64,000 bases of DNA, taken from Magnetococcales bacterium DC0425bin3. GTDB lineage: Bacteria; Pseudomonadota; Magnetococcia; Magnetococcales; DC0425bin3. The position numbers and the translations under genes were made by a program. Below are positions 1 to 64,000 of the stretch, in pieces. Each line of letters begins with the position of its first letter. Within the stretch, counting starts at the first letter, position 1. The stretch is taken from contig PEAP01000006.1 in assembly GCA_002753665.1 (NCBI GenBank), forward strand, positions 5,680-69,679, read 5' to 3'. The notes beneath the pieces are model-generated. The model was not told the origin of the DNA and searched no databases. It was given only the letters and a program-made list of their open reading frames with translations.

Positions 1-1
1 C

Positions 2-1918
2 AACTGGATCGGCAAGAGCCATGGGGTGGAGTTCGCCTTCCAGCTCGACGGCCATCCGGCCACCCTGCCGGTCTACACCACCCGGCCCGACACCATCATG
101 GGGGTGACCTTCTGCTCCATCGCCGCCGAACACCCCCTCGCCCGGGAGGTGGCCGCCGCCAATCCCGCCGCCGCGGCCTTCGTGCGGGAATGCCAGGCCG
201 GTGGCACCAGCGAAGAAGCCCTGGAACGGCTGGAAAAGAAGGGCTTCGACACCGGCCTGCGGGCCCTCCATCCTTTCACCGGCGCCGCGCTGCCCATCTA
301 CATCGCCAACTTCGTCCTCATGAGCTACGGCACCGGCGCCGTGATGGCCGTGCCGGCCCATGACCAGCGGGATTTCGAATTCGCCAAGAAACACGATATT
401 CCCATCCGGGTGGTGATCCAGCCCTCCGGTTCCCCCCTGGACCCGGACGCCCTGACCGCGGCCTATACCGGCCCGGGCGTGCTGGTCGACTCCGGCCCCT
501 TCGACGGCCTGGACAATGCAACCGCCAAGGAGCGGGTGGCCGCCGCCTTCCAGGAGCGCGGCATCGGCCGCGCCACGGTCAACTACCGCCTGCGGGACTG
601 GGGCATCTCCCGGCAACGCTACTGGGGCAACCCCATCCCCATGATCCACTGCCCGCGCTGCGGCGTGGTGCCGGTGCCCCGGGAGCAGCTGCCCGTGCCG
701 TTGCCCGAGGATGTGGACCTCACCGTGACCGGCAATCCCCTGGAGGCCCATCCCGCCTGGAAGCACTGCACCTGCCCGACCTGCGGCTCCGCCGCCCGCC
801 GGGAAACCGATACCATGGACACCTTCGTGGAGTCCTCCTGGTACTTCCTGCGCTACTGCGGCCCCGATGTCCCCGATGCCCCCCTGGATCGGGACCGGGT
901 CAACCACTGGATGCCGGTGGATCAATACGTCGGCGGCATCGAGCATGCCGTGCTGCATCTGCTCTACGCCCGCTTCTTCCACAAGGCCCTGCGGGACCTG
1001 AGCTGGGTGCGGTGCGACGAGCCCTTCACCCGCCTGCTCACCCAGGGCATGGTGCGCAAGGACACCATGCGCTGCCCCGAACATGGCTGGCGCTACCCCA
1101 ACGAGGTGCGGGAGGACGGCGGCGCCCTGCGCTGCGCCGATTGTGGAGCGGTCATCGCGGTGGGGCGCAACGAAAAGATGTCCAAGAGCAAACACAACGT
1201 GGTGGACCCCAACGATCTGATCGCCGGCTACGGGGCCGATACCGCCCGGCTCTTCATGCTATTCGCCGCCCCGCCGGAACGGGATCTGGAATGGAACGAA
1301 AGCGGCGTGGACGGCGCCTGGCGGTTCCTCAACCGGCTGTGGCGCCTGGTCCACGAGGTTCTCGAACGCGCCCCGGGGGCGCGGCCGGCCCGGGCCATGC
1401 CCGCCGATCGCGAACTGCGCGCCCTGCGCTCCAGGACCCACGCCACCATCGACAAGGTCGGGCGCGATCTGGAACGCCACCAGTTCAACACCGGCATCGC
1501 CGCGGTCATGGAGCTGGTCAACGAGGGCTCCCAGGCCCTGGCGGAACGGCCCGACCCCCTGGAAGTCGAGGCCGCCGCCATCCTCCGGGAGCTGGCCGAA
1601 ACCGCCCTGCTGCTGCTCAATCCCTATGTCCCCCACATCACCGAGGAGCTGTGGGCGGCCCTGGGAGGAGACGGCCTGCTCTGCAACCAGACCTGGCCCG
1701 TCGCCGACCCGGAGGCCCTGGTCCGGGAACAGATCACCATCGTGGTCCAGGTCAACGGCAAACTGCGGGCCCGCCTCCAGGTGGCGGCGGACCTGCCGGA
1801 AGCCGAACTGCAGGCCGCCGCCCTGGCCGATGCCGCCGTGCAGGCCCACCTGGCCGGCCTGACCGTGCGCAAGGTGGTGGTGGTGCCGGGCCGCCTGGTC
1901 AACGTGGTGGCCAAATGA
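2..1918 (+). CDS. leuS: leucine--tRNA ligase, C-terminal ~640 aa (5' end lies upstream of the window)
   Basis: Frame is open from base 2 (NWIGKSHGVEFAF...). Class I aaRS KMSKS motif is present (EKMSKSKHNVVDP). Followed by lptE-holA, the conserved leuS-lptE-holA synteny. Confidence 0.95.
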   Translation, partial: NWIGKSHGVEFAFQLDGHPATLPVYTTRPDTIMGVTFCSIAAEHPLAREVAAANPAAAAFVRECQAGGTSEEALERLEKKGFDTGLRALHPFTGAALPIYIANFVLMSYGTGAVMAVPAHDQRDFEFAKKHDIPIRVVIQPSGSPLDPDALTAAYTGPGVLVDSGPFDGLDNATAKERVAAAFQERGIGRATVNYRLRDWGISRQRYWGNPIPMIHCPRCGVVPVPREQLPVPLPEDVDLTVTGNPLEAHPAWKHCTCPTCGSAARRETDTMDTFVESSWYFLRYCGPDVPDAPLDRDRVNHWMPVDQYVGGIEHAVLHLLYARFFHKALRDLSWVRCDEPFTRLLTQGMVRKDTMRCPEHGWRYPNEVREDGGALRCADCGAVIAVGRNEKMSKSKHNVVDPNDLIAGYGADTARLFMLFAAPPERDLEWNESGVDGAWRFLNRLWRLVHEVLERAPGARPARAMPADRELRALRSRTHATIDKVGRDLERHQFNTGIAAVMELVNEGSQALAERPDPLEVEAAAILRELAETALLLLNPYVPHITEELWAALGGDGLLCNQTWPVADPEALVREQITIVVQVNGKLRARLQVAADLPEAELQAAALADAAVQAHLAGLTVRKVVVVPGRLVNVVAK

Positions 1919-2454
1919 ACCGCCGTCTGCTCCCTCTCGGCCTGCTGGCCGGCCTGCTGGCCGCCTGCGGCTATCATTTTCCCGGCGATCTGCCGGAACG
2001 GGGCTTCAGCCCGGAGCTGCGCCACGCCCGGATCCGGGTGGAAGGGCCGGGTCGCCAGAGCGATCCGCTGATGGCCCGCGTCCTGCGCCAGCGCCTGGAA
2101 CAGCGCCTGCGCGGCGCAGACGAGGAGGCCTCCGCCATGGCGGCAACGACCTCGGCCAGCCCCACCGACAAGGTCCGGCTGGTAATCGTCATGGAACCCC
2201 CGCTCCGGGAGCTGCATCTGGAGGACCGCCGGGGACAGGCGGACCAGTACCGCATCACCATCCGCGCCCAGCCGCGCCTGGTCATCGACGGCCAGGCATC
2301 CACCACCACCTTCCCCTGGGTGGAGGGCAAGACCACCTACAGCGAGTTGCGGGCGGTCACTGCCAGCCGCGCCACCCGGGAACAGGCCGTTACCGATGCC
2401 CTGAACCAGCTCGCCGACGCCCTGGCGGCGGTGCTGGCGGGCGCGGCCCTTTGA
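1915..2454 (+). CDS. lptE: LPS-assembly lipoprotein LptE
   Basis: ATG overlaps the leuS stop (ATGA at 1915-1918). N-terminus MNRRLLPLGLLAGLLAAC is a lipoprotein signal with a lipobox Cys. A small lipoprotein between leuS and holA is the canonical LptE position. Confidence 0.8.
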   Translation: MNRRLLPLGLLAGLLAACGYHFPGDLPERGFSPELRHARIRVEGPGRQSDPLMARVLRQRLEQRLRGADEEASAMAATTSASPTDKVRLVIVMEPPLRELHLEDRRGQADQYRITIRAQPRLVIDGQASTTTFPWVEGKTTYSELRAVTASRATREQAVTDALNQLADALAAVLAGAAL

Positions 2455-2464
2455 TCCCGCGGGG

Positions 2465-3499
2465 ATGAAACTCAAATCCACCGCCCTGGCGGCCCGCCTG
2501 CGGGCCGAGGGGTATCCCCCCGTTCTGCTGCTCTACGGCAGCGAGCAGGGACAGATCGCCGACCAGGCCGCCGCGCTTCACCAGCAGCTATTCAGCGTCG
2601 AACCGGCCGACGCCGACTTCGATACCGAAACCTTCCATGCCCGAGACCTGTCGGCCGAGCGGTTTCTCGCCGCCTGCCGAGCCATCCCCCTGGGCGCCGC
2701 CCGGAGGTTGGTGACCGTGCGGGAGGCCGACGGACTGCCCCAGGCCCAGGGGGCCGTGGTGCTGGATTACCTGAAGGCCCCCAACCCCTCCACCCTGCTG
2801 CTGCTGCTCGCCGGCCCCCTGGAGGCCCGCAGCAAGCTGCGGGCGGCGGCGGAACGCTCCGCAAACGGCTGGTGCGTGCCGTTCTATCCCCTGGAAGGTC
2901 CGGCCTTTCAACAATGGGTGGGCCAATGGCTGGCTGCGGCGGGCCTTGCCGTGGATCGCGACGCCCTGGTCCACCTGGCTCAGCGGCTGGAGGGCGACAC
3001 CCAGGCCGCCCGGCCCGAGCTGGAAAAACTGGCCCTCTACCTGGGCGCGCAGCGGCGGGTGGACCTGGAGGCGGTGCTGGCGGTGGTGGGAGAAACGGTG
3101 GACCATTCGGCCTTCGCCCTGGCCGAGACCATCACCGCCGGTCAGGTTCCCCGCGCCCTTCACATCCTGGAGCGGCTGTTGGAACGGGGCGAGGAGCCCC
3201 TGACCCTGTTGGGCAGCCTGCTGCCGCGGATCCGCCGCCTGGCCCAGGCCCGGGACGGCCTCGATCAGGGCGAGGACCCCAAACAGATCCTGGAGCGTCT
3301 CAAAATTTTCTGGAAGGACCAGGCCCCCCTGATGCAGCAGGCCCGGCGGATCCCGGCCCGGCGGCTGGCCGACGCCCTGCTGGCCTGCCAGGAGGCCGAC
3401 GCGGCCCTCAAGGGCGCGGGACGCCTGCCCCCGGAGCTGGTGATGGAACGGCTGGTGCTGCGGCTGGCTCTGTGGTTCCGGGGCGACGGACGGGGCTGA
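2465..3499 (+). CDS. holA: DNA polymerase III subunit delta
   Basis: 344-aa ORF directly after lptE. Size, position and N-terminal PVLLLYGSE-type segment fit HolA. Confidence 0.8.
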   Translation: MKLKSTALAARLRAEGYPPVLLLYGSEQGQIADQAAALHQQLFSVEPADADFDTETFHARDLSAERFLAACRAIPLGAARRLVTVREADGLPQAQGAVVLDYLKAPNPSTLLLLLAGPLEARSKLRAAAERSANGWCVPFYPLEGPAFQQWVGQWLAAAGLAVDRDALVHLAQRLEGDTQAARPELEKLALYLGAQRRVDLEAVLAVVGETVDHSAFALAETITAGQVPRALHILERLLERGEEPLTLLGSLLPRIRRLAQARDGLDQGEDPKQILERLKIFWKDQAPLMQQARRIPARRLADALLACQEADAALKGAGRLPPELVMERLVLRLALWFRGDGRG

Positions 3500-3506
3500 T
3501 GGGGAC

Positions 3507-3539
3507 GGGGCGGTCCACCCCATGGGAACGGACCGCCCC
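3507..3539. terminator. GC-rich hairpin between convergent holA and the antiporter gene
   Basis: 10-bp arms GGGGCGGTCC / GGACCGCCCC (3507-3516, 3530-3539). No clear U-tract on either strand. Confidence 0.35.
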
Positions 3540-3568
3540 GCTTACCGCACGCAAGGGGGATCACACCG

Positions 3569-5041
3569 TCAGGGCATGACCACCGGCACGCCGTTGAACA
3601 GATCGCCGTTGATCAGGAAATGCGCGCCGATGGAGGCGGCATAGCCCAGGGCCACGGCCCAGGTCCACTTCAGGTGACTGAAGAAGGTGTACTTGCCGCG
3701 GGCCTGGCCCATCAGCCCCACGCCGGCGGCGGAACCCACCGACAGCAGGCTGCCGCCCACGCCGGCGGTCAAGGTCACCAGCAGCCACTGGCCTATGTCC
3801 ATGGCCGGACCCATGGTCAGGACGGCGAACATCACCGGGATGTTGTCCACCACCGCCGACAGCAGGCCCACGGCCACGTTGGCCTGGGTGGCACCCCATT
3901 CCACATACATGGTCTGGCTGGCCAGGGCCAGAAAGCCGATGAAGCCCAGGCCGCCCACGCAGAGGATGACGCCGTAGAAGAACATCAGGGTGTCCCACTC
4001 GGCGCGGCCCACCTCGCGGAAGATGTCGAAGCGCACATCACCGACGTACTCGGCGTCTTTCCCGGGTTCGATGGGGATGCCACGCTTCTGGCGATAGCTG
4101 ACGTAGGTGGTCTTCAGGTAGAAACCCAGAATCTGGATAAAGGCCAGACCCAACATCATGCCCGCCACCGGGGGCAGGTGGAGGAAGTTGTGGAAGCTGA
4201 CCGCGGTGAAGATGGTGAGCAGGAAGAGGAAGATGGCGCGCTTGGCGCCCCGCTTCATCGTCACGGTCTCATCCAGGGCGGGGGGTTGCTGCCCCTTGGG
4301 AATGGCAAGATACATCAGTGTGCAGGGCACTAGCCAGTTGACCAGCGAGGGAATGAGGAGGTGGAAGAAGGTCCAGAACGGCACTACGCCCTTCTGCCAC
4401 ACCATCAGGGTGGTGATATCACCGAAGGGACTGAAGGCGCCGCCGGCGTTGGCCGCCACCACGATGTTGATGCAGGAAAGGCTGACGAACTTGGGGCTGT
4501 CCTTGCCCACCGCCAGCACCACGGCGCACATCAGCAGGGCGGTGGTGAGGTTGTCGGCCACCGGGGAGATGATGAAGGCCAGAAAGCCGGTGAGCCAGAA
4601 CAGGGAACGATAGCTGAACCCGGAGCGCACCAGCCAGGAGCGCAGGGCCGTGAACACCCGTCGTTCGTCCAGGGTGTTGATGTAGGTCATGGCCACCAGC
4701 AGGAACAGGAACAGTTCCGCATATTCCAGGATGTTGTGGCGCAGGGCCTCCCCCGCCACATCGGGCATGCCATGCTCGACATAGACCCAGCCGATCAGAC
4801 CCCAGATGCCTCCGGCGGCCATCAGCACCGGCTTGGATTTGCGCAGGTGGGTGAATTCCTCCAGCATCACGAAGAAGTAGGCTACGACGAAGGTCCAAAG
4901 GGCCACGGTGCCCAGGGTATGCTGGGTCAGGTCCATCCGGTGGCCACCGCCTCCGCCGCCTCCACCGGAGGCCAGGGCCTCGCCCATTCCGGCCGCCAGC
5001 AGGACCGGAAGCGCTCCCAGTACTGTCAATAGTCTGTTCAC
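3569..5041 (-). CDS. NhaD-type Na+/H+ antiporter-like ion transporter (ArsB/CitMHS-fold permease)
   Basis: Polytopic membrane protein with many hydrophobic segments and an NhaD-like sequence character. Start placed at GTG 5041, preceded by GGAGGA at good spacing. The ORF-track ATG at 5119 is an alternative. Confidence 0.65.
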   Translation of the reverse strand: MNRLLTVLGALPVLLAAGMGEALASGGGGGGGGHRMDLTQHTLGTVALWTFVVAYFFVMLEEFTHLRKSKPVLMAAGGIWGLIGWVYVEHGMPDVAGEALRHNILEYAELFLFLLVAMTYINTLDERRVFTALRSWLVRSGFSYRSLFWLTGFLAFIISPVADNLTTALLMCAVVLAVGKDSPKFVSLSCINIVVAANAGGAFSPFGDITTLMVWQKGVVPFWTFFHLLIPSLVNWLVPCTLMYLAIPKGQQPPALDETVTMKRGAKRAIFLFLLTIFTAVSFHNFLHLPPVAGMMLGLAFIQILGFYLKTTYVSYRQKRGIPIEPGKDAEYVGDVRFDIFREVGRAEWDTLMFFYGVILCVGGLGFIGFLALASQTMYVEWGATQANVAVGLLSAVVDNIPVMFAVLTMGPAMDIGQWLLVTLTAGVGGSLLSVGSAAGVGLMGQARGKYTFFSHLKWTWAVALGYAASIGAHFLINGDLFNGVPVVMP

Positions 5042-5153
5042 ATCAACTCCTCCCAGTTCGTATGACCAGCCTTGCGGACTGGCGGTTGCGGAACCCCCTC
5101 CTTGCACAAGAACCGGCACAATATCCGATTGTTCAGATGGTTACAACCATCCC

Positions 5154-5837
5154 TCACCGCCGCCGGAAGGAAAAATGCCGGGGGGGGCGCCCCGCCCGCA
5201 GGCCTTTTTCCTGGAAGCGGGTGACCACCCATTCCGCCGGTTCCGGGGCCGCCCCGCCCTGGAAAGCCGGGTGGGCGCCCAGCACCTCGGCCATCCAATC
5301 GGCGTATTCCACCCAGTCGGTGGCCAGGGTCAGCTCGCCCCCGGGGACCATGCGGGTGGCCAGCAGGTCCAGAAACGGCGTCTGGATCAGGCGCCGCTTG
5401 TGATGCCGCGCCTTGGGCCAGGGATCGGGAAAGTTGATGATCACCCGGTCCAGCACTCCCTCGGGCAGCCGGTCGCGCAGCACGGGATGGACATGGCCCC
5501 GCACCACCCGCACATTGTCGCAGCCGGCCCGCTCCACCTTCTTGACGAGGGCGGCGATTCCCTCCAGGAACACCTCCACGCCGATGAAACCGTCCCCGGG
5601 ATGGCGGGCGGCCAGGTGGGCGAGACAATCGCCGTTGCCGAAGCCCACCTCCAGCCAGAGACGCGCCGGCGGCCGCCGCCAGCAGGCGGCCAGAGCGGCG
5701 CGGTCGGCGGTGGGGGGCAATTCATAACGGAACAGGGTCTCTTCCAGCCACAGAGTCTCCCCGGGCCGCAGATAGCCCTTCTTGCGACCGAACGTCTTGA
5801 ACCGGCGGCGATCCTCCTCCTCGGGAGACAGGTTCAT
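5154..5837 (-). CDS. trmB: tRNA (guanine-N7)-methyltransferase
   Basis: SAM-binding LEVGFGNGD and TrmB-type FPDPWPKARHHKRR motifs. ATG 5837 overlaps the thyX stop (ATGA). The longer ORF to 6332 overlaps thyX and was rejected. Confidence 0.85.
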   Translation of the reverse strand: MNLSPEEEDRRRFKTFGRKKGYLRPGETLWLEETLFRYELPPTADRAALAACWRRPPARLWLEVGFGNGDCLAHLAARHPGDGFIGVEVFLEGIAALVKKVERAGCDNVRVVRGHVHPVLRDRLPEGVLDRVIINFPDPWPKARHHKRRLIQTPFLDLLATRMVPGGELTLATDWVEYADWMAEVLGAHPAFQGGAAPEPAEWVVTRFQEKGLRAGRPPRHFSFRRR

Positions 5838-6661
5838 GACCCGGCCTCCCCGGCCAGCACCCGATCCATGGTCTCCCCCAGCAGCGGGAAACGGCGCTTG
5901 AACATGGCATGGGCCACGGTGGCGAACTGGCGGATCTCGAACTGGGCGTCGGGCTTGAGTCGCAGGTCGAAAAAATTCATCAGGGAGCGGAAATTGATGG
6001 TCCAGTAGAGATCCGAGTAGGTGGCGACCGGCATGGCGTTGCGCAGCAGCTCCCGGGCCCGGGCCCGGTAGGGATTGCGCCCCCCCGCGACCGCCGGAAT
6101 CTCCCCGGCCCGTTCCGCCGTCTCCAGGCGCTGGCACACCCGGGCGTATTCGTCCCGGTAGAAGCGGTGCAGGCCCTCCATCAATTCCCGGTAGCGTTGG
6201 AGCTGGGCGTCGTCCAGCACCTGGAACCCATCGATGCTGCGGGCCGCGTCGTCGGGCAGATAGAAGGCGGTGATGGGCTCCCGGTAGCGCTGGCTGAACT
6301 CGTTGTAGGAACAGATGCGGTGGCGCATCCATTGGCGCAGCACGAAGATGGGGGCGATGATCCGCCAGCGGCAGTAGACCGTCTCGAAGGGCGTGCCGTG
6401 GTTGTGGACCAGCAGATGGTGCAGCAGGTCCCGGTCCCGCTGGGTGAAGTCCGCCAGGCCGGCCAGGCGGCGGTTGGTGGTGGAGATGCGGGCGGTGTTG
6501 AGGATGGTCGCCTCGTCGCCCCAGGTCTCCTCCAGCTCGATGAAACCGAAATTGCCGATCCGGGAAGCATAGTCCGGATTGAGGCGGCAGCGGGTGTCCA
6601 TCTCCTCCCGCAACTCCACCGTGGCCTTGTTTTCCTCCAGCGTCTCCGCCGCCATGGTCAT
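5834..6661 (-). CDS. thyX: FAD-dependent thymidylate synthase
   Basis: ThyX signature RHRxxSxNExSxRY is present as RHRICSYNEFSQRY. Start MTMAAETLEEN at 6661. The upstream part of the 5834..7009 ORF overlaps the next gene. Confidence 0.9.
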   Translation of the reverse strand: MTMAAETLEENKATVELREEMDTRCRLNPDYASRIGNFGFIELEETWGDEATILNTARISTTNRRLAGLADFTQRDRDLLHHLLVHNHGTPFETVYCRWRIIAPIFVLRQWMRHRICSYNEFSQRYREPITAFYLPDDAARSIDGFQVLDDAQLQRYRELMEGLHRFYRDEYARVCQRLETAERAGEIPAVAGGRNPYRARARELLRNAMPVATYSDLYWTINFRSLMNFFDLRLKPDAQFEIRQFATVAHAMFKRRFPLLGETMDRVLAGEAGS

Positions 6662-6672
6662 GGTATCCCTGG

Positions 6673-7818
6673 TCAGGGGTTGTGAAACAGCCGATGGGAC
6701 TGGTGCATCAGGGCCGGCAGGTCGAACCCTGCCGGACAGCGGGGCCGGCAGTCCCCGCAGCGGGTGCAGGAATCGCCCCGGGCGCCGGGCACCCAGGCGT
6801 CGTCGGGCTGCATCTCCCCGTAGCGATAGCGGGCGAAGGGCAGCATGCCGTAACTCTCCGCCAGGTGGCGCAGGCGCATCAGCTCGGGGATGTCGATCCG
6901 CTCCGGACAGGGCAGGCAGCGCCGGCAACGGGTGCCGCAGTCGGCCCGCAGCGGATCGGCCACCGCCGCCCGCAGCCGGGCCTCGGCCTGGCGCTCCGCC
7001 GGCCCCCACCAGGGCCGGGGGGCGAGGCTGTCCAGGTGGATGGCCATCTGCCCCGGGGCGCTGAGCCCCAGGCTCAGGGTGTGGATCTCGGGATGGGCCA
7101 GCAGCCAGCGTTCATTGAAGTTCACCGGATGCAGGGGCCGGGTCAGGCGGCGCAGCTGGTCCGGAGGATCGTAGAGCCGGCCGCCATACACTCTTTTCAG
7201 ACGTGTGCTCACCCCCATGCCCAGGGCCCTGGCCAGAGCCAGGGCCGGCGCGTTCCCGGTGCGGAAATAATAATAATGCAGATCGACGAACTCGAAGGCC
7301 CCGCTGGCCAGGGTGCGCAGCAGCAGATCCAGCGGCGCATGGCTGGAAAAGCCGACATGGCCCACCAGCCCCTGGTCCCGGGCGCGCAGCGCCGCCTCCA
7401 GGCAGCCCCCCCGCTCGAAGGTGGCCCGGTACTCGGCCTCGGTATTGATGCCGTGGATGGCGAACAGCGCCACCCGGTCCACCCCCAGATGGCCCAGGGA
7501 TTCCTCCAGGTTGCGGCGGAACTGGTCCCCGGTCCCCCTGGGGCGGCCCTTGGTCATCAGATGATAACGTCCCCGCAGCGGCGACGGCAGGTGGGGCAGC
7601 ACCTGGCCCAGCAGGCGTTCGCTCTTGCCGTAGCCCTGGGCGGTCTCGATGAGATTGCAGCCGGCGGTGAGCCCCTCCTCCACCACCCGGGCGGTGACCG
7701 TCAGGCTGTCCTCGGGCAGATGATCGTGGGGCTCGTCCCAGCCGTGGGGAAAGCGCATGCCGCCGATGGTGAAGGCCGAAAGCTCCAGCCCGGTCCGGCC
7801 GAAAGCGCGATATTCCAT
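6673..7818 (-). CDS. aldo/keto reductase with C-terminal Cys-cluster (4Fe-4S ferredoxin-like) extension
   Basis: AKR-type N-terminus MEYRAFGRTGLELSAFTIGG. C-terminal clusters CGTRCRRCLPCP and CTRCGDCRPRCP. Confidence 0.8.
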   Translation of the reverse strand: MEYRAFGRTGLELSAFTIGGMRFPHGWDEPHDHLPEDSLTVTARVVEEGLTAGCNLIETAQGYGKSERLLGQVLPHLPSPLRGRYHLMTKGRPRGTGDQFRRNLEESLGHLGVDRVALFAIHGINTEAEYRATFERGGCLEAALRARDQGLVGHVGFSSHAPLDLLLRTLASGAFEFVDLHYYYFRTGNAPALALARALGMGVSTRLKRVYGGRLYDPPDQLRRLTRPLHPVNFNERWLLAHPEIHTLSLGLSAPGQMAIHLDSLAPRPWWGPAERQAEARLRAAVADPLRADCGTRCRRCLPCPERIDIPELMRLRHLAESYGMLPFARYRYGEMQPDDAWVPGARGDSCTRCGDCRPRCPAGFDLPALMHQSHRLFHNP

Positions 7819-7821
7819 GGG

Positions 7822-9381
7822 TCACCCGAGCCGGTTGCGCAGCCGCTGGAGGTGGGGCAGCAGGTCGCTGGCCACCAGGCCGATGGGGCCGCTGTCCGCC
7901 GCGGCCGCCTCGGCGGCGGCGCCGTGAATCCACACCCCGGCCCGCACCGCACTGGCCACCGGCCAGCCCTGGGTCAAAAACCCGGCGATGATGCCGGTGA
8001 GCAGGTCCCCGCTGCCCCCGGCCCCCAGGCCCGAATGGCCGGTGGCGTTGATCCAGGCCCGGCCGTCGGGGGCGGCGATCACCGTGCCGGCCCCCTTCAG
8101 CACCACCCACACCCCCCAGGCCTGCGCCTGGCGGCGGGCCACCGCCAGCCGGTCGGCCTGGATCTCCGGCACCGTCAGGCCCGTCAACCGGGACATCTCT
8201 CCGGGATGGGGCGTGATCACCAGGGGGCTGCGTCGCCCTCGCGCCAAGCGCAGCAGGTCCTCGGGCTCCGCCGTCAACAGGTTGAGGGCATCGGCGTCCA
8301 GCACCGCCGGCACGTCCTGATCCTGGACCAGCGCCCGCACCGCCGCCCCGGCCCCGGGGCCGGTACCCAGCCCCGGCCCGATGGCCAGGGCCTGGGGCCT
8401 CAGACCGCTGGCCCGCAGTCCGACCATGGCCCCGGCTCCCAGGCCGATGCCGGCTTCATCTTCATCCAATGGCAGGGTCATGGCCTCCACCAGCTCCCGG
8501 GCCACCAGCCGCTGGGCGCCCCGGGGCAGGGCGACGGTCACCAGCCCCGGCCCGGTGCGCAGCGCCCCCCGGGCGGTCAGCACCGCCGCGCCGGTCTTGC
8601 CCAGGCTGCCGGCCAGGATCAGCAGATGGCCGAAGCGGCCCTTGTGGCCGTCCCCGGGCCGGGGGGGAATCTCCAGCCCCTCGGGCCGGTTCAGCTCCAC
8701 AGCGTGTTCGGCGCTGTCCAGATAGGCCTGGGGAATGCCGATGGGGTGGCAGATCACTTCCCCGCAGTAGCCCGCCCCGGGCCAGGTGCGGTGAGCGATT
8801 TTTTCCGCGGCGAAGGTCACCGTCCAGGTGGCCCGCACCGCGCTGCCGAGGATGCGGCCGTCGTCGGCCGATACCCCCGAGGGCAGATCCACCGCCAGCA
8901 CCGGTTTGCCCAGTTCATTGATCAGGTCGAAGACCCGGGCGAACAGCCCGGTCACCTCCCGCTGCAGGCCGGTGCCGAACACCGCGTCCACCACCACTGC
9001 GGCGTGACCCAGGGCGCTGCGCAATCCCTCCAGCCCGCTGTCGTCGGTGAGTTCCCGGATCCGAACGCCCAGCTTGCGGCAGACATCGTGATTGGTCCGG
9101 GCATCTCCCTTGAGGGACTCCCCGTGCCCCAGGAGAAACACCCGCACCCGGATACCCTCCTGGAACAGGCGGCGGGCCACCACGAAGCCGTCGCCGCCGT
9201 TGTTGCCGGTGCCGGCCACCACCACCACCCGGCGCTCCCGCAAGCCGGGCATCCGCTCCAGCAGGGTGTGGGTCAGGGCCGCGCCGGCGTTTTCCATCAA
9301 CACGATGCCCGGCAGGCCCAAGTCGTCGATGGTGCGGCGGTCCGCGGCCATCATCTGTCGGCTGGTGAGCAGTTTGGCCAT
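7822..9381 (-). CDS. nnr: bifunctional NAD(P)H-hydrate repair enzyme (epimerase / ADP-dependent dehydratase)
   Basis: YjeF-N domain (VVVVAGTGNNGGDGFVVAR) fused to a carbohydrate-kinase-like C-terminal domain (GLGAGGSGDLLTG). Confidence 0.85.
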   Translation of the reverse strand: MAKLLTSRQMMAADRRTIDDLGLPGIVLMENAGAALTHTLLERMPGLRERRVVVVAGTGNNGGDGFVVARRLFQEGIRVRVFLLGHGESLKGDARTNHDVCRKLGVRIRELTDDSGLEGLRSALGHAAVVVDAVFGTGLQREVTGLFARVFDLINELGKPVLAVDLPSGVSADDGRILGSAVRATWTVTFAAEKIAHRTWPGAGYCGEVICHPIGIPQAYLDSAEHAVELNRPEGLEIPPRPGDGHKGRFGHLLILAGSLGKTGAAVLTARGALRTGPGLVTVALPRGAQRLVARELVEAMTLPLDEDEAGIGLGAGAMVGLRASGLRPQALAIGPGLGTGPGAGAAVRALVQDQDVPAVLDADALNLLTAEPEDLLRLARGRRSPLVITPHPGEMSRLTGLTVPEIQADRLAVARRQAQAWGVWVVLKGAGTVIAAPDGRAWINATGHSGLGAGGSGDLLTGIIAGFLTQGWPVASAVRAGVWIHGAAAEAAAADSGPIGLVASDLLPHLQRLRNRLG

Positions 9382-9447
9382 GTTTCCTTCTCTCGATAAT
9401 TCATTGCCATCGCCTGATGGAGTCGGTCAGGATACCAGGATCGGGCC

Positions 9448-10389
9448 ATGGAACAAACAGACACCCCACCACCGGACGGCGCCCCCCTGCTGCGCGCCCG
9501 CAATCTGGTCAAACGCTACCAGGGCCGCACCGTCGTGGATCACATCTCCTTCACCGTGCAGCGCGGGGAATGCTTTGGCCTGCTGGGTCCCAACGGCGCC
9601 GGCAAGACCACCACCCTGCGCATGATCGTCGGTCTCACCCCGGCCGATGGTGGCGAGCTGACCCTGTTCGGCCTGCCCATGCATCCGGAGCAGCGCGCGG
9701 CGCGGCAGCGCATGGGCGTGGTCAGCCAGGAAGACAACCTGGACACCGACCTGGGAGTGGCGGAAAACCTGCGCATCTACGGTCGCTACTTCGGCCTGCC
9801 CGGGGCGCTCATCGAGGAGCGGCTGGAGCGGCTGCTGCGCTTCGCCCAGCTGTCCGACCGGGCCGGACAGGCGGTGGGCACCCTTTCCGGCGGCATGCGG
9901 CGCCGGCTGGTGCTGGCCCGCAGCCTGGTGGCCGACCCGGAGCTGGTGGTGCTGGACGAACCCACCACCGGCCTGGATCCCCAGGCCCGCCACCTGATCT
10001 GGCAACGGCTGCGCACCCTGCGGGACGACGGCGTCACCCTGCTGCTCACCACCCACTACATGGACGAGGCGGCCCGGCTCTGCGACCGGCTGCTGGTGAT
10101 GGACCATGGCGCCATCCTGGACCTGGGCACCCCCCGGGAGTTGATCGCCCGCCATGTGGAGCCCGAGGTGGTGGAGATCACCGGCCAGGGCGACCCGCCC
10201 GATCCGGCCACCCTGGGCAATCCGGACGGACGTCAGGAACGGATGGGCGACACCCTCTACTGCTACACCCGCGATGCGGCCCCCCTCATGGAGCGGCTAA
10301 GCCGGCGGCCCGATCTGGCCGTGCTGATGCGCCCGGCCAATCTGGAGGATGTCTTCCTGAAACTCACCGGCCGGGAGCTGCGGGATTGA
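9448..10389 (+). CDS. ABC transporter ATP-binding protein (NodI / ABC-2 exporter type)
   Basis: Walker A GPNGAGKTT, signature LSGGMRRR, Walker B LVVLDEPTTGLD. Confidence 0.9.
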   Translation: MEQTDTPPPDGAPLLRARNLVKRYQGRTVVDHISFTVQRGECFGLLGPNGAGKTTTLRMIVGLTPADGGELTLFGLPMHPEQRAARQRMGVVSQEDNLDTDLGVAENLRIYGRYFGLPGALIEERLERLLRFAQLSDRAGQAVGTLSGGMRRRLVLARSLVADPELVVLDEPTTGLDPQARHLIWQRLRTLRDDGVTLLLTTHYMDEAARLCDRLLVMDHGAILDLGTPRELIARHVEPEVVEITGQGDPPDPATLGNPDGRQERMGDTLYCYTRDAAPLMERLSRRPDLAVLMRPANLEDVFLKLTGRELRD

Positions 10390-10394
10390 TCGCC

Positions 10395-11171
10395 ATGCCG
10401 CGCTTCCTGCCCCGCCCCACCCTCGGCTTCATCCAGATCGTGCGCCGGCATTTCCTCGTCTGGCGCAAGACCTCCGCGGCGTCCCTGGTGGGCAATCTGG
10501 GGGAACCCCTGCTCTATCTCACCGGCATGGGCTACGGCCTGGGGCGCTTCGTGGGTGACATCGGCTCCCTGCCCTATCTGGTGTTCGTGGCCGCGGGCAT
10601 TCTCTCGGCCAGCAGCATGAACACCGCCACCTTCGAGGCCCTCTACGGCGGGTTCACCCGCATGACCCGGCAGAATACCTACCATGCCATGCTGGCCACT
10701 CCCCTGGGGGTGGCGGACGTGGTCCTGGGTGAGGTGGTCTGGGCCGCAGTCAAATCCCTGTTCGCCGGACTGGCCATCTTCCTGGTGGGTACCCTGCTGG
10801 GGGCCTTTCCCGGTCCCCAGGCCTGGCTGGCCCTGCCGGTGGTGTTCCTTGCCGGGCTGGTGTTCGGTGGCATCGGCATGGTGGTGACCGCGATATCCCC
10901 CGGATACGATTTTTTCCTCTACTATTTCACTTTGGTGTCCACCCCCATGTTTCTCTTCTGCGGCGTCTTCTATCCCGTTGCCTCGCTGCCCGAGGGCGTC
11001 CAGACGCTGGTGGCGGCCCTGCCCCTCACCCATGTGGTGGCCCTCATCCGACCCCTCGGTTCCGGCACGCCCCCGGAGGATGTCATGGTCCATCTGGGCG
11101 CGCTGCTGCTGTTCGCGCTGACGGCCTATCCCATCGCGGTCCTGCTGATCAAACGCCGCATCATCGTGTAG
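10395..11171 (+). CDS. ABC-2 type transporter permease (NodJ-like)
   Basis: ATG 10395 lies 5 nt after the ATPase stop. About six hydrophobic segments. The upstream part of ORF 9417..11171 overlaps the ATPase gene in another frame. Confidence 0.75.
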   Translation: MPRFLPRPTLGFIQIVRRHFLVWRKTSAASLVGNLGEPLLYLTGMGYGLGRFVGDIGSLPYLVFVAAGILSASSMNTATFEALYGGFTRMTRQNTYHAMLATPLGVADVVLGEVVWAAVKSLFAGLAIFLVGTLLGAFPGPQAWLALPVVFLAGLVFGGIGMVVTAISPGYDFFLYYFTLVSTPMFLFCGVFYPVASLPEGVQTLVAALPLTHVVALIRPLGSGTPPEDVMVHLGALLLFALTAYPIAVLLIKRRIIV

Positions 11172-11181
11172 AAAGCCTCCC

Positions 11182-12045
11182 ATGTGGTGGTTTCCCCTGA
11201 CCCTGGCCACGGCGGTCGCCGAATCCTTCAAGGACCTCCTGGCCAAGCGCGCCCATGGCCGCCTGGACCCCTGGTTGACCGCCTGGGGCCTGATGGTTTT
11301 CACCCTGCCCTTTCTGCTGCCCCTGCTGTGGATCCTGCCCCCCCCCCGGTTTGGCCCTCAGTTCTGGCCGGCGGTGGTGAGCGGGGCGTTGTGCAACACG
11401 GTAGCGTTCTTTCTCTACATCCACGCCGTGCGGCGCTCCGATCTGTCCCTCACCACCCCCATTCTGGCCTTCTCTCCGGTGCTGTTGCTGCTCACCTCCC
11501 CCATCATGGTGGGGGAATCCCCCTCCCCGGGAGGCCTGGTCGGCATCCTGCTGGTGGTGGGCGGCAGCTACATCCTCAACCTGGGCCCCCGGGGCGGCGG
11601 CCCCTGGGCGCCGTTCCTGGCCATGCTGACCCTGCCCGGCCCCCGGCTCATGCTGGGGGTAGCCGCCATCTGGGGGGTCACCGCCAACCTGGACAAGATC
11701 GCGGTGGTCAACTCATCGCCCCTGCATTACGCCTTCGCACTCTTTGCCCTGATGGCCCTGTTCATGGCCCCTCCCGCCCTGTACATGGCCCGGGGCCACC
11801 TCCGGCAGGTTCCCGCCAACCTGGGCCTGCTGCTTCTGCTGGGCGGGTTGAACGCCTTCGCCATTCTCTGCCAGATGGTCGCCGTGCAGCAGACCCTGGT
11901 GGTCTACGTCATCGCTGTCAAACGCACCGGCGGGGTGCTGGGCGTGGTGTGGGGTTGGCTGTTTCTCAAGGAGCCTGACATCGTCAACCGCCTGCTGGGC
12001 GCAGCCATCATGGCTGCCGGCGTGGCCCTCATCGCCCTGGCCTGA
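11182..12045 (+). CDS. EamA/DMT-family transporter
   Basis: 287-aa polytopic protein with two halves of about five TM segments, typical of drug/metabolite transporter family proteins. Confidence 0.65.
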   Translation: MWWFPLTLATAVAESFKDLLAKRAHGRLDPWLTAWGLMVFTLPFLLPLLWILPPPRFGPQFWPAVVSGALCNTVAFFLYIHAVRRSDLSLTTPILAFSPVLLLLTSPIMVGESPSPGGLVGILLVVGGSYILNLGPRGGGPWAPFLAMLTLPGPRLMLGVAAIWGVTANLDKIAVVNSSPLHYAFALFALMALFMAPPALYMARGHLRQVPANLGLLLLLGGLNAFAILCQMVAVQQTLVVYVIAVKRTGGVLGVVWGWLFLKEPDIVNRLLGAAIMAAGVALIALA

Positions 12046-12091
12046 CCGGTCCGGAGAGTCTGGGCTTTCTTGAACGATGGCGACGGAAGAT

Positions 12092-12107
12092 CTTCCCCAT
12101 CCATCGA
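12092..12107 (-). repeat. 16-nt fragment of the two-hairpin repeat family (copy L)
   Basis: CTTCCCCATCCATCGA matches the terminal CTTCCCCCATCCATC(A/G)A of the full copies and is nearly the reverse complement of the fragment at 38367-38382. Confidence 0.5.
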
Positions 12108-12134
12108 GGTTATGCAGCCATCAATCTATATGAT

Positions 12135-12163
12135 TTGCAAATTCTTTTTCCGAACTATATTAA
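12135..12163 (+). promoter_or_regulatory. candidate sigma70-type promoter in the only strongly AT-rich spacer
   Basis: TTGCAA (12135-12140), 17-nt spacer, TATTAA (12158-12163), inside the AT-rich stretch ~12100-12215 upstream of the SCP2/RND block. Confidence 0.3.
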
Positions 12164-12409
12164 AGTTTCAGAATGTTCTAATATTCGACTTCACTTGAAT
12201 TTGCAGGTGTGCTACCATGGACGGCGCAGGTGGGGAAGATCCGGCCCAATCCGGCCAAAAAAGACCGGCCGGGTTGACCGTAAACCCTGGAAAGGGGTTG
12301 GAAAGGTCAGCTAGACTGACAAATGGTGCCGTAACCGTATCCGCCGCCCAAGGGGAAAATCGATGGAGAATCGGGCTGGAACGGGCACCGCACATCGATC
12401 GTCGCGCTG

Positions 12410-12438
12410 CCGGCCCCCCAACGGGCCGGAGCGGTTTT
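12410..12438 (+). terminator. terminator-like hairpin inside the long leader (possible attenuator)
   Basis: CCGGCCC / GGGCCGG stem (12410-12416, 12423-12429), then AGCGG and TTTT (12435-12438). Lies ~45 nt before the SCP2 start. Confidence 0.3.
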
Positions 12439-12481
12439 CGTTACCATGCCGATCATCATCACGAAGGGGAGAACCATCATC

Positions 12482-12877
12482 ATGGCTGGGCTTTTTTCTG
12501 CGGAGTGGATGGCAAAATTCATGGCCGAGTGGAACAAGGAGCCGGAGCTGGCCGATGCATTGGCCAAGATCGACTTCAATTCCACCATCGCCTACGGGAT
12601 CGACGGCGAGGACAAGCCCCGGGGGATCCTGGTGGTGACCAAGGGCAAGGCCACCAAGGGAGCGACCTACGGCGGCGAGGACATGAGCTGGGATCTGCGG
12701 GCTTCCGAGGAGAACTGGAACAAGTGGATCGCCAAGGGCATCGGCATGGGCGGTCTGGCCAAGGCCTACACCTTCCGGCAGTTGAAGTTCAAGGTGGGGG
12801 ACTACGGCGCCATGATCAAGGACCCGCGCATGGCCGGTCCCTTCATCAAGAGCTTCACGGTGATGGGTCGGGTCTGA
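12482..12877 (+). CDS. SCP2 (sterol-carrier-protein-2)-like lipid-binding domain protein, cytoplasmic
   Basis: 131-aa protein MAGLFSAEWMAKFMAEWNK... with an SCP2-like pattern (...WDLRASEENWNKWIAKG...AYTFRQLKFKVGDYGAMIKD...). No signal peptide. GGGGAG RBS before ATG 12482. Confidence 0.5.
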   Translation: MAGLFSAEWMAKFMAEWNKEPELADALAKIDFNSTIAYGIDGEDKPRGILVVTKGKATKGATYGGEDMSWDLRASEENWNKWIAKGIGMGGLAKAYTFRQLKFKVGDYGAMIKDPRMAGPFIKSFTVMGRV

Positions 12878-12983
12878 GCCCTTCCCGGCAGGATCCGTTC
12901 CGGACCGGGGTCCTGGGACCCCGGTCCGGCGCACCGGTGGTCGGAGAGGGAGGCATCAGCATCGCATGAGAGGGTTTGATCCC

Positions 12984-14162
12984 ATGTCTTATCGCAAAGC
13001 GTCACTGCCGGCGTTGCCGCTGGCCCTGGCCGGTTGGCTGGTCGTTGCGGCTCCGGCCGCCGCGGCCGGCATTCCCGTGGCCAATCAGCCGACGGTCACC
13101 GTCGAGGCGGGGGCCATCGGCGCCACCACCACCCTGGGTGGGACGGTGGTGCCGTTCCGGGAGGTCTCCTTTTCCGCCCAACTGCCAGGCCGGGTGGAGT
13201 ATCTGGCCGGGGTGGAAGGGGACTGGGTCAAGAAGGGCAACGTGCTGGTGGCCCTGGATGATGATGACCTGCTGGCCAAACGCAACCAGATTCTGGCGGG
13301 CATGGAGACCGCCATGGCCGGCCTGCGCAATGCCCGGGTGCAGTTCGTCCGGCAGCAATACACCGGCCAGCCCCAGGGCATGAGCGGCATGGGCATGCCC
13401 AGCATGATGGACGAGGCGCTCACCCGCCCCATGGAAAACATGTTCAAGGGCGGGTCCAACGATGTCAATCGCCGGGCCCAGCTCTACAACCAGGGGGTGC
13501 AGATCGACCAGGCCCGCTGGCAGTACCAACAAGCCCGGGCCCAGCTCCAGGAATTGGACGCCCATATCCGGGATGCCCGCTCCATCGCGCCCTTCGACGG
13601 GGTGATCGTGCGCAAGACCGTGGAAGTGGGCGACACGGTGCAGCCCGGCATGCCCCTGCTGGCCTTCGCCGATACCGTCCACCTGCAGATCAAGGTGGAT
13701 GTGCCCGCACGCCTGATGCCCGGCATCAAGAAGGGCATGTCCATTCCGGCCAAGCTGGACGTGGGGGATACCCACATCGAGACCAAGGTCGCCCAGGTCT
13801 TCCCCATGGCCGACGCCCAACGCCACACCGTGACCATCAAGCTGGATCTGCCCCAGAACGCCCCCGGCGGACCGGGCATGTACGCGGAAGTGGTCATTCC
13901 CGACATCACCACCCCGGTGGAAAACCTGCCGGTGATTCCCAAGTCGGCGGTGCGCTGGAACGGCAGTCTGCCCGGAGTCTATGTGGTCACCGGCAAGGAC
14001 GAAGCGGAGCTGCGCATGGTTCGTCTGGGTGGGTTCGTCGACGGCAACAGCGTCAGCGTCCTCTCCGGCCTGAAGACCGGGGAGCGGATCCTGGCCGCGC
14101 CCCCCAACAACCAGACCGGCGACAGCAACGATAGCGGCGGCGGCCGTCCCCAGGCCGAGTGA
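12984..14162 (+). CDS. RND efflux periplasmic adaptor (membrane fusion protein, HlyD family)
   Basis: N-terminal signal/anchor (LPALPLALAGWLVVAAPAAAAG). Central alpha-hairpin segment (RRAQLYNQGVQIDQARWQYQQARAQLQELDAHI) flanked by beta-rich regions. Precedes the RND gene. ATG 12966 is an alternative start. Confidence 0.75.
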   Translation: MSYRKASLPALPLALAGWLVVAAPAAAAGIPVANQPTVTVEAGAIGATTTLGGTVVPFREVSFSAQLPGRVEYLAGVEGDWVKKGNVLVALDDDDLLAKRNQILAGMETAMAGLRNARVQFVRQQYTGQPQGMSGMGMPSMMDEALTRPMENMFKGGSNDVNRRAQLYNQGVQIDQARWQYQQARAQLQELDAHIRDARSIAPFDGVIVRKTVEVGDTVQPGMPLLAFADTVHLQIKVDVPARLMPGIKKGMSIPAKLDVGDTHIETKVAQVFPMADAQRHTVTIKLDLPQNAPGGPGMYAEVVIPDITTPVENLPVIPKSAVRWNGSLPGVYVVTGKDEAELRMVRLGGFVDGNSVSVLSGLKTGERILAAPPNNQTGDSNDSGGGRPQAE

Positions 14163-14244
14163 TACCACCCGGAATCCGCCCCCCCCCGGCCCCGCGTGCC
14201 GGGGGGGGGGCGGTCACAGGCTCTCATCGACAGGTTTCTGACCC

Positions 14245-17200
14245 ATGTCCGAGCAACCCAAACAACCCGGGACGCCATCCAATCCCGATCTGGCTCAATA
14301 CTCCCCCCACAAGAATCTGGGAGTGGCGGGCGGCATGGCCAAGGCGTTCATCCACTCGCCCTTGTCGCCATTGTTCCTGTTCGCCTGCTTGGCCATGGGG
14401 TTGATGGGCCTGTTGCTGACCCCGCGCCAGGAGGATCCGCAGATCTCGGTGCCCATGGTGGACATTTTCGTCCGCTATCCCGGCGCCGTCAGCCAGCAGG
14501 TGGCCACGCTGGTGACGGATCCCCTGGAACGGATCATGAGCGAAATCCACGGCGTCAAACATGTCTACTCCGCCTCCATGCGCGGCGAGGCCATGGTGAC
14601 CGTGGAGTTCGACGTGGGCGAGAACCTGGAGGACTCCATCGTCAAGCTGCGGGACAAGATCATGTCCAACATGGACAAGGTCCCGCCCGGGGTGGAAACG
14701 CCCCTGATCAAGCCCATGGCGGTGGACGACGTGCCGATGGTGACCCTCACCCTCTGGTCCCACGATCTCAACGACTCGGAACTGCGGGTGCTGTCCCTGG
14801 ACGTGCTGCAACGCCTGAAGGAAGTGGAGAACACCAGCAAGGGTTTCGTGGTGGGTGGCCGGGCCGAGCAGTTGCGGGTGGACGTGATGCCCGAACGGCT
14901 CTCGGGTTTCAAGATCAGCATGGATCAGATCGCCCAGACCATCAAGACCGCCAACAGCGTCCAGGGCGTCGGCGATGTGGAGTCCGGCGACGTGGGCCGC
15001 AAGGTCTATACCGGCAAATGGCTGCAGAACGCCCAGGATCTGCGCCGGCTGGTGTTGAGTACCCACCAGGGCGTGCCGGTCTACCTGGGGGACGTGGCCA
15101 AGGTGGAATCCGCCCCCGAGGAAACCAGCCAGATGGTCGCCTATTACAGTGGCCCTGCCTATCGGGACAACACCCCCCAGGCCAACGGCGCCCCGGCGGT
15201 GACCATCGCCATCGCCAAGAAGATGGGCAGCAACGGCGTCTCGGTGGCCAACGATCTGCTGGACAAGGTGGAGGAACTCAAGGGCCGTCTGATTCCCAGC
15301 AACGTCTATGTGGCGGTCACCCGCAACTATGGCGAGACCGCCAACGAAAAGGTCAACGAACTGCTCTTCAAGCTGTGCATCGCTACCCTGGCGGTGACCG
15401 TGCTGGTGTGGTTCTTCCTGGGACTGCGGCCGGCGGTGGTCACCCTGATCGTGATTCCCGTGGTGATCCTGATGACGGTGTTCGCCGCCTGGATCATGGG
15501 GTACACCATCGACCGGGTGAGCCTGTTCGCCCTGATCTTTTCCATCGGCATCCTGGTGGACGACGCCATCGTGGTGGTGGAAAACATCTACCGCCGCTGG
15601 CTGCTGGAGGACAACTGCTGCCACATCATCTCCGTGGACGCGGTGCGGGAGGTTGGCAACCCCACCATCCTGGCCACCTTCACGGTCATCGCCGCCCTGC
15701 TGCCCATGGGCTTCGTGCGCGGCATGATGGGTCCCTACATGGAACCGATTCCCGCCCTGGGATCGGTGGCCATGCTGTTCTCCCTGTTCGCCGCCTTCAT
15801 CTTCACCCCCTGGCTCACCCAGTTGATCAAGCCCAGCCTGCGCTCCCTGCATATCCATTCGGAAAAGGAGCATGCCCAGGCGGAGCGCATGGAGCGGTTC
15901 TACCGCTGGATCATTCCCCAGTTGATCCATTCCAAGGCCAAGGGGTTCGGTTTTCTGTTCGGCATGGTCTTCATCTTCTTCCTCTGCATGGTGATGTTCT
16001 ATACCCAGAGCGTGGCGGTGAAGATCATGCCCCTGGACAACAAGCCCGAGTTCAACGTGGTGGTCAACATGTCCGAGGGCACTGCCATGCCCAAGACCGC
16101 CAATCTGGTCCAGCAGCTGACCAACGAACTCCGCAACAAGATTCCGGAGATCATCGCCCTCCAGACCTATGTGGCCACCGCCTCCCCGTTCAACTTCAAC
16201 GGCATGGTGCGTCACTACTATCTGCGGCGCGAGCCCTGGCAGGGTGACATCCAGGTGCAGCTGGTCCACAAGAGCGAGCGGGAGCGGACCAGCCATGAAC
16301 TGGCCATTCTGGCCCGCCATATTCTCACCCCCATCGCCCGACAGGCCGGCGCCCGGATCGAGGTGGTGGAAATGCCCCCGGGACCGCCGGTGCTGCAGTC
16401 GGTGGTGGCCGAGGTGACCGGCCCCACGGCCCAGATCCGCCATCAGGTGGCCCAACAGATGACCCGGTTCTTCGAGGATGCCCACAACATCGTCGATGAG
16501 GACAACTACATCCAGGAACCGTTCGAGGTCTGGCGGTTCGAGGTGGACACCGAAAAAGCCGTGCGGCGGGGCGTTTCGGTGGATGCCATCAACCGCAACC
16601 TGGGGATGGCCATGGGCGGGGCGCGTCTGGGCGACATCAAGCGCGGTCGGGTGCTGGAGCCGACCTACATCGTCATCCAGGTGCCCCTCAACGTGCGCGC
16701 CCAGATCACCAGCCTGGCCGAACTGCCCGTCATGTCCACCACCGGGACCACCATCCCCCTGGGCGAGCTGGGGCGGTTTGTCCGGGAACCCCAGGATCCC
16801 ATCATCTTCCACAAGGATCTGCGCCCGGTGGAATTCGTCACCGGCGAGGTGGAAGGGGTTCTGGACGCTCCCATCTATGGCATGATGGAAGTGGAAAAGA
16901 TGCTGGAGAACTACACCACCCCGGATGGGGTGAAGATGTCCGGCTACTACATGGGGCCGCCGGAAACCACCACCCGCTCCGGCTTCGAGTGGACCGGAGA
17001 ATGGACCGTCACCTACGAAACCTTCCGGGACATGGGCATGGCCTTCGGAGTGGCCCTGATCCTCATCTACATGTTGGTGGTGTGGGAATTCGGCAACTTC
17101 GTCCTGCCGGCCATCATCATGGCCCCCATTCCCCTGACCCTGATGGGCATCATCCCGGGCCATTGGCTGCTGGACGCCAAGTTCACCGCCACTTCCATGA

Positions 17201-18090
17201 TCGGCTTCATCGCCCTGGCCGGGATCATCGTGCGCAATTCCATTCTGCTGGTGGATTTTTCCCAGCAGGAGGTCCTCAAGGGCGTGCCCCTGATGGACGC
17301 GGTGATCATGTCCTGCAAGGCCCGGACCCGGCCCATTCTCATCACCGCCCTGGCCCTGGTGGCCGGGTCGTCGGTGATCCTCTCCGACTTCATCTTCATG
17401 GGCATGGCCATCAGCCTGCTGTTCGGCGTGCTGATCTCCACCCTGCTGACTCTGCTTGTGATTCCCCTGGGCTGCATCAGCGCCAAGAACGCCTTCCGCT
17501 ATCCAACGCGGCAGGAGGCCGAGGAGATGGGCTATCCGGTGGCGCCGGGTGTCCTGGCCGCTCCCGCCATGCCGAGGGACAACGCCTGCAGCGACAGTGC
17601 CTGCGCCGCCCCGGAGATCGAAGAAGCCTCGCCGCCCGCGCCAGCGGCACAGTCGGCCGAGCTCCCGCCGGCACAGTCGGTCGAGCCCTCGCCGGCACAG
17701 TCGGTCGAATCCGTGACCCAGCCGGAACCACCTGCCGGTTCCGCCCTGCCGGAAGCGCCACAGACAGCGCCACCCCAGGCAGAGGTGCGGCAGCCGGACT
17801 CCGATCCCGGTCAGGCCACGCCTCCCGAGCCACCGGCGGCTCCCGCAACCGCCTTGGAATTGCTGGAGGCGGTGCATCAGGCCATTGAGCCTGCCCCGGT
17901 TCTGGAAACCGCCCAACCTGATTCCAGGACAGAGACCGCCTCCCTGGATCAGGACGAGGAAACCCGGGATGACCTCCCGGAACAGATCACCTCCGAGGCC
18001 CCGGCTGGAGGGGACAAAGGCAGCGGCAAAGCCGTCGCTCCCCGCCGGGGCATCCGTCTCAAACCCCCGTCAGGCAAGGGGCCGTCATGA
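14245..18090 (+). CDS. RND (AcrB/HAE-type) efflux transporter with ~200-aa disordered P/A/E/Q-rich C-terminal tail
   Basis: About 1040-aa core with the two-fold 1+5 TM / large periplasmic loop RND architecture. After ...LLVIPLGCISAKNAF (about nt 17500) comes a low-complexity acidic tail ending in a basic patch (KGSGKAVAPRRGIRLKPPSGKGPS). Confidence 0.9.
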   Translation: MSEQPKQPGTPSNPDLAQYSPHKNLGVAGGMAKAFIHSPLSPLFLFACLAMGLMGLLLTPRQEDPQISVPMVDIFVRYPGAVSQQVATLVTDPLERIMSEIHGVKHVYSASMRGEAMVTVEFDVGENLEDSIVKLRDKIMSNMDKVPPGVETPLIKPMAVDDVPMVTLTLWSHDLNDSELRVLSLDVLQRLKEVENTSKGFVVGGRAEQLRVDVMPERLSGFKISMDQIAQTIKTANSVQGVGDVESGDVGRKVYTGKWLQNAQDLRRLVLSTHQGVPVYLGDVAKVESAPEETSQMVAYYSGPAYRDNTPQANGAPAVTIAIAKKMGSNGVSVANDLLDKVEELKGRLIPSNVYVAVTRNYGETANEKVNELLFKLCIATLAVTVLVWFFLGLRPAVVTLIVIPVVILMTVFAAWIMGYTIDRVSLFALIFSIGILVDDAIVVVENIYRRWLLEDNCCHIISVDAVREVGNPTILATFTVIAALLPMGFVRGMMGPYMEPIPALGSVAMLFSLFAAFIFTPWLTQLIKPSLRSLHIHSEKEHAQAERMERFYRWIIPQLIHSKAKGFGFLFGMVFIFFLCMVMFYTQSVAVKIMPLDNKPEFNVVVNMSEGTAMPKTANLVQQLTNELRNKIPEIIALQTYVATASPFNFNGMVRHYYLRREPWQGDIQVQLVHKSERERTSHELAILARHILTPIARQAGARIEVVEMPPGPPVLQSVVAEVTGPTAQIRHQVAQQMTRFFEDAHNIVDEDNYIQEPFEVWRFEVDTEKAVRRGVSVDAINRNLGMAMGGARLGDIKRGRVLEPTYIVIQVPLNVRAQITSLAELPVMSTTGTTIPLGELGRFVREPQDPIIFHKDLRPVEFVTGEVEGVLDAPIYGMMEVEKMLENYTTPDGVKMSGYYMGPPETTTRSGFEWTGEWTVTYETFRDMGMAFGVALILIYMLVVWEFGNFVLPAIIMAPIPLTLMGIIPGHWLLDAKFTATSMIGFIALAGIIVRNSILLVDFSQQEVLKGVPLMDAVIMSCKARTRPILITALALVAGSSVILSDFIFMGMAISLLFGVLISTLLTLLVIPLGCISAKNAFRYPTRQEAEEMGYPVAPGVLAAPAMPRDNACSDSACAAPEIEEASPPAPAAQSAELPPAQSVEPSPAQSVESVTQPEPPAGSALPEAPQTAPPQAEVRQPDSDPGQATPPEPPAAPATALELLEAVHQAIEPAPVLETAQPDSRTETASLDQDEETRDDLPEQITSEAPAGGDKGSGKAVAPRRGIRLKPPSGKGPS
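17647..17718 (+). repeat. 3 x 24-bp in-frame tandem repeat in the RND tail
   Basis: GCACAGTCGGCCGAGCTCCCGCCG / GCACAGTCGGTCGAGCCCTCGCCG / GCACAGTCGGTCGAATCCGTGACC, encoding AQSAELPP-AQSVEPSP-AQSVESVT. Confidence 0.85.
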
Positions 18091-19112
18091 TCACAGCCGC
18101 CATCCGATGGCCCATCCCGGTATCGCCTGCGCTGACTGCCACCGCCCTGGTTCTGACTCTGGGGTTGGGAGTCTCCGCCCAGGCCTTCGAGGGCAACTCT
18201 CCCCAGGAGTGGAACCCCGGATTCAGCGGAGCCAATGGCCCGGAACAGACCCCCATGCCGCCCGGCGGCCCCGGCGAGGGGTTTTCCGGACCCGGCGCCC
18301 CCTCCGGCGGATCCTACGGTCCGCCTGCCGAGGGCATCGCACCCGGCGGCGGACCGCCCGGTCAGGAGCCGATGTCGGGCCATGACCGTCCGCCAGTCGA
18401 TCATTGGAGCGGTTCCGGTGGCCCGCAGCCCTCCGGACCTTCCGGCTCTCCCTACCGGTGGGACAACCCGCCCCCGGGCATGGGATCGGATTGGACTCCC
18501 GGCGCCGAGTCACCCGGCGATGGCAGGCCCGCACCGACCGATGGGGTCACCGCTCCAAAAGGTTACCCAGACCCCCGCGGCCCCTATTCCGATGGCAATG
18601 CAGCCCCACCCTATCAGGGACCGATGGGCTATCCGGGCCAAATGCCCCAGATGCCATGGACGCGGCAGTCCCCCTGGAACGGACCGGCCCCCCATCCCGG
18701 CGCCATGGGCAACATGCCGGATCCCGGCGCCGGTGCGTGGGGCGGCCCCCCCACCCAACAGGCTCCCGAGGGCGCCGGGCGTGGCTATTATCCACCCCAG
18801 CAGGGTGGCGGACCGCCCACCGGCACCTACCCGCCGCAGATGGTTCCTTATCAGGGGGGCGGTATGGGATCCTATGGACCGCCCAGCCAGGGCAATTATG
18901 GCGGTGGACCTCCACTGGGCGGTGGGGGACGACCCCAGCCGTCCTCTCAGCCCCCCCCGTGGAATGGCGGCAACTGGCAGTCCCAGCCGCCGCCGTCGCC
19001 ACCCATGGGTGGCGGCTATCCACCATGGTCCACCCCCCCTGCCTATCAAGGTCGTTCTCCGGCGGACCAGGGCAGTCAGACAGGTCCCGGCTATCGGCAG
19101 CCCGGGTATTGA
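18087..19112 (+). CDS. secreted P/G-rich intrinsically disordered protein (341 aa)
   Basis: ATG overlaps the RND stop (ATGA at 18087-18090). Signal peptide ...LVLTLGLGVSAQA|FE. The rest is almost entirely P/G/S/Q/Y/W low complexity with no recognisable domain. Confidence 0.7.
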   Translation: MITAAIRWPIPVSPALTATALVLTLGLGVSAQAFEGNSPQEWNPGFSGANGPEQTPMPPGGPGEGFSGPGAPSGGSYGPPAEGIAPGGGPPGQEPMSGHDRPPVDHWSGSGGPQPSGPSGSPYRWDNPPPGMGSDWTPGAESPGDGRPAPTDGVTAPKGYPDPRGPYSDGNAAPPYQGPMGYPGQMPQMPWTRQSPWNGPAPHPGAMGNMPDPGAGAWGGPPTQQAPEGAGRGYYPPQQGGGPPTGTYPPQMVPYQGGGMGSYGPPSQGNYGGGPPLGGGGRPQPSSQPPPWNGGNWQSQPPPSPPMGGGYPPWSTPPAYQGRSPADQGSQTGPGYRQPGY

Positions 19113-19119
19113 GTCAACG

Positions 19120-19150
19120 GGCCGGGGCCATGGGCTCCGGCCCCTCTTTT
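19120..19150 (+). terminator. rho-independent terminator after the P/G-rich gene
   Basis: GGCCGGGGCC / GGCTCCGGCC stem (one G-U pair), 3-nt loop, followed by CCTCTTTT. Confidence 0.6.
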
Positions 19151-19312
19151 CGGCCCGGCTGTTATCGTGCCAGCCGCGCGCCAGTCGCGCTTCGGGCCTT
19201 CGAGAAACGCGGGGGAGGTATATAAACCTCCCCCCCCCAGGAAGGTTGACGCAGGACTGTTCTGGAACGCCCAGCGCATTCCAGGCAGGATTCGGGATTG
19301 GTGGAAGCCAAG

Positions 19313-19993
19313 ATGGCATTGTCCAGTTGCATGCACCTTCATTGTGCCCTGTTCCTCGGGATGCTCCTGACCGGAAACGCGGTGCATGCCGCTGTCATGG
19401 AGCCCGCTGCCGGCCCCGGGCCGGTCCTGCCCCTGCTGCTTGCCCAGAATGGTGGGACCAACGATCATCTGTGGAACTGGTATGGCGACAATTATTCCCG
19501 TCAGCCAGCGCCAGTCACCCCGCAGGAACAGGCCCTTCCCTCCTATGGGACTCCGTTCCGTCCCAGTGGCAAAATCCCTGCCGGCGATCAGACCCGACCC
19601 TGGGGTGAGGTGCCGCCCGACTATCAACCCAATCCCTATTACGGAGACCAGCGGCGGCCCTCGGACAGCGGAGCAGACAACCGCAACCGTTTCGACTCCC
19701 GTCCGCGTCCCGACCCGCGGTATTCCGAGGAACGCTTCCGGTCCATGAACCCGCCCCCGGGCCAGTACTCCGACTTCGACCCCCCCGCTCCACCGTCCTC
19801 CGGCTCCGAACGGGGCACCGACGATTATTTTCGCCGACGCCAGGTTGAGGAACAACCCTTGCATGCCCCGCCGCCACCCGGCAATGGCTATCCCGCCACA
19901 GTGCCCTGGGGATACCGCCCTCCCGACAGTTATGACTCGTGGTCGTCCGAGGGTCAGCCCTTCTGGGGCACCCCCTCTTATTGGTCCAGATAG
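19313..19993 (+). CDS. secreted P/R/D/Y-rich low-complexity protein (226 aa)
   Basis: Signal peptide MALSSCMHLHCALFLGMLLTGNAVHA. Mature part is rich in P, R, D, Y and W (e.g. DYQPNPYYGDQRRPSDSG..., ...GYRPPDSYDSWSSEGQPFWGTPSYWSR). TTG 19298 is an alternative start. Confidence 0.6.
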   Translation: MALSSCMHLHCALFLGMLLTGNAVHAAVMEPAAGPGPVLPLLLAQNGGTNDHLWNWYGDNYSRQPAPVTPQEQALPSYGTPFRPSGKIPAGDQTRPWGEVPPDYQPNPYYGDQRRPSDSGADNRNRFDSRPRPDPRYSEERFRSMNPPPGQYSDFDPPAPPSSGSERGTDDYFRRRQVEEQPLHAPPPPGNGYPATVPWGYRPPDSYDSWSSEGQPFWGTPSYWSR

Positions 19994-20001
19994 GAAGGTT
20001 C

Positions 20002-20661
20002 ATGGCTGCATCCGCGGGATTCAATCTCGAACGGGCATGGAAGCTTGGCGCCGCCACCCTGATCCTTCTGGCCGGAATCCCGGTCAGCCTGCCCGTTCCG
20101 GCCCGGGGAGACCAACAGCAGCCGGCCTTTTCCGCCCGGGTGGTCCGCAGCCATCCCTCGGATCGGGAGAAGAACTCCCAGGGCCACATGTATGTGGGAC
20201 CCCTGGGCATCCGCACCGAATCCACCGTGGGCGGTGAGGCCATTCATGTCATCTTTCAACGCCAACCGCCGAAGGCTCTGGTCCTGTTTCCGTCCCGCAA
20301 GGAGTACATGGAACAACCCGGAGCCGACAGCACCCCGCCGCCGCTCCCCGACCATCCGGACAGCCCCTGCCGCACCCATGATTCCTACCGCTGCCTCAAA
20401 AAGGGCCTGACCACCGTGGGCGGCCGTGACACCGAACATTGGGTGGTGACGGTCATCCCGCCCGGCGAGAAACCCCGGGATTCCCAGATGTGGATCGACC
20501 GTCGTCTGGGCATTGCCATTCGGGAAGCCTATCCGGACGGCTCTCTCGTGGAGCTGACCGACATCCGGGAGGCTCCCCAGGACCGGCAACTCTTCACCCT
20601 GCCGGAGGGGTATCGCCTGGTCACCCTGCCGGAGTCCGGCGCTCCTCCCGCGCCACCCTGA
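20002..20661 (+). CDS. hypothetical exported globular protein (possibly LolA-like/DUF4412-like fold)
   Basis: AGGAAGG RBS before ATG 20002. Signal-like N-terminus ...LGAATLILLAGIPVSLPVPARG. The beta-rich, non-repetitive mature part is the only ordinary-composition exported protein in this block. The fold assignment is a guess. Confidence 0.5.
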   Translation: MAASAGFNLERAWKLGAATLILLAGIPVSLPVPARGDQQQPAFSARVVRSHPSDREKNSQGHMYVGPLGIRTESTVGGEAIHVIFQRQPPKALVLFPSRKEYMEQPGADSTPPPLPDHPDSPCRTHDSYRCLKKGLTTVGGRDTEHWVVTVIPPGEKPRDSQMWIDRRLGIAIREAYPDGSLVELTDIREAPQDRQLFTLPEGYRLVTLPESGAPPAPP

Positions 20662-20673
20662 CCCGCCGCGTGA

Positions 20674-20744
20674 TTTCGATGGGTGGGGGAAGCCTCCCTC
20701 CTCCCTCCACCGATGCAAGTCGCAGTGCGACTTGCATCGGTAAC
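20674..20744 (+). repeat. two-hairpin ~70-bp repeat, full copy A
   Basis: TTTCGATGGGTGGGGGAAGCCTCCCTCCTCCCTCCACCGATGCAAGTCGC-AGT-GCGACTTGCATCGGTAAC, immediately after the stop of the 20002..20661 gene. Confidence 0.85.
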
Positions 20745-21154
20745 ATGACGACAACAATCGCCCGCCCCTGGCCCTCAGTTTGTAACATACCGGTCCGCCA
20801 GTGAGGGGAATTTTACATTAAACATCTTGTTATAGCGTGCCTTCTGCTCCAAAATGGCGTTTAACGTCCTCCCGTGAATACCTGCGGCAGCCACGTTGGT
20901 TTCGCGGTCCATCGGTGTCCGCGGTTGACCCCTGCGACCCGGACCCCAGACAGGGAGTTGTCGCGAGGGGTATCGAAGCACCATGGGTCTCCTTGTGCGG
21001 AATCCATCAGGTGTGATAAGAGGGCTTGAACCTGGAAAAAATGGATGGCTCCAGGGCAGGAGGGCAAACCATGGATGCCGCCAAGTCACATCGGCTCGGC
21101 ACGGTGGCGGAGGGGATCTTCCCAGCCACGAGGGTTTCCTGGCAGCAGCCACGC

Positions 21155-21763
21155 ATGAACGTGCGACGTTTCGGACACATCGTCTCCCTCGGCACCTTGG
21201 TCACAATGACCGGTTGGTCTTGCCATGCGACGGCGGGGGAGCCTTGGCAACAAACCATGGAGGCCGCCCAGCGGGCCGCTGCGAAACAGGGCTTGAGCGG
21301 CGATTCCCAGATGGGCCAACGCTTCGGACGTTTCATGAAGTCCTTCATGGACGAAATGGAATCCACCGACCCCGGAGTCGGCCACCCCCCCGGGAATCCG
21401 GAGGTGCCTCCAGGAATGCCGGACAATCGACCCCGTACCGAGGCCCGCCGGGCCCCCGAAGGGATATCCGGCCCCGCACGGATCCCGCAACCGCTTCCGC
21501 CCGGGCCGGGATACTGGGAGCCCACCCCCTGGGACAGCTCCCCCGGCCTTTGGGGTCCTGGAGGATGGAGTGCCTACGATTCCCCCGGCCGTCCCTATGC
21601 CGGAGCGGAAGGATATGGGTGGGGCGGTTCAGCCTACCGGGTTCCAAACCAGGGCTGGCCCGCCTGGAGCCCGTCGGGGTCCTGGGGCAATTATCGGGAT
21701 CCGCTGTTCGACAGCCCCGCGGGGCTGGGAACGGGTTGGGTTCCCCAGGGGTGGGATTGGTGA
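21155..21763 (+). CDS. secreted W/P/G-rich low-complexity protein (202 aa)
   Basis: Signal-like MNVRRFGHIVSLGTLVTMTGWSCHATA. C-terminal half is GYWEPTPWDSSPGLWGPGGWSAYDSPGRPYAGAEGYGWGGSAYRVPNQGWPAWSPSGSWGNY...GWVPQGWDW. The start is uncertain (ORF opens at 21026). Confidence 0.55.
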   Translation: MNVRRFGHIVSLGTLVTMTGWSCHATAGEPWQQTMEAAQRAAAKQGLSGDSQMGQRFGRFMKSFMDEMESTDPGVGHPPGNPEVPPGMPDNRPRTEARRAPEGISGPARIPQPLPPGPGYWEPTPWDSSPGLWGPGGWSAYDSPGRPYAGAEGYGWGGSAYRVPNQGWPAWSPSGSWGNYRDPLFDSPAGLGTGWVPQGWDW

Positions 21764-21908
21764 ACACCGGAACCCACATGGACTGTTCCGGGTTGGCGGT
21801 GTGGGAGGAGACCATTCTGCTGCCTCCCGCAAGGGATGATATACGGCCCTCAGTCTGATTTCAGCTATTAGATCAACCTTTTTTTAAGGAAAGCCAGAGG
21901 AGATCGAT

Positions 21909-22172
21909 ATGAAAAAGACCGCGCGCTTGTTGGCCATTGCCGCCCTTCTGGGCACTGCCATGACCCTCGCCGCCCCCGCGGATGCCTGGTGGGGACCCGG
22001 CTGGGGCAATGGCAACGGTTGGGGCAATGGCACCTTCAGCATGAACATGGGTGGCTGGGGCAATGGCTATGGCAATGGCTACGGCTATCCCGGCTACGGC
22101 GGCTGGGGCGGACCCGGCTATGGCGGCTGGGGCGGACCCGGCTACGGCGGTTGGGGCGGACCCTGGTGGTGA
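21909..22172 (+). CDS. small secreted G/W/Y-repeat protein 1 (87 aa), sulfur-globule-envelope-protein-like composition
   Basis: GAGGAG RBS. Sec signal MKKTARLLAIAALLGTAMTLAAPADA. Mature WWGPGWGNGNGWGNG...GYGGWGGPGYGGWGGPGYGGWGGPWW. Confidence 0.8.
   Translation: MKKTARLLAIAALLGTAMTLAAPADAWWGPGWGNGNGWGNGTFSMNMGGWGNGYGNGYGYPGYGGWGGPGYGGWGGPGYGGWGGPWW
22092..22163 (+). repeat. 3 x 24-bp coding tandem repeat (GYGGWGGP unit)
   Basis: GGCTA(C/T)GGCGG(C/T)TGGGGCGGACCC x3. The same unit recurs in the two downstream paralogs. Confidence 0.9.
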
Positions 22173-22236
22173 CGGTTGACCACCGCAATTCGTGCCATCC
22201 TCCTTTTTATCTGCAATGACGACGGAGATACAGAAA

Positions 22237-22506
22237 ATGAAAAAGTCCCTCGGTGTTCTCGCCATCGCGGCCCTGCTGGGTGGAGCCGCCATCCTCGCGA
22301 CCAATGACGCCTCCGCCTGGTGGGGACCCGGTTGGGGCAACGGCAACGGTTGGGGCAACGGCAACCTGAGCTTCAGCATGGGTGGCTGGGGCAACGGCTG
22401 GGGCAATGGCTACGGCTATCCCGGCTACGGCGGTTGGGGCGGACCCGGCTACGGCGGCTGGGGCGGACCCGGCTACGGCGGCTGGGGTGGTCCCTGGGGT
22501 TGGTAG
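22237..22506 (+). CDS. small secreted G/W/Y-repeat protein 2 (89 aa)
   Basis: GGAGA RBS. Signal MKKSLGVLAIAALLGGAAILATNDASA. Mature region is nearly identical in layout to paralog 1. Confidence 0.8.
   Translation: MKKSLGVLAIAALLGGAAILATNDASAWWGPGWGNGNGWGNGNLSFSMGGWGNGWGNGYGYPGYGGWGGPGYGGWGGPGYGGWGGPWGW
22423..22494 (+). repeat. 3 x 24-bp coding tandem repeat (GYGGWGGP unit)
   Basis: Same unit as 22092-22163. Confidence 0.9.
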
Positions 22507-22516
22507 TCAAACAGGC

Positions 22517-22538
22517 AGGGGGGGCTCACGCCCCCCTT
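22517..22538 (+). terminator. short G/C hairpin after paralog 2
   Basis: GGGGGG-CTCACG-CCCCCC followed by TT only. Weak U-tract. Confidence 0.3.
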
Positions 22539-22642
22539 GACTGCAATGCCAACTGGCATGGTTGGGGGAATTGTCTCCCACCCGCGTGCCGCACCCACTT
22601 CCGGCAACGGCTGCGTGCGGCAACTGCGCAAAGGGTTTCAAC

Positions 22643-23020
22643 ATGAAAAAGACGCTCGGCATGCTGGCCATCGCCACCCTTTTGGGTGGTGCAGCCATGG
22701 TGACCTCGAATGAAGCTTCGGCCTGGTGGGGCGGTGGTCCCGGCTACTGGGGCGGACCCGGCTACGGCGGTTGGGGCGGACCCGGCTACGGCGGTTGGGG
22801 TGGCGGGCCTGGCTACGGCGGTTGGGGCGGACCCGGCTACGGCGGTTGGGGTGGCGGGCCTGGCTATTGGGGCGGCGGTGGTGGCCCCTATGGCTATGGC
22901 GGCGGACCCTATGGCTATGGCGGCGGGCCTGGCTACTGGGGCGGTGGTGGACCCAACGGCGCTCCTCCAGCGACGGCTCCCACCGGGGAGAAAGAAACCA
23001 AAACCGACTCCGGTAATTGA
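22643..23020 (+). CDS. small secreted G/W/Y-repeat protein 3 (125 aa) with charged C-terminal tail
   Basis: Signal MKKTLGMLAIATLLGGAAMVTSNEASA. Mature WWGGGPGYWGGPGYGGWGGPGYGGWGGGPGYGGWGG...GGGPYGYGGGPYGYGGGPGYWGGGG, then NGAPPATAPTGEKETKTDSGN. Confidence 0.8.
   Translation: MKKTLGMLAIATLLGGAAMVTSNEASAWWGGGPGYWGGPGYGGWGGPGYGGWGGGPGYGGWGGPGYGGWGGGPGYWGGGGGPYGYGGGPYGYGGGPGYWGGGGPNGAPPATAPTGEKETKTDSGN
22742..22940 (+). repeat. array of 18/24/27-bp coding repeats (GYWGGP / GYGGWGGP / GYGGWGGGP / GPYGYGG units)
   Basis: Direct reading of 22742-22861 shows alternating 24- and 27-bp units. More degenerate units follow. Confidence 0.8.
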
Positions 23021-23040
23021 TCCTTCGGGGCATTGATGCG

Positions 23041-23070
23041 GGGGGGCGGTTGCGGCCGCCTCCCGTTTTG
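23041..23070 (+). terminator. rho-independent terminator after the G/W/Y gene triplet
   Basis: GGGGGGCGG / CCGCCTCCC stem (one G-U pair), loop TTGCGG, then GTTTTG. Confidence 0.65.
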
Positions 23071-23090
23071 CCTATCCTCTTTCCATAGGA

Positions 23091-23136
23091 CCGATGAACG
23101 TCGTGTCGCGACGTGCATCGGTGGAGGGTGAAGGGT
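23091..23136 (-). repeat. two-hairpin repeat, degenerate partial copy B
   Basis: CCGATGAACGTCG-TGTC-GCGACGTGCATCGGTGGAGGGTGAAGGG. The hairpin-2 module plus GGTGGAGGG is retained. The GGAGGCCTCC module is lost. Confidence 0.6.
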
Positions 23137-23235
23137 GTTTGAGCCAATCCAGCCTGGCCAGTCCCGGTTTCCGGACCCGGTGCCATGGTTTGGAAACCGC
23201 CGGCCTTACCGGCATCCCGGTTGGAACCACATGCC

Positions 23236-23904
23236 ATGATTACCCTGATCGGCAACCTGAAAGGCGGTTGCGGCAAAAGCACCGTGACCTTCAATCTGGC
23301 GGTTTGGCTGGCCAAGCGGAAGCGGCAGGTGGTTACCTTCGATCTGGATCCCCAGGCCACCCTGAGCGATGTGGTGGATGTGCGCCGGGAAGAGGGTGTG
23401 ACTCCCGCCATCACCGTGTTTCGCCCGGAAAGCGACCCCGGCAAGGTCTTCAAGGAACATTCCGCGGGCGAGGTTCTGGTGGATGTCGGCGCTTCCAACC
23501 TCTGGGCCATGCGGCAGGCCATCGCCATGGCCGACCGGGTGTTGATTCCGGTGCCGCCCAGTCAGGCGGATGTCTGGTCCACCCAGCGGTTCCTGAACAT
23601 CGTCGAGGAAACCGTCGCCGGCAAGAAACGCCCCGAGACCCTGGTCTTCGTCAACCGTGCCGATACCCACCCGGGATTGACGGAATCCGACGAAACCGAA
23701 CAGGCCCTGGCCGCCCTGTCCGGGGTGGCGATCCTGGACGCCCGTATTTCCCAAAGAACCATCTACCGCCGTTCCTTCAGCGAGGGCCGGGCTGTCTTCG
23801 AACTGTCCCCCTCCAGCAAGGCCGCGGAAGAGTTCATCAATCTGGCCAAGGCCCTGTATCCGGACCTGGCCCAGCCCGCCAAAAGCGGCAACAAGAAAAA
23901 GTGA
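23236..23904 (+). CDS. orphan ParA/MinD-family P-loop ATPase
   Basis: Deviant Walker A GNLKGGCGKST, then FDLDPQ and VLVDVG motifs. 222 aa with a short basic C-terminal tail (AKSGNKKK). No parB, parS or min genes nearby. Confidence 0.85.
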   Translation: MITLIGNLKGGCGKSTVTFNLAVWLAKRKRQVVTFDLDPQATLSDVVDVRREEGVTPAITVFRPESDPGKVFKEHSAGEVLVDVGASNLWAMRQAIAMADRVLIPVPPSQADVWSTQRFLNIVEETVAGKKRPETLVFVNRADTHPGLTESDETEQALAALSGVAILDARISQRTIYRRSFSEGRAVFELSPSSKAAEEFINLAKALYPDLAQPAKSGNKKK

Positions 23905-23919
23905 GGGAGAATACGGCCC

Positions 23920-24612
23920 ATGACCGATCGACCGGTTCAACATCCCGGCGCGGATGCCGACGGTGGCGGAAACCCGTCCTCCCCCATGCCCCAGCGCGGC
24001 GTCAACATCATCCCGCCCGTCGGCACCCACAAGGAGTGCGGCAACTGCTCGGCCATGGTGCTGGACCAGTTCGCCAAGAGTTTCGACAAAAGCGCCCGCC
24101 GCTGGGAACTGGTGGTCTACCCGTCCCTGTTCGCCTTCATCATCCTGGCCATGTACGGATTTTTCCTGATCTACAGCCTCACCCAGGACATCCGGATCAT
24201 GTCCCACTCCATCGACCCGCAGATGGGGCGCAACATGGGCTCGTTGTCTTCCAACATCGGCAGTTTGTCCAACAATATCGAGTTGATGTCCAATTATCTC
24301 GAATATATCAGCGACAACATGGAAACCATGTCGGTGGACATGCAGACCATGGCCGAGAACATCGATACCATGACCGACAGCGTTTCCGGCATGAGCGGCA
24401 ATGTCAAGCAGATGGCCGGCACCATGACCGAAATGTCCGGGCGGGTCAGTGAAATGGCCGTCAAGCTTGATACCCTGGGACCCATGACCGCCAACGTGGC
24501 CATCATGTCCCAGGCCATGCGCGTCATCACCGGGTCCATGAACCGCATGGGATACGACATGAACAACGCGGCCCGGCCCATGAGCTTCATCAACCGGTTC
24601 ATGCCCTGGTAG
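23920..24612 (+). CDS. bitopic membrane protein with periplasmic Met-rich 18-heptad coiled coil ('methionine zipper')
   Basis: N-terminal ~65 aa carry an ECGNC (CxxC) motif and a K/R cluster. One TM follows (VVYPSLFAFIILAMYGFFLIYSL). From residue 102 there are 18 uninterrupted 7-residue repeats beginning M (L/I/V in a few). Ends ...RFMPW. Confidence 0.7.
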   Translation: MTDRPVQHPGADADGGGNPSSPMPQRGVNIIPPVGTHKECGNCSAMVLDQFAKSFDKSARRWELVVYPSLFAFIILAMYGFFLIYSLTQDIRIMSHSIDPQMGRNMGSLSSNIGSLSNNIELMSNYLEYISDNMETMSVDMQTMAENIDTMTDSVSGMSGNVKQMAGTMTEMSGRVSEMAVKLDTLGPMTANVAIMSQAMRVITGSMNRMGYDMNNAARPMSFINRFMPW

Positions 24613-24675
24613 TCGGCCACATGGCCAGTCCGGTTTCTGTGAATATTGTTTGATTCCGATCACGGGAGAAAATTG

Positions 24676-25392
24676 ATGTCCGCGACACGCAAAACCAGTT
24701 CCATCCTCTCCGCCGCCGTCCTGACCCTGGCCATGACCTTTTCCGCCGCCGCCATGGCCGAGGACAAGGCCGCCACCGTCCCGGTCACGCCGCCCACCAG
24801 CCCCCAGGATCTGCAAGAACGCATCCAGGACCGGGTCGGCAATTACTGGCAGAGCATCCAGAGCAGCCACGATGCCTGGCAGCGCCAGCATACCCTCGGA
24901 CAGACCGCCACCGAGCGGGACCGGGAAACCGGTCAGTCGGCCCGGGAAATGGCCGAACAGACCCGCATGCTGGATTGGCAGAACCAGCAGCAGGCCTGGA
25001 CCAACGCCGCCCAGCAGCTCCAGAACACCCAGCAGCGCCAGCAGGAGAACAATCTGAAACTCCAGGAAGCCCTGATGGCCTACCGCCACGAACAGGAGCG
25101 CATCAACCTGGAACATCGCAAGGCGATGGTGAGCAACACCACCGCCTACCAGCAGGGCAGCCTCAACAACGCCGTCATGCGCCGTCAGAATAATCTGATG
25201 ACCAGCACCTCCGCGGTCAACAACGATCTGTGGGCCAGCCGGCAGGCCATGATGAACCACATGGCCCGTCAGCGCGCCTGGCTGCAGCAGCGCACCGGCG
25301 CTCCCGTGAACGAAGCCATTCTGCCTCCCGTCGCTCCCGGCAGTGAACCCGCGGCCCCTCCGGCGGCGGAAGCAGCCAAGCCGGCGCAATAA
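24676..25392 (+). CDS. secreted Q/N-rich helical protein (238 aa)
   Basis: GGGAGA RBS. Signal MSATRKTSSILSAAVLTLAMTFSAAAMA. Mature part is Q/N/R/E-rich and helix-prone (WQNQQQAWTNAAQQLQNTQQRQQENNLKLQEAL...), with a P/A tail. Confidence 0.65.
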   Translation: MSATRKTSSILSAAVLTLAMTFSAAAMAEDKAATVPVTPPTSPQDLQERIQDRVGNYWQSIQSSHDAWQRQHTLGQTATERDRETGQSAREMAEQTRMLDWQNQQQAWTNAAQQLQNTQQRQQENNLKLQEALMAYRHEQERINLEHRKAMVSNTTAYQQGSLNNAVMRRQNNLMTSTSAVNNDLWASRQAMMNHMARQRAWLQQRTGAPVNEAILPPVAPGSEPAAPPAAEAAKPAQ

Positions 25393-25393
25393 C

Positions 25394-25462
25394 TTTGATG
25401 GATGGGGGAGGCCTCCCTCCACCCTCCACCGATGGAAGTCGCGCAGCGACTTCCATCGGTAA
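25394..25462 (+). repeat. two-hairpin ~70-bp repeat, full copy C (closest to consensus)
   Basis: TTTGATGGATGGGGGAGGCCTCCCTCCACCCTCCACCGATGGAAGTCGC-GCA-GCGACTTCCATCGGTAA, starting 2 nt after the stop of the Q-rich gene. Confidence 0.9.
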
Positions 25463-25473
25463 ATGATTCGAAC

Positions 25474-25515
25474 TTCTGATGGATGGGGGAGGCCTCCCTC
25501 CACCTTCCATCGGTG
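25474..25515 (+). repeat. two-hairpin repeat, copy D with hairpin 2 collapsed
   Basis: TTCTGATGGATGGGGGAGGCCTCCCTCCACC-TTCCATCGGTGA. The left arm and loop of hairpin 2 are deleted. Confidence 0.75.
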
Positions 25516-25539
25516 AGCGAGTCGTCCAGATCGAATCCA

Positions 25540-25569
25540 GGGCGGATTGCCATGCAATCCGCCCTTTTT
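25540..25569 (+). terminator. strong rho-independent terminator closing the + strand block
   Basis: 11-bp perfect stem GGGCGGATTGC / GCAATCCGCCC, loop CAT, then TTTTT. Confidence 0.8.
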
Positions 25570-25621
25570 CATTGGGGGATATCCCCACCACACCCGGCCA
25601 GGCGATCGCCCGCCGGGACGG

Positions 25622-26566
25622 TCAATGGGCGGGTACGAAGCCTTGCGCGACCAGGATGGCCTGGGCCTCGGGATCCAGGGTCCAGTCCAGGAAAGTCTTC
25701 AGGTCGCCCTGGGGTTGGCCCAGGGTGTAGAGATACAGGGGATGGATCAAGGGATAGGAACGGTCCCGGATCCGCTCCGGGGTGGGGGTGATACAGGCCT
25801 CTCCGGATTGTTCCGCCAGGCACACCGCCCGCACCCCGGAAGTGAGGGAGGACAGGGAAACATAACCGATGGCGCAAGGATCCTCCGCCACCCGGTTCAC
25901 CAGGCCCGGATCATCCCGGGTGAAAGTCAGGCGTCGGGACATGTCTGCGAGATGCGCGCCGAACAGCCGGGCGCGGAAGATGCCATAAATCCCCGCCTTG
26001 GTGGTGCGGCTCAGCGGATGGATCTGTTGCGCCATGCAGCCGGGCAGGGGATTGTCCAGGGCGGTCCAGCGGGCGATGCGCCGGTGTTTTCGGTAGATGC
26101 CGGCCAACTGATCCAGATCCAGGGCCTGGATGCCATTGTCCCGGTGAACGATCACCGCCACCGCATCCCATCCCACCACCTGACCCTGGGGCTTGGCAAA
26201 GCCGCTGGCCACCGCCAATTGGGCTTCCCACTCCTGCATGGTGCGGGAGGTGGCGGCGACATGGCCATGGCCGTTGATCAGGGCCGCAATCCCCTTGACC
26301 GAGCCCCCCCCCTGAATATGCAGGCCGATGTCGGGATGACGTTCGTGGAAGGGCTTGACCCAGGCCTCCAACACCGGCTTCAGGGTTTCGGACCCCCGGA
26401 TCCACAGGGCGGTGTCCTCCTCCCCCAGGGCCCATGCCGACCCACAGCCGCTCATCCAGGTCAGGATCGCCACCAGCCATGCCTTACCGTGGAAGTCGCG
26501 TTGCGACTTCCATCGGTGGAGGGTGGCGGGAGGCTTCCCCCATCCATCAAAGTTACAGGTTCCCAT
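25622..26566 (-). CDS. PstS-family (phosphate-binding-protein-like) periplasmic lipoprotein, orphan
   Basis: PBP-fold sequence (...IRGSETLKPVLEAWVKPFHERHPDIGLHIQGGGSVKGIAALINGHGHVAATSR...). Lipobox-like LTWMSGC. No pstCAB nearby. The only usable in-frame starts (ATG 26566 or TTG 26578) lie upstream of repeat copy E, which is read through in frame. Confidence 0.65.
   Translation of the reverse strand: MGTCNFDGWGKPPATLHRWKSQRDFHGKAWLVAILTWMSGCGSAWALGEEDTALWIRGSETLKPVLEAWVKPFHERHPDIGLHIQGGGSVKGIAALINGHGHVAATSRTMQEWEAQLAVASGFAKPQGQVVGWDAVAVIVHRDNGIQALDLDQLAGIYRKHRRIARWTALDNPLPGCMAQQIHPLSRTTKAGIYGIFRARLFGAHLADMSRRLTFTRDDPGLVNRVAEDPCAIGYVSLSSLTSGVRAVCLAEQSGEACITPTPERIRDRSYPLIHPLYLYTLGQPQGDLKTFLDWTLDPEAQAILVAQGFVPAH
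26484..26553 (-). repeat. two-hairpin ~70-bp repeat, full copy E, inside the 5' end of the PstS-like ORF
   Basis: Plus strand reads TTACCGTGGAAGTCGC-GTT-GCGACTTCCATCGGTGGAGGGTGGCGGGAGGCTTCCCCCATCCATCAAAGT. Confidence 0.85.
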
Positions 26567-26671
26567 TCGGTCGCTCAATCTCACTCTCCTCCGCTGCCAC
26601 CAATCTGACCGATTTGGCAACCACAGTTCAAGAGGTGTTCATGCACCCTGGTCAGGGGATGTTCGCCGCCC

Positions 26672-27850
26672 TCACTGTCCGGTCACCATCAGGGGAGCAT
26701 ATCCGCTGCCCGGCTCGCGAAAATTGGTCACCTGCCCCCGATAGACCCGGGCCGCGGCGGCCAGGATCCGCTGCCGGTAGACGAACAACCGATAATCGGT
26801 CTTCATGGGGGTCTCTGCTCCGCCCAGGACGGTCAGGGACGGGGGCACCCGTTCCTGGACCAGGGTGCGGGCTGGATCCATCTCGCCAAAGCGTTTGCGG
26901 GAAATCTTCTCTCCCAGCAACACCCCCCGGCTGCCCGACTCGGTCACCGGCTTGAAGACCGACTCCCGGCGAATGGCCCAGGCCGCTTCCGGGTTCAAGT
27001 CCGCCAGCAGCCGGGTGGACGGTACCACCGCGCCGATGCGCCGGGCGGTGGCCTCCGGCACCCCCAGTTCGGTGAGCAGGTCGGGGCGGCACCAGAGGAT
27101 CATGCGGCGTTTGTCCGCCAGCAGGCCATAGGCGCGGGGATTGGGGGACAAGCAGACCCGTCCCGCCAGGTAGGCGGCCCGCACCCCGGCCAGAGCCGGC
27201 TCTTCCAGGTAGAAATCACAGTGGCGGTTGTAGATCATCTCCACCGGCGCGCCATGATACCACACGCCCTGTTCCGAGGCGTCCAGCTCCCCTGGATCCA
27301 CCAGATCGGTCGCCACGCCCAGGTGGCGGAACAGCCCGGCCATCATCCTGGTTTCGGGGTAGAGGAACTGCTGCGTTGGCTCGGCATCCATGATCACCAG
27401 ACGCCGCGGCAGGCGGGCCGGACCGCTGGTCCACAGTCCCATCTCCTGGCTGAAGGAGTCCAGCAGATGCAGCAGGGGTCGGTCGCCCAACAGCAAACCC
27501 AGGGGCAGCTGCTCCGGATCGGCCCGGAAATCGGGATAATGGGCCTGGTAGGCCAGCAGACCGCCGCCGGCGTTGGTATTCACCTCGATGAGCCTGGGAC
27601 CCTCGGGAGTCAAATGAAAGTCGTAACCCATCATCACCGCGGCATGGCCGGGATGAAAGCGGGCCACGGCGGGCAGCGCTTCTTCCACCTGGGCCAGATA
27701 GCCGGGCACCGCCAGCAGATCGTCCAGATCCCGGACCAGGCGGATCATGGTCCGCAGATGCCGGCGGGGCAGGGTCACCATGACTGGCGCGGGTGTCCGG
27801 GTGGCGTCAACCATGTCCGGCTCCCGCGGCGACCGGCTCGGTTGTGACAC
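26672..27850 (-). CDS. ATP-grasp-fold ligase-like protein, function unknown
   Basis: Segments such as MMGYDFHLTPEGPRLIEVNTNAGG and ...DYRLFVYRQRILAAAARVY... resemble ATP-grasp/glutathionylspermidine-synthase-like enzymes. The start is uncertain (overlaps the MFS gene end; ATGs at 27814 and 27781 are alternatives). Confidence 0.45.
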   Translation of the reverse strand: MSQPSRSPREPDMVDATRTPAPVMVTLPRRHLRTMIRLVRDLDDLLAVPGYLAQVEEALPAVARFHPGHAAVMMGYDFHLTPEGPRLIEVNTNAGGGLLAYQAHYPDFRADPEQLPLGLLLGDRPLLHLLDSFSQEMGLWTSGPARLPRRLVIMDAEPTQQFLYPETRMMAGLFRHLGVATDLVDPGELDASEQGVWYHGAPVEMIYNRHCDFYLEEPALAGVRAAYLAGRVCLSPNPRAYGLLADKRRMILWCRPDLLTELGVPEATARRIGAVVPSTRLLADLNPEAAWAIRRESVFKPVTESGSRGVLLGEKISRKRFGEMDPARTLVQERVPPSLTVLGGAETPMKTDYRLFVYRQRILAAAARVYRGQVTNFREPGSGYAPLMVTGQ

Positions 27851-29006
27851 CGAAATGTCGGCTGGAAATCAGGCTGGCCACCAACCCTGCCAGGGCCGCC
27901 AGGGCCATGCATTGGAAGAGGAGCTGGGCGCCCCAGGCGTCCTGGATGCGTCCAGCCGCCAGCAGGCCGATGCCCCCACCCACCCCGAAGGACAGGGCGG
28001 CATACCAGGCCTGTCCGGAGGCCCGGTCCCGTTCCGGCACCGCCTCGAAGGTGCGGCGCACCCCGGCGATGTGGAACGTACCGAAGGTGAAGGCGTGGAG
28101 CATCTGGCCAAAAATCAACAGGGGCAGCCAAAGAGTGGCGCTGTAGATGCCCCAACGCAGGGCCGCCAGCGCCAGGGAGACCGCCAGCACGGCGGAAAGA
28201 TTGAACCGTCGCAGCCAGGAGCGGCTCTGGATCATGACCAGCACCTCGGCCACCACCCCCACGGCCCACAGGGCGCCGATGGCGGTGCGGCTGAAGCCGT
28301 TCTGTTCCAGGTGGATCGACATGAATCCATAGTAGGCCCCGTGGGAAAACTGCATCAGCGCGCAGGACAGAAAGAACCAGCGCAACCCGGGGTGGTGCCA
28401 GGGAAACCGTTCCCCGCCCCGCCCGGGCAGGGAGTGATCCTGGGTGGATGGCAGGCGCAGGGTCAACAGGGCGCTGCCGGCCAACAGGGTCAGGGCGGAC
28501 CAGAACACCAGGATCAGGCCCCAGCGGTCCAGGGCCATCCCCAGGCCGGAGGCGAACAGCAGAAACCCCAGGGAGCCCCACAGCCGGATGCGGCCGTAAT
28601 CGCCGTCGGACCGCACCACCGTCTCCATGGTGGTGGCCTCCACCAGGGCCAGGGGACCGGCATGGAACAGGGAGAACAAGACGGTCGCGGCCACCAGGGC
28701 GATGAATTCCCTGGCCGGATAGTAGGACAGGAATCCAATCACCGAGGCCCAGGCGGTGAAGGCCGCCACCCGGTTGCGCACCCCCCGATCGGCCAACCGA
28801 CCCCACAGCGGCAGGAATGCCACCCGCACCCACATGCCCAGGGCCATCAACAGGCCGATGGCGGCGGCATCGAGATTCAGGCTCTTCAGGTAGAGGGGCC
28901 AGTAGGGAATCCACACCCCCAGCATGGCAAAGTGAAAGAAATAATAACCCGAGAGGATCCCGTAAGCGGAACGCGCCGGGTGGGGGCCGTGACCCGGGAC
29001 AGTCAA
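27807..29006 (-). CDS. MFS transporter (HcaT/nucleoside-H+ symporter-like, 12 TM)
   Basis: Polytopic sequence ILSGYYFFHFAMLGVWIPYWPLYL... with an MFS loop motif (LWGRLADRGVRNR). No in-frame ATG is present. TTG 29006 was chosen. The upstream part of ORF 27807..29327 has non-membrane composition. Confidence 0.7.
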   Translation of the reverse strand: MTVPGHGPHPARSAYGILSGYYFFHFAMLGVWIPYWPLYLKSLNLDAAAIGLLMALGMWVRVAFLPLWGRLADRGVRNRVAAFTAWASVIGFLSYYPAREFIALVAATVLFSLFHAGPLALVEATTMETVVRSDGDYGRIRLWGSLGFLLFASGLGMALDRWGLILVFWSALTLLAGSALLTLRLPSTQDHSLPGRGGERFPWHHPGLRWFFLSCALMQFSHGAYYGFMSIHLEQNGFSRTAIGALWAVGVVAEVLVMIQSRSWLRRFNLSAVLAVSLALAALRWGIYSATLWLPLLIFGQMLHAFTFGTFHIAGVRRTFEAVPERDRASGQAWYAALSFGVGGGIGLLAAGRIQDAWGAQLLFQCMALAALAGLVASLISSRHFGVTTEPVAAGAGHG

Positions 29007-29374
29007 GGCCGCCCCCGGAACAGCACCCAGGTGGGCAGCACCAGCACGGCCCCGGTGTCCTCCAGCCGGGTCTCGAATTGGCCATCGCCGTCCTGGTCCA
29101 CCAGATAATAGGGCGCAGCACCCACCGGCAGCCCCTGAATCTGGAACAGGGCGCCGTTGATCCGGAACTCCCGCACCCGATTGCCGGAGCCGTCCTCGTA
29201 GAGCGAGATCTCGGTTTCCGGTCCGGGCAGGGCGGGGTCCATGTCCTCCCGGAGTACCGTGATCAGATCGCCCCGGGCCGGCGGCGTGAACCGCTCCGGC
29301 GGCGCGGCGACGGCCAGCAGTGGCCACAGCCCCAGAACAGCCGGAACCGCGTGCCGCAGCTGCCGCTGCGAGAT
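29003..29374 (-). CDS. small exported protein, DUF2782-like (commonly divergent from polA)
   Basis: Signal-like RHAVPAVLGLWPLLAVAAP, then ...EISLYEDGSGNRVREFRINGALFQIQGLPVGAAPYYLVDQDGDGQFE.... The start codon is unresolved (CTG 29359 or ATC 29374; no ATG/GTG nearby). Confidence 0.5.
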   Translation of the reverse strand: MSQRQLRHAVPAVLGLWPLLAVAAPPERFTPPARGDLITVLREDMDPALPGPETEISLYEDGSGNRVREFRINGALFQIQGLPVGAAPYYLVDQDGDGQFETRLEDTGAVLVLPTWVLFRGRP

Positions 29375-29413
29375 GGGGTGGTTCCTGAAAACACAGAAGG
29401 GTATGATGCGGTC

Positions 29414-32131
29414 ATGTCCGAGCAACGTCTGTTCCTGATCGATGGTTCGGGTTACCTCTACCGGGCCTTCTATGGCGTGAAGAACCTGGCCCGCCGGGAC
29501 GGGTTTCCGACCAATGCCATCTTCGGCTTCATCAAGATGGTCCGCAAGGTGGTGGAAGAAGAAGCGCCAGACTCCGTAGCCATGGTGTTCGACGCCAAGG
29601 GGCCCACGTTTCGCCATGGGTTGTACGACCAGTACAAGGCCACCCGCAAGCCCATGCCCGATGAATTGCGGGTGCAAGTGCCGATCATCCGGGAGGCGGT
29701 GGCGGCCTGGAACATCCCCATTCTGGAACAACCGGGCTTCGAGGCCGACGACATTTTGGCCACCCTGGCCCGCCAGGGGCGGGAGGCGGGCTGGTCGGTG
29801 ACCATCGTCACCGGCGACAAGGACCTGATGCAGATGGTCGGCACCGGCATCCGCATCCTGGACACCGCCAAGGAGCGGTGGATCGATTCCCCCCAGGTCG
29901 AGGAGTTCTGGGGCGTGCCGCCAGCCCTGGTCACCGACGTGATGGGATTGTGCGGCGACAATTCGGACAACATACCCGGCGTCCCCCAGATCGGCCCCAA
30001 AATCGCCGCCCAGTTGATCCGGGAGTTCGGCAGTCTGGACCATCTGCTGGCCAACACCGCCGCCATCCACCAGCCCAAACGCCGCGCGAACCTGGAGGCC
30101 TTCGCCGACCAGGCGCGGCTGTCACGCCGCCTGGCCACCCTGGACACCACGGTCGAACTGCCCCTGACGGTGGCCGACCTGCAACGCCGGGCCCCGGACC
30201 CGCAGCAGTTGGAACGCCTCTATACCGCCATGGAGTTCCACTCCCTGCTCCAGGAGCTGCGGTCTCGGCCGGCGGTCGCAACCACCACCCAGTCACCCGA
30301 GCTCGCGGCGGTGGCGAACGATTACCGGACCGTCACCACCCCGGCAGCGTTCCAGGCCTTCCTGAGCGAATTGCAGGCCCAGAAGGCCTTTTCCGTCGAT
30401 TCGGAAACCACCAGCATCGACCCGGTCCAGGCGCGACTGGTGGGGCTGTCCTTTGCCTGGCGGGCCCACCAAGCCTGGTACCTGCCCGTGGCCCACCAGC
30501 CGGCGGCGGCCCCGGACGGCCAGTTGGATCGGGACCTGGTTCTGGCGGCCCTCAAGCCGATTCTGGAAGACCCGGAGGTGGCCAAGACCGGGCAGAACAT
30601 CAAATACGAGTATGTGGTGTTCCGCAACCATGGCATCGTCCTGCGGGGCATCTCCCGGGATGCCATGCTCCTATCCCACCTGATCTTCGGTCCGACCCGG
30701 CGGCACAATCTGGACGCCATTGCCCTGGACCTGCTGGGGCGCACCACCATTTCCTTCAAGGAAGTCGCGGGGCGGGGCCAGAAGGCGGTCACCTTCGACC
30801 ATGTGCCCCTGGACCAGGCCGCCCCCTATGCCTGCGAGGACGCCGAGGTGGCCTGGCAGGCGGCGGAACGGCTGGAGCCTCAACTGGTCGCCCTGCCGGG
30901 GGTGGCCCGGCTGTGCCGCGAGCTGGAGCTGCCCCTGATCCCGGTGCTGGGAGAGATGGAACTGGCCGGCGCCCTGGTCGACCGGAGGGTGCTGGAACAC
31001 CTGTCGGGGCTCTTCAGCCAGCGGCGGGAGGTCCTGGTCAAGACCATTCATGAACTGGCCGGCGAGATGTTCAACGTCAACTCCACCCAGCAACTGGGGG
31101 AGATTCTGTTCAGCGCCGACAGGCTGGGACTCAAGGGCGGCAAACGCACCAAGACCGGTTTTTCCACCGACCTGTCGGTCCTCACCCGCCTGGCGGACCA
31201 GGGGCACGCGCTGCCGGCCCGGGTGCTGGAATACCGCACCCTGACCAAGCTGCAATCCACCTACACCGACGCCCTCATCGGGCTGATCAACCCGGCCACC
31301 GGGCGGGTGCATACCAGCTACAATCAGGCGGTCACCCTCACCGGCCGGCTCTCGTCGTCGGACCCCAACCTGCAGAACATCCCCATCCGCTCCGAGGAGG
31401 GGCGGGCCATCCGCGCCGCCTTCATCGCCCCCCCCGGCTGGGTGCTGATTGCCGCGGACTACAGCCAGATCGAACTGCGGCTGCTGGCCCACCTGGGCGA
31501 GGTGCCCCGGCTGCGGGAGGCCTTTGCCCAGGGCGGGGACATCCATACCGCCACCGCCATCGAGCTGTTCGGCACCCGGCCGGACGCCGTGACCCCCGAG
31601 CAGCGGCGCATGGCCAAGACCATCAATTTCGGCCTGATCTACGGCATGAGCCCCTTCGGCCTGGCCAAACGGCTGGGAATTTCCAATCCGGAGGCCCGGG
31701 CCTACATGGATCTCTACTTCCGCCGTTATGCCGGGGTAAAGGAATTCATGCAGCGCACCATCCGCCAGGCCCGCGCCAACGGCTATGTGGAGACCATCGG
31801 CGGCCGACGCTGCCCGATCCGGGACATCGACAGCAGCAACCGCACCCTGCGGGAGCTGGCCGAGCGCACCGCCATCAACGCGCCCATCCAGGGCTCGGCC
31901 GCCGACCTGATCAAGCGGGCCATGGTGGTCCTGCATCGATCCCTGAAGGATTTTGGCCTGCGGACCCGCATGCTCCTCCAGGTCCATGACGAACTGGTCC
32001 TGGAGGCCCCCGAGGAGGAACGGGAGACGGTGATCCCCCTGATCCGCCGCACCATGGAAGACGTGATGCCTCTGGCGGTGCCCCTGACGGTGGACGTGGG
32101 GCAGGGAACCAACTGGGCCGAAGCCCATTGA
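29414..32131 (+). CDS. polA: DNA polymerase I
   Basis: 5'-nuclease N-terminus MSEQRLFLIDGSGYLYRAFYG, 3'-5' exonuclease region, polymerase motifs DYSQIELRLLAHL and QVHDELVLE. 905 aa. Confidence 0.95.
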   Translation: MSEQRLFLIDGSGYLYRAFYGVKNLARRDGFPTNAIFGFIKMVRKVVEEEAPDSVAMVFDAKGPTFRHGLYDQYKATRKPMPDELRVQVPIIREAVAAWNIPILEQPGFEADDILATLARQGREAGWSVTIVTGDKDLMQMVGTGIRILDTAKERWIDSPQVEEFWGVPPALVTDVMGLCGDNSDNIPGVPQIGPKIAAQLIREFGSLDHLLANTAAIHQPKRRANLEAFADQARLSRRLATLDTTVELPLTVADLQRRAPDPQQLERLYTAMEFHSLLQELRSRPAVATTTQSPELAAVANDYRTVTTPAAFQAFLSELQAQKAFSVDSETTSIDPVQARLVGLSFAWRAHQAWYLPVAHQPAAAPDGQLDRDLVLAALKPILEDPEVAKTGQNIKYEYVVFRNHGIVLRGISRDAMLLSHLIFGPTRRHNLDAIALDLLGRTTISFKEVAGRGQKAVTFDHVPLDQAAPYACEDAEVAWQAAERLEPQLVALPGVARLCRELELPLIPVLGEMELAGALVDRRVLEHLSGLFSQRREVLVKTIHELAGEMFNVNSTQQLGEILFSADRLGLKGGKRTKTGFSTDLSVLTRLADQGHALPARVLEYRTLTKLQSTYTDALIGLINPATGRVHTSYNQAVTLTGRLSSSDPNLQNIPIRSEEGRAIRAAFIAPPGWVLIAADYSQIELRLLAHLGEVPRLREAFAQGGDIHTATAIELFGTRPDAVTPEQRRMAKTINFGLIYGMSPFGLAKRLGISNPEARAYMDLYFRRYAGVKEFMQRTIRQARANGYVETIGGRRCPIRDIDSSNRTLRELAERTAINAPIQGSAADLIKRAMVVLHRSLKDFGLRTRMLLQVHDELVLEAPEEERETVIPLIRRTMEDVMPLAVPLTVDVGQGTNWAEAH

Positions 32132-32146
32132 GTGGACGATACGGGG

Positions 32147-32890
32147 ATGCCGGTCTTCCGCCTGCCTGAAGAACCTCTCTTTCCACCCGTCGCCTTCGCC
32201 GAACCCAATGGCCTGTTGGCGGTGGGGGGGGATCTGACCCCGCGGCGGCTGCTGGCCGCCTACCGCAACGGCATTTTCCCCTGGTATTCCCCGGGGGAAC
32301 CCCTGCTGTGGTGGAGCCCCCACCCCCGCATGGTTCTCAAGCCGGAATGGCTGCACATCCCCCGCAGCCTGCGCAAGACCCTGCGTCAGGGCCGGTTTCA
32401 CGTCACCCTGGACCGGGCCTTTCCCCGGGTGATCGCCGGCTGCGCCGCCGTGCGCCGGGAGACCGGCACCTGGATCACCTCGGAGATGGAAGCCGCCTAT
32501 GGCGACCTCCATCGTCTGGGCCACGCCCATTCCGCCGAGGCCTGGAGCGTCACCCGTCCCGGGATGTTGGTCGGCGGGGTCTATGGGGTGGCCATCGGCG
32601 GCTGTTTCTTCGGCGAATCCATGTTTCATCTGGAACCGGAGGCCTCCAAATGCGCTTTCGCGGTCCTGATGGAACACCTGAGGCAGCGGGGCTTCTCCCT
32701 GGTGGACTGCCAGATGAATACCCACCACCTGGCCCGTTTCGGTGCCCGGGAAGTGCCCCGGACCCGGTTCATGGCGGACCTGGATCTGGCCCTGTCCGTG
32801 CCGATCCCGCCGGGCCCCTGGGCCAGAGAGGTTTCTCCTGCCCCTTCGGACCTGCTCCAGCCCGCGCATTCCCCTCCCCCGGTGTCCTGA
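32147..32890 (+). CDS. aat: leucyl/phenylalanyl-tRNA--protein transferase
   Basis: LLAAYRNGIFPWYSPGEPLLWWSPHPRMVL and GESMFH motifs typical of Aat. ATG 32147 is preferred over GTG 32132. Confidence 0.85.
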   Translation: MPVFRLPEEPLFPPVAFAEPNGLLAVGGDLTPRRLLAAYRNGIFPWYSPGEPLLWWSPHPRMVLKPEWLHIPRSLRKTLRQGRFHVTLDRAFPRVIAGCAAVRRETGTWITSEMEAAYGDLHRLGHAHSAEAWSVTRPGMLVGGVYGVAIGGCFFGESMFHLEPEASKCAFAVLMEHLRQRGFSLVDCQMNTHHLARFGAREVPRTRFMADLDLALSVPIPPGPWAREVSPAPSDLLQPAHSPPPVS

Positions 32891-33075
32891 CCGGCCTGCC
32901 GACCGAACAGCCATCTTCGGTCCGAAGATTGCATGGCTGCCTCATAGACCATTGACAGAAGGCGGTTCCGGGTGTCCTCCCGACCCTTGCGGGCCGGCGC
33001 TATTAATGGCTGAGATCAAGCGGTTATCCGGAATTGCACCATTCCGGACCGGTCAACCCATTGACGGCAAGGTAG

Positions 33076-35493
33076 ATGATCATGAAAAGGCCTCAAACCC
33101 TTACTGACCTCCAGGCCCGACCCGCCAAACGGCCGGGGCGGACCTGGCTGGGGCTGGTCCTGCTGGGGGGAAGCCTGCTGGGAGCGGCCTGCTCCCACAA
33201 ATCGGATATCGACCCCTCGAAAGGCCATCTGCTGCGGCCCACCTTTCCACCGCCCATGGCCGCCTCGCCGATCAGCCTGCCGCCTTCGGCCCAGGACATC
33301 CAGGTCGAAGGACCGGGGGATGGGGGCGGGGAAGTCTACAGCGTCAGTGTCACCAACATGCCGGTCCGGGATCTGCTGTTCGCCCTGGCCTCGGATGCCA
33401 AGCTCAACATCGACATCTATCCCGGCATTGAGGGACGGGTCACCCTGAGCGCGGTGGACCAGACCCTGCCCCAAATCCTGGACCGGGTGGCCAGACAAGT
33501 GGACCTGCGCTATGAAATCCGGGACGGCAACATCACCGTCGTCCCGGACCGGGCGTACATGAAGATCTATCAGGTCGACTATGTCAACATGGAGCGCTCC
33601 ACCGAGAGTTCCCTGAACATCTCCACCCAGTTATCCACGGGCGCCAAGGGCACCGATGCCAACCCCCTGGCGGAGACCGAACACAACCAGTCGGATACCA
33701 AGCTCAACAACAAGTCCTCCAACCAGTTCTGGGATTCGTTGACACGCAACCTGACCCTGATCCTCAGCCAGGGTGACAATTCCGGCAGAGGAATGCCGCC
33801 CGCCGGCATGCCCGGCGCCATGGCGGGAACCGGCATGCCGCCCGTCGGTGGCATGGCCGGCATGCTGGGCGGGGCTCCCGGGACCGGCGGCATGCCCGGC
33901 GTTCCCGCCGGTACCGATGGCAATGGCTCCCGGTCTTCCATCATTTCCATCAACCGGGAGGCGGGGGTCATTTCCATTTTCGGCACCGCCGATCAGCATC
34001 GCCAGGTGCAGGCCCTGCTGGATTCCGTGCTGGAAAACGTCCACCGTCAGGTGCTGATCGAATCGACCGTGGTGGAAGTCGAGTTGAGCGACCGTCATCA
34101 GGCCGGCGTGGACTGGGTGAACCTGACCGCGGGCACCGCCAGCGTGATCAAGGCCTCCGGGCATCTGGTGCAGAACACCATCAACATGGCCGAGCAATCC
34201 AGTCAGCGGCCGATTGCCTTCGGCAGCCTGCCGTTCTTCTCGCTGCCCATTTCCAAGACCTGGAACAACGCCAACGGCTCCACGTCCACGGTCCAGGCCA
34301 CGGTGCGGGCCCTGGGTCAGTTCGGCAACGTGAAGGTGCTGTCCAGCCCCAAGATCATGGCGCTGAACAATCAGACCGCCATCCTCAAGGTGGTGGAGAA
34401 CAAGATCTTCTTCACCCTGGAAGCCCAGGCCTCCAGCGTCAGCAACAACAGCAACAATTCCACCAACAACTCGCCCCTCTACAACACCAAGATCCACACC
34501 GTGCCGGTGGGTCTGGTGATGAGCGTCACCCCCCAGATCAACGGCGAGGATGTGGTGAGCATGAACGTGCGGCCCACCATCTCCAGCATCAGCCGCTGGG
34601 TCAACGACCCCAACCCCGGCCTGGTGGAAGGCAACCTGATCACCGGCGTGGGCGCCACCAACCCCATCCCGGAAATCCGGGTGCGGGAGATGGAGTCCAT
34701 GTTGCGCGTCCACAGCGGACAGGTGGCGGTGATGGGCGGCCTGATGCAGGACAAGCAGGACAAGGCCAGCTCCGGCATCCCGGTTTTGCAGAATCTGCCG
34801 TTCCTGGGCAAGCTGTTCAAGTATGAAGACGATCAGGTGACCAAGACCGAGTTGGTGATCTTCCTGCGGCCCATCGTCATGACCCACGGCAAGCCCAAGT
34901 CGAGATACCTGGCCGACAGGAACATGTCCGCGCCCATCGTGCATCACACCTCGCCCACCATGCCGCCACCCGCGCCGCCCGCGCAGTCCACCGGCCTCGA
35001 CCTGGGGTCGGGGTCGCCGATGGGCGGTCAGGGCTCCGGCAACTACCTGGATTTCACCCGTCCCTCGTCGGGTGGCGGCGGTCTCCAGCTCGCCCCGCCA
35101 CCGGCGCCGCTGGCCCCGGATCCGTCGGCGCTGCAATCCGCCCCGGAGGATTCGGCCGCTGCGCCACCCCCGGCCGCCGCGATGGCTCCACCGGCCGACG
35201 CACCGCCCGCAGCCGCCCCGGCGGCCCAGGGCGCCGCCACCGCGCCCAACCCAGGCCCGGGTGACTTCTATGTGGATCTCGGCTCCTATCTGGAAAAGTC
35301 CAACGCGGACACCATCTATGACCAGATCGCCGGCGCCGGTCTGCCCGCCTCCCGGGAGACCGCCGAGGTGGGCGGAAAAACCTACCAGCGGGTCCGCTCC
35401 GGTCCCTTCCCTTCCGCCGAAGAGGCCGAAAAGGCCCGGGCCATCATCGTCAGCCAGACCGGCCATGACAAAGCCCGGGTGACCACCCACTGA
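33076..35493 (+). CDS. MshL/GspD-family lipoprotein secretin with P/A-rich linker and C-terminal SPOR domain
   Basis: Lipobox LLGAAC. Secretin core (VKVLSSPKIMALNNQTAILKVVENK... IPVLQNLPFLGKLFKYEDDQVTKTELVIFLRPIVM). About 100 aa of P/A/G linker. C-terminal SPOR-like GDFYVDLGSYLEKSNADTIYDQIAGAGLPASRETAEVGGKTYQRVRSGPFPSAEEAEKARAII. Confidence 0.8.
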   Translation: MIMKRPQTLTDLQARPAKRPGRTWLGLVLLGGSLLGAACSHKSDIDPSKGHLLRPTFPPPMAASPISLPPSAQDIQVEGPGDGGGEVYSVSVTNMPVRDLLFALASDAKLNIDIYPGIEGRVTLSAVDQTLPQILDRVARQVDLRYEIRDGNITVVPDRAYMKIYQVDYVNMERSTESSLNISTQLSTGAKGTDANPLAETEHNQSDTKLNNKSSNQFWDSLTRNLTLILSQGDNSGRGMPPAGMPGAMAGTGMPPVGGMAGMLGGAPGTGGMPGVPAGTDGNGSRSSIISINREAGVISIFGTADQHRQVQALLDSVLENVHRQVLIESTVVEVELSDRHQAGVDWVNLTAGTASVIKASGHLVQNTINMAEQSSQRPIAFGSLPFFSLPISKTWNNANGSTSTVQATVRALGQFGNVKVLSSPKIMALNNQTAILKVVENKIFFTLEAQASSVSNNSNNSTNNSPLYNTKIHTVPVGLVMSVTPQINGEDVVSMNVRPTISSISRWVNDPNPGLVEGNLITGVGATNPIPEIRVREMESMLRVHSGQVAVMGGLMQDKQDKASSGIPVLQNLPFLGKLFKYEDDQVTKTELVIFLRPIVMTHGKPKSRYLADRNMSAPIVHHTSPTMPPPAPPAQSTGLDLGSGSPMGGQGSGNYLDFTRPSSGGGGLQLAPPPAPLAPDPSALQSAPEDSAAAPPPAAAMAPPADAPPAAAPAAQGAATAPNPGPGDFYVDLGSYLEKSNADTIYDQIAGAGLPASRETAEVGGKTYQRVRSGPFPSAEEAEKARAIIVSQTGHDKARVTTH

Positions 35494-35498
35494 GAGCA

Positions 35499-35527
35499 AG
35501 CCTGCCGCGCCCAGGGCGCGGCAGGCT
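35499..35527 (+). terminator. 13-bp GC hairpin after the secretin gene
   Basis: AGCCTGCCGCGCC-CAG-GGCGCGGCAGGCT. The T-run (35547-35552) is ~20 nt downstream, so this is not a canonical intrinsic terminator. Confidence 0.45.
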
Positions 35528-35648
35528 CTGCAGAGAATTTATTGGGTTTTTTCGCTACGGATGGGTATGATGCCAGAGTGGGAAATTCCTCTTTTCATCC
35601 GTCACTGATCTCCGGGCTGGGACTTCCGGACAAGGCTGTGTGGATGCC

Positions 35649-38363
35649 ATGAAGATCGGCCTGCAACCCAAATGGTTGATTGCCATCGCGGCCACTATCG
35701 TGGTCGTTGTGGTTGGCGGAGTCTTGCTGTTCCGGGGCGAGACGCCCGGTCCCAAGGGACCAACCACCCCGGGAGCCCCTGCTGCTGCCCAACAGGACAA
35801 AGCGGTCCAGCCGGCCGCCGATGCCACCACCCCCGGCCGTCCGGGTTTGCCCGGCAAGCCCGCCATTGATCATGCCCAGGGCCGCAATCCGGCCGGTCAG
35901 GTTACCGGAGTCCGGGGTCAGGTCAATGCCGCCTTTCGCGGCAACAGCCGCCCCCTGGCGATGGGTGATATCGTCTATCCGGAAGACCGCATCCTCACCG
36001 GACAAAAGGCCCGTCTGGTCCTCAAGATGCTGGACAATGCCATCATCGCCCTGGGCGAGGATACCGAATTCCTGGTCGAAAAATACGACTATGCCCGGGA
36101 CAACCCGGCCAGTTCCGGTCTGTTGAACCTGTCCAAGGGATTCCTGCGTTTCACTTCCGGCGGGTTGGGCAAGCTCAAGGATCGGCCCTTCAAGGTCCAT
36201 ACCCCCACCGCCACCATGGGCATCCGGGGCACCAAGGCTGCCGCCAACCCATCCAACATCTACAGCCTCGAAGGGGTGGTCACCGCCCAGGGCAACAACG
36301 AATCCACTCCCCGGGATATCCCGGCCGGCAGCAAGGTCAGTGTGGACGCCAGTGGCACCACCTCCCAACCCCACCCCACCCCGGCCCAGGAGGCAGCCGC
36401 CGTGGTGATGGCCACCGCCGTCCCCAAGAAGCTCAGCCCCAGCGCGGCCAACAAGCTGGAAAATCAGCTCGCCCAAAAGCTGGTCGACCAGGGTCTGGCG
36501 AAGAATCTCGGCCAGGCCAAGCAGATGCTCAGCCCGGAAACCGTTCAGAAGATGGTCGAAAAGGCGGAATGGGAAGCGACCCAACAGGCGGTGGAGCAGA
36601 GCCTGGAAGCCGCCTCCGACCTGGATGTCGCCCTGTCGGAATCCATTCCCGAAGCCCAGGAGACCGCGCTGATCGAGGAAGTGACCCAGGAAGTGGCCAC
36701 CCAGGTCCAGGAGGCCGCGGTCGCCAACCCCAGCGCCGCCGTCGCCGACCTGCTCAGCACGGCGGTGGAGCGGATCACCCCCCCGGTGGCGCCGGAACCC
36801 CCCCAGAGCCAGAGACCGCAGCCCGAATCGATCCTGGGGGACAGTGCCGCAGCGGGCCAAGCCGCCGCGGCCGCCACCGGGGAGACCACACCGGCGACTG
36901 CATCCACGACCCAGATCGCCCCGGAAAACGATCTGGATGGTCCGCTCACCGGCGACAATGCCGCCGGCCTGGCCGGAGAAGGCGCCCCGACCCCGGAAAC
37001 CGTTGATGCCGATCGACCCACGCCCGAGGCAATCGATGACCCGAAACCGGAATTCGAGGACAGCACCACCCCGCCGGAAGAAACGGTCGACGCCACCACT
37101 GCGGCCGCCACGCCGGATGACGTGAAGGACACCGCAGCGACCCAGGCTCAAGAGGAAACGACATCCCAGGCGACTGGCGCACAGCCGGCCGCCACCATTG
37201 CGGGCAGTCAAGCCCTTGGCCAAGCCATCACCGATACCGGCGGCGGCACCTCCTCTGGTACCACCTCCGGCAGCTCCGGGACCTCCAGCGGCACCAGCAC
37301 GCCCAAGGATCCCATCACGTTCTCCCTGGACAACAGCAGCGTGTCCGAGCGGGCCCTGGACGGGTCGGTCATCGGAACCTTCTCCGCCACCAGCTTGCCG
37401 GCCAGCACCACCGTGGTCTACACGCTGGTCGCCTCCACCACCGGCGTCAATCCCTTTTCCGTGAGCGACAACCAGCTGATGGTGGCCAACAGCGCCCTGC
37501 TGGCCGGCGGAGCCACCCATGAGGTCACCATCCGGGCCACCTCCGGCGGCTACGCCACTACCACCAAGACCTTCACCATCACGGTGATGGATGATTTCAG
37601 TCCCACCGGCGCCGACGTGCCCACCTCCACCCTGCGGGATGAAGCCCGCACCACCTACGAGGGGGTTCTGGCCAGCCTGGCCAAGGCCAAATTCGGTGAC
37701 GTGGTGGTCCTCAACGAACGGCAACTCCTCAGCCTGCTGGTGGGCAAGGTGGCCCAGCAGCTCACCTCCACCGATGTCACCCAGGTGATGCGCAAGGTCG
37801 AATTGACCCTGGAGGCGCCCGACTCCGTCACCCTCACCATGGAGATCGGACTGCTGAACACCCTGTTCAATCGCCTGCCCGCCACGGTGCAGGCCAATGC
37901 CGAGACCCTGTTCAATGCCATCCAGAACTATGCCACGGACTATACCGCCAACGTCCGACTCCGCCTGCGCACCCAGGTGACCGGTCAGACCATCACCTTC
38001 GTGCCCGGGGAGTCGTTCGTGGACCTGCAGCATGCCTCCACCTTCATCCCCAGCTTCTCCTTCTCCCTGGCCAGCCTGATCACCGAATACAACGACAACA
38101 TCGGGACCATCCAGCAGCAGGGGGGACTGACCTTCTTCACCGGCGGCGGCAACAACCTGTCCTACTACACCCTGGCCCGGATCACCCAGGACGCGGACCA
38201 GGCCGCCCAGATCTACGCCAACCAACCGGCCCAGACCCAGGAATTCGCCGGCGCCAACGCCACCAGCCAGACCGTCCCCGTCACCCAGAAGATCGACTAT
38301 TACCTGCCGGGCCTGGTCTCCAGCCTGGCCATCCAGGACGGCGGGCTGGCCATCACCCGGTAA
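35649..38363 (+). CDS. membrane-anchored FecR-domain protein with T/S/A/E/P low-complexity spacer, cadherin-like domain and unknown C-terminal domain (905 aa)
   Basis: N-terminal TM (WLIAIAATIVVVVVGGVLLF). FecR-like region (GQVNAAFRGNSRPLAMGDIVYPEDRILTGQKARLVLKMLDNAIIALGEDTEF...). Long low-complexity region ~36370-37300. Cadherin-like PITFSLDNSSVSERALDGSVIGTFSATS...HEVTIRATSGGYATTTKTFTITVMDD. Confidence 0.65.
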   Translation: MKIGLQPKWLIAIAATIVVVVVGGVLLFRGETPGPKGPTTPGAPAAAQQDKAVQPAADATTPGRPGLPGKPAIDHAQGRNPAGQVTGVRGQVNAAFRGNSRPLAMGDIVYPEDRILTGQKARLVLKMLDNAIIALGEDTEFLVEKYDYARDNPASSGLLNLSKGFLRFTSGGLGKLKDRPFKVHTPTATMGIRGTKAAANPSNIYSLEGVVTAQGNNESTPRDIPAGSKVSVDASGTTSQPHPTPAQEAAAVVMATAVPKKLSPSAANKLENQLAQKLVDQGLAKNLGQAKQMLSPETVQKMVEKAEWEATQQAVEQSLEAASDLDVALSESIPEAQETALIEEVTQEVATQVQEAAVANPSAAVADLLSTAVERITPPVAPEPPQSQRPQPESILGDSAAAGQAAAAATGETTPATASTTQIAPENDLDGPLTGDNAAGLAGEGAPTPETVDADRPTPEAIDDPKPEFEDSTTPPEETVDATTAAATPDDVKDTAATQAQEETTSQATGAQPAATIAGSQALGQAITDTGGGTSSGTTSGSSGTSSGTSTPKDPITFSLDNSSVSERALDGSVIGTFSATSLPASTTVVYTLVASTTGVNPFSVSDNQLMVANSALLAGGATHEVTIRATSGGYATTTKTFTITVMDDFSPTGADVPTSTLRDEARTTYEGVLASLAKAKFGDVVVLNERQLLSLLVGKVAQQLTSTDVTQVMRKVELTLEAPDSVTLTMEIGLLNTLFNRLPATVQANAETLFNAIQNYATDYTANVRLRLRTQVTGQTITFVPGESFVDLQHASTFIPSFSFSLASLITEYNDNIGTIQQQGGLTFFTGGGNNLSYYTLARITQDADQAAQIYANQPAQTQEFAGANATSQTVPVTQKIDYYLPGLVSSLAIQDGGLAITR

Positions 38364-38366
38364 TCT

Positions 38367-38382
38367 CGATGGATGGGGGAAG
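38367..38382 (+). repeat. 16-nt fragment of the two-hairpin repeat (copy F)
   Basis: TCGATGGATGGGGGAAG lies between the convergent FecR-like and amidotransferase genes. Confidence 0.5.
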
Positions 38383-38394
38383 TTTTCTGGCTCT

Positions 38395-40293
38395 TCAGGC
38401 GCGGCGCAGAAACCCTTCCAGCATCAGCAACGCCCACAGGGCAGCAGCGCAGTCACGCCGGCCACTCATATGGGCCTCCACCAGCTCCCGGATGACCCGC
38501 GGCTCCAGCCAGCCGGTCTCCCCCAGCGTTCCGTTCAGCAGCGACCGCTCCACCCTGGTCCGCAACGGCCCCCGCAACCAGGCCGCCAGGGGGATGGAAA
38601 ATCCTCGCTTGGGTCGGCGCAGCAGGTCGGCGGGCAGCAGGGACGCCAACCCCTCCTTGAAGATGACCTTCCCCTCCCCTCCCCGCAGCTTCCAGTGCGC
38701 GGGCAGACGGGCGGTCCATTCCACGAACCGATGGTCCAGCAGTGGCACGCGCACCTCCAGGCCATGGGCCATGCTGGCGCGGTCCACCTTCACCAGCACC
38801 CGGCCGGCCAGAAAGGTCTTGAGATCGAGATACTGCAATTGCGCCAGCGGCGGAGCCTCCGCCACCCTCTGCTGGTGGCGATGCAGGTGTTCCACGGCCC
38901 GATAGCCCTGGCGCTCCCGCTCCAGGGCCGGGGTGCCGAGGCGGCGGCGCAGGGGTTCGTCCAGCACTGCCATACCATGGGCCCAGCCTTCCACGGCCTC
39001 CCGGGCCAGGGACTGGAAAGTGCTTTTGGCCCGCAGGAAGCGGGGGGCCCAGTCCAGCTTGGGATACAGCCGCCCCAGGGTCCCGAACAGGGGGCCCCGC
39101 ACCCCCTGGGGCAGCCAGGCCCGCACCCGCTGTTCGGCCATGAACAGGGCATAACGGCGATAACCGGCCAGGATTTCGTCCCCCCCATCGCCGGACAGCA
39201 CCACCTTGACCTGCCGCCGGGCCGTCCGGCACACCAGCCAGGTGGGCAGGGCGGAGGAATCGGCAAAGGGTTCGCCATACAGGTCCACCAGGGTCTCCAA
39301 CAGGTCGAAATGCGCGGCTTCGACCTGCTCCAGCCGGTGGGTCACCCCAAACCGTCGGGCCACCTGGGCGGCCTGGGGGCTCTCGTCGAAGGCGGCCTCC
39401 CGAAAGGCCACGGTGCAGGCGGTGATGGCCCGGGGATCCGCAACCGCCCGGCTCATCAGCGCCACCACCGCGGCGGAATCCACCCCCCCGGACAGAAACG
39501 CCCCCACCGGCACATCGGCCACCAGATGGGCAGTCACCGCGGCAGACAGCCGTTCCATCAGCTCGGCGGCGGCGGCGGCCATCGACGGCCAGGAATCTGG
39601 GGTGGCAGGAAAACTCCAATCCCAGTAGGGCTCCGGGGCGGGCAGCGGCCGTCCCCATTCGACCAGCAACCGGTGGCCTGGCTCCAGCTTGTGGACCCCC
39701 TGGTAGATGGTGCGGGGATCGGGCAGATAGCCGAAGGCCAGGTAATCCTCCAACCCCAGGGGATCCAGGCTGCGGGGACAGCCCGGGTGGGCCAGCAACC
39801 CCGGCAGCTCCGAGGCGAACAGCAGCCAGCCGTCGCCGGTCTGGGTGTAATACAGCGGCTTGATGCCCAACCGGTCCCGGGCCAGAAACAAGGATTGGCG
39901 ATTGCGATCCCACACCGCCAGGGCGAACATGCCCTGCAGGCGGGTCACGCAGTCCGGCCCCCAGCTCTCCCAGGCATGCACGATCACTTCCGTATCGCTG
40001 CGGGTGGCGAAGCGGTGGCCCAGGGCCTCCAGCTCGGCGGTCAGGCTCTGGAAATTGTAGATCTCGCCGTTGAAGACCACCCACACGGCGCCATCCTCGT
40101 TGCCCAGGGGCTGGACGCCCCCCTCCAGGTCGATGATGGCCAGCCGCCGGTGGCCCAGCCCCACCCCCGGTTCCAGACGATGGCCCTGCCCGTCCGGCCC
40201 CCGGTGGGCCAGACGGGTGGTCATGGCCAGTAGCGGGGCCGGCTCCGGCTGCCGCCCTCCCCGCCGATCAACCAGGCCGGCGATGCCGCACAT
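38395..40293 (-). CDS. asparagine synthase (glutamine-hydrolysing) family amidotransferase, XrtA/PEP-CTERM-locus type
   Basis: N-terminal MCGIAG (Ntn Cys), PP-loop SGGVDSAAV, 632 aa. Last gene of the minus-strand EPS operon, as for exosortase-A-associated amidotransferase 1. Confidence 0.85.
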   Translation of the reverse strand: MCGIAGLVDRRGGRQPEPAPLLAMTTRLAHRGPDGQGHRLEPGVGLGHRRLAIIDLEGGVQPLGNEDGAVWVVFNGEIYNFQSLTAELEALGHRFATRSDTEVIVHAWESWGPDCVTRLQGMFALAVWDRNRQSLFLARDRLGIKPLYYTQTGDGWLLFASELPGLLAHPGCPRSLDPLGLEDYLAFGYLPDPRTIYQGVHKLEPGHRLLVEWGRPLPAPEPYWDWSFPATPDSWPSMAAAAAELMERLSAAVTAHLVADVPVGAFLSGGVDSAAVVALMSRAVADPRAITACTVAFREAAFDESPQAAQVARRFGVTHRLEQVEAAHFDLLETLVDLYGEPFADSSALPTWLVCRTARRQVKVVLSGDGGDEILAGYRRYALFMAEQRVRAWLPQGVRGPLFGTLGRLYPKLDWAPRFLRAKSTFQSLAREAVEGWAHGMAVLDEPLRRRLGTPALERERQGYRAVEHLHRHQQRVAEAPPLAQLQYLDLKTFLAGRVLVKVDRASMAHGLEVRVPLLDHRFVEWTARLPAHWKLRGGEGKVIFKEGLASLLPADLLRRPKRGFSIPLAAWLRGPLRTRVERSLLNGTLGETGWLEPRVIRELVEAHMSGRRDCAAALWALLMLEGFLRRA

Positions 40294-40305
40294 GGCGCCC
40301 CCGTT

Positions 40306-41520
40306 TCATCGGCCGGTCTCCCCCCGCACCAGTTCGTCGTACAGGCGGTCGTAGTGGGCCACCATCTCCTCCAGGGAAAACAGCTCCTCCACCCGCTGCC
40401 GACCCCGAGCCCCCTGCCGGCGGGCCAGGGCCGGATCGGCGACATAACCAGCCATGGCCACCGCCAGGGCATCGGGATCACCCGGCGGCACCAGGGTCCC
40501 GGTCTCCCCCTCCACCACCAGATCCGGCACCCCACCCACCCGGGTGGCCACCACCGCCAGGCCCGCCGCCATGGCCTCCAGGACCGTCAACGGCATCCCT
40601 TCGGCCAGGGACGGCAGCACGAACAGGTGGGCCCGGGCCAACAGTCCGGGCACATCCTCCTGGTAACCGGCCAGACGGACGGATTCTCTCACTTGCAGCT
40701 CCCCCGCCAGGGCCGTCAGCTCCCCCTCCAGCAGGCCACCACCCACCAGCAGCAGACGGCAGGGTGGCTGCCCAGGCCGGGAATTCTGGAGCAGGCGGGC
40801 AAAGGCCCGCAACAGGTTGGCCTGATCCTTCACCGGCCAGAATCGGCCCACGGTGATGATCAGGAAGGCCCCGGGGGGCAGGAAGCCGGGCCAGGGCAGC
40901 GCCGCGTCCACCGCCTCCGGTCGGGGCCGGAACCGGGTCAGGTCCACCCCGTTGCCGATGAAGCAGACCTTGTGGGCCGGGATGGCCACCCGTTGCACCA
41001 GCCACCGTTCCAGGTCCCGGGACACCGCCACGAAGCGGCTGACCAGGGGATTCAACAGGCGGCGCAGGAGAATGTAGGTCCGGTTTTCCCCGTCCAGGTC
41101 GTGCCAGTCCCGGCCATGTTCGGCCTGGATGCGGACCGGCACCCCGGCCAGGAACGCCGGCAGGGCCGCCTCCAGGGCGGCGATGTTGCAGCCATGGACC
41201 ACCTGGGGCCGCAGGCGGCGCAGCAGGCGGAACAGCCGCCACCAGACCCGCCAATCCTGGCCTGCCCGTTTGTTCAGGGCATGAAAGGCCACCCCGGCCC
41301 GCTGGATGCGGTGCCTGAAGCCAGTACAGCGGGTCAGGCAGATGACCGTGTGACGGTAGCGGTCCTGGGGCAGCCGGTCCACCAAGTGGGCCAGCACCGT
41401 CTCCAGACCGCCCACATCCAGCCGATAAACGACATGGGCGACATGAATTTGGCTGGATGGGGGATGCCTCCCTCCACCCTCCCCCGATGCAAGTCGCTCC
41501 GCGACTTCCAGGGTAATCAC
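40306..41520 (-). CDS. GT4 glycosyltransferase (PEP-CTERM/EpsH1-associated sugar transferase 'stp2'-like); start unresolved
   Basis: Conserved N-terminus HVVYRLDVGGLE and C-terminal EGMPLTVLEAMAAGLAVVATRVGGVPDLV. No in-frame ATG is near the conserved N-terminus. The only canonical in-frame start is GTG 41520, overlapping the upstream stop (GTGA). That start places repeat copy G inside the ORF. Confidence 0.75.
   Translation of the reverse strand: MITLEVAERLASGEGGGRHPPSSQIHVAHVVYRLDVGGLETVLAHLVDRLPQDRYRHTVICLTRCTGFRHRIQRAGVAFHALNKRAGQDWRVWWRLFRLLRRLRPQVVHGCNIAALEAALPAFLAGVPVRIQAEHGRDWHDLDGENRTYILLRRLLNPLVSRFVAVSRDLERWLVQRVAIPAHKVCFIGNGVDLTRFRPRPEAVDAALPWPGFLPPGAFLIITVGRFWPVKDQANLLRAFARLLQNSRPGQPPCRLLLVGGGLLEGELTALAGELQVRESVRLAGYQEDVPGLLARAHLFVLPSLAEGMPLTVLEAMAAGLAVVATRVGGVPDLVVEGETGTLVPPGDPDALAVAMAGYVADPALARRQGARGRQRVEELFSLEEMVAHYDRLYDELVRGETGR
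41449..41517 (+). repeat. two-hairpin ~70-bp repeat, copy G, wedged between two glycosyltransferase genes
   Basis: TTTGGCTGGATGGGGGATGCCTCCCTCCACCCTCCCCCGATGCAAGTCGC-TCC-GCGACTTCCAGGGTAATC. Confidence 0.8.
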
Positions 41521-42716
41521 GCCAGGGCTCCCGCCAAGTGGCGGTCCACCCGGGCCAGGTTGGTTGCCCAATCGTAGCGGTCGATCACACAGCGCCGGCC
41601 GAGGGTTCCGGCGTCGCCGGGATCGTCCAGCAGGGCCAGCCCCCGTTTCGCCAGGGCAACCGGATCGTCGGCCACCCACCGCTCCAGCCCGGGGCAGAGC
41701 CGCACCCCTTCCATCGCCTTGCCGGTGGCCAGCACCGGTTTGGCCATGGCCATCGCCTCCAGCACCTTGTTCTGGATGCCCTGCCCCAGCCGCATGGGGG
41801 CCACCGCCAGGGCGGCATGGGCCAGGTAGGGACGCACGTCCGGCACCCGCCCGGTGACCAGGATACCCGGATCCCGGACCAGGGCGGTCACCGCCGGGGC
41901 GGGCCGGCTGCCGACCACCGCCAACCGGACCCCGGGCCGGACCGCCCGGATTCTGGGCAGCACCGCCGCGGCGAACCAGGTCACCGCCTCGACGTTGGGC
42001 CAGTAATCCATGGCCCCGGTGAACACCACCACCGGCCCGCCGGGGGGATAGGGATCCGGATAGTCCAACAGGGGCGAGAAATAGGCCGCGTCCACCCCAT
42101 TGTCGTAATGGTCCACCCGCCCGGCCAGCTCCGGGGCCAGGCTGCAGAACAGATCGGCCTCGGCCCGGCTGACGAACAGGGCGGCGTCGAACTGGCGCAC
42201 CACCTCCTGCTCGAAGGCCAGCAGCCGGGTGGCTTCCCGGCGGTAGATCCAGGCCAGCGGCCCCCGCTGCCGCCGGGCATACTGGGCCCATTTCTGGGAG
42301 TCGGCATCAACGAAATCCATGACCCGCCGCTGCCGGATCGGCCCCAGCACATAGGGCGCCATGCCGGAACTGTAGACCACCACCAGCTGCACCTCCTCTC
42401 GGGCCAGGATCCCCCGAACCCAACGGGCCAGCTCCGTCCGGTACAGATAGGGCAGGGTCAGGGGCTGGCCGGTGAGCAGGCCGGTTAACCCGCGCCACCG
42501 GGCCAAGCGGGGATCCAGCTCCAGAATCCGGCAGTCGCCCCCGGCCATCGCCCGCACCGTCTCGCCATGAACCTGGTCGGCGGGATCATCGATGAAAGTC
42601 CCCAAGTGAACGCGAAACCGTTGCGCCACATGGCGGAACAGCCGGTAAGAGCGGATCTTGTCCCCCTTGTCCGGGGGGTATGGGATGCGGTGGGACAGGA
42701 ACAGGCAGTCGGCCAT
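41517..42716 (-). CDS. GT4 glycosyltransferase (PEP-CTERM/EpsH1-associated sugar transferase 'stp1'-like)
   Basis: N-terminus MADCLFLSHRIPYPPDKGDKIRSYRLFRHVA is characteristic of this family. The 5' part of ORF 41517..43709 overlaps the FemAB-like gene and was rejected. Confidence 0.8.
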   Translation of the reverse strand: MADCLFLSHRIPYPPDKGDKIRSYRLFRHVAQRFRVHLGTFIDDPADQVHGETVRAMAGGDCRILELDPRLARWRGLTGLLTGQPLTLPYLYRTELARWVRGILAREEVQLVVVYSSGMAPYVLGPIRQRRVMDFVDADSQKWAQYARRQRGPLAWIYRREATRLLAFEQEVVRQFDAALFVSRAEADLFCSLAPELAGRVDHYDNGVDAAYFSPLLDYPDPYPPGGPVVVFTGAMDYWPNVEAVTWFAAAVLPRIRAVRPGVRLAVVGSRPAPAVTALVRDPGILVTGRVPDVRPYLAHAALAVAPMRLGQGIQNKVLEAMAMAKPVLATGKAMEGVRLCPGLERWVADDPVALAKRGLALLDDPGDAGTLGRRCVIDRYDWATNLARVDRHLAGALA

Positions 42717-42721
42717 GGCCC

Positions 42722-43765
42722 TCACCCCAGGCCGCGGGACAACCAGGGACCCACCACCCGGGTCAGTCCCAGGGGCAGCCGCTGCCAGAGGGCGATGAAG
42801 AGCCGGTATTTGGGGTTGAGAGGATTGTACTCCGGCATCCGCTCCGCCCGCACCAGATGGTAGGCGTAGGGCAGAAGGGAGGGGGTAAAGCCGAAGTTCT
42901 TCTTGAAGTCGAAGGAACCGGTGCCCTTTTTCGACCGTCCGAAATCGAACACCCGCGCCCCCCGCGCCAGGGCATGGCCCATCAGGGTCCAGTACATGAA
43001 CGGATGGGCCCCCAGGCCCCGGGCCGCGGCCACGCCGCCGCCATAGAAGGGCAGCACCTCGTCCCGGAAATAGAAGCTGAGGACTCCGTTGACATCCCGG
43101 CCCTGGTGGGTGATGACCAGCCCCTGGCAATCGGCCCCGAACACCTCCTGCAGGGTGGTGAACAGCGCCTTGGGGAAGACCGGCGTGCCCAGATTGCGCA
43201 CGCTTTCGGCATACAGGGCATAACAGCGCTCCGGGTCGGCGGTCACCATGCCCGTCAGCCCGGCCTGGAGGCCCCGCCGCACCTCGGCCCGCTGTTTGCG
43301 GGGAATCGCCTGCAGGTTGGCCTCCTGGTCCGCTTTCATGGGCTGGCGGAAGGTGTAATAGAGATCCCTGCCCTGCCACCCCGGCGGCAGGGGCGTCTGC
43401 CGATGGCGCAGTTCCAGGTGGTCCACGGCCAGCCGGTGGGCCAGCGCCTTGCCGGCCTCCTCCAGGGCCTGCCAGGCGGCCTGGTCGCGGGCCAAAATGC
43501 CGCCATACACCCCGAAAGGAATGGAGATCAGGGCATTGCCGAACAGGCGGCTGCGCTGGTGGACCAGGGGCAGCACCCCCCGCAGCTCTTCGCCGGCCCA
43601 GACTCCCAGGTAGTGGCAGGGATGGTGGAATGCCCGCTCGATCACCCGCCGCCAGCCCAGGCGATGGAAAAAGGTTCCCTCCGCCTGTGCGAACACGAAG
43701 GCATCCCATTGGGCTTCGCGGTCCGGCTCCAGCGGGCGCACCTGGAGGGAAGCGGCCCCGGTCAT
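42722..43765 (-). CDS. FemAB-family (GNAT-fold) protein, PEP-CTERM-locus type
   Basis: 347 aa. WDAFV...GTFFHRLGWRRVIE... and ...GNALISIPFGVYGGI... match the FemAB-related layout. ATG 43765 overlaps the upstream stop (ATGA). Confidence 0.7.
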   Translation of the reverse strand: MTGAASLQVRPLEPDREAQWDAFVFAQAEGTFFHRLGWRRVIERAFHHPCHYLGVWAGEELRGVLPLVHQRSRLFGNALISIPFGVYGGILARDQAAWQALEEAGKALAHRLAVDHLELRHRQTPLPPGWQGRDLYYTFRQPMKADQEANLQAIPRKQRAEVRRGLQAGLTGMVTADPERCYALYAESVRNLGTPVFPKALFTTLQEVFGADCQGLVITHQGRDVNGVLSFYFRDEVLPFYGGGVAAARGLGAHPFMYWTLMGHALARGARVFDFGRSKKGTGSFDFKKNFGFTPSLLPYAYHLVRAERMPEYNPLNPKYRLFIALWQRLPLGLTRVVGPWLSRGLG

Positions 43766-44634
43766 GGCCTGGGCGCCTCGGCTCCCGGGATCACGTCCCG
43801 GAACACCTGAACGATGGGACCCCAGCGAAAATCCCGCAACAGGGCCGACAGGCGGTCCTCCATGCGGTGCAGGTTGAGATAGTGGCGAAAACGCGAGCGC
43901 AGCCCGATGTGTGGCAGACGGGGTTGGTCGGGGTCCAGCTCCCACGGATGGCAGTAGAAAATGGCCGGCCGGCCTTCCCGATGGTTCAGCCGACGCAACG
44001 CCCAGCGGCTGAAGGCATAGGGGAACAGGCGAAAATAGCCGCCGCCGCCGCAGGGGATCCGCTGTCCGCCCACGGTCACCGTGGCCACCGGCAGCTCCAC
44101 CACCCCACCGGGATGGGGACGAAACGGGGTGGGCGGAGCCTCAGGCATGCCGTAGAGGTCGTGGCGGATGGGATAGATGCTGGAGCTGTAGAGGTAGCCG
44201 GCCCGGCGCAGGCGCTCCAGGGCCCACAGGTTGTCGCGGCCGATGGAATAGGTGGCGGCCCGGTAGCCGACCACCGGCACCTGCCCCACCTCCTCCAGAA
44301 AATGCCGGGTGGCGGTGACGTCGGCCAGAAAGGTGACCGGATCCTGGCGGGTGGCCCGTACATGGTCGAAACCGTGACTGGCCAGCTCATGTCCGCCGGC
44401 CACGATCCGCCGCACCAGACCCGGATGCCGGCAGGCAATCCAGCCCAGGACGAAAAACGTAGCCCGCGTCCGGTGGCACTCCAGCAGAGCCAGAATACGG
44501 TCGGTGTTGGCCTCCACCCGGGAGTCGATGGCGAGCCAGCGGCTGCGCTCCAGATGGGCCTCGAAGGCGGCCACCTGGAAGAAATCCTCCACATCGATGG
44601 TCAGGGCGTTGACCAGGCCTTCAGCCACGGCCAT
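43762..44634 (-). CDS. polysaccharide deacetylase (NodB homology), PEP-CTERM-locus subfamily
   Basis: N-terminus LTIDVEDFFQV, later HELASHGFDH metal-binding motif. 290 aa. Confidence 0.8.
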   Translation of the reverse strand: MAVAEGLVNALTIDVEDFFQVAAFEAHLERSRWLAIDSRVEANTDRILALLECHRTRATFFVLGWIACRHPGLVRRIVAGGHELASHGFDHVRATRQDPVTFLADVTATRHFLEEVGQVPVVGYRAATYSIGRDNLWALERLRRAGYLYSSSIYPIRHDLYGMPEAPPTPFRPHPGGVVELPVATVTVGGQRIPCGGGGYFRLFPYAFSRWALRRLNHREGRPAIFYCHPWELDPDQPRLPHIGLRSRFRHYLNLHRMEDRLSALLRDFRWGPIVQVFRDVIPGAEAPRP

Positions 44635-45757
44635 TCCCCAGCCGCGCCTTGAGAATCGCGGCGATGCGCTCCCCGGCCCGGCCGTCCCACAGCTCGGGCA
44701 CCCGGCCGTCCTTGCCGCCGCCGTCGAGAATCCCGGCCAGGGCCGTGGCGATGCGGCTCGGATCGGTACCCACCAGGGTGTTGGTGCCCTGGATGACGGT
44801 GATAGGCCGTTCAGTGTTGTCCCGCAAGGTCAGACAGGGAATGCCCAGGGCGGTGGTCTCCTCCTGGAGCCCGCCGGAATCGGTCAGCACCACCCGGGCA
44901 CTCCGCAGCAAGCCCAGCATCTCCAGGTAGCTCAACGGCGGGGTGGCCAGCAGGCCGGGGGTCTGCAACGCCGCCTCCAGTCCAGCCTTCGCCACCGCCT
45001 GACGGGTGCGGGGGTGGAGGGGAAAGATCAGGGGCAGCTCCCGGGCCGCCCGGCCCAGGGTCGCCAGCAGGGAACCCAACACCGCCGGCTGGTCCACATT
45101 GGCCGGTCGGTGCAGGGTGACCAGACCATAACCATGGTCCATGGACCAGGGCGCTCCGCCGGTCAGCCTGGAAACCACCCGCTCCGGGGCAGGGGCCCGG
45201 GGCAGCAGGCGCCGCAGGGTGTCGATCATCACGTTGCCCACGAAGTGGATCTTCTCCGGCGCGATCCCCTCCCGCTGCAGTTGCGCCACCGCCTCCCGTT
45301 CGGTGGCGAAGAGCAGGTCGGCGATCTGGTCGGTGAGCAGGCGGTTGATCTCCTCGGGCATGGTGCGGTCGAAACTGCGCAGGCCCGCCTCCACATGGAT
45401 CACCGGGATCCCCTTCTTGACCGCGGTCAGGGCGCAGGCAATGGTGGAGTTGACATCGCCCACCACCAGCACCGCCCGGGGCTGGCGGCGATCCAGCACC
45501 GGCTCGAACCGCTGCATGATTTCGGCGGTCTGGACCGCATGGGACCCCGAGCCCACCTCCAGGTCCTCATCCGGAACCGGCATGCCCAGTTCCTGGAAGA
45601 ACGTCTCCTTCATGGCGGCGCCGTAATGCTGACCGGTATGGATCAACAGGGTGGGCAGGGGATCCGGCACGGCGCCCAGGGGCGGCAGGACCGCGGCCAT
45701 CTTCATGAAATTGGGCCGGGCGCCCACCACGCAGAGAACGGGACTGGAGATTTTCAT
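44621..45757 (-). CDS. wecB: UDP-N-acetylglucosamine 2-epimerase (non-hydrolysing)
   Basis: VVGARPNFMKMAAV...HTGQHY...VVGDVNST...DSGGLQEE motifs. 378 aa. Confidence 0.85.
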   Translation of the reverse strand: MKISSPVLCVVGARPNFMKMAAVLPPLGAVPDPLPTLLIHTGQHYGAAMKETFFQELGMPVPDEDLEVGSGSHAVQTAEIMQRFEPVLDRRQPRAVLVVGDVNSTIACALTAVKKGIPVIHVEAGLRSFDRTMPEEINRLLTDQIADLLFATEREAVAQLQREGIAPEKIHFVGNVMIDTLRRLLPRAPAPERVVSRLTGGAPWSMDHGYGLVTLHRPANVDQPAVLGSLLATLGRAARELPLIFPLHPRTRQAVAKAGLEAALQTPGLLATPPLSYLEMLGLLRSARVVLTDSGGLQEETTALGIPCLTLRDNTERPITVIQGTNTLVGTDPSRIATALAGILDGGGKDGRVPELWDGRAGERIAAILKARLGNGRG

Positions 45758-45780
45758 GGGAACAATCGCGGATGACCGGT

Positions 45781-46821
45781 TCAGGACTTGAACAGCCGGT
45801 TCATCAGGCTCTGCTTCTTGCGCGAGCCACCGTAGCCCCCATAGCCGCCATAGCCCCCCCCGTAGCCGCCGTAGCCCCCATAGCCCCCATAGCCGCCGTA
45901 GCCGCCGTAGCCCCCATAGCCCCCATAGCCCCCATAGCCATAGCTGTAATAGCTGCCCCCGCCGCGATTCTGGGTCTTGTTGAGAATCAGCCCGACGATG
46001 TCCAGGTTTTCCAACTGATTCAAGGCATCCTTGACGGCGAACTGGGGCGTGCGTTCGGCTTCCACCACCATGACGATCTGCCCCATGTCCCGAGCCAACT
46101 CCCGGGCCTCGGTGGTGACCAGCAGGGGCGGCGAGTCGAACACTACGATCCGGTCCCGGCCGCTCTTGGCCAGGCTTTCCAGCAACTGGCGCATGCTGTC
46201 ACTGGCCAGCAGCTCCGTGGCATGGTGATGGCGCCGTCCCGAGGGCAGCAGCATCAGCTTGGGAATGTTGGTGCGGATGAGGACCTCGGCGAAGTTTTCC
46301 ACCTTGCCCAACAGGTAGTCGATCAGTCCCTTCTGGGCCTTGAACCCCAGAATGCGGCTGACGGAAGGTTTCGCCACATCGCCATCCACCAGCAGCACCG
46401 TGCTGTCCCGTTCGGCGGCCAGGCTCATGGCCAGATTGATGGCGGTGAAGGTCTTGCCCTCCTTGGGGAAGGCGCTGGTCACCATGATCATGTTGGCGTT
46501 GGCAACCTTGCGCAGGCCCTTGCCGATGGCGTTGAGCAGCAGGGGTCGTTTGATGATCCGGAACTCCTCCGCCACCGTGCCCCGCCCCACGTCCGGCGTG
46601 AGGATGCCCTTGGATTTGAGCTGCACGAAATCCAGGGTCACCTTCTTGCGCACGTCGCGCTCGGTGATGTCTGGGATGGCCTTGATCCGGGCTTTGTCCG
46701 TGGCGCTCCGGGTGGTGGGTGGCTCTTCCTGGATCGGTTGCAGGTCCTCCAGCTCGTCAGGCTCGAACTCCGGCAGGATCTCCTCCCGGGTGGTTCTCCG
46801 TCTCACGTCCGGCTGTGGCAT
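45781..46821 (-). CDS. BY-kinase (exopolysaccharide tyrosine autokinase, PEP-CTERM-locus type) with hyper-expanded (GGY)n tail
   Basis: Walker A-like SAFPKEGKT, Walker A' LLVDGD, Walker B VVFDSPP. C-terminus is SYYSYGYGGYGGYGGYGGYGGYGGYGGYGGYGGGYGGYGGYGGSRKKQSLMNRLFKS. Confidence 0.85.
   Translation of the reverse strand: MPQPDVRRRTTREEILPEFEPDELEDLQPIQEEPPTTRSATDKARIKAIPDITERDVRKKVTLDFVQLKSKGILTPDVGRGTVAEEFRIIKRPLLLNAIGKGLRKVANANMIMVTSAFPKEGKTFTAINLAMSLAAERDSTVLLVDGDVAKPSVSRILGFKAQKGLIDYLLGKVENFAEVLIRTNIPKLMLLPSGRRHHHATELLASDSMRQLLESLAKSGRDRIVVFDSPPLLVTTEARELARDMGQIVMVVEAERTPQFAVKDALNQLENLDIVGLILNKTQNRGGGSYYSYGYGGYGGYGGYGGYGGYGGYGGYGGYGGGYGGYGGYGGSRKKQSLMNRLFKS
45826..45954 (-). repeat. 9-bp (GGY codon-triplet) tandem repeat tract encoding the tyrosine cluster
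   Basis: Plus strand reads ...GTAGCCCCCATAGCCGCCATAGCC...; about 12 consecutive GGY units, 15 Tyr in 43 aa. Confidence 0.9.
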
Positions 46822-46875
46822 CGTTCCCTCCTCGTCCTTGCGTCAGTCCATGCGTTCCAATCGCGCCACCGCTGC

Positions 46876-48492
46876 CTACTCCATCTGAAAGTACATGACA
46901 ATCGCATAGAGGACCATCAGCCCTCCCGCCACGCTGCCGAAGAACAGTCCCGACCCCAGCCACACGGGACCGGTCCCTTCTCGCACCATGGAGACGGTGC
47001 CCAACACCGGCAGGCCAAGCTCCTTCTTCAGAGAGCTGGGGGTGTCGAACACCGGACGCATGACGGACAGGAACAGGGCCATGGCCAGACCCGCCAGCAT
47101 CCCACCCAGCAGCACCACGGTCAGAAACAGGGGCCGGTTGGGGCCCGACGGGGCATAGGGCAGGTTGGGCAGATCGATGATCTTGAACTTGACCTTGCTG
47201 CTCAGCCCCTCGGCCACATCGCCGGAGAATCTGGCCTTGCCCTCGGTTTGCATCAGCTCCATCATCTTGTCCCGGGCGTGCTTCACGTTGCGCTCCAGGC
47301 GGATCAACTCCGCCTCGATGGCCGGCAGGGTGTTCTCCTGGGATTTGAGCTGCTGATAGGCGGCCTCGTGTTCCTGCACCCGGGCCCGGGTCGAGGCCAA
47401 TTCCACCTCCACCTGGCTCAGGGTCAACAGGGCCTGGCGATAGACCGGGTCATCCTTGGGATCCCGTTGAACCGGTTTGGGTCGCTCCTCCTGGAACTGG
47501 CTGGTGACCTCCTGCTTCTGCTGTTGCAGAACGGCGATGGACTGCCGCAGCGCCACCACCTCGGCATGGGTTTCGGTATAGAGGAAGCGCTTCTCGCCAC
47601 CGCGCATGTAGTACCGGCCCAGCAACTCGGACAGTTGGCCTTCCAGCTGGCGAATCTCCTGATCGATGCCTGCCGCAATCGAGGAATTGTCCTTGGCGGG
47701 GGCGGCCGTGGCCTCCTGCTCGGGGCGGGACAGATCCCGGATGATATCGTCCATCTGCCGGTGCAGGGCATCCTTGCGTTCCTGCAATTCACGCACCTTG
47801 ATATTGCCCGCCTCGATGTCGGATTGCAGCTTCTTCAGGCGCTGGTAATAGCCGCCCTCCTCTCCCGGCAGCATCAGCATCGAGCTGTTCTTGCGCTTGA
47901 AGACCTGCATCCGAGTTTCGGCTTCGGTCACCTTGGCTTCGTATTTGCCGATCTGTTCATCCAGAAAGCGCTGGGCCTCCCGGGCCCCGTCCTCGGTCAT
48001 CTGCTGCAGGGGACCTTCGTTCAGAATGTTCAACATGCCCTGCACCACCTGCTGGGTGACCCGCGGATTGGTGTGGCGGTGGGAGATGACGTACATGTTG
48101 TTGCCCTGGGTATTGACCGCCACCTGGGCGCGCAGGTCGACGATATGGCGCTCCAGGTCCTCCTCGCTGCGGATCTCCTTGGCCAGACTGGTCCCCTGGA
48201 TCACCTTGACCAGATTGCTGCGGCGCAGCAACCCGTTGAGAACCTGGCGGGCCTCCACGGTGACATCGATGCGCACCTCCATTTCCTTCAGGTAGGAGCG
48301 CAGCTGGTTCTGGGGATCCTCGATCATCACCCGGGCATGGGAGACGTACTGGTCTTCCATGAAGAACACCGCGGTCCAACCGGTCAGGCTGACAAACCAG
48401 GCCACCAGAATCATGTGCCACCGATGGCGCCACATTCCCCGCAGGTGGGTGAAGATCTGGAAATAGATGTCGCGTATGCCGAATTCCTGCAT
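46876..48492 (-). CDS. polysaccharide chain-length determinant (PCP/GumC-Wzz family), PEP-CTERM-locus type
   Basis: N-terminal TM (ILVAWFVSLTGWTAVFFM), long coiled-coil periplasmic region, C-terminal TMs. 538 aa. Sits immediately upstream of the BY-kinase. Confidence 0.8.
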   Translation of the reverse strand: MQEFGIRDIYFQIFTHLRGMWRHRWHMILVAWFVSLTGWTAVFFMEDQYVSHARVMIEDPQNQLRSYLKEMEVRIDVTVEARQVLNGLLRRSNLVKVIQGTSLAKEIRSEEDLERHIVDLRAQVAVNTQGNNMYVISHRHTNPRVTQQVVQGMLNILNEGPLQQMTEDGAREAQRFLDEQIGKYEAKVTEAETRMQVFKRKNSSMLMLPGEEGGYYQRLKKLQSDIEAGNIKVRELQERKDALHRQMDDIIRDLSRPEQEATAAPAKDNSSIAAGIDQEIRQLEGQLSELLGRYYMRGGEKRFLYTETHAEVVALRQSIAVLQQQKQEVTSQFQEERPKPVQRDPKDDPVYRQALLTLSQVEVELASTRARVQEHEAAYQQLKSQENTLPAIEAELIRLERNVKHARDKMMELMQTEGKARFSGDVAEGLSSKVKFKIIDLPNLPYAPSGPNRPLFLTVVLLGGMLAGLAMALFLSVMRPVFDTPSSLKKELGLPVLGTVSMVREGTGPVWLGSGLFFGSVAGGLMVLYAIVMYFQME

Positions 48493-48649
48493 TCTTCACC
48501 AATGATGGATCGTGTGGCGGACTGCGGACCAGCAGGGTTGCGTGACCGGAACAGGGCCTCGACTGTATCGAAAAATATACCCTCCGGCCATGGAAGTATA
48601 GCCCCCTTCGCCACCTGTCTCCCCGGAAAGCCCGCCGCGGGGACCGCTG

Positions 48650-50071
48650 TCACCGGACCCGGGGACCGCTGACTCGCTGGCCAAAAAGTACAACCTCAAC
48701 GGAGTGAATCAAAACCAAAAGATCCAGAAAAAAATTGTGATTTTTGACGTAGTACAGATCGTACTTCAGCTTTTCCACCGCGTCCTCCTCGGAGGCGCCG
48801 TATCCGTAGCGGATCTGGGCCCAGCCGGTGATGCCCGGTTTGACCCGCAGGCGCTCCCGGAAATAGGGGATGCGCTGTTCCAGGATCGCCACGAATTCCG
48901 GACGTTCCGGACGGGGGCCCACCAGGCTCATCTCGCCGTTGAAGACGTTGAGAAACTGGGGCAGCTCGTCGATGCGGTTGTAGCGGATGAAGCGGCCCAC
49001 CCGGGTGACCCGACTGTCTTGCTGTTGGGCCCAGCGGGGGGTGCCATCCTGTTCGGCATCGGTGCGCATGCTGCGGAACTTGAAAACGTGAAACACCTTG
49101 CCGCCGAAGCCCACCCGTTCCTGACGGTAGAATACCGGCTCCCGGCCCCGGCCTTCCACCCAGATGGCCAGGGCGGCGGCCAGCATCACCGGCCACAGGG
49201 TGACCAGCAACACCAGACTCAACAGCAGATCGAAAACCCGCTTGCTCACCGCCCGCAGGGTACCCTGGGTCAACCCTTCGGACTGGAGAACCCACCAGCG
49301 GGGGCTCAGGGTGTCCATGTGGATGATCCGCTGTTCCTGTTCGAAGAAGCTGGTGAGGTCCAGGATGCGCGTCCCCAGGACCCGGCAGTCCAGCAGACGG
49401 CTGGCGGTGTTTTCGTCCATCTCCCCTTCCACCGTCACCACGATCTCGTTGACGGATTGCGCTTCCACCAGTCCGGGCAGGGTGGTGGTGGCGCCCGCCT
49501 CGAGGATCGCTGCCTCGGGCACCAGCCGGGGCACATGGTTCACCGGCCAGTAGCCCACCAGGGTGATGTCCGGATGCTCCTTCTTCAACCAGTCGTCGAT
49601 CAGTCGGGCTCCTTCTCCCGTCCCGAGGACCAGCACCCGCCGCCGCAACAGGTTGCGGTCCAGGATGAAACGGGCAAAGAGCCAACGCACAGTGACCACG
49701 ATGCCATAGGCGAACAGCAGGGAAAACCCGAACGCCCCCCGGCCGATGAACAGGTCCGGAAAGACATAGAACAGCATGCTCATGGCCACCAGGCCAATCA
49801 GAAAGCTCAGGGCGACGTTGAGCAGCTCCCCGGAAAGACCATCGTCCATCAGCCGCTGGTAACGGCCGGTAGCGGTCATGCTGATCACCATGACCGCGGC
49901 AAAAAACAGCGCCCGCGGCAGCAGAACCTCCGAATGCAGCTCGTCGGGATGGGTCTGCTCCAGGAAACGGATGCTCACCCCGGCATAGACCGCACTGAGA
50001 AACCCGGCCGACTCCATGGTGAACAGCAGCAGGGACCAGCGGGAAATATAATGTTTGAAGATGCGGATCAT
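48650..50071 (-). CDS. polyprenyl glycosylphosphotransferase (priming sugar transferase, EpsB_2/WbaP-like)
   Basis: N-terminal TM bundle, central Rossmann-like region, C-terminal bacterial sugar transferase domain (KRVFDLLLSLVLL...FKFRSM...DELPQFLNVFNGEMSLVGPRPERPEF). Confidence 0.85.
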   Translation of the reverse strand: MIRIFKHYISRWSLLLFTMESAGFLSAVYAGVSIRFLEQTHPDELHSEVLLPRALFFAAVMVISMTATGRYQRLMDDGLSGELLNVALSFLIGLVAMSMLFYVFPDLFIGRGAFGFSLLFAYGIVVTVRWLFARFILDRNLLRRRVLVLGTGEGARLIDDWLKKEHPDITLVGYWPVNHVPRLVPEAAILEAGATTTLPGLVEAQSVNEIVVTVEGEMDENTASRLLDCRVLGTRILDLTSFFEQEQRIIHMDTLSPRWWVLQSEGLTQGTLRAVSKRVFDLLLSLVLLVTLWPVMLAAALAIWVEGRGREPVFYRQERVGFGGKVFHVFKFRSMRTDAEQDGTPRWAQQQDSRVTRVGRFIRYNRIDELPQFLNVFNGEMSLVGPRPERPEFVAILEQRIPYFRERLRVKPGITGWAQIRYGYGASEEDAVEKLKYDLYYVKNHNFFLDLLVLIHSVEVVLFGQRVSGPRVR

Positions 50072-50146
50072 GAATCAGACGGCATGCGACTGCCTACCCC
50101 TTGTCCGACCGGAGCGGCGATCCCCCTCGCCGGCATGTCGATCATT

Positions 50147-50217
50147 TTACCGATGAAAGCCGCGGAGCGGCTTTCATCGGTGGAGGGTGGAGGGAGGCCT
50201 CCCCCATCCATCAAAGT
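50147..50217 (-). repeat. two-hairpin ~70-bp repeat, full copy H (first of a tandem pair)
   Basis: TTACCGATGAAAGCCGC-GGA-GCGGCTTTCATCGGTGGAGGGTGGAGGGAGGCCTCCCCCATCCATCAAAGT. Confidence 0.9.
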
Positions 50218-50286
50218 GACCGTGAAAGTCGCGGAGCGGCTTTCATCGGTGGAGGGTGGAGGGAGGCCTCCCCCATCCATCAAAGT
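50218..50286 (-). repeat. two-hairpin ~70-bp repeat, full copy I (second of the tandem pair)
   Basis: GACCGTGAAAGTCGC-GGA-GCGGCTTTCATCGGTGGAGGGTGGAGGGAGGCCTCCCCCATCCATCAAAGT, directly abutting copy H. Confidence 0.9.
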
Positions 50287-50433
50287 TCCATGGCTTCTGG
50301 CAGCGCCAAGCATACCATCATCCGCCCGGGGGTTCCCGAGAAAAGAAATTTTTCCCACCGCCACCGCGCAACCTTCATGGGACCGCCTCCTTCTGGTGTA
50401 GAATCAAGAAATTCGGCCAACCGCCCACCCTGA

Positions 50434-51138
50434 ATGCCGCCACAGGCCCATCCCATGCCCTGGATCAAGACCGGCCTGCGGGCCCTGATTCCTTCCCTCA
50501 CCTGGCAACCGCGACCCCGGGTCGCCGCCGAGGTCGCCCGCCAGGGACCGGGCGCCGTCATCCTGGACCTGGGGGCCGGGGGACGTCGGCTGGGGGCGCG
50601 GGTGATCGGCGTCGATTTCCTGGTGCTGCCCGGCACCCGGGTGGCCGCCGACGTGACCCGGCTGCCCTTCGCCGATGCCTGCGCTGATCTGATCGTCGCC
50701 ACCGGACTGCTGGAGCATGTGGCCGATCCCCGGGCTGTCCTGGGTGAAATGCGACGGGTGCTGCGTCCCGGCGGCAACCTCCATGTGGAGATTCCCTTCC
50801 TGCAGCCCTACCATGCCGACCCCCGGGATTTCCGCCGTTATACCCTCGAAGGCCTGCAGGACCTGGTGCGGGAGCATGGTTTCCAGGTGCAGGACAGCGG
50901 GGTTCACATCGGCCCAACGGTCACCCTGCTGACCGTGAGCGTCTATTATTTTTCGCTCTGGTTCGAAGGGGGGGGCTTGGCGGGCCGGGTGGCCTCCAAT
51001 GGGCTGTTCTGGCTGCTGTCCCTGCTGCTGTATCCGTTCAAATTCCTGGATTACGCCCTGATCCACAAGAAGAACGCCCATCGGCTGGCCTTTGGGCTGT
51101 TCTGCACCGCGGTCCGGGGGCCGGACGGGAAGACCTAG
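50434..51138 (+). CDS. class I SAM-dependent methyltransferase with hydrophobic C-terminal region
   Basis: VILDLGAGGRRLG (motif I), LPFADACADLIVATGLLEHV, LRPGG. The C-terminal ~70 aa contain two TM-like segments. ATG 50455 is an alternative start. Confidence 0.75.
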   Translation: MPPQAHPMPWIKTGLRALIPSLTWQPRPRVAAEVARQGPGAVILDLGAGGRRLGARVIGVDFLVLPGTRVAADVTRLPFADACADLIVATGLLEHVADPRAVLGEMRRVLRPGGNLHVEIPFLQPYHADPRDFRRYTLEGLQDLVREHGFQVQDSGVHIGPTVTLLTVSVYYFSLWFEGGGLAGRVASNGLFWLLSLLLYPFKFLDYALIHKKNAHRLAFGLFCTAVRGPDGKT

Positions 51139-52307
51139 CCCCCCCTCCGCCAGCGCTTGTACCGAAGCCATGGCCGGTACAGCGGGCGCAACGGACGAAC
51201 ACGGTAGAACAGGGAACGGTTGCTCCAAAATTCGGTGTGTCTGCGGATGGGCAATGCCATGATCTGTTCGAATTCCGTGGCGTCGAGTCCCAGTTTCTTC
51301 AGGACAAATTCCTTGTCCTGCTCCATCAGCGTTCCGGGATAGGATGGTGTCTTCAGGATCTCCAACGCTTTTTCCCGAGTCATCTGGCCCGAACAGATCA
51401 GGTTGGAAAGATGGGCCTTGCGTTTATCGATGCCGAACTTCTCAGGCAAGAGATAGCCCTGATAGAAGCGGGTAAAAATCGATTCGTAATGTTTCCCGCC
51501 GTAATCCCGCCAGCCAAAGGCCTCCAGCAGTCGCTGTTTGACCTCCCCCGAGTGGTAGGACATGAAGTCGAGCAAGTCATACCGCCTGATCTTCTGTCTG
51601 GCCAGATTGCGATTGACCCGGTCCCCCATGAAGGGATACTGGCGAATGGGCACCCGGCAATATTGACGGCAGATATCCCGGATATTGGCCTCATCCTCCT
51701 TGAGATAGATCCAGCTGAAGGGCAGAAAGCTCTCCGTCTCCAGGTTCACTCCCGAGAGGACCGAAGGGATCTTGAACTTCAGGGCCACCTCGTACATGAC
51801 CGTGAAGATGGCATGGTCGGTCAGGACTTCGATGTCCACCACCGAGGCGCGGAGATAGGCCAACTGCATCTCCCTGAACTCATCCCAGTCCATGACGAAA
51901 GTATGCAGATCGAACCCGGTTTTTCCGATGATGCGGTTGATGTTGTCGATGGCCAGTTCGGAGTTCCAGCCATTGTCGAAATGGACCAGCAACGGACGCA
52001 GGTTCCGTTCGTGGCACAGCAGGACCAGATAGCTGCTGTCCACCCCACCGCTCAGACCGAGGATGACATCATACGGTTTCCCCCGGCCGGCCTGTTTAAT
52101 CAGGTCAATCTGTTCCGCGAGGGCGGCCTCGTTGCGGTGGTGTTTGCGGATTTCCCATGCCGCATCAAAATCCCGGCACAGCCGGCAAATGCCTTTTTCA
52201 TCCAGCTGAACCTCGATGGCGTCGGTGGTTTCCATCACGCAGCGACTGCACATCCGGGCCGGGGAACCGTTGGGATTGTTCAGCCTTCTTGCTGATGGTG
52301 TAGTCAT
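51135..52307 (-). CDS. N-acetyl sugar amidotransferase (PP-loop ATPase, WbpG/LfnA-like)
   Basis: N-terminal Cys pairs CSRCV...CRLC. PP-loop ILGLSGGVDSSY. 390 aa. Confidence 0.75.
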   Translation of the reverse strand: MTTPSARRLNNPNGSPARMCSRCVMETTDAIEVQLDEKGICRLCRDFDAAWEIRKHHRNEAALAEQIDLIKQAGRGKPYDVILGLSGGVDSSYLVLLCHERNLRPLLVHFDNGWNSELAIDNINRIIGKTGFDLHTFVMDWDEFREMQLAYLRASVVDIEVLTDHAIFTVMYEVALKFKIPSVLSGVNLETESFLPFSWIYLKEDEANIRDICRQYCRVPIRQYPFMGDRVNRNLARQKIRRYDLLDFMSYHSGEVKQRLLEAFGWRDYGGKHYESIFTRFYQGYLLPEKFGIDKRKAHLSNLICSGQMTREKALEILKTPSYPGTLMEQDKEFVLKKLGLDATEFEQIMALPIRRHTEFWSNRSLFYRVRPLRPLYRPWLRYKRWRRGG

Positions 52308-52313
52308 AAATTA

Positions 52314-53624
52314 TCACGCAGCCTCGGGCGACGCATCATTGATCAATTCCTGGATCTGCCACTCCAGGATGGGCAGCATCACCCCCGGGGGAACCGGTTT
52401 GACGGTGCGGCCCAGGGGGTTGAGACCCAATTCGTTGATTTCGAACTGCACTTCCTGTTTCCCGATCAGGACATCCCCCAGCGGGACCTCGATGAAGACC
52501 TGCACGACATACCGGCCCACGGTCATCAGGCCGGGCGGAATGCGGCAGATCGATCGGTAGCGCCCGGCCCGGCGCATTTTCCGGCCGGTTTTGTCTAGGC
52601 AATCGGACGACGAAAACAGCACGATGGCATCGGCATCAATCAGCTGGATTGCCACCCGCAGCTCGGGGATGTCCTGGAGCAGGGCATAGTCGATTTCGAT
52701 CCGGATCTCATTCAAGGTCGAAAGGAGGCTGTCCAGCCGTCCGGCGATGTCCCGCACCGCGATGGAATACAGCCTGACCTGGGAGGTGGCGGGACAATAG
52801 TCGGGCTCCCAGCGGGTCAGGCGCATGGCAACCTTGGCGCTGTCCAGGTACTGGGAGATGACCTGGGGAGTCTTGCCTTCCATGACCACGCGGCCCTGCT
52901 CCAAAAGTATCGCCTGGGGACACAGCCGCTGCACGGCGGCCATGTTGTGGCTGACGAACAGAATGGTGCGCCCGGATTTCTGGCTGACATCCTCCATCTT
53001 GCCCAGGCATTTGGCCTGGAAATCGGCATCCCCCACCGCCAACACCTCATCGACGATGAGGATGTCCGGCTCCAGATGGGCCGCCACCGCGAACGCCAAC
53101 CGCACATGCATGCCCGAGGAATAGCGCTTGACCGGGGTATCGATGTATTTGGCCACCCCGGCAAAGGCGACGATCTCATCCAGCCTGGCCTGGATTTCCC
53201 GCCGATTCATGCCCATGATGGCGCCGTTGAGAAAGACGTTCTCCCGCCCGGTGAGGTCTGGATGAAACCCGGTGCCCACCTCCAGCAGGCTGGCCAGGCG
53301 GCCGCGGATTCCGATGCGTCCGGTAGTGGGGGCCGTCACCCGGGACAGCAGCTTGAGCAGGGTGGACTTGCCCGCCCCGTTGTGGCCGATGATGCCCACC
53401 ACCGACCCCTGCTCGATGGCGATGTCGATCCCCCGCAGGGCCCACATCAGCTTCCCGTTCGCCGCGATCTGGTCCTCCTCCCTCCCCACCGGCGCCAAAG
53501 GGTCTGGCCGGCCCAGGATTTTCGCGAACCAGCGGTTGAGGTCATGGGCAAAGGTGCCCGAGCCCACCTCGCCGAGGCGGTATTGTTTGGAGACATCCTC
53601 CATCATCAGGGCCAGTCGGGGCAT
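52314..53624 (-). CDS. polysaccharide ABC exporter ATP-binding protein (Wzt/TagH type) with C-terminal ~190-aa extra domain
   Basis: Walker A GHNGAGKST, signature YSSGMHVRLAFA, Walker B ILIVDEVLAVGD. The beta-rich C-terminal extension is consistent with a Wzt-type glycan-terminus-binding domain. Confidence 0.85.
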   Translation of the reverse strand: MPRLALMMEDVSKQYRLGEVGSGTFAHDLNRWFAKILGRPDPLAPVGREEDQIAANGKLMWALRGIDIAIEQGSVVGIIGHNGAGKSTLLKLLSRVTAPTTGRIGIRGRLASLLEVGTGFHPDLTGRENVFLNGAIMGMNRREIQARLDEIVAFAGVAKYIDTPVKRYSSGMHVRLAFAVAAHLEPDILIVDEVLAVGDADFQAKCLGKMEDVSQKSGRTILFVSHNMAAVQRLCPQAILLEQGRVVMEGKTPQVISQYLDSAKVAMRLTRWEPDYCPATSQVRLYSIAVRDIAGRLDSLLSTLNEIRIEIDYALLQDIPELRVAIQLIDADAIVLFSSSDCLDKTGRKMRRAGRYRSICRIPPGLMTVGRYVVQVFIEVPLGDVLIGKQEVQFEINELGLNPLGRTVKPVPPGVMLPILEWQIQELINDASPEAA

Positions 53625-53627
53625 GGG

Positions 53628-54497
53628 TTACACCGTATCCATGAAGGTCTGCTCCACCCGGGTGAAGATCACCAGGGCGACGAACAGGACCAGCGCCATG
53701 AAGCCCGTGCTGTAGAACAGATGCAGCCAATGGAGAACGCCCTGTCCCAGAAAGGCGAAACGGAAGCCCTCGATGATGGGTGTCAGGGGATTGGCCATCA
53801 GCAGCCAGCGGTATTCTCCCGGCAGAGAAGAGAGGGGATAGATCACCGGCGTGGCATACATGATGAGCTGAATCGCAAAACTCAACAGAAAACGCAGATC
53901 ACGGTATTTGGTGGTCAGGGCGGTGACGATCATCCCCAGGCCCAGCCCGATTCCCCCCATGAGCAGCAGGAACAGCGGCAGGAGCAGCATGGCGGCGTTG
54001 GGATGGACCATCGCCCCGTGAAACAGATGCCAACCCAGGAAGGCCAGAAACAGGACAAACTGCACTCCGAACTTGATGAGGCTGGACAGAACAATGCTCA
54101 GCGGAATGATCATCCGCGGAAAATAGACCTTGCCGAACAGGCTGGCGTTCTGGACGAACGTCTCGGAGGTCTTGGTCAGGGTATCGGAGATGAAGGTCCA
54201 GCAGGTGACTCCGGCCAGATAGAACAGGATCCGGGGCAGGCCGTCGGTGGACAGCCCGGCGATGCGGCCGAAGACCAGGGTGAACATCAGGGTGGTGAGC
54301 AGCGGCTGCAGCAGGAACCACAGCGGGCCCAGAATGGTCTGCTTGTAGAGCGAAACGAAGTCCCGCCGTACCAGCAGCAACAACAGATCCCGGTACTGCC
54401 AGATTTCGGCTACCGGAATGGCCAGCCAAGGCCGCTGGGGATGGATTTCCAGATCCCACTCCCCGGCGGAATACCACCTGTCTTGACTCGATGTCAT
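53628..54497 (-). CDS. polysaccharide ABC exporter permease (Wzm, ABC-2 type)
   Basis: 289 aa, six TM-like segments. Directly upstream of and co-oriented with the Wzt-like ATPase. Confidence 0.8.
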   Translation of the reverse strand: MTSSQDRWYSAGEWDLEIHPQRPWLAIPVAEIWQYRDLLLLLVRRDFVSLYKQTILGPLWFLLQPLLTTLMFTLVFGRIAGLSTDGLPRILFYLAGVTCWTFISDTLTKTSETFVQNASLFGKVYFPRMIIPLSIVLSSLIKFGVQFVLFLAFLGWHLFHGAMVHPNAAMLLLPLFLLLMGGIGLGLGMIVTALTTKYRDLRFLLSFAIQLIMYATPVIYPLSSLPGEYRWLLMANPLTPIIEGFRFAFLGQGVLHWLHLFYSTGFMALVLFVALVIFTRVEQTFMDTV

Positions 54498-54500
54498 GGC

Positions 54501-55868
54501 TTACCGCCTTCTTTCGTCTTCCAAAACAGTGACCAGTCGATCATTGCATTCGCCTCCCCCGGCGTCCGGTGGGCCACCGGTGCGGAACAGATCCGAAACA
54601 GCGAGGGACGGGCGAATCAGGGTCAGTCTCTCCCCCGCTTCCAGCAGATATTCCGCCGGCGTCGGATGGGAGAGGAACAGCAGCGGGCTGGCGCTGTAGG
54701 CATAGGCTCCCGAATCGAAAACGGCGATGCAATCGTCCAGCCGCGGCGCCCCCAGGGTCACCTGGTCCCCCAGGACATCCAGGGAGGTGCAGAGGGGCCC
54801 CACCACGGTCACCGTTTCAACCGGGGCGTCCGGGGCTGCGGAGAGGTTGACCAGGCGAAAATTCTTGCGGATGACCTGGCCGAAATTCCCGCTGGCGGAC
54901 AGATGATGATGCATGCCGCCATCCACCACACAATAGGTCCGACCCCGGGACCGTTTGACATCCACCACCCGCGCCACATACAGGCCGGCCTGGGCGACCA
55001 GGAATCGCCCCAGTTCGACGATGCCCATCAGCCGGGACCGACCCGTCCCACGGCGAAATTCCGCAAACAGCTCCCGGAACCGTCCTCCCGCCTCCCTCAC
55101 GTCCAGGGGCTGCTGACCGGCATGATAGGGAATCCCGAAGCCGCCTCCGAAATTGATCCGCCCGATGCCGCCGTGGCGGTGACTCATGACCCGCCGGGCG
55201 ATGTCCAGGGAGTGGCGGAAGTTGTCCACCAGGGCGTCCGCGACCAGGCATTGGGTGCCGGCGTAGATGTGCAGGCCAGTCATGCGACAGTCTGGCATAT
55301 CGTCCAGACGGTCCAGAATCCCCGTGATCTCCTCTTCGTCGATCCCGAACGGCGCGGGACGTCCGCCCATCTTGACGGCGAATTCCCGGGTCAGACGGCT
55401 GGGGTTGATCCGGAGGGTGACATTGGCTGGCGCGCCGAGCTGCGCCGCCAGTTGCTGGATCCGCCCCAGCTCGGTGGGGGATTCCACGCTGATGGACCCC
55501 AGGCCGCTGGCCACTGCCGCCGTCAATTCTGCCATCGACTTGCCGGGACCAGCGAAACTCAGGGTACCAGGGTTCCAGCCCCTGTCCATGGCAGCCCGCA
55601 GTTCGCCCCCGGAGGAAATATCCAGGCCGTCCACCAGGCCACTCAGACGGTGCAGCAACTCCGGATTCGGGTTGGCCTTGACCGCATAATAGAGCTTCAG
55701 ATCCGGACCCAGCGCCTGCCGCACTCCGGCGATGCGCCGCTCGATGGCCGGCATATCGTAGACGAAAAATGGCGTGTCCAGACCCTGGAACAGGGCCAGC
55801 AGCCCCTCCCGGGGGGCCGACCATCCCTCCCCGTCCAGGGTCGATGGCATGGAGATATCGGAGATCAT
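54501..55868 (-). CDS. PLP-dependent decarboxylase (Orn/DAP/Arg family), exosortase-A-system-associated type
   Basis: TPFFVYDMPAIERR..., YAVKANPNPELL (PLP Lys region), and a C-terminal beta-barrel region resembling LysA. 455 aa. Confidence 0.75.
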   Translation of the reverse strand: MISDISMPSTLDGEGWSAPREGLLALFQGLDTPFFVYDMPAIERRIAGVRQALGPDLKLYYAVKANPNPELLHRLSGLVDGLDISSGGELRAAMDRGWNPGTLSFAGPGKSMAELTAAVASGLGSISVESPTELGRIQQLAAQLGAPANVTLRINPSRLTREFAVKMGGRPAPFGIDEEEITGILDRLDDMPDCRMTGLHIYAGTQCLVADALVDNFRHSLDIARRVMSHRHGGIGRINFGGGFGIPYHAGQQPLDVREAGGRFRELFAEFRRGTGRSRLMGIVELGRFLVAQAGLYVARVVDVKRSRGRTYCVVDGGMHHHLSASGNFGQVIRKNFRLVNLSAAPDAPVETVTVVGPLCTSLDVLGDQVTLGAPRLDDCIAVFDSGAYAYSASPLLFLSHPTPAEYLLEAGERLTLIRPSLAVSDLFRTGGPPDAGGGECNDRLVTVLEDERRR

Positions 55869-55960
55869 GCATCAACTGTACTGCATCCATTTCCATGAAC
55901 ACAAATTTGTCTGGCAGCCCGTTGATAAATGGGCTGCTGGCGGGGCAGGGATGCCCCTCC

Positions 55961-55991
55961 GGAATCAACGGATTGGAAATCCGTTGATTCC
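55961..55991. promoter_or_regulatory. perfect 14-bp inverted repeat (candidate operator) in a divergent promoter region
   Basis: GGAATCAACGGATT-GGA-AATCCGTTGATTCC lies between the decarboxylase gene (-) and the membrane protein gene (+). Confidence 0.4.
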
Positions 55992-56047
55992 GTGAGGGAA
56001 CCGCAAGCTCTGCTTGAAGGCTTTATGGCCCCTTCAGGATCTGTTAA

Positions 56048-56117
56048 CTTTGGATGGAGGGGAGATGCCTCCCTCCACCCTTCACCGATGAAAGCCGGTT
56101 TCCGGTTTCCACGGTAA
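56048..56117 (+). repeat. two-hairpin ~70-bp repeat, copy J
   Basis: CTTTGGATGGAGGGGAGATGCCTCCCTCCACCCTTCACCGATGAAAGCCGG-TTT-CCGGTTTCCACGGTAAC. Confidence 0.8.
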
Positions 56118-56222
56118 CTTCAATAGGATTGGGGAGGGGATGAAGGTCGCATCACGACGTTCACGGTCACCTCCATCGGAACGATGCTATCGGCACTCCC
56201 ACGGATTCCTGACCATTTGCCC

Positions 56223-57599
56223 ATGGAACGTCCCCGAATCCCTGCCCTGTTGCCCATCGTACTGCTGCTACTCCAGGCGGCCCTGCTCCACTGGCTCTAC
56301 GAGCGGTCCGGCTTCGCCCCCAAGAGCTATCCGGACACCATCGATTACACCTTCTTCGCCCAGCAGACCTGGACCGAGCGCCTCACCTCCCTGCGCACCA
56401 TCGGCTACCCAATCTTCCTGTATCTCCATTCCCTGGTGGCCGACCAGTTCCGCCTGGTGCCACTGTGGCATTTTCTGCTCCATATCGCCACCGTGGTGGT
56501 GTTCCAGTCGTCCCTGCTGCAATTCGGCTTCCGGACCTGGACCGCCTTTCTGGCCGCCAGCGCGCTGGTTTACGCCAGTATCCTGCGCTATTTCGGTCAT
56601 GCGATCCTCACCGACGCGCCCGGCACCGCCCTGATCATCCTGCTCACCGCCCTGCTGCTGTTCTCCCTCACCCGACCCCGAAGCCGCTGGTGGCTGGCGG
56701 GGTTGGGGGTGGGGCTGTTCGTCTCCTATCAGGTACGGCCGGCCAATCTCTACCTGGTGGCCCTGATCCCCCTGTTGGGGGGGATGCTCTACCCTCTGAC
56801 TCCCGGCAATCCGGCCACCCGCTGCTGGACCACCCCCGACTTTCGCCGCCATCTGCAACGCCTGACCCTGGTGTCCCTGGTGCCGTTTCTGCTGTTCTGC
56901 GGCCTGCGCTGGGTGACGGTGGGCCATTTTGGCCTGGTGTCCTTCGGCGGTCACAACGCCATCGGGGTGCTGGCCTCCCTGGTGCAGGCCGAGACAGTGG
57001 ATCAGCTGGATCCCGAGGTCCGGCCCCTGGCCCGGGCCATCGCTGCGGAACGGGAGCGGCGGGGCATGGAATGGCCGTTTTCCCGCCTGGGCTGGATCCG
57101 TTACGAAATCTGGTTCAAGGAGTACAACCCCAACTCCCACGAGGTGGCACTGCCGGCGGCCCTGAAACTGGCCGGGGGCAGCCGGGTGGAGGCCAACCGC
57201 ATGATGACCAGGCTGTCCTGGGCCATCCTGTTCCAGCATCCGGATCTCTACGCCCGCTGGGTGGTGGCCTCCTTCGCCGAGTCGCTCTGCGGACTGGTGC
57301 GCCGCGAGGCCACCCTGCAGGCCACCGCGCTGCTGCTGCTGCTGGCCTTCACCGCCGCCCGCATGCGCCCCCGTCTCCCGGAGGCCGCCGTTCGACAGCA
57401 GGAGCGCGAGACCACGGTGCTGCTGTTGATCAGCCTGCTGTTTTTCCTCAGCGGCACCCTGCTGGTGGTGCTGGTGGAGCAACCCCTGGAACGCTACATC
57501 TTCAGCACGGCCGTCTTCATTCCTTCATTGCTGGCCGCGGTCCTATCCCACCAGCTGACCCGCCTGCTGGCCCGCAGCCCCACCGCCGGAGATCAGTGA
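56223..57599 (+). CDS. polytopic integral membrane protein, possibly GT-C-fold (ArnT/PMT-like) glycosyltransferase or polymerase
   Basis: About 10 or more hydrophobic segments with one larger soluble loop (~56950-57250). Function is inferred from context only. Start MERPRIPALLPIVLLL at 56223; ATG 56184 is an alternative. Confidence 0.45.
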   Translation: MERPRIPALLPIVLLLLQAALLHWLYERSGFAPKSYPDTIDYTFFAQQTWTERLTSLRTIGYPIFLYLHSLVADQFRLVPLWHFLLHIATVVVFQSSLLQFGFRTWTAFLAASALVYASILRYFGHAILTDAPGTALIILLTALLLFSLTRPRSRWWLAGLGVGLFVSYQVRPANLYLVALIPLLGGMLYPLTPGNPATRCWTTPDFRRHLQRLTLVSLVPFLLFCGLRWVTVGHFGLVSFGGHNAIGVLASLVQAETVDQLDPEVRPLARAIAAERERRGMEWPFSRLGWIRYEIWFKEYNPNSHEVALPAALKLAGGSRVEANRMMTRLSWAILFQHPDLYARWVVASFAESLCGLVRREATLQATALLLLLAFTAARMRPRLPEAAVRQQERETTVLLLISLLFFLSGTLLVVLVEQPLERYIFSTAVFIPSLLAAVLSHQLTRLLARSPTAGDQ

Positions 57600-59509
57600 G
57601 GCACCACAGGTGGCTCGGCAGCCCCCAGTCCCGCCTGCCACATGTGGAACATCACCAGGCCCAGCAGGCGCAGGCCATTGTCCCGCTCCATGGCCAGATG
57701 TTCCCGCCACAGCCGGTCCACCTCCTCCGGCACGAAGAACTCCCCGGCCAGGGCCGCCCGGGTCGGGTCGGCGAACAGACGATCCCGGGTCTCGGCCAGC
57801 CAATGGGCGATGGGGGCGTTGAAACCCTCCTTGGGCCGGTTGAGAATCCGCTCCGGCAGGCAGCCCTTCTGACTGGCCTTGAGCAGGTATTTTCTCTTCA
57901 GACCCTTCATCTTCAGCGCCACGGGCAGAGCCGCGGCGAACTCCACCAGCCGGTAGTCCAGGAACGGTGCCCGGGCCTCCAGGGAATGGGCCATGGTGGT
58001 GCGGTCCACCTTGACCAGGATGTCGTCGGCCAACCAGGTCTTGATGTCCACATACATGGCCTGGTCAAGGTAGTGGCAATCGGCCACCTCGCGGAAATGC
58101 CGCTCGAAATGGATAAAAGGGTCCGCCGCGGCCACCGCTTCTCGCCAGGGAGGCCGCACCAGGGCCTGTTTTTCCGGCTCGGAGAAAATGCAGCGCCAGC
58201 TATAGTGGGCGCGCTGGGGACTGTGGCGGTGACCGGCCAGGAACTGGCGGATCTTGTAGTCGAAGCCGATCTTGTCGTAGGTCACCGGCACCAGGCGGTT
58301 CACCGCCCGCTCCAGCAGCCCGATCAGCCAGCCCGGCAGCCGGCGGGTGCGCTGGTGGATCCAGTCGGCGGTGTAGGTGGTGTAACCGGCGAACAGCTCG
58401 TCGGCCCCGTCCCCGGACAGGGCCACGGTCACCTGCTCCCGGGCGAAGGCCGACAACCGCACCATGGGAAAAATGGACGTATCGGCGAACGGTTCATCCA
58501 TCTGGTAAGCCAACGCCGGGAGGTTGACGGCGAATTCGGCGTCGATCAGGCGGCTGTTGAAGGTCACGCCCAGATGGGCGGCCACGCTTTGGGCTTCGTG
58601 GAGTTCGCAGTAGGTCCGCTCGGGAAACCCGATGGAAAAGGTGCGCACCTCCGACGGTTTGCCCAGGCGGCTCATGGCGGCGATGATGGTGGAGGAATCG
58701 ATGCCGCCGCTGAGAAAGCCCCCCAGGGGCACATCGCTTACCAGCCGCAGGCGCACCGAGTCTTCCAGCAGGGCATTGAACGCCTCCACCGCCTCCCTCT
58801 CGGAGGCGAAACGGTTCTTGCGACGGAAATGCTCCGCCAGGTCCCAATAGCGGTCGAGGACCGGCCCCCCCTCCCGCCGCCAGACCAGACAATGGGCCGG
58901 CGGCAGTTTTTTCACCCCGGCCAGGATGGCGGCCCCGGTCAGGGTATAGTTGAGGGACAGGTAATGGCTCAGGGCCACGGGATCCACCTGGCGCGGCACC
59001 TCGGGATCCTCGATCAGGGCCTTGAGTTCGCTGGCGAACACCACTCCGCCGTCGGGCAACGGGTAGTAGAACAGCGGCTTCTTGCCCAACCGGTCCCGGG
59101 CCAGAAACAGGGAGCGGGCCTCCCGGTCCCAGAGGGCGAAGGCGAACATGCCGTTGAAGCGTTCCAGGCAGGCAGTGCCCCAGCGCTTGTAGCTCTCCAG
59201 GATCACCTCGGTGTCGGTCCGGGTCAGGAAACGATGGCCGAGATCCTCCAGGGTGCGGCGGATCGGGGCGAAGTTATAGATTTCGCCGTTGAAGACGATC
59301 CAATAGCGGCCGCTGTGATCGACCATGGGCTGGTTGCCGGCCTCCCGCAAGTCGATGATGGCCAGACGCCGGTGCCCCAGGCCGATGTCGCCCTCCAGAA
59401 AGAGGCCTTCGGCGTCTGGCCCCCGATGCCGCATCCGCCGGGTCATGCGCCCGATGGTCGCCCCATCGGGTGGTCGCCCCCACGAGAATCGGCCCGCGAT
59501 TCCACACAT
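57593..59509 (-). CDS. asparagine synthase (glutamine-hydrolysing) family amidotransferase, second paralog
   Basis: True N-terminus MCGIAGRFSW (Ntn Cys), PP-loop SGGIDSSTI. The 16 upstream codons of ORF 57593..59557 translate repeat copy K and were rejected. Confidence 0.85.
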   Translation of the reverse strand: MCGIAGRFSWGRPPDGATIGRMTRRMRHRGPDAEGLFLEGDIGLGHRRLAIIDLREAGNQPMVDHSGRYWIVFNGEIYNFAPIRRTLEDLGHRFLTRTDTEVILESYKRWGTACLERFNGMFAFALWDREARSLFLARDRLGKKPLFYYPLPDGGVVFASELKALIEDPEVPRQVDPVALSHYLSLNYTLTGAAILAGVKKLPPAHCLVWRREGGPVLDRYWDLAEHFRRKNRFASEREAVEAFNALLEDSVRLRLVSDVPLGGFLSGGIDSSTIIAAMSRLGKPSEVRTFSIGFPERTYCELHEAQSVAAHLGVTFNSRLIDAEFAVNLPALAYQMDEPFADTSIFPMVRLSAFAREQVTVALSGDGADELFAGYTTYTADWIHQRTRRLPGWLIGLLERAVNRLVPVTYDKIGFDYKIRQFLAGHRHSPQRAHYSWRCIFSEPEKQALVRPPWREAVAAADPFIHFERHFREVADCHYLDQAMYVDIKTWLADDILVKVDRTTMAHSLEARAPFLDYRLVEFAAALPVALKMKGLKRKYLLKASQKGCLPERILNRPKEGFNAPIAHWLAETRDRLFADPTRAALAGEFFVPEEVDRLWREHLAMERDNGLRLLGLVMFHMWQAGLGAAEPPVVPH

Positions 59510-59529
59510 AACCAAGCGCCTTTCCAGAT

Positions 59530-59575
59530 TTTGATGGATGGGGGAAGCCTCCCCCATCCATCAGAGTTTCATCGG
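59530..59575. repeat. two-hairpin repeat, copy K (hairpin-1 module converted to a perfect 13-bp palindrome)
   Basis: TTTGATGGATGGGGGA-AGCC-TCCCCCATCCATCAGAGTTTCATCGG, ~20 nt upstream of the amidotransferase start codon. Confidence 0.75.
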
Positions 59576-59615
59576 CAAAAAGAGTCCGATCACGCCCGGG
59601 ACCGCGCCCGGTCGT

Positions 59616-60983
59616 TCAGGACCGGGCCCCGGCCATGCCCCGGCCCCTGGGCGGCATGAATATGGATTGACCCACCAGCGGCCCCGAACGCACCCGTCCC
59701 AGCCCCCCCGCTTGTTTGGTGCGGGGCTGCCGGGCCAGATCCTCCCGCACCCATTCCCGCAGGATCACGACGATGGCCAAGACATGATAGGGCAAATCGA
59801 AATAACCCAGACCCAGGAAGGCCCCGGCCGATCCGTAACCGACCAGGGAAACCTGGGCCATGGCGGCCAGATCCCGGGCCCAGAGCAGATCGGGACGCTG
59901 GCGGGTATTCCGTACCACCCAGCCGGCATAACGGAACCCGGTGAAGAACATGAGCAGGAAGGCGATGAATCCCGGCAATCCCTGCTCCGCCAATACCTCG
60001 AAATAGATGCTGTGGGCGTCATGCACCCATTTGACCGGGGCATATTTCTGGAAGGCGTCCCAGTTGAAGGTCCGGAAGCCGCCCCCCAGGAAGGGCCGGT
60101 CCTGGACCAGATTGACGGCAAACCGCCAGGAGTTGACCCGTCCGCTCACCGAGTCGTCCGCCTCGATGTTCTCCATGGCGTGGAAGGAGGTGATGTTGCC
60201 CATGCGTTCATGCCATTTTTCCGGCATGAACTGCCAGGCCCCCAGCGCCAGCACGATCGAGATCATCAGTACGATCATCTTGTGGCGGCTCTTCATGAAG
60301 AAGGCCACCGCCAATACGGTGAACCCCACCAACCCCCCCCGGGAATAGCTGCCCAGGATGGTCAACAGGGCATTGACGATCAGAAACCCCACAGTCAGTC
60401 TGGCGACGAGATATTTGCTGTGCAACTGGAGATAACGCATCAGGGGCAGGATCATGATCAAGGCCAGGGCCAGGGCGTTGTTGTCCTCGAAAAAGCTGCC
60501 GGCGGGACCATAAATCCGGTAGTTGCCACCGTGCATAATGGTGAACACGCCCCCCTTGACACCCCAGAAACCCACCGACAGCACCATCACCCAAATCATC
60601 CGGTCCAGCCATACCCGGTTGGTGATGACCATGTAGACCGCCAGGATCATCATCTGGACCTTCAGAAAACGGTCGAGATCCCGGCCGGCTCCGGCGTGGA
60701 AGGCAGTGGCGGTGGTGACACAGGCCCAGACGATGAAGAACAGCCAGAGAATGGTCACCCGGTTCACGGGAATGCGGAACCGGAAGGTATTGCCCAACAG
60801 CAGGCCGGCCATGGTGACGAAGGCGATGAAGAAATTGAAGCGAAAATCGTAGGCGTAGCTCCAGGTCAGGCGGTGGGGGCTCATGTATCCGATCCAGACC
60901 CACATCAGCAGCCCCACCTGGGGGCGGACGAAGCAGACCGGCAACATGCCGAACACGAACAGCAGCAGAAACAGGTCCCGCAT
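59616..60983 (-). CDS. O-antigen-ligase-like membrane protein (putative O-glycosylation ligase, exosortase-A-associated type)
   Basis: N-terminus MRDLFLLLFVFGMLPVCFVRPQVGLLMWVWIGYMSPHRL. About 12 TM segments with a Wzy_C-like loop. 455 aa. Confidence 0.75.
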   Translation of the reverse strand: MRDLFLLLFVFGMLPVCFVRPQVGLLMWVWIGYMSPHRLTWSYAYDFRFNFFIAFVTMAGLLLGNTFRFRIPVNRVTILWLFFIVWACVTTATAFHAGAGRDLDRFLKVQMMILAVYMVITNRVWLDRMIWVMVLSVGFWGVKGGVFTIMHGGNYRIYGPAGSFFEDNNALALALIMILPLMRYLQLHSKYLVARLTVGFLIVNALLTILGSYSRGGLVGFTVLAVAFFMKSRHKMIVLMISIVLALGAWQFMPEKWHERMGNITSFHAMENIEADDSVSGRVNSWRFAVNLVQDRPFLGGGFRTFNWDAFQKYAPVKWVHDAHSIYFEVLAEQGLPGFIAFLLMFFTGFRYAGWVVRNTRQRPDLLWARDLAAMAQVSLVGYGSAGAFLGLGYFDLPYHVLAIVVILREWVREDLARQPRTKQAGGLGRVRSGPLVGQSIFMPPRGRGMAGARS

Positions 60984-61019
60984 GGGGGCTACACCCGGTT
61001 GCGGTTGGGGAAGAACGGA

Positions 61020-62219
61020 TCAGGGTTCGTAAACCGACCGGTAACGGGCCACGGCGGCGGGCCAGCTCCGCTCCCGCTCGACGAAGGTCCGCGCCCGGCG
61101 ACAGACCTCCGGCCAGGCCTCCCGGTGTTCCAACAACTCCAACAGGCGGGTCGCCAGGGCGACCGGGTCTCCCGGAGGGAACAGAAACCCGGTGCGGCCA
61201 TCGTCGATCAATTCCCGGTGGCCCCCCACCGACGAGGCGGCCACCGGCTTGCTACCCGCCATGGCCTCCAGCGGCTTGAGGGGGGTGACCAGCTCGGTGA
61301 CCCGCCGGGACAGGCGCGGATAGACGAACAGATCCACCAGGCCATAATAGCGTTCCACCTCATTGTGGGGCACCCTTCCGGCGAACACCACGGCGTTTTC
61401 CAGCCCCAGCACTGCCGCCTGCCGCCGCAGATCGGCCTCCCGGGGCCCGCCTCCCACCAGCAGCAGGGCGACCGCCGCCCGGGCCTGTCGGATGCGGACC
61501 AGGGCCTCCAGCAGGCAATCCAGGCCTTCATAGCCGTAGAAGGAGCCGATGAACCCCAGCACGGTCCGGTCCGTCAGGCCCAACCGCTGCGCCAGTTCCG
61601 GATCCCGGGGCGCGGGGCCGGCGAAGCGATCCGGGTCCACTGCGTTGGGCACCACCGTCACCCGGTGGGCCGCCACGCCCCGGGCGAGGATCTCCCGGCG
61701 CAATCCCTCACAAATGGTCACCACACCCCGGGCCCGGCGCAGCACATGGGTTTCCAGCACCCGGGTGGCCCGGTAGCGGAGACCGCCAGGCCGGCTGGTG
61801 CCATGGTCCACCGCGGCATCCTCCCACAGCGCCCGCACCTCATAGACCACCGGCAGCCCCGTCCGCCGGGCCGCCCGGAGGGCCGCCAGACCATTGAGGG
61901 CCGGAGAATGGGCATGGATCACATCCGGACGCAGCTGGTCGATCAACCCTTCCAGCCGTCGACCCAGGCGTTGGACCACCGACCATTGCCCCACCAGGGG
62001 CCAGCCGGCCCAGGGTGCCGGCGGGGTCCGGAAAAAGCGCACCCCGGCGGCGGTCTCCTCCAGGGGCAAGGACCCGTCGGCAGCGGGACCCTGCTTGGGC
62101 CCGGTGACCGCGGCCGTTTCCCAGCCCAGGGCCTGCTGGTATTCCAGGATGGCCAGGGTGCGGAAGACATAACCGCTCTGCAACGGCGCCGAATGATCCA
62201 GAACATGGAGAATCCGCAT
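61020..62219 (-). CDS. GT4 glycosyltransferase (exosortase-A-associated, Daro_2409-like)
   Basis: MRILHVLDHSAPLQSGYVFRTLAIL... N-terminus. C-terminal ...PLKPLEAMAGSKPVAASSVGGHRELI. Confidence 0.75.
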   Translation of the reverse strand: MRILHVLDHSAPLQSGYVFRTLAILEYQQALGWETAAVTGPKQGPAADGSLPLEETAAGVRFFRTPPAPWAGWPLVGQWSVVQRLGRRLEGLIDQLRPDVIHAHSPALNGLAALRAARRTGLPVVYEVRALWEDAAVDHGTSRPGGLRYRATRVLETHVLRRARGVVTICEGLRREILARGVAAHRVTVVPNAVDPDRFAGPAPRDPELAQRLGLTDRTVLGFIGSFYGYEGLDCLLEALVRIRQARAAVALLLVGGGPREADLRRQAAVLGLENAVVFAGRVPHNEVERYYGLVDLFVYPRLSRRVTELVTPLKPLEAMAGSKPVAASSVGGHRELIDDGRTGFLFPPGDPVALATRLLELLEHREAWPEVCRRARTFVERERSWPAAVARYRSVYEP

Positions 62220-62228
62220 GGTTTATGG

Positions 62229-63419
62229 TCACCCTTCTCGTGCCGCCAGGACCTGGCGAAACAGCTCCCGCTGGCCGCGGCTGGTTTCCCGCCAGGAGAA
62301 CCGTTCGGCATAGGCCCGGGTGGCCTCCCGCCGGGGAGGCGCGGCCAACAGGGCGCGGCAGGCCCGGGCGATCTGTGCGGGTTCGAAGCCATCGGCCAGC
62401 AGCCCGGCCTCCGGCGCCGCCACCACCTCCGGGGTGCCCCAGGCCGGGGTGGCCACCACCGGGGTGCCGCAAGCCATGGCTTCCAGCAGGACGTTGGCCC
62501 ACCCTTCCCGGGTGGAGGCCAGCACCAGCCCATCCGCCGCGCCATAATAGCGGGGCAGCTCGGGTTGGGGCACCGTCCCCGGCATCCGCACCCGTGCGGC
62601 CACCCCCAGGCCTCGGGCCAGATCCTCCAGGGTGGCCCGCTCCGGCCCCTCCCCCACGATGCAGAGATCGACCCCGGGCAGTTCCGGCAGGGCGCGGATG
62701 ATCCGGTCGTGACCCTTGCGGGGAATCAGATGACCCACGGCCAGCAGGGTGGGACGGGTCATGCCCAGGGCGGCCCGGGCGACCAGGCGGTCTACCGGAC
62801 GGAACAGCCCGGCATCCACCCCGTTGCGCAGCACCGTCACCTTGCCGGGTGGGAGTCCCAGATCCAGCAGCACCTCCCGCAAGGCGGCGCAGACCGTCAC
62901 CGAGGCCGCCGCCCGGCCGGCTGCCCAGCGGATCCAGGCCCTGGGCAGCCAATGCCGGGGAATAAGGTTCAGATCGGTCCCCCGGCCGGTGATCACCACC
63001 GGGATCCCCAGCCATTGGCCCAGCAGAGCCGCCGCCACCCCGTCGGGGTAATAATAATGGGCGTCGATCAACCGCATGGGAAATCCATCGCGCCGCAAGG
63101 CCCGCAGCACCGGCAGGGCCGCCAGGGCCAGAGTCAGGGGCACCAGGCTCATGCCGACCCGGGGAATCACCGGATAGCGGGGATGCCACACCGGCAGGCC
63201 ATCGGGGTTTTCGTGTCGCGGCACCCGGGCATAGGCGGCGTAACGGCCGAAGCAGGACCGGGACCAGGGAAACCAGGGTACTGGAGCCACCACCCGGGCC
63301 TGGAGGTCCGGTTCATCGGCCAGCAGATGGCGCAGCCGCTGCGCCACGAACAGGCCATGGGTGGGCTGGACCGGATTGGGAAACAGGGTGGTGAAGGTGA
63401 CGATCCGCAGCCGATCCAT
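62229..63419 (-). CDS. GT4 glycosyltransferase
   Basis: MDRLRIVTFTTLFPNPVQPTHGLFV... N-terminus. C-terminal ...EGWANVLLEAMACGTPVVATPAWGTPEVV. Confidence 0.75.
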   Translation of the reverse strand: MDRLRIVTFTTLFPNPVQPTHGLFVAQRLRHLLADEPDLQARVVAPVPWFPWSRSCFGRYAAYARVPRHENPDGLPVWHPRYPVIPRVGMSLVPLTLALAALPVLRALRRDGFPMRLIDAHYYYPDGVAAALLGQWLGIPVVITGRGTDLNLIPRHWLPRAWIRWAAGRAAASVTVCAALREVLLDLGLPPGKVTVLRNGVDAGLFRPVDRLVARAALGMTRPTLLAVGHLIPRKGHDRIIRALPELPGVDLCIVGEGPERATLEDLARGLGVAARVRMPGTVPQPELPRYYGAADGLVLASTREGWANVLLEAMACGTPVVATPAWGTPEVVAAPEAGLLADGFEPAQIARACRALLAAPPRREATRAYAERFSWRETSRGQRELFRQVLAAREG

Positions 63420-63587
63420 GGCGCCGGCGGATCAGGGCTTGCGGTAGGGGAACAGGGAGACCACCATGGTTCGCATCCCGGCGGCAAATGGCTTGAAAGA
63501 ATCGCCAGGGAGTGTAGATTCTTTCGATCCGCTTCGTAAATGGCCCGAATGACCCGGGACCCATGATCGACCTCGCAAGGATTTCCC

Positions 63588-64000
63588 ATGCCAATACGGC
63601 CCCTGCACATTCTGGTGGTCTACACCACCCGCTTTCCGGCGGTGCGGGGGGGGATCGATACCCTGATCCGTACCCTGTGTACCGGCATGCCGGCACCCCA
63701 TCGGATCTCCCTGCTGGTGCCCGGTGACTGGGAGGACCGGACTCTGACCACCAGCATTCACGAGGGAGTGACCTGCCACCGGCTGCGGCTGCGGCTGCCC
63801 TGGGATCCGGTTCGTCCCCTGCGGGGCTTCCTGGCCTGGCTGGGGGAGTTTCCCCGCACCCTCCTCGCCCTGCGCGGCCTGCTGCGCCGCGAGGGGGTGG
63901 ATGTCCTGCACCTGTTCACCCTCCAGACCCATCAATATTATTTCCGCCTGCTGCGCTGGCTGGGCGGGCCGCCCTACCTGATCACCTTCGTGGGCTCCGA
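63588..64000 (+). CDS. glycosyltransferase-like protein, N-terminal 137 aa (3' end beyond the window)
   Basis: Not in the ORF track because it is open-ended. My manual translation from ATG 63588 gives MPIRPLHILVVYTTRFPAVRGGIDTLIRTL... with no stop through 64000. It is divergent from the preceding GT gene. Confidence 0.55.
   Translation, partial: MPIRPLHILVVYTTRFPAVRGGIDTLIRTLCTGMPAPHRISLLVPGDWEDRTLTTSIHEGVTCHRLRLRLPWDPVRPLRGFLAWLGEFPRTLLALRGLLRREGVDVLHLFTLQTHQYYFRLLRWLGGPPYLITFVGS

Follow-up and report, generated by a model that had tools for sequence, protein, structure and literature searches.

What does a bacterium make of a membrane protein whose distal part is a gapless series of heptads, most of them led by methionine, and with which genes does such a protein travel? 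The question is raised by an open reading frame on the forward strand of a 64,000-nucleotide stretch of Magnetococcales bacterium DC0425bin3 (contig PEAP01000006.1), called the window here.

The gene and its methionine-rich rod

The product translated from the open reading frame has 230 residues and is identical to the protein quoted in the first-pass annotation, which had placed the heptads at 24223-24609. These coordinates are right, as residue 102 begins at base 24223 and W230 finishes at 24609. A GGGAG Shine-Dalgarno-like sequence lies about 10 nt 5' of the start, which falls 15 nt past the stop of the preceding ParA-like gene. The GC3 value (0.87) is similar to that of the neighboring genes. 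The share of methionine is 11.3% in the whole protein and rises to 16% in the rod, compared with 1.4-5% in the neighboring proteins. It is vanishingly improbable that the frame is not a gene and that the heptads are a by-product of an opposite-strand gene or of a DNA repeat. Long opposite-strand frames do overlap it, as is usual in this GC-rich window, but hundreds of homologs share conserved ends, motifs and in-frame whole-heptad indels, a ribosome binding site and tight operon packing are present, and the repeat exists at the level of the protein, not of the DNA. A non-gene origin is already refuted by the conservation data. The features of the protein and of its surroundings are shown in Table 1.

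Table 1. Features of the window in the order of their position.
Feature	Position	Strand	Basis and remarks
RND membrane-fusion (periplasmic adaptor) protein, MFP	12966..14162	+	Pfam HlyD_D23; NCBIfam RND_mfp 170 bits, above cutoff
Long RND permease, 1281 aa, with disordered ~200-aa cytoplasmic tail	14245..18090	+	Pfam ACR_tran 467 bits
RRGIRLK motif at end of RND tail	18043..18063	+	Conserved across loci with ParA-like gene
Two secreted low-complexity Pro/Gly/Tyr/Trp-rich proteins	18087-19112 and 19310-19993	+	Translations; similar proteins after pump in gammaproteobacterial loci
Secreted DUF4412-like protein, two invariant Cys	20002..20661	+	Weak Pfam DUF4412 match
Secreted Gly/Trp/Tyr-rich sulfur-globule-protein-like (SGP-like) gene 1	21909..22172	+	Signal peptide, GWGGPGYGG repeats; weak Pfam SGP match (E 0.0075); counterparts in related loci
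SGP-like gene 2	22237..22506	+	Translation; counterparts in related loci
SGP-like gene 3	22643..23020	+	Translation; counterparts in related loci; followed by terminator-like hairpin 23041-23064
ParA-like deviant Walker-A ATPase (KGGCGKST), directly 5' of target	23236..23904	+	Pfam CbiA/AAA_31/MipZ; NCBIfam ParA_partition 138 bits, below 180 cutoff
Target gene, 230-aa bitopic 'methionine-zipper' protein	23920..24612 (including stop codon)	+	ORF list and translation
Variable N-terminal tail, aa 1-43, predicted cytoplasmic, ending E39-C40-G-N-C43	23920..24048	+	Low pLDDT, no secondary structure, variable in alignment
Conserved juxtamembrane helix, aa 44-63, VLDQFAKSFDKSARRWE	24049..24108	+	F51, F55, A59, R61, W62, E63 invariant in 57 sequences
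Single transmembrane helix, aa 64-88, LVVYPSLFAFIILAMYGFFLIYSLT	24109..24183	+	Y67, P68, F73, A77, G80, F81, L83, I84, L87 invariant; pLDDT 96
Met-rich heptad rod, aa 102-213, predicted periplasmic coiled coil	24223..24558	+	Periodicity, family conservation, continuous predicted helix
Conserved L-x-P hinge, L186-G-P188, between variable-length rod and constant distal segment	24475..24483	+	P188 nearly invariant
C-terminal tip motif RPMSFINRFMPW, aa 219-230 (RPMSFxNxFMPW)	24574..24609	+	R219, P220, N225, F227, P229 invariant or nearly so; not predicted helical
Secreted Gln-rich helical protein, 3' of target	24676..25392	+	Translation

Residues 102-230 parse without a gap into 18 full heptads and a terminal MPW. 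The unbroken heptads were correctly described in the first-pass annotation, but to call all eighteen Met-initiated was too strong, since L, I or V opens five of the units. Of the 18 full heptads, 13 have Met at position 1, or 14 of 19 if MPW is counted; the earlier figure of 14 of 18 was off by one. A register with 14 Met was found in none of 100,000 shuffles. At 102.9 degrees, equivalent to 3.5 residues per turn, the hydrophobic moment reaches 0.97, versus 0.46 at 100 degrees; none of 20,000 shuffles attained this value. When the rod is aligned to a designed coiled coil, Met takes position d, I/M/V position a, small residues (S/A/T/G) position e and N/M/S position g. Charged residues account for only 16% of the rod, and His and Cys are almost absent from it.

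AlphaFold2, run on a single chain with a 57-sequence alignment, predicted one continuous helix for residues 43-214, with a pLDDT of 84-96 per 10-residue block over residues 51-180. The model is a single long helix with a pTM of 0.29, so matches from a fold search would carry no meaning. The last ~16 residues (with R219-P220 and P229) are not predicted to be helical, and the heptad parse there is thus a register coincidence or a motif, not a coiled coil. The a/d coiled-coil pattern proposed earlier, with a mostly Met core position, holds for the heptads of the rod and not for this end. Judged from the unbroken heptad a/d hydrophobicity, which is conserved among the relatives, and from the model, the predicted rod is a true coiled coil and not a surface amphipathic helix. 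A surface-lying helix is unlikely because the periodicity is 3.5, not 3.6-3.67; a phasin- or perilipin-like helix was considered and set aside on this ground.

The single hydrophobic segment (about aa 64-88) is preceded by KSFDKSARRW and is the most conserved part of the protein. The K/R excess that points to an N-in topology sits in the juxtamembrane helix (aa 44-63). It is a feature of the whole family, with a mean of 3.7 K+R before the transmembrane helix and 1.4 after it, the N-terminal side being the richer one in 127 of 130 members. The bitopic, N-in/C-out topology assigned at first reading is supported by this bias, and the rod probably projects into the periplasm.

The homolog family and its likeness to known proteins

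The homolog search recommended in the first-pass annotation, to see whether a family exists and which genes travel with it, recovered a large family and a conserved gene string. The remark that the architecture was not that of a described family has to be revised: the family is large, uncharacterized and weakly similar to DUF948/COG4768 (YoxC). It comprises 466 homologs at E<=1e-3, with relatives in more than 584 species, and representative clusters at 50% identity number 139 at E<=1e-30 and 544 at E<=1e-10. The named best matches (the best 80 of >584 species) belong to Magnetococcales, Beggiatoa-like genera, Thiomargarita, Thioploca, Marithrix, Ectothiorhodospiraceae and Chromatiales; as the names cover these 80 only, a restriction to sulfur storers is not proven. 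Neither Allochromatium nor another cultured purple sulfur bacterium was among the named matches of a second search with a Chromatiales member as query.

Among the 57 aligned sequences 19 positions are invariant, 15 of them within the juxtamembrane and transmembrane helix (aa 51-87). Heptad position 1 is M, L, I or V in 93% and Met in 55% (128 members), and Met averages 16.5% of the rod across the family versus 5% for Leu. The Met enrichment ranges from 11% to 23%, with L/I/V in the place of Met in some members; thioether chemistry may therefore not be essential. Before the hinge, the rod varies in length solely by whole heptads (5-13), and in 105 of 115 members the distance of the hinge from the anchor Met (35-91 residues) is divisible by 7. 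A register not conserved in homologs had been named beforehand as a finding that would speak against the heptad claim; the register is conserved, and the claim stands. The cytoplasmic CxxC that had also been pointed out is present in the target (C40-x-x-C43) but is no family feature. All Magnetococcales members carry ECxxC(S/F) and the gammaproteobacterial members do not; Beggiatoa-type members retain one Cys (MECGAAIS) and most other gammaproteobacterial members none.

The best Pfam match of the target is DUF948 (PF06103; 27.7 bits, E about 3e-6, residues 72-165), below the gathering cutoff of 37.2; the other Pfam and NCBIfam matches are sub-threshold coiled-coil noise. The architecture agrees with DUF948 in that one transmembrane helix (about aa 64-88) is followed by a continuous helix to aa 214 with a periodicity of 3.5 residues. 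Like DUF948/COG4768 ('YoxC, contains an MCP-like domain'), under which many homologs were already labeled, the protein is small, with one N-terminal transmembrane helix and a Ser/Asn/Thr-rich heptad coiled coil. In contrast to DUF948, the family adds a cytoplasmic tail of 40-65 aa, the invariant motif FAKSFxxSARRWEL-VVYPSLFAF, the L-x-P hinge, the tip RPMSFMNxFMPW and 11-23% Met, and it occurs in Magnetococcales and gammaproteobacterial sulfur oxidizers. The literature on DUF948 gives no function. The label 'methyl-accepting chemotaxis protein' on homologs is unsupported: MCPsignal (PF00015) scored 11.7 bits in the target versus a cutoff of 34.6 (E 0.23), and neither a HAMP nor a ligand-binding domain was found in the protein, which is only 230 aa long.

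The best matches to solved structures in a profile search of PDB sequences were sc-apCC-6-SLLA (8qae, E 7e-12), an MCP four-helix bundle (2ch7, E 4e-9) and sc-CC-5-24 (8qkd, E 1e-7). Judged by sequence, these matches reflect a shared heptad composition, not homology, and serve for the register only. Designed alpha-helical barrels are alike in their 'type 2' hpphhph heptad with hydrophobic g/a/d and small e, the Met of the target aligning with the d-Leu of the design. Leucine zippers and Braun's lipoprotein Lpp, which the family profile matches weakly (E 0.0015), share the strict a/d heptad, in which a single aliphatic residue prevails at d while position a is beta-branched or Met, as well as a membrane-anchored rod, predicted for the target to be periplasmic, with whole-heptad length changes. 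The target differs from them in having Met for Leu at d, small uncharged residues instead of Glu/Lys at e/g, and an inner-membrane transmembrane anchor instead of an outer-membrane lipid. AcrZ with AcrB and YajC with SecDF are comparable for their single, highly conserved transmembrane helix, the target being encoded in an RND permease string; AcrZ has 49 aa and no periplasmic domain, whereas the target has a predicted periplasmic rod of 130 aa.

The target has no match to Pfam SGP (PF17228) at E<=1 and is not known from any globule proteome. With SgpA/B/C (PF17228) and SgpD of Allochromatium vinosum it shares a predicted periplasmic location, and it is encoded beside SGP-family genes. It has no sequence similarity to the Sgp proteins, which carry a cleavable Sec signal and Gly/Tyr/Trp or Pro repeats, whereas the target has a retained transmembrane anchor and Met heptads. 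SgpD, an experimentally confirmed globule protein, is helical and possibly a coiled coil, and its gene adjoins that of a hydrophobe/amphiphile (HAE-type) exporter (PMC10386293).

Gene neighborhood and related loci

The RND pump of the window scored 417 bits as a multidrug type versus 247 bits as CusA/CzcA (TIGR00914, cutoff 701), both below the respective cutoffs. The DUF4412-like protein matched nothing when its profile was compared with PDB sequences. In the window itself, the SGP-like proteins score below the Pfam SGP cutoff; three SGP-like neighbors in related loci pass the gathering score of 26.7 bits (37.3, 46 and 50.8 bits). The ParA-like gene and the target are probably co-transcribed, to judge from their spacing. 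The gene of the Gln-rich protein probably shares the same transcript; no terminator-like site lies between the target and 25539, and a strong terminator-like hairpin is located at 25539-25565. The Gln-rich protein is conserved only in the closest relative (L004) and hence is not part of the core module; it was rejected as a core partner or SgpD analogue.

In Magnetococcales and Gammaproteobacteria the genes share one order: MFP, long RND permease, secreted low-complexity/SGP proteins, DUF4412-like protein, ParA-like protein, in some cases a TPR or DUF302 protein, the target and often a dynamin-like GTPase. The target is the last conserved gene of this module in sulfur-storing members of both groups. 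A long RND gene of the same orientation precedes the target in 19 Magnetococcales loci and, among the gammaproteobacterial loci, in L003, L045, L060 and L084-L089; in L036, RND and MFP genes are upstream on the opposite strand. In 17 Magnetococcales loci, as in the gammaproteobacterial L060, L077, L084, L086 and L089, a DUF4412-like homolog is found at the equivalent place in the gene order. SGP-like secreted G/W/Y-rich genes are found within 2 kb of the target in 19 Magnetococcales loci and the window. In Gammaproteobacteria they lie divergently upstream (L003, L039, L045) or in the same gene string (L077, L084, L086, L088, L089). As the Magnetococcales loci share ancestry, their synteny counts for about one observation. 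Many members are encoded apart from the module: Beggiatoaceae copies lie between dapA and a CBS-domain gene, that of L090 among nir/heme-d1 genes and that of L091 among housekeeping genes.

The target directly follows a ParA-like gene in 31 of 80 loci having enough upstream flank, 29 of these 31 being Magnetococcales loci; in Gammaproteobacteria a ParA-like gene is directly upstream in L060, L077, L084-L087 and L092. This gene order would suit a ParA partner or adaptor of the ParB or McdB kind. The RRGIRLK motif ends the RND tail in all 16 loci with a ParA-like gene and in none of the three without, and the pattern holds in Gammaproteobacteria (present in L084, L085 and L087, absent from L089). 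The perfect co-occurrence with the ParA-like gene is thus that of a motif on the pump, not on the target. The CxxC was considered as a contact for the ParA-like protein and discarded: its co-variation (a 29/46/3/2 table; P-loop Cys) tracks lineage and is rivaled by the pump's tail motif. A dynamin-like (Dynamin_N) gene lies downstream of the target in L084, L086 and L092. Both the ParA-like and the dynamin-like partner are cytoplasmic and would suit a cytoplasmic rod better, were the topology inference wrong. In the literature, nothing was found on Mmc1_3257 of Magnetococcus marinus MC-1 or joining ParA-like proteins with sulfur globules, and for sulfur globules and dynamin only a general discussion in Thiomargarita.

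A candidate stalk of the sulfur-globule machinery

The reading preferred here, at about even odds (probability roughly 0.5), is that the target serves a sulfur-globule machine as a stalk or tether, oligomeric and located in the periplasm, and acts with the module as follows. It would be a type-II (N-in, C-out) inner-membrane protein made of a short variable cytoplasmic tail, an almost invariant juxtamembrane and transmembrane helix, the rod, and a hinge with the tip. The rod would extend ~16-19 nm into the periplasm as a coiled coil in which d is mostly Met, a is I, M or V, and e and g are small and uncharged; the role of the protein would be structural. The invariant transmembrane helix may dock the protein to the module's membrane complex, the RND pump being the obvious candidate. 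The distal tip and the thioether-rich core may touch the globules in the periplasm, either at their aromatic-rich SGP coat or at their hydrophobic sulfur, and the ParA-like ATPase would probably position the membrane complex via the RRGIRLK tail of the pump. The suggestion, made at first reading, that the core could bind hydrophobic sulfur species fits a neighborhood holding sulfur-globule-protein genes. What the analysis demonstrates is how the sequence is built and conserved, in which taxa the best matches occur and which genes are linked; the topology, the oligomeric state, the physical partners and any contact with sulfur are inferred from these.

The pump also lends itself to an explanation that needs no globule. 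The target may be an accessory subunit or periplasmic stalk of the unusual MFP-RND transporter, or else an envelope coiled coil of the general DUF948 type, without direct contact to globules; the SGP neighbors would then be co-regulated or be cargo of the pump, and Met a flexible, oxidation-buffering core residue. This is unlikely. In its favor, the pump is the most widely recurring neighbor, the transmembrane helix is most conserved, as expected for a helix with an intramembrane partner like that of AcrZ on AcrB, DUF948 is matched below threshold, and the periplasmic stalk of MmpL4, a coiled coil, is a weak match of the family profile (E 0.008). It leaves unexplained, however, why the named members are sulfur storers and why in two bacterial classes the co-directional string includes SGP genes, and many members are encoded away from any RND gene. 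In the Cu(I)/Ag(I) ligand role raised in the first-pass annotation, stacked Met layers of an oligomeric coiled coil (MxxxM, MxxM, comparable to the Met triads of Ctr1 or the helices of SilE/PcoE) would retain soft metal ions or relay them, possibly to the adjacent RND protein as CusF does with CusCBA. The Met content of the rod, its i, i+3, i+4, i+7 spacing along one helix face, the predicted periplasmic location and the MFP-RND pair in the same cluster would suit such a binder, as would an LTXXQ/Metal_resist protein near one gammaproteobacterial locus and a CzcB-type domain match in one related MFP. The likeness to CusF, the CusB N-terminus, PcoE/SilE, CopC and the Ctr1 Mets motifs extends to Met-rich, extracytoplasmic segments with MxxM/MxxxM spacing and to a gene near MFP-RND, but not to homology or to His/Trp co-ligands. 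A copper or silver role is nevertheless very unlikely and finds no support in the context. TIGR00914 is neither the best nor an above-cutoff match of the pump, which scores higher as multidrug/HAE, and the module is without cop, cus, pco or sil genes, a multicopper oxidase or a P-type ATPase. The rod is nearly free of His and Cys, and its Met residues form the buried d/a core of a strict, regular heptad in which L/I/V replace them across the family. No metal-binding family (CusF, PcoE/SilE or CopC type) appeared among the Pfam and NCBIfam matches at E<=1, and the conserved neighbors are sulfur-globule proteins.

An inverted, N-out and C-in orientation is likewise hardly probable. The Met-rich rod would then lie in the cytoplasm, where the ParA-like ATPase and the dynamin-like GTPase could use it as cargo adaptor or scaffold, for instance at invaginations of the membrane around globules. 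The two most conserved flanking genes do encode cytoplasmic nucleotide hydrolases, many members are labeled as methyl-accepting chemotaxis proteins or YoxC, and the profile matches a cytoplasmic MCP bundle. Against this stand the K+R bias of nearly all members, the conserved ARRW motif abutting the N-terminal end of the transmembrane helix, the basic motif on the pump tail as an alternative ParA partner, and an MCP signaling domain that was not detected at its cutoff. The stalk or tether reading can be carried further, and in this extended form it is decidedly doubtful. The protein might assemble into a higher-order bundle or an alpha-helical barrel, its core lined with thioethers, that would couple a ParA-positioned MFP-RND pump to SGP-coated globules and, with the DUF4412-like protein and, in Gammaproteobacteria, the dynamin-like GTPase, might form an unrecognized machine that deposits, tethers, spaces or mobilizes sulfur, the Met core offering hydrophobic sulfur chains, or the aromatic-rich coat, a track or a surface to dock on.

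To our knowledge, apart from four Sgp coat proteins described in a single model organism, no factor for the assembly or tethering of sulfur globules or for transport is known. The analysis corrects the common annotation of homologs as methyl-accepting chemotaxis proteins. For protein design, the family offers a natural coiled coil with Met in place of Leu at d over 12 to 18 heptads. For the biology of sulfur-storing bacteria, it yields a concrete, testable set of candidates: besides the Met-zipper stalk, these are the unusual RND pump, whose tail motif is linked to ParA, the ParA-like ATPase, the dynamin-like GTPase and a secreted protein about the size of LolA. The set is conserved in two bacterial classes, with cultured strains such as Magnetococcus marinus MC-1 (Mmc1_3257 and upstream genes) among its carriers.

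Heptad structure and conservation of the target

The protein quoted in the first-pass annotation is the product of a plus-strand ORF of the window, as determined from the ORF list and its translation. The gap-free run of eighteen full heptads was recovered; calling all of them Met-initiated is a slight overstatement because five units begin with L, I or V, Met occupying position 1 in 13 of the 18 full units (14 of 19 counting the terminal MPW). None of 100,000 shuffles of the heptad segment placed 14 Met in one register. The hydrophobic moment has a sharp peak of 0.97 at 102.9 degrees (3.5 residues per turn) versus 0.46 at 100 degrees, which none of 20,000 shuffles matched. Met content is 11.3%, versus 1.4-5% in neighbouring proteins; with a genome GC3 of ~0.87, the enrichment therefore opposes base composition.

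The protein has one hydrophobic helix, with KSFDKSARRW just before it. AlphaFold2, run on a 57-sequence alignment, predicted a single unbroken helix (residues 43-214; pLDDT 84-96 per 10-residue block over residues 51-180). Charged residues make up only 16% of the rod. Alignment with a designed coiled coil places Met at d, I/M/V at a, a small residue at e and N/M/S at g. The target can be likened to a leucine zipper in which Met occupies d and perhaps, as a periplasmic spacer, to Lpp. Judged from the sequence, a periodicity of exactly 3.5 speaks for a supercoiled oligomer and against a flat amphipathic helix such as that of phasins or perilipins. Designed alpha-helical barrels, whose heptad type resembles that of the target, gave the best PDB match (E 7e-12), which may serve as a lead on oligomeric state, not as evidence.

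The target is a genuine gene with a protein family, and the probability that its ORF is not a gene is negligible. A search of 5.8 billion proteins returned 466 relatives at E<=1e-3, and, when 1.84 billion representatives were searched with a profile, 139 clusters reached E<=1e-30 and 544 reached E<=1e-10. With one genome scanned per species, relatives turned up in >584 species. Among the best 80 of these, Magnetococcales, the order of the window's host, show 56-69% identity and include the cultured Magnetococcus marinus MC-1 (Mmc1_3257), strain MO-1 and Magnetofaba australis; Ectothiorhodospiraceae, Chromatiales, Thioploca, Thiomargarita, Marithrix, Halobeggiatoa, Parabeggiatoa, Albibeggiatoa and other Thiotrichales show 31-45%. 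The taxa named among these 80 are, as far as is known, sulfur-oxidising bacteria with stores of elemental sulfur.

The 57-sequence alignment contains 19 invariant columns. Fifteen lie in residues 51-87, the juxtamembrane helix and TM (consensus FAKSFxxSARRWEL-VVYPSLFAFIILAxYGFFLIYSLTxD); the others are D90, D99 and M102 of a DPxMxxNM stretch, and P220. At the C-terminus, RPMSFMNxFMPW hardly varies. With 128 distinct members set in register by the anchor Met, position 1 holds M (55%), L (15%), I (14%) or V (9%), position 2 S/A/T/G, position 4 M/N/S and position 5 M/I/V; on average, Met accounts for 16.5% of rod residues (range 11-23%) and Leu for just 5%. In 105 of 115 members a conserved L-x-P hinge is separated from the anchor Met by a multiple of seven residues, the spacings being 35, 42, 56, 63, 70, 77, 84 or 91. 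Accordingly, the length of the proximal rod varies in whole heptads only; the distal ~25 residues and the tip do not vary across the family.

The nearest known family is DUF948/COG4768 (YoxC), which shares the TM-plus-heptad architecture; the target scores 27.7 bits, under the 37.2 cutoff, and is thus not filed there. Its architecture is a variant of the membrane-anchored coiled coil of DUF948 type. DUF948 papers in the literature searched give no function. The label 'methyl-accepting chemotaxis protein' on homologs is unsupported (MCPsignal 11.7 versus a cutoff of 34.6).

Gene neighbourhood in the window and in related loci

The gene order is summarized below. No terminator-like hairpin was found between the ParA-like gene and the target in a hairpin search of the window.

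Features of the window and of related loci (L numbers) carrying a target homolog
Feature	Locus	Coordinates	Strand	Remark
Membrane-fusion protein (MFP)	window	12966-14162		first in order
RND permease	window	14245-18090		1281 aa; after MFP
RRGIRLK motif	window	18043-18063		end of RND tail
Two secreted Pro/Gly/Tyr/Trp-rich proteins	window	18087-19112, 19310-19993		after RND
Secreted DUF4412-like protein	window	20002-20661		~220 aa; after Pro/Gly/Tyr/Trp-rich pair
Another secreted low-complexity protein	window	21026-21763		between DUF4412-like gene and Gly-rich trio
Three secreted Gly/Trp/Tyr-rich proteins	window	21909-23020		in tandem; upstream of ParA-like gene
Terminator-like hairpin	window	23041-23064		after third Gly-rich gene
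ParA-like ATPase	window	23236-23904		target begins 15 nt after
Target gene	window	23920-24612	+	230 aa
C40-x-x-C43	window	24037-24048		target N-terminus
Heptad segment	window	24223-24609	+	residue 102 to W230; 18 full heptads + MPW, gap-free
Secreted Gln-rich protein	window			last, after target
Palindromic element	window	25390-25455, 25477-25515, 26490-26555		GC-rich, ~40-66 nt
Terminator-like hairpin	window	25539-25565		after Gln-rich gene
Phosphate-binding-protein-like gene	window	25622-26620	-	flanked by palindromic copies
Membrane-anchored DUF302 protein	L085	6216-6797		directly precedes target
Membrane-anchored DUF302 protein	L088	6308-6880		directly precedes target
Membrane-anchored DUF302 protein	L092	1670-2251		directly precedes target
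Dynamin-family GTPase	L084	7562-9061		490-550 aa in all four
Dynamin-family GTPase	L086	7609-9156
Dynamin-family GTPase	L092	2993-4474
Dynamin-family GTPase	L077	2249-3904

Six secreted low-complexity, Pro/Gly/Tyr/Trp-rich proteins form a run in the window. Three of them, encoded in tandem and built of GWGGPGYGG repeats, resemble sulfur-globule proteins (SGPs), score under the Pfam SGP cutoff, and may be divergent Magnetococcales coat proteins. The DUF4412-like protein, which matches DUF4412 weakly and has two invariant Cys, is conserved in the module of both bacterial classes; a profile search of solved structures found no relative. The palindromic element, with 92% complementarity between its two 66-nt arms, is reminiscent of intergenic repeats of the REP or MITE kind.

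Six-frame ORFs of 84 related loci were clustered for comparison. In Magnetococcales, a ParA-like gene lies immediately upstream of the target in 29 of those loci whose flank is long enough; an RND gene occurs in 19 loci and a DUF4412-like gene in 17. This synteny is not independent evidence. The gammaproteobacterial locus L060 has the order MFP, RND, DUF4412-like, ParA-like, target. Secreted Gly-plus-aromatic-rich ORFs, picked by a crude filter, lie <=2 kb upstream in 19 Magnetococcales loci and, in gammaproteobacterial loci, divergently upstream in L003, L039 and L045 and downstream in L077.

Nine more gammaproteobacterial contigs (L084-L092) were examined for module genes. An RND gene lies upstream of the target in the same direction in L084-L089, preceded by an MFP gene in L085, L087 and L089, where the locus extends far enough. 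ParA-like genes occur in L084-L087 and L092, DUF4412-like genes in L084, L086 and L089, and SGP-type genes in L084, L086, L088 and L089. The slot immediately before the target is held by a TPR protein (L084, L086) or a DUF302 protein (L085, L088, L092; in L088 the DUF302 gene is itself preceded closely by that of a TPR-like protein). A Dynamin_N GTPase (Pfam match in three) immediately follows the target in L084, L086 and L092, with a P-loop GTPase ORF at the equivalent place in L077; this gene is absent at that position in the window and other Magnetococcales. Three Gly-rich proteins pass the curated Pfam SGP cutoff of 26.7 bits (L077, 37.3; L084, 46; L086, 50.8); the MC-1 copy (21.3) and the window's best (17.5) fall under it. 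Exceptions to the module are the Beggiatoaceae copies, flanked by dapA and a CBS-domain gene, L090, surrounded by nir/heme-d1 genes with DsrC close by, and L091, in a housekeeping-gene setting.

The RND protein ends in a disordered, cytoplasmic tail of ~200 aa with a conserved basic motif, RRGIRLK, an observation spanning the window, L001, L006-L032, L060, L084, L085 and L087. The motif is present in 16/16 loci with the ParA-like ATPase and absent in 3/3 without; L084, L085 and L087 have both, L089 neither. It has the look of a peptide that interacts with ParA, in which case the ATPase would position the pump. In Allochromatium vinosum (A. vinosum), the gene of the globule-bound SgpD adjoins a hydrophobe/amphiphile exporter and a two-component regulator (2023 study, PMC10386293). 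Similarly, a LuxR-type response regulator follows the dynamin-like gene in L084 and L086.

Predicted topology and proposed function

The 15 residues before the TM contain on average 3.7 K+R versus 1.4 after it, and in 127 of 130 members the N side has more of them. An N-in topology with a periplasmic rod, as the first-pass annotation had proposed, is thus a well-supported prediction. The opposite orientation, in which a cytoplasmic rod would serve the ParA-like and dynamin-like proteins, is contradicted by this bias and is improbable.

All Magnetococcales members carry the CxxC; one Cys is found in Beggiatoa-type members (MECGAAIS) and none in the majority of the remaining gammaproteobacterial members. 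The lineage distribution of the CxxC matches that of the P-loop Cys of the ParA-like protein (KGGCGKS in 29/30 Magnetococcales loci, KGGSGKS in 7/7 gammaproteobacterial loci checked). The pattern could reflect a common metal or redox site, or simply shared ancestry.

The preferred reading, with a probability of about 0.5, is that the target is a periplasmic coiled-coil stalk or tether within a sulfur-globule module. By sequence it is not itself an SGP; SGP coat proteins contain 16-18% Trp+Tyr. The invariant TM helix would anchor the stalk, probably packing on a membrane partner, for which the RND pump is the most plausible candidate, and the conserved distal tip and Met-rich core would be turned toward the SGP coat or sulfur itself. 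Length variation in whole heptads fits a spacer in which continuity outweighs exact length. A more specific version, a Met-lined bundle or barrel coupling a ParA-positioned RND transporter to periplasmic globules, is quite unlikely.

That the target is an accessory of the pump, or an envelope protein of general DUF948 type, with no globule contact, is unlikely. Binding of Cu(I)/Ag(I), raised in the first-pass annotation beside a sulfur role, is improbable: the pump type is unfavourable (a divergent RND scoring 417 bits with the multidrug model versus 247 with CusA/CzcA, both far under cutoffs), His is lacking, the Met residues occupy core positions and are substitutable, and copper genes are absent.

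As far as the searched literature shows, the protein family and its conserved module are undescribed. The target offers an entry point into sulfur-globule cell biology.
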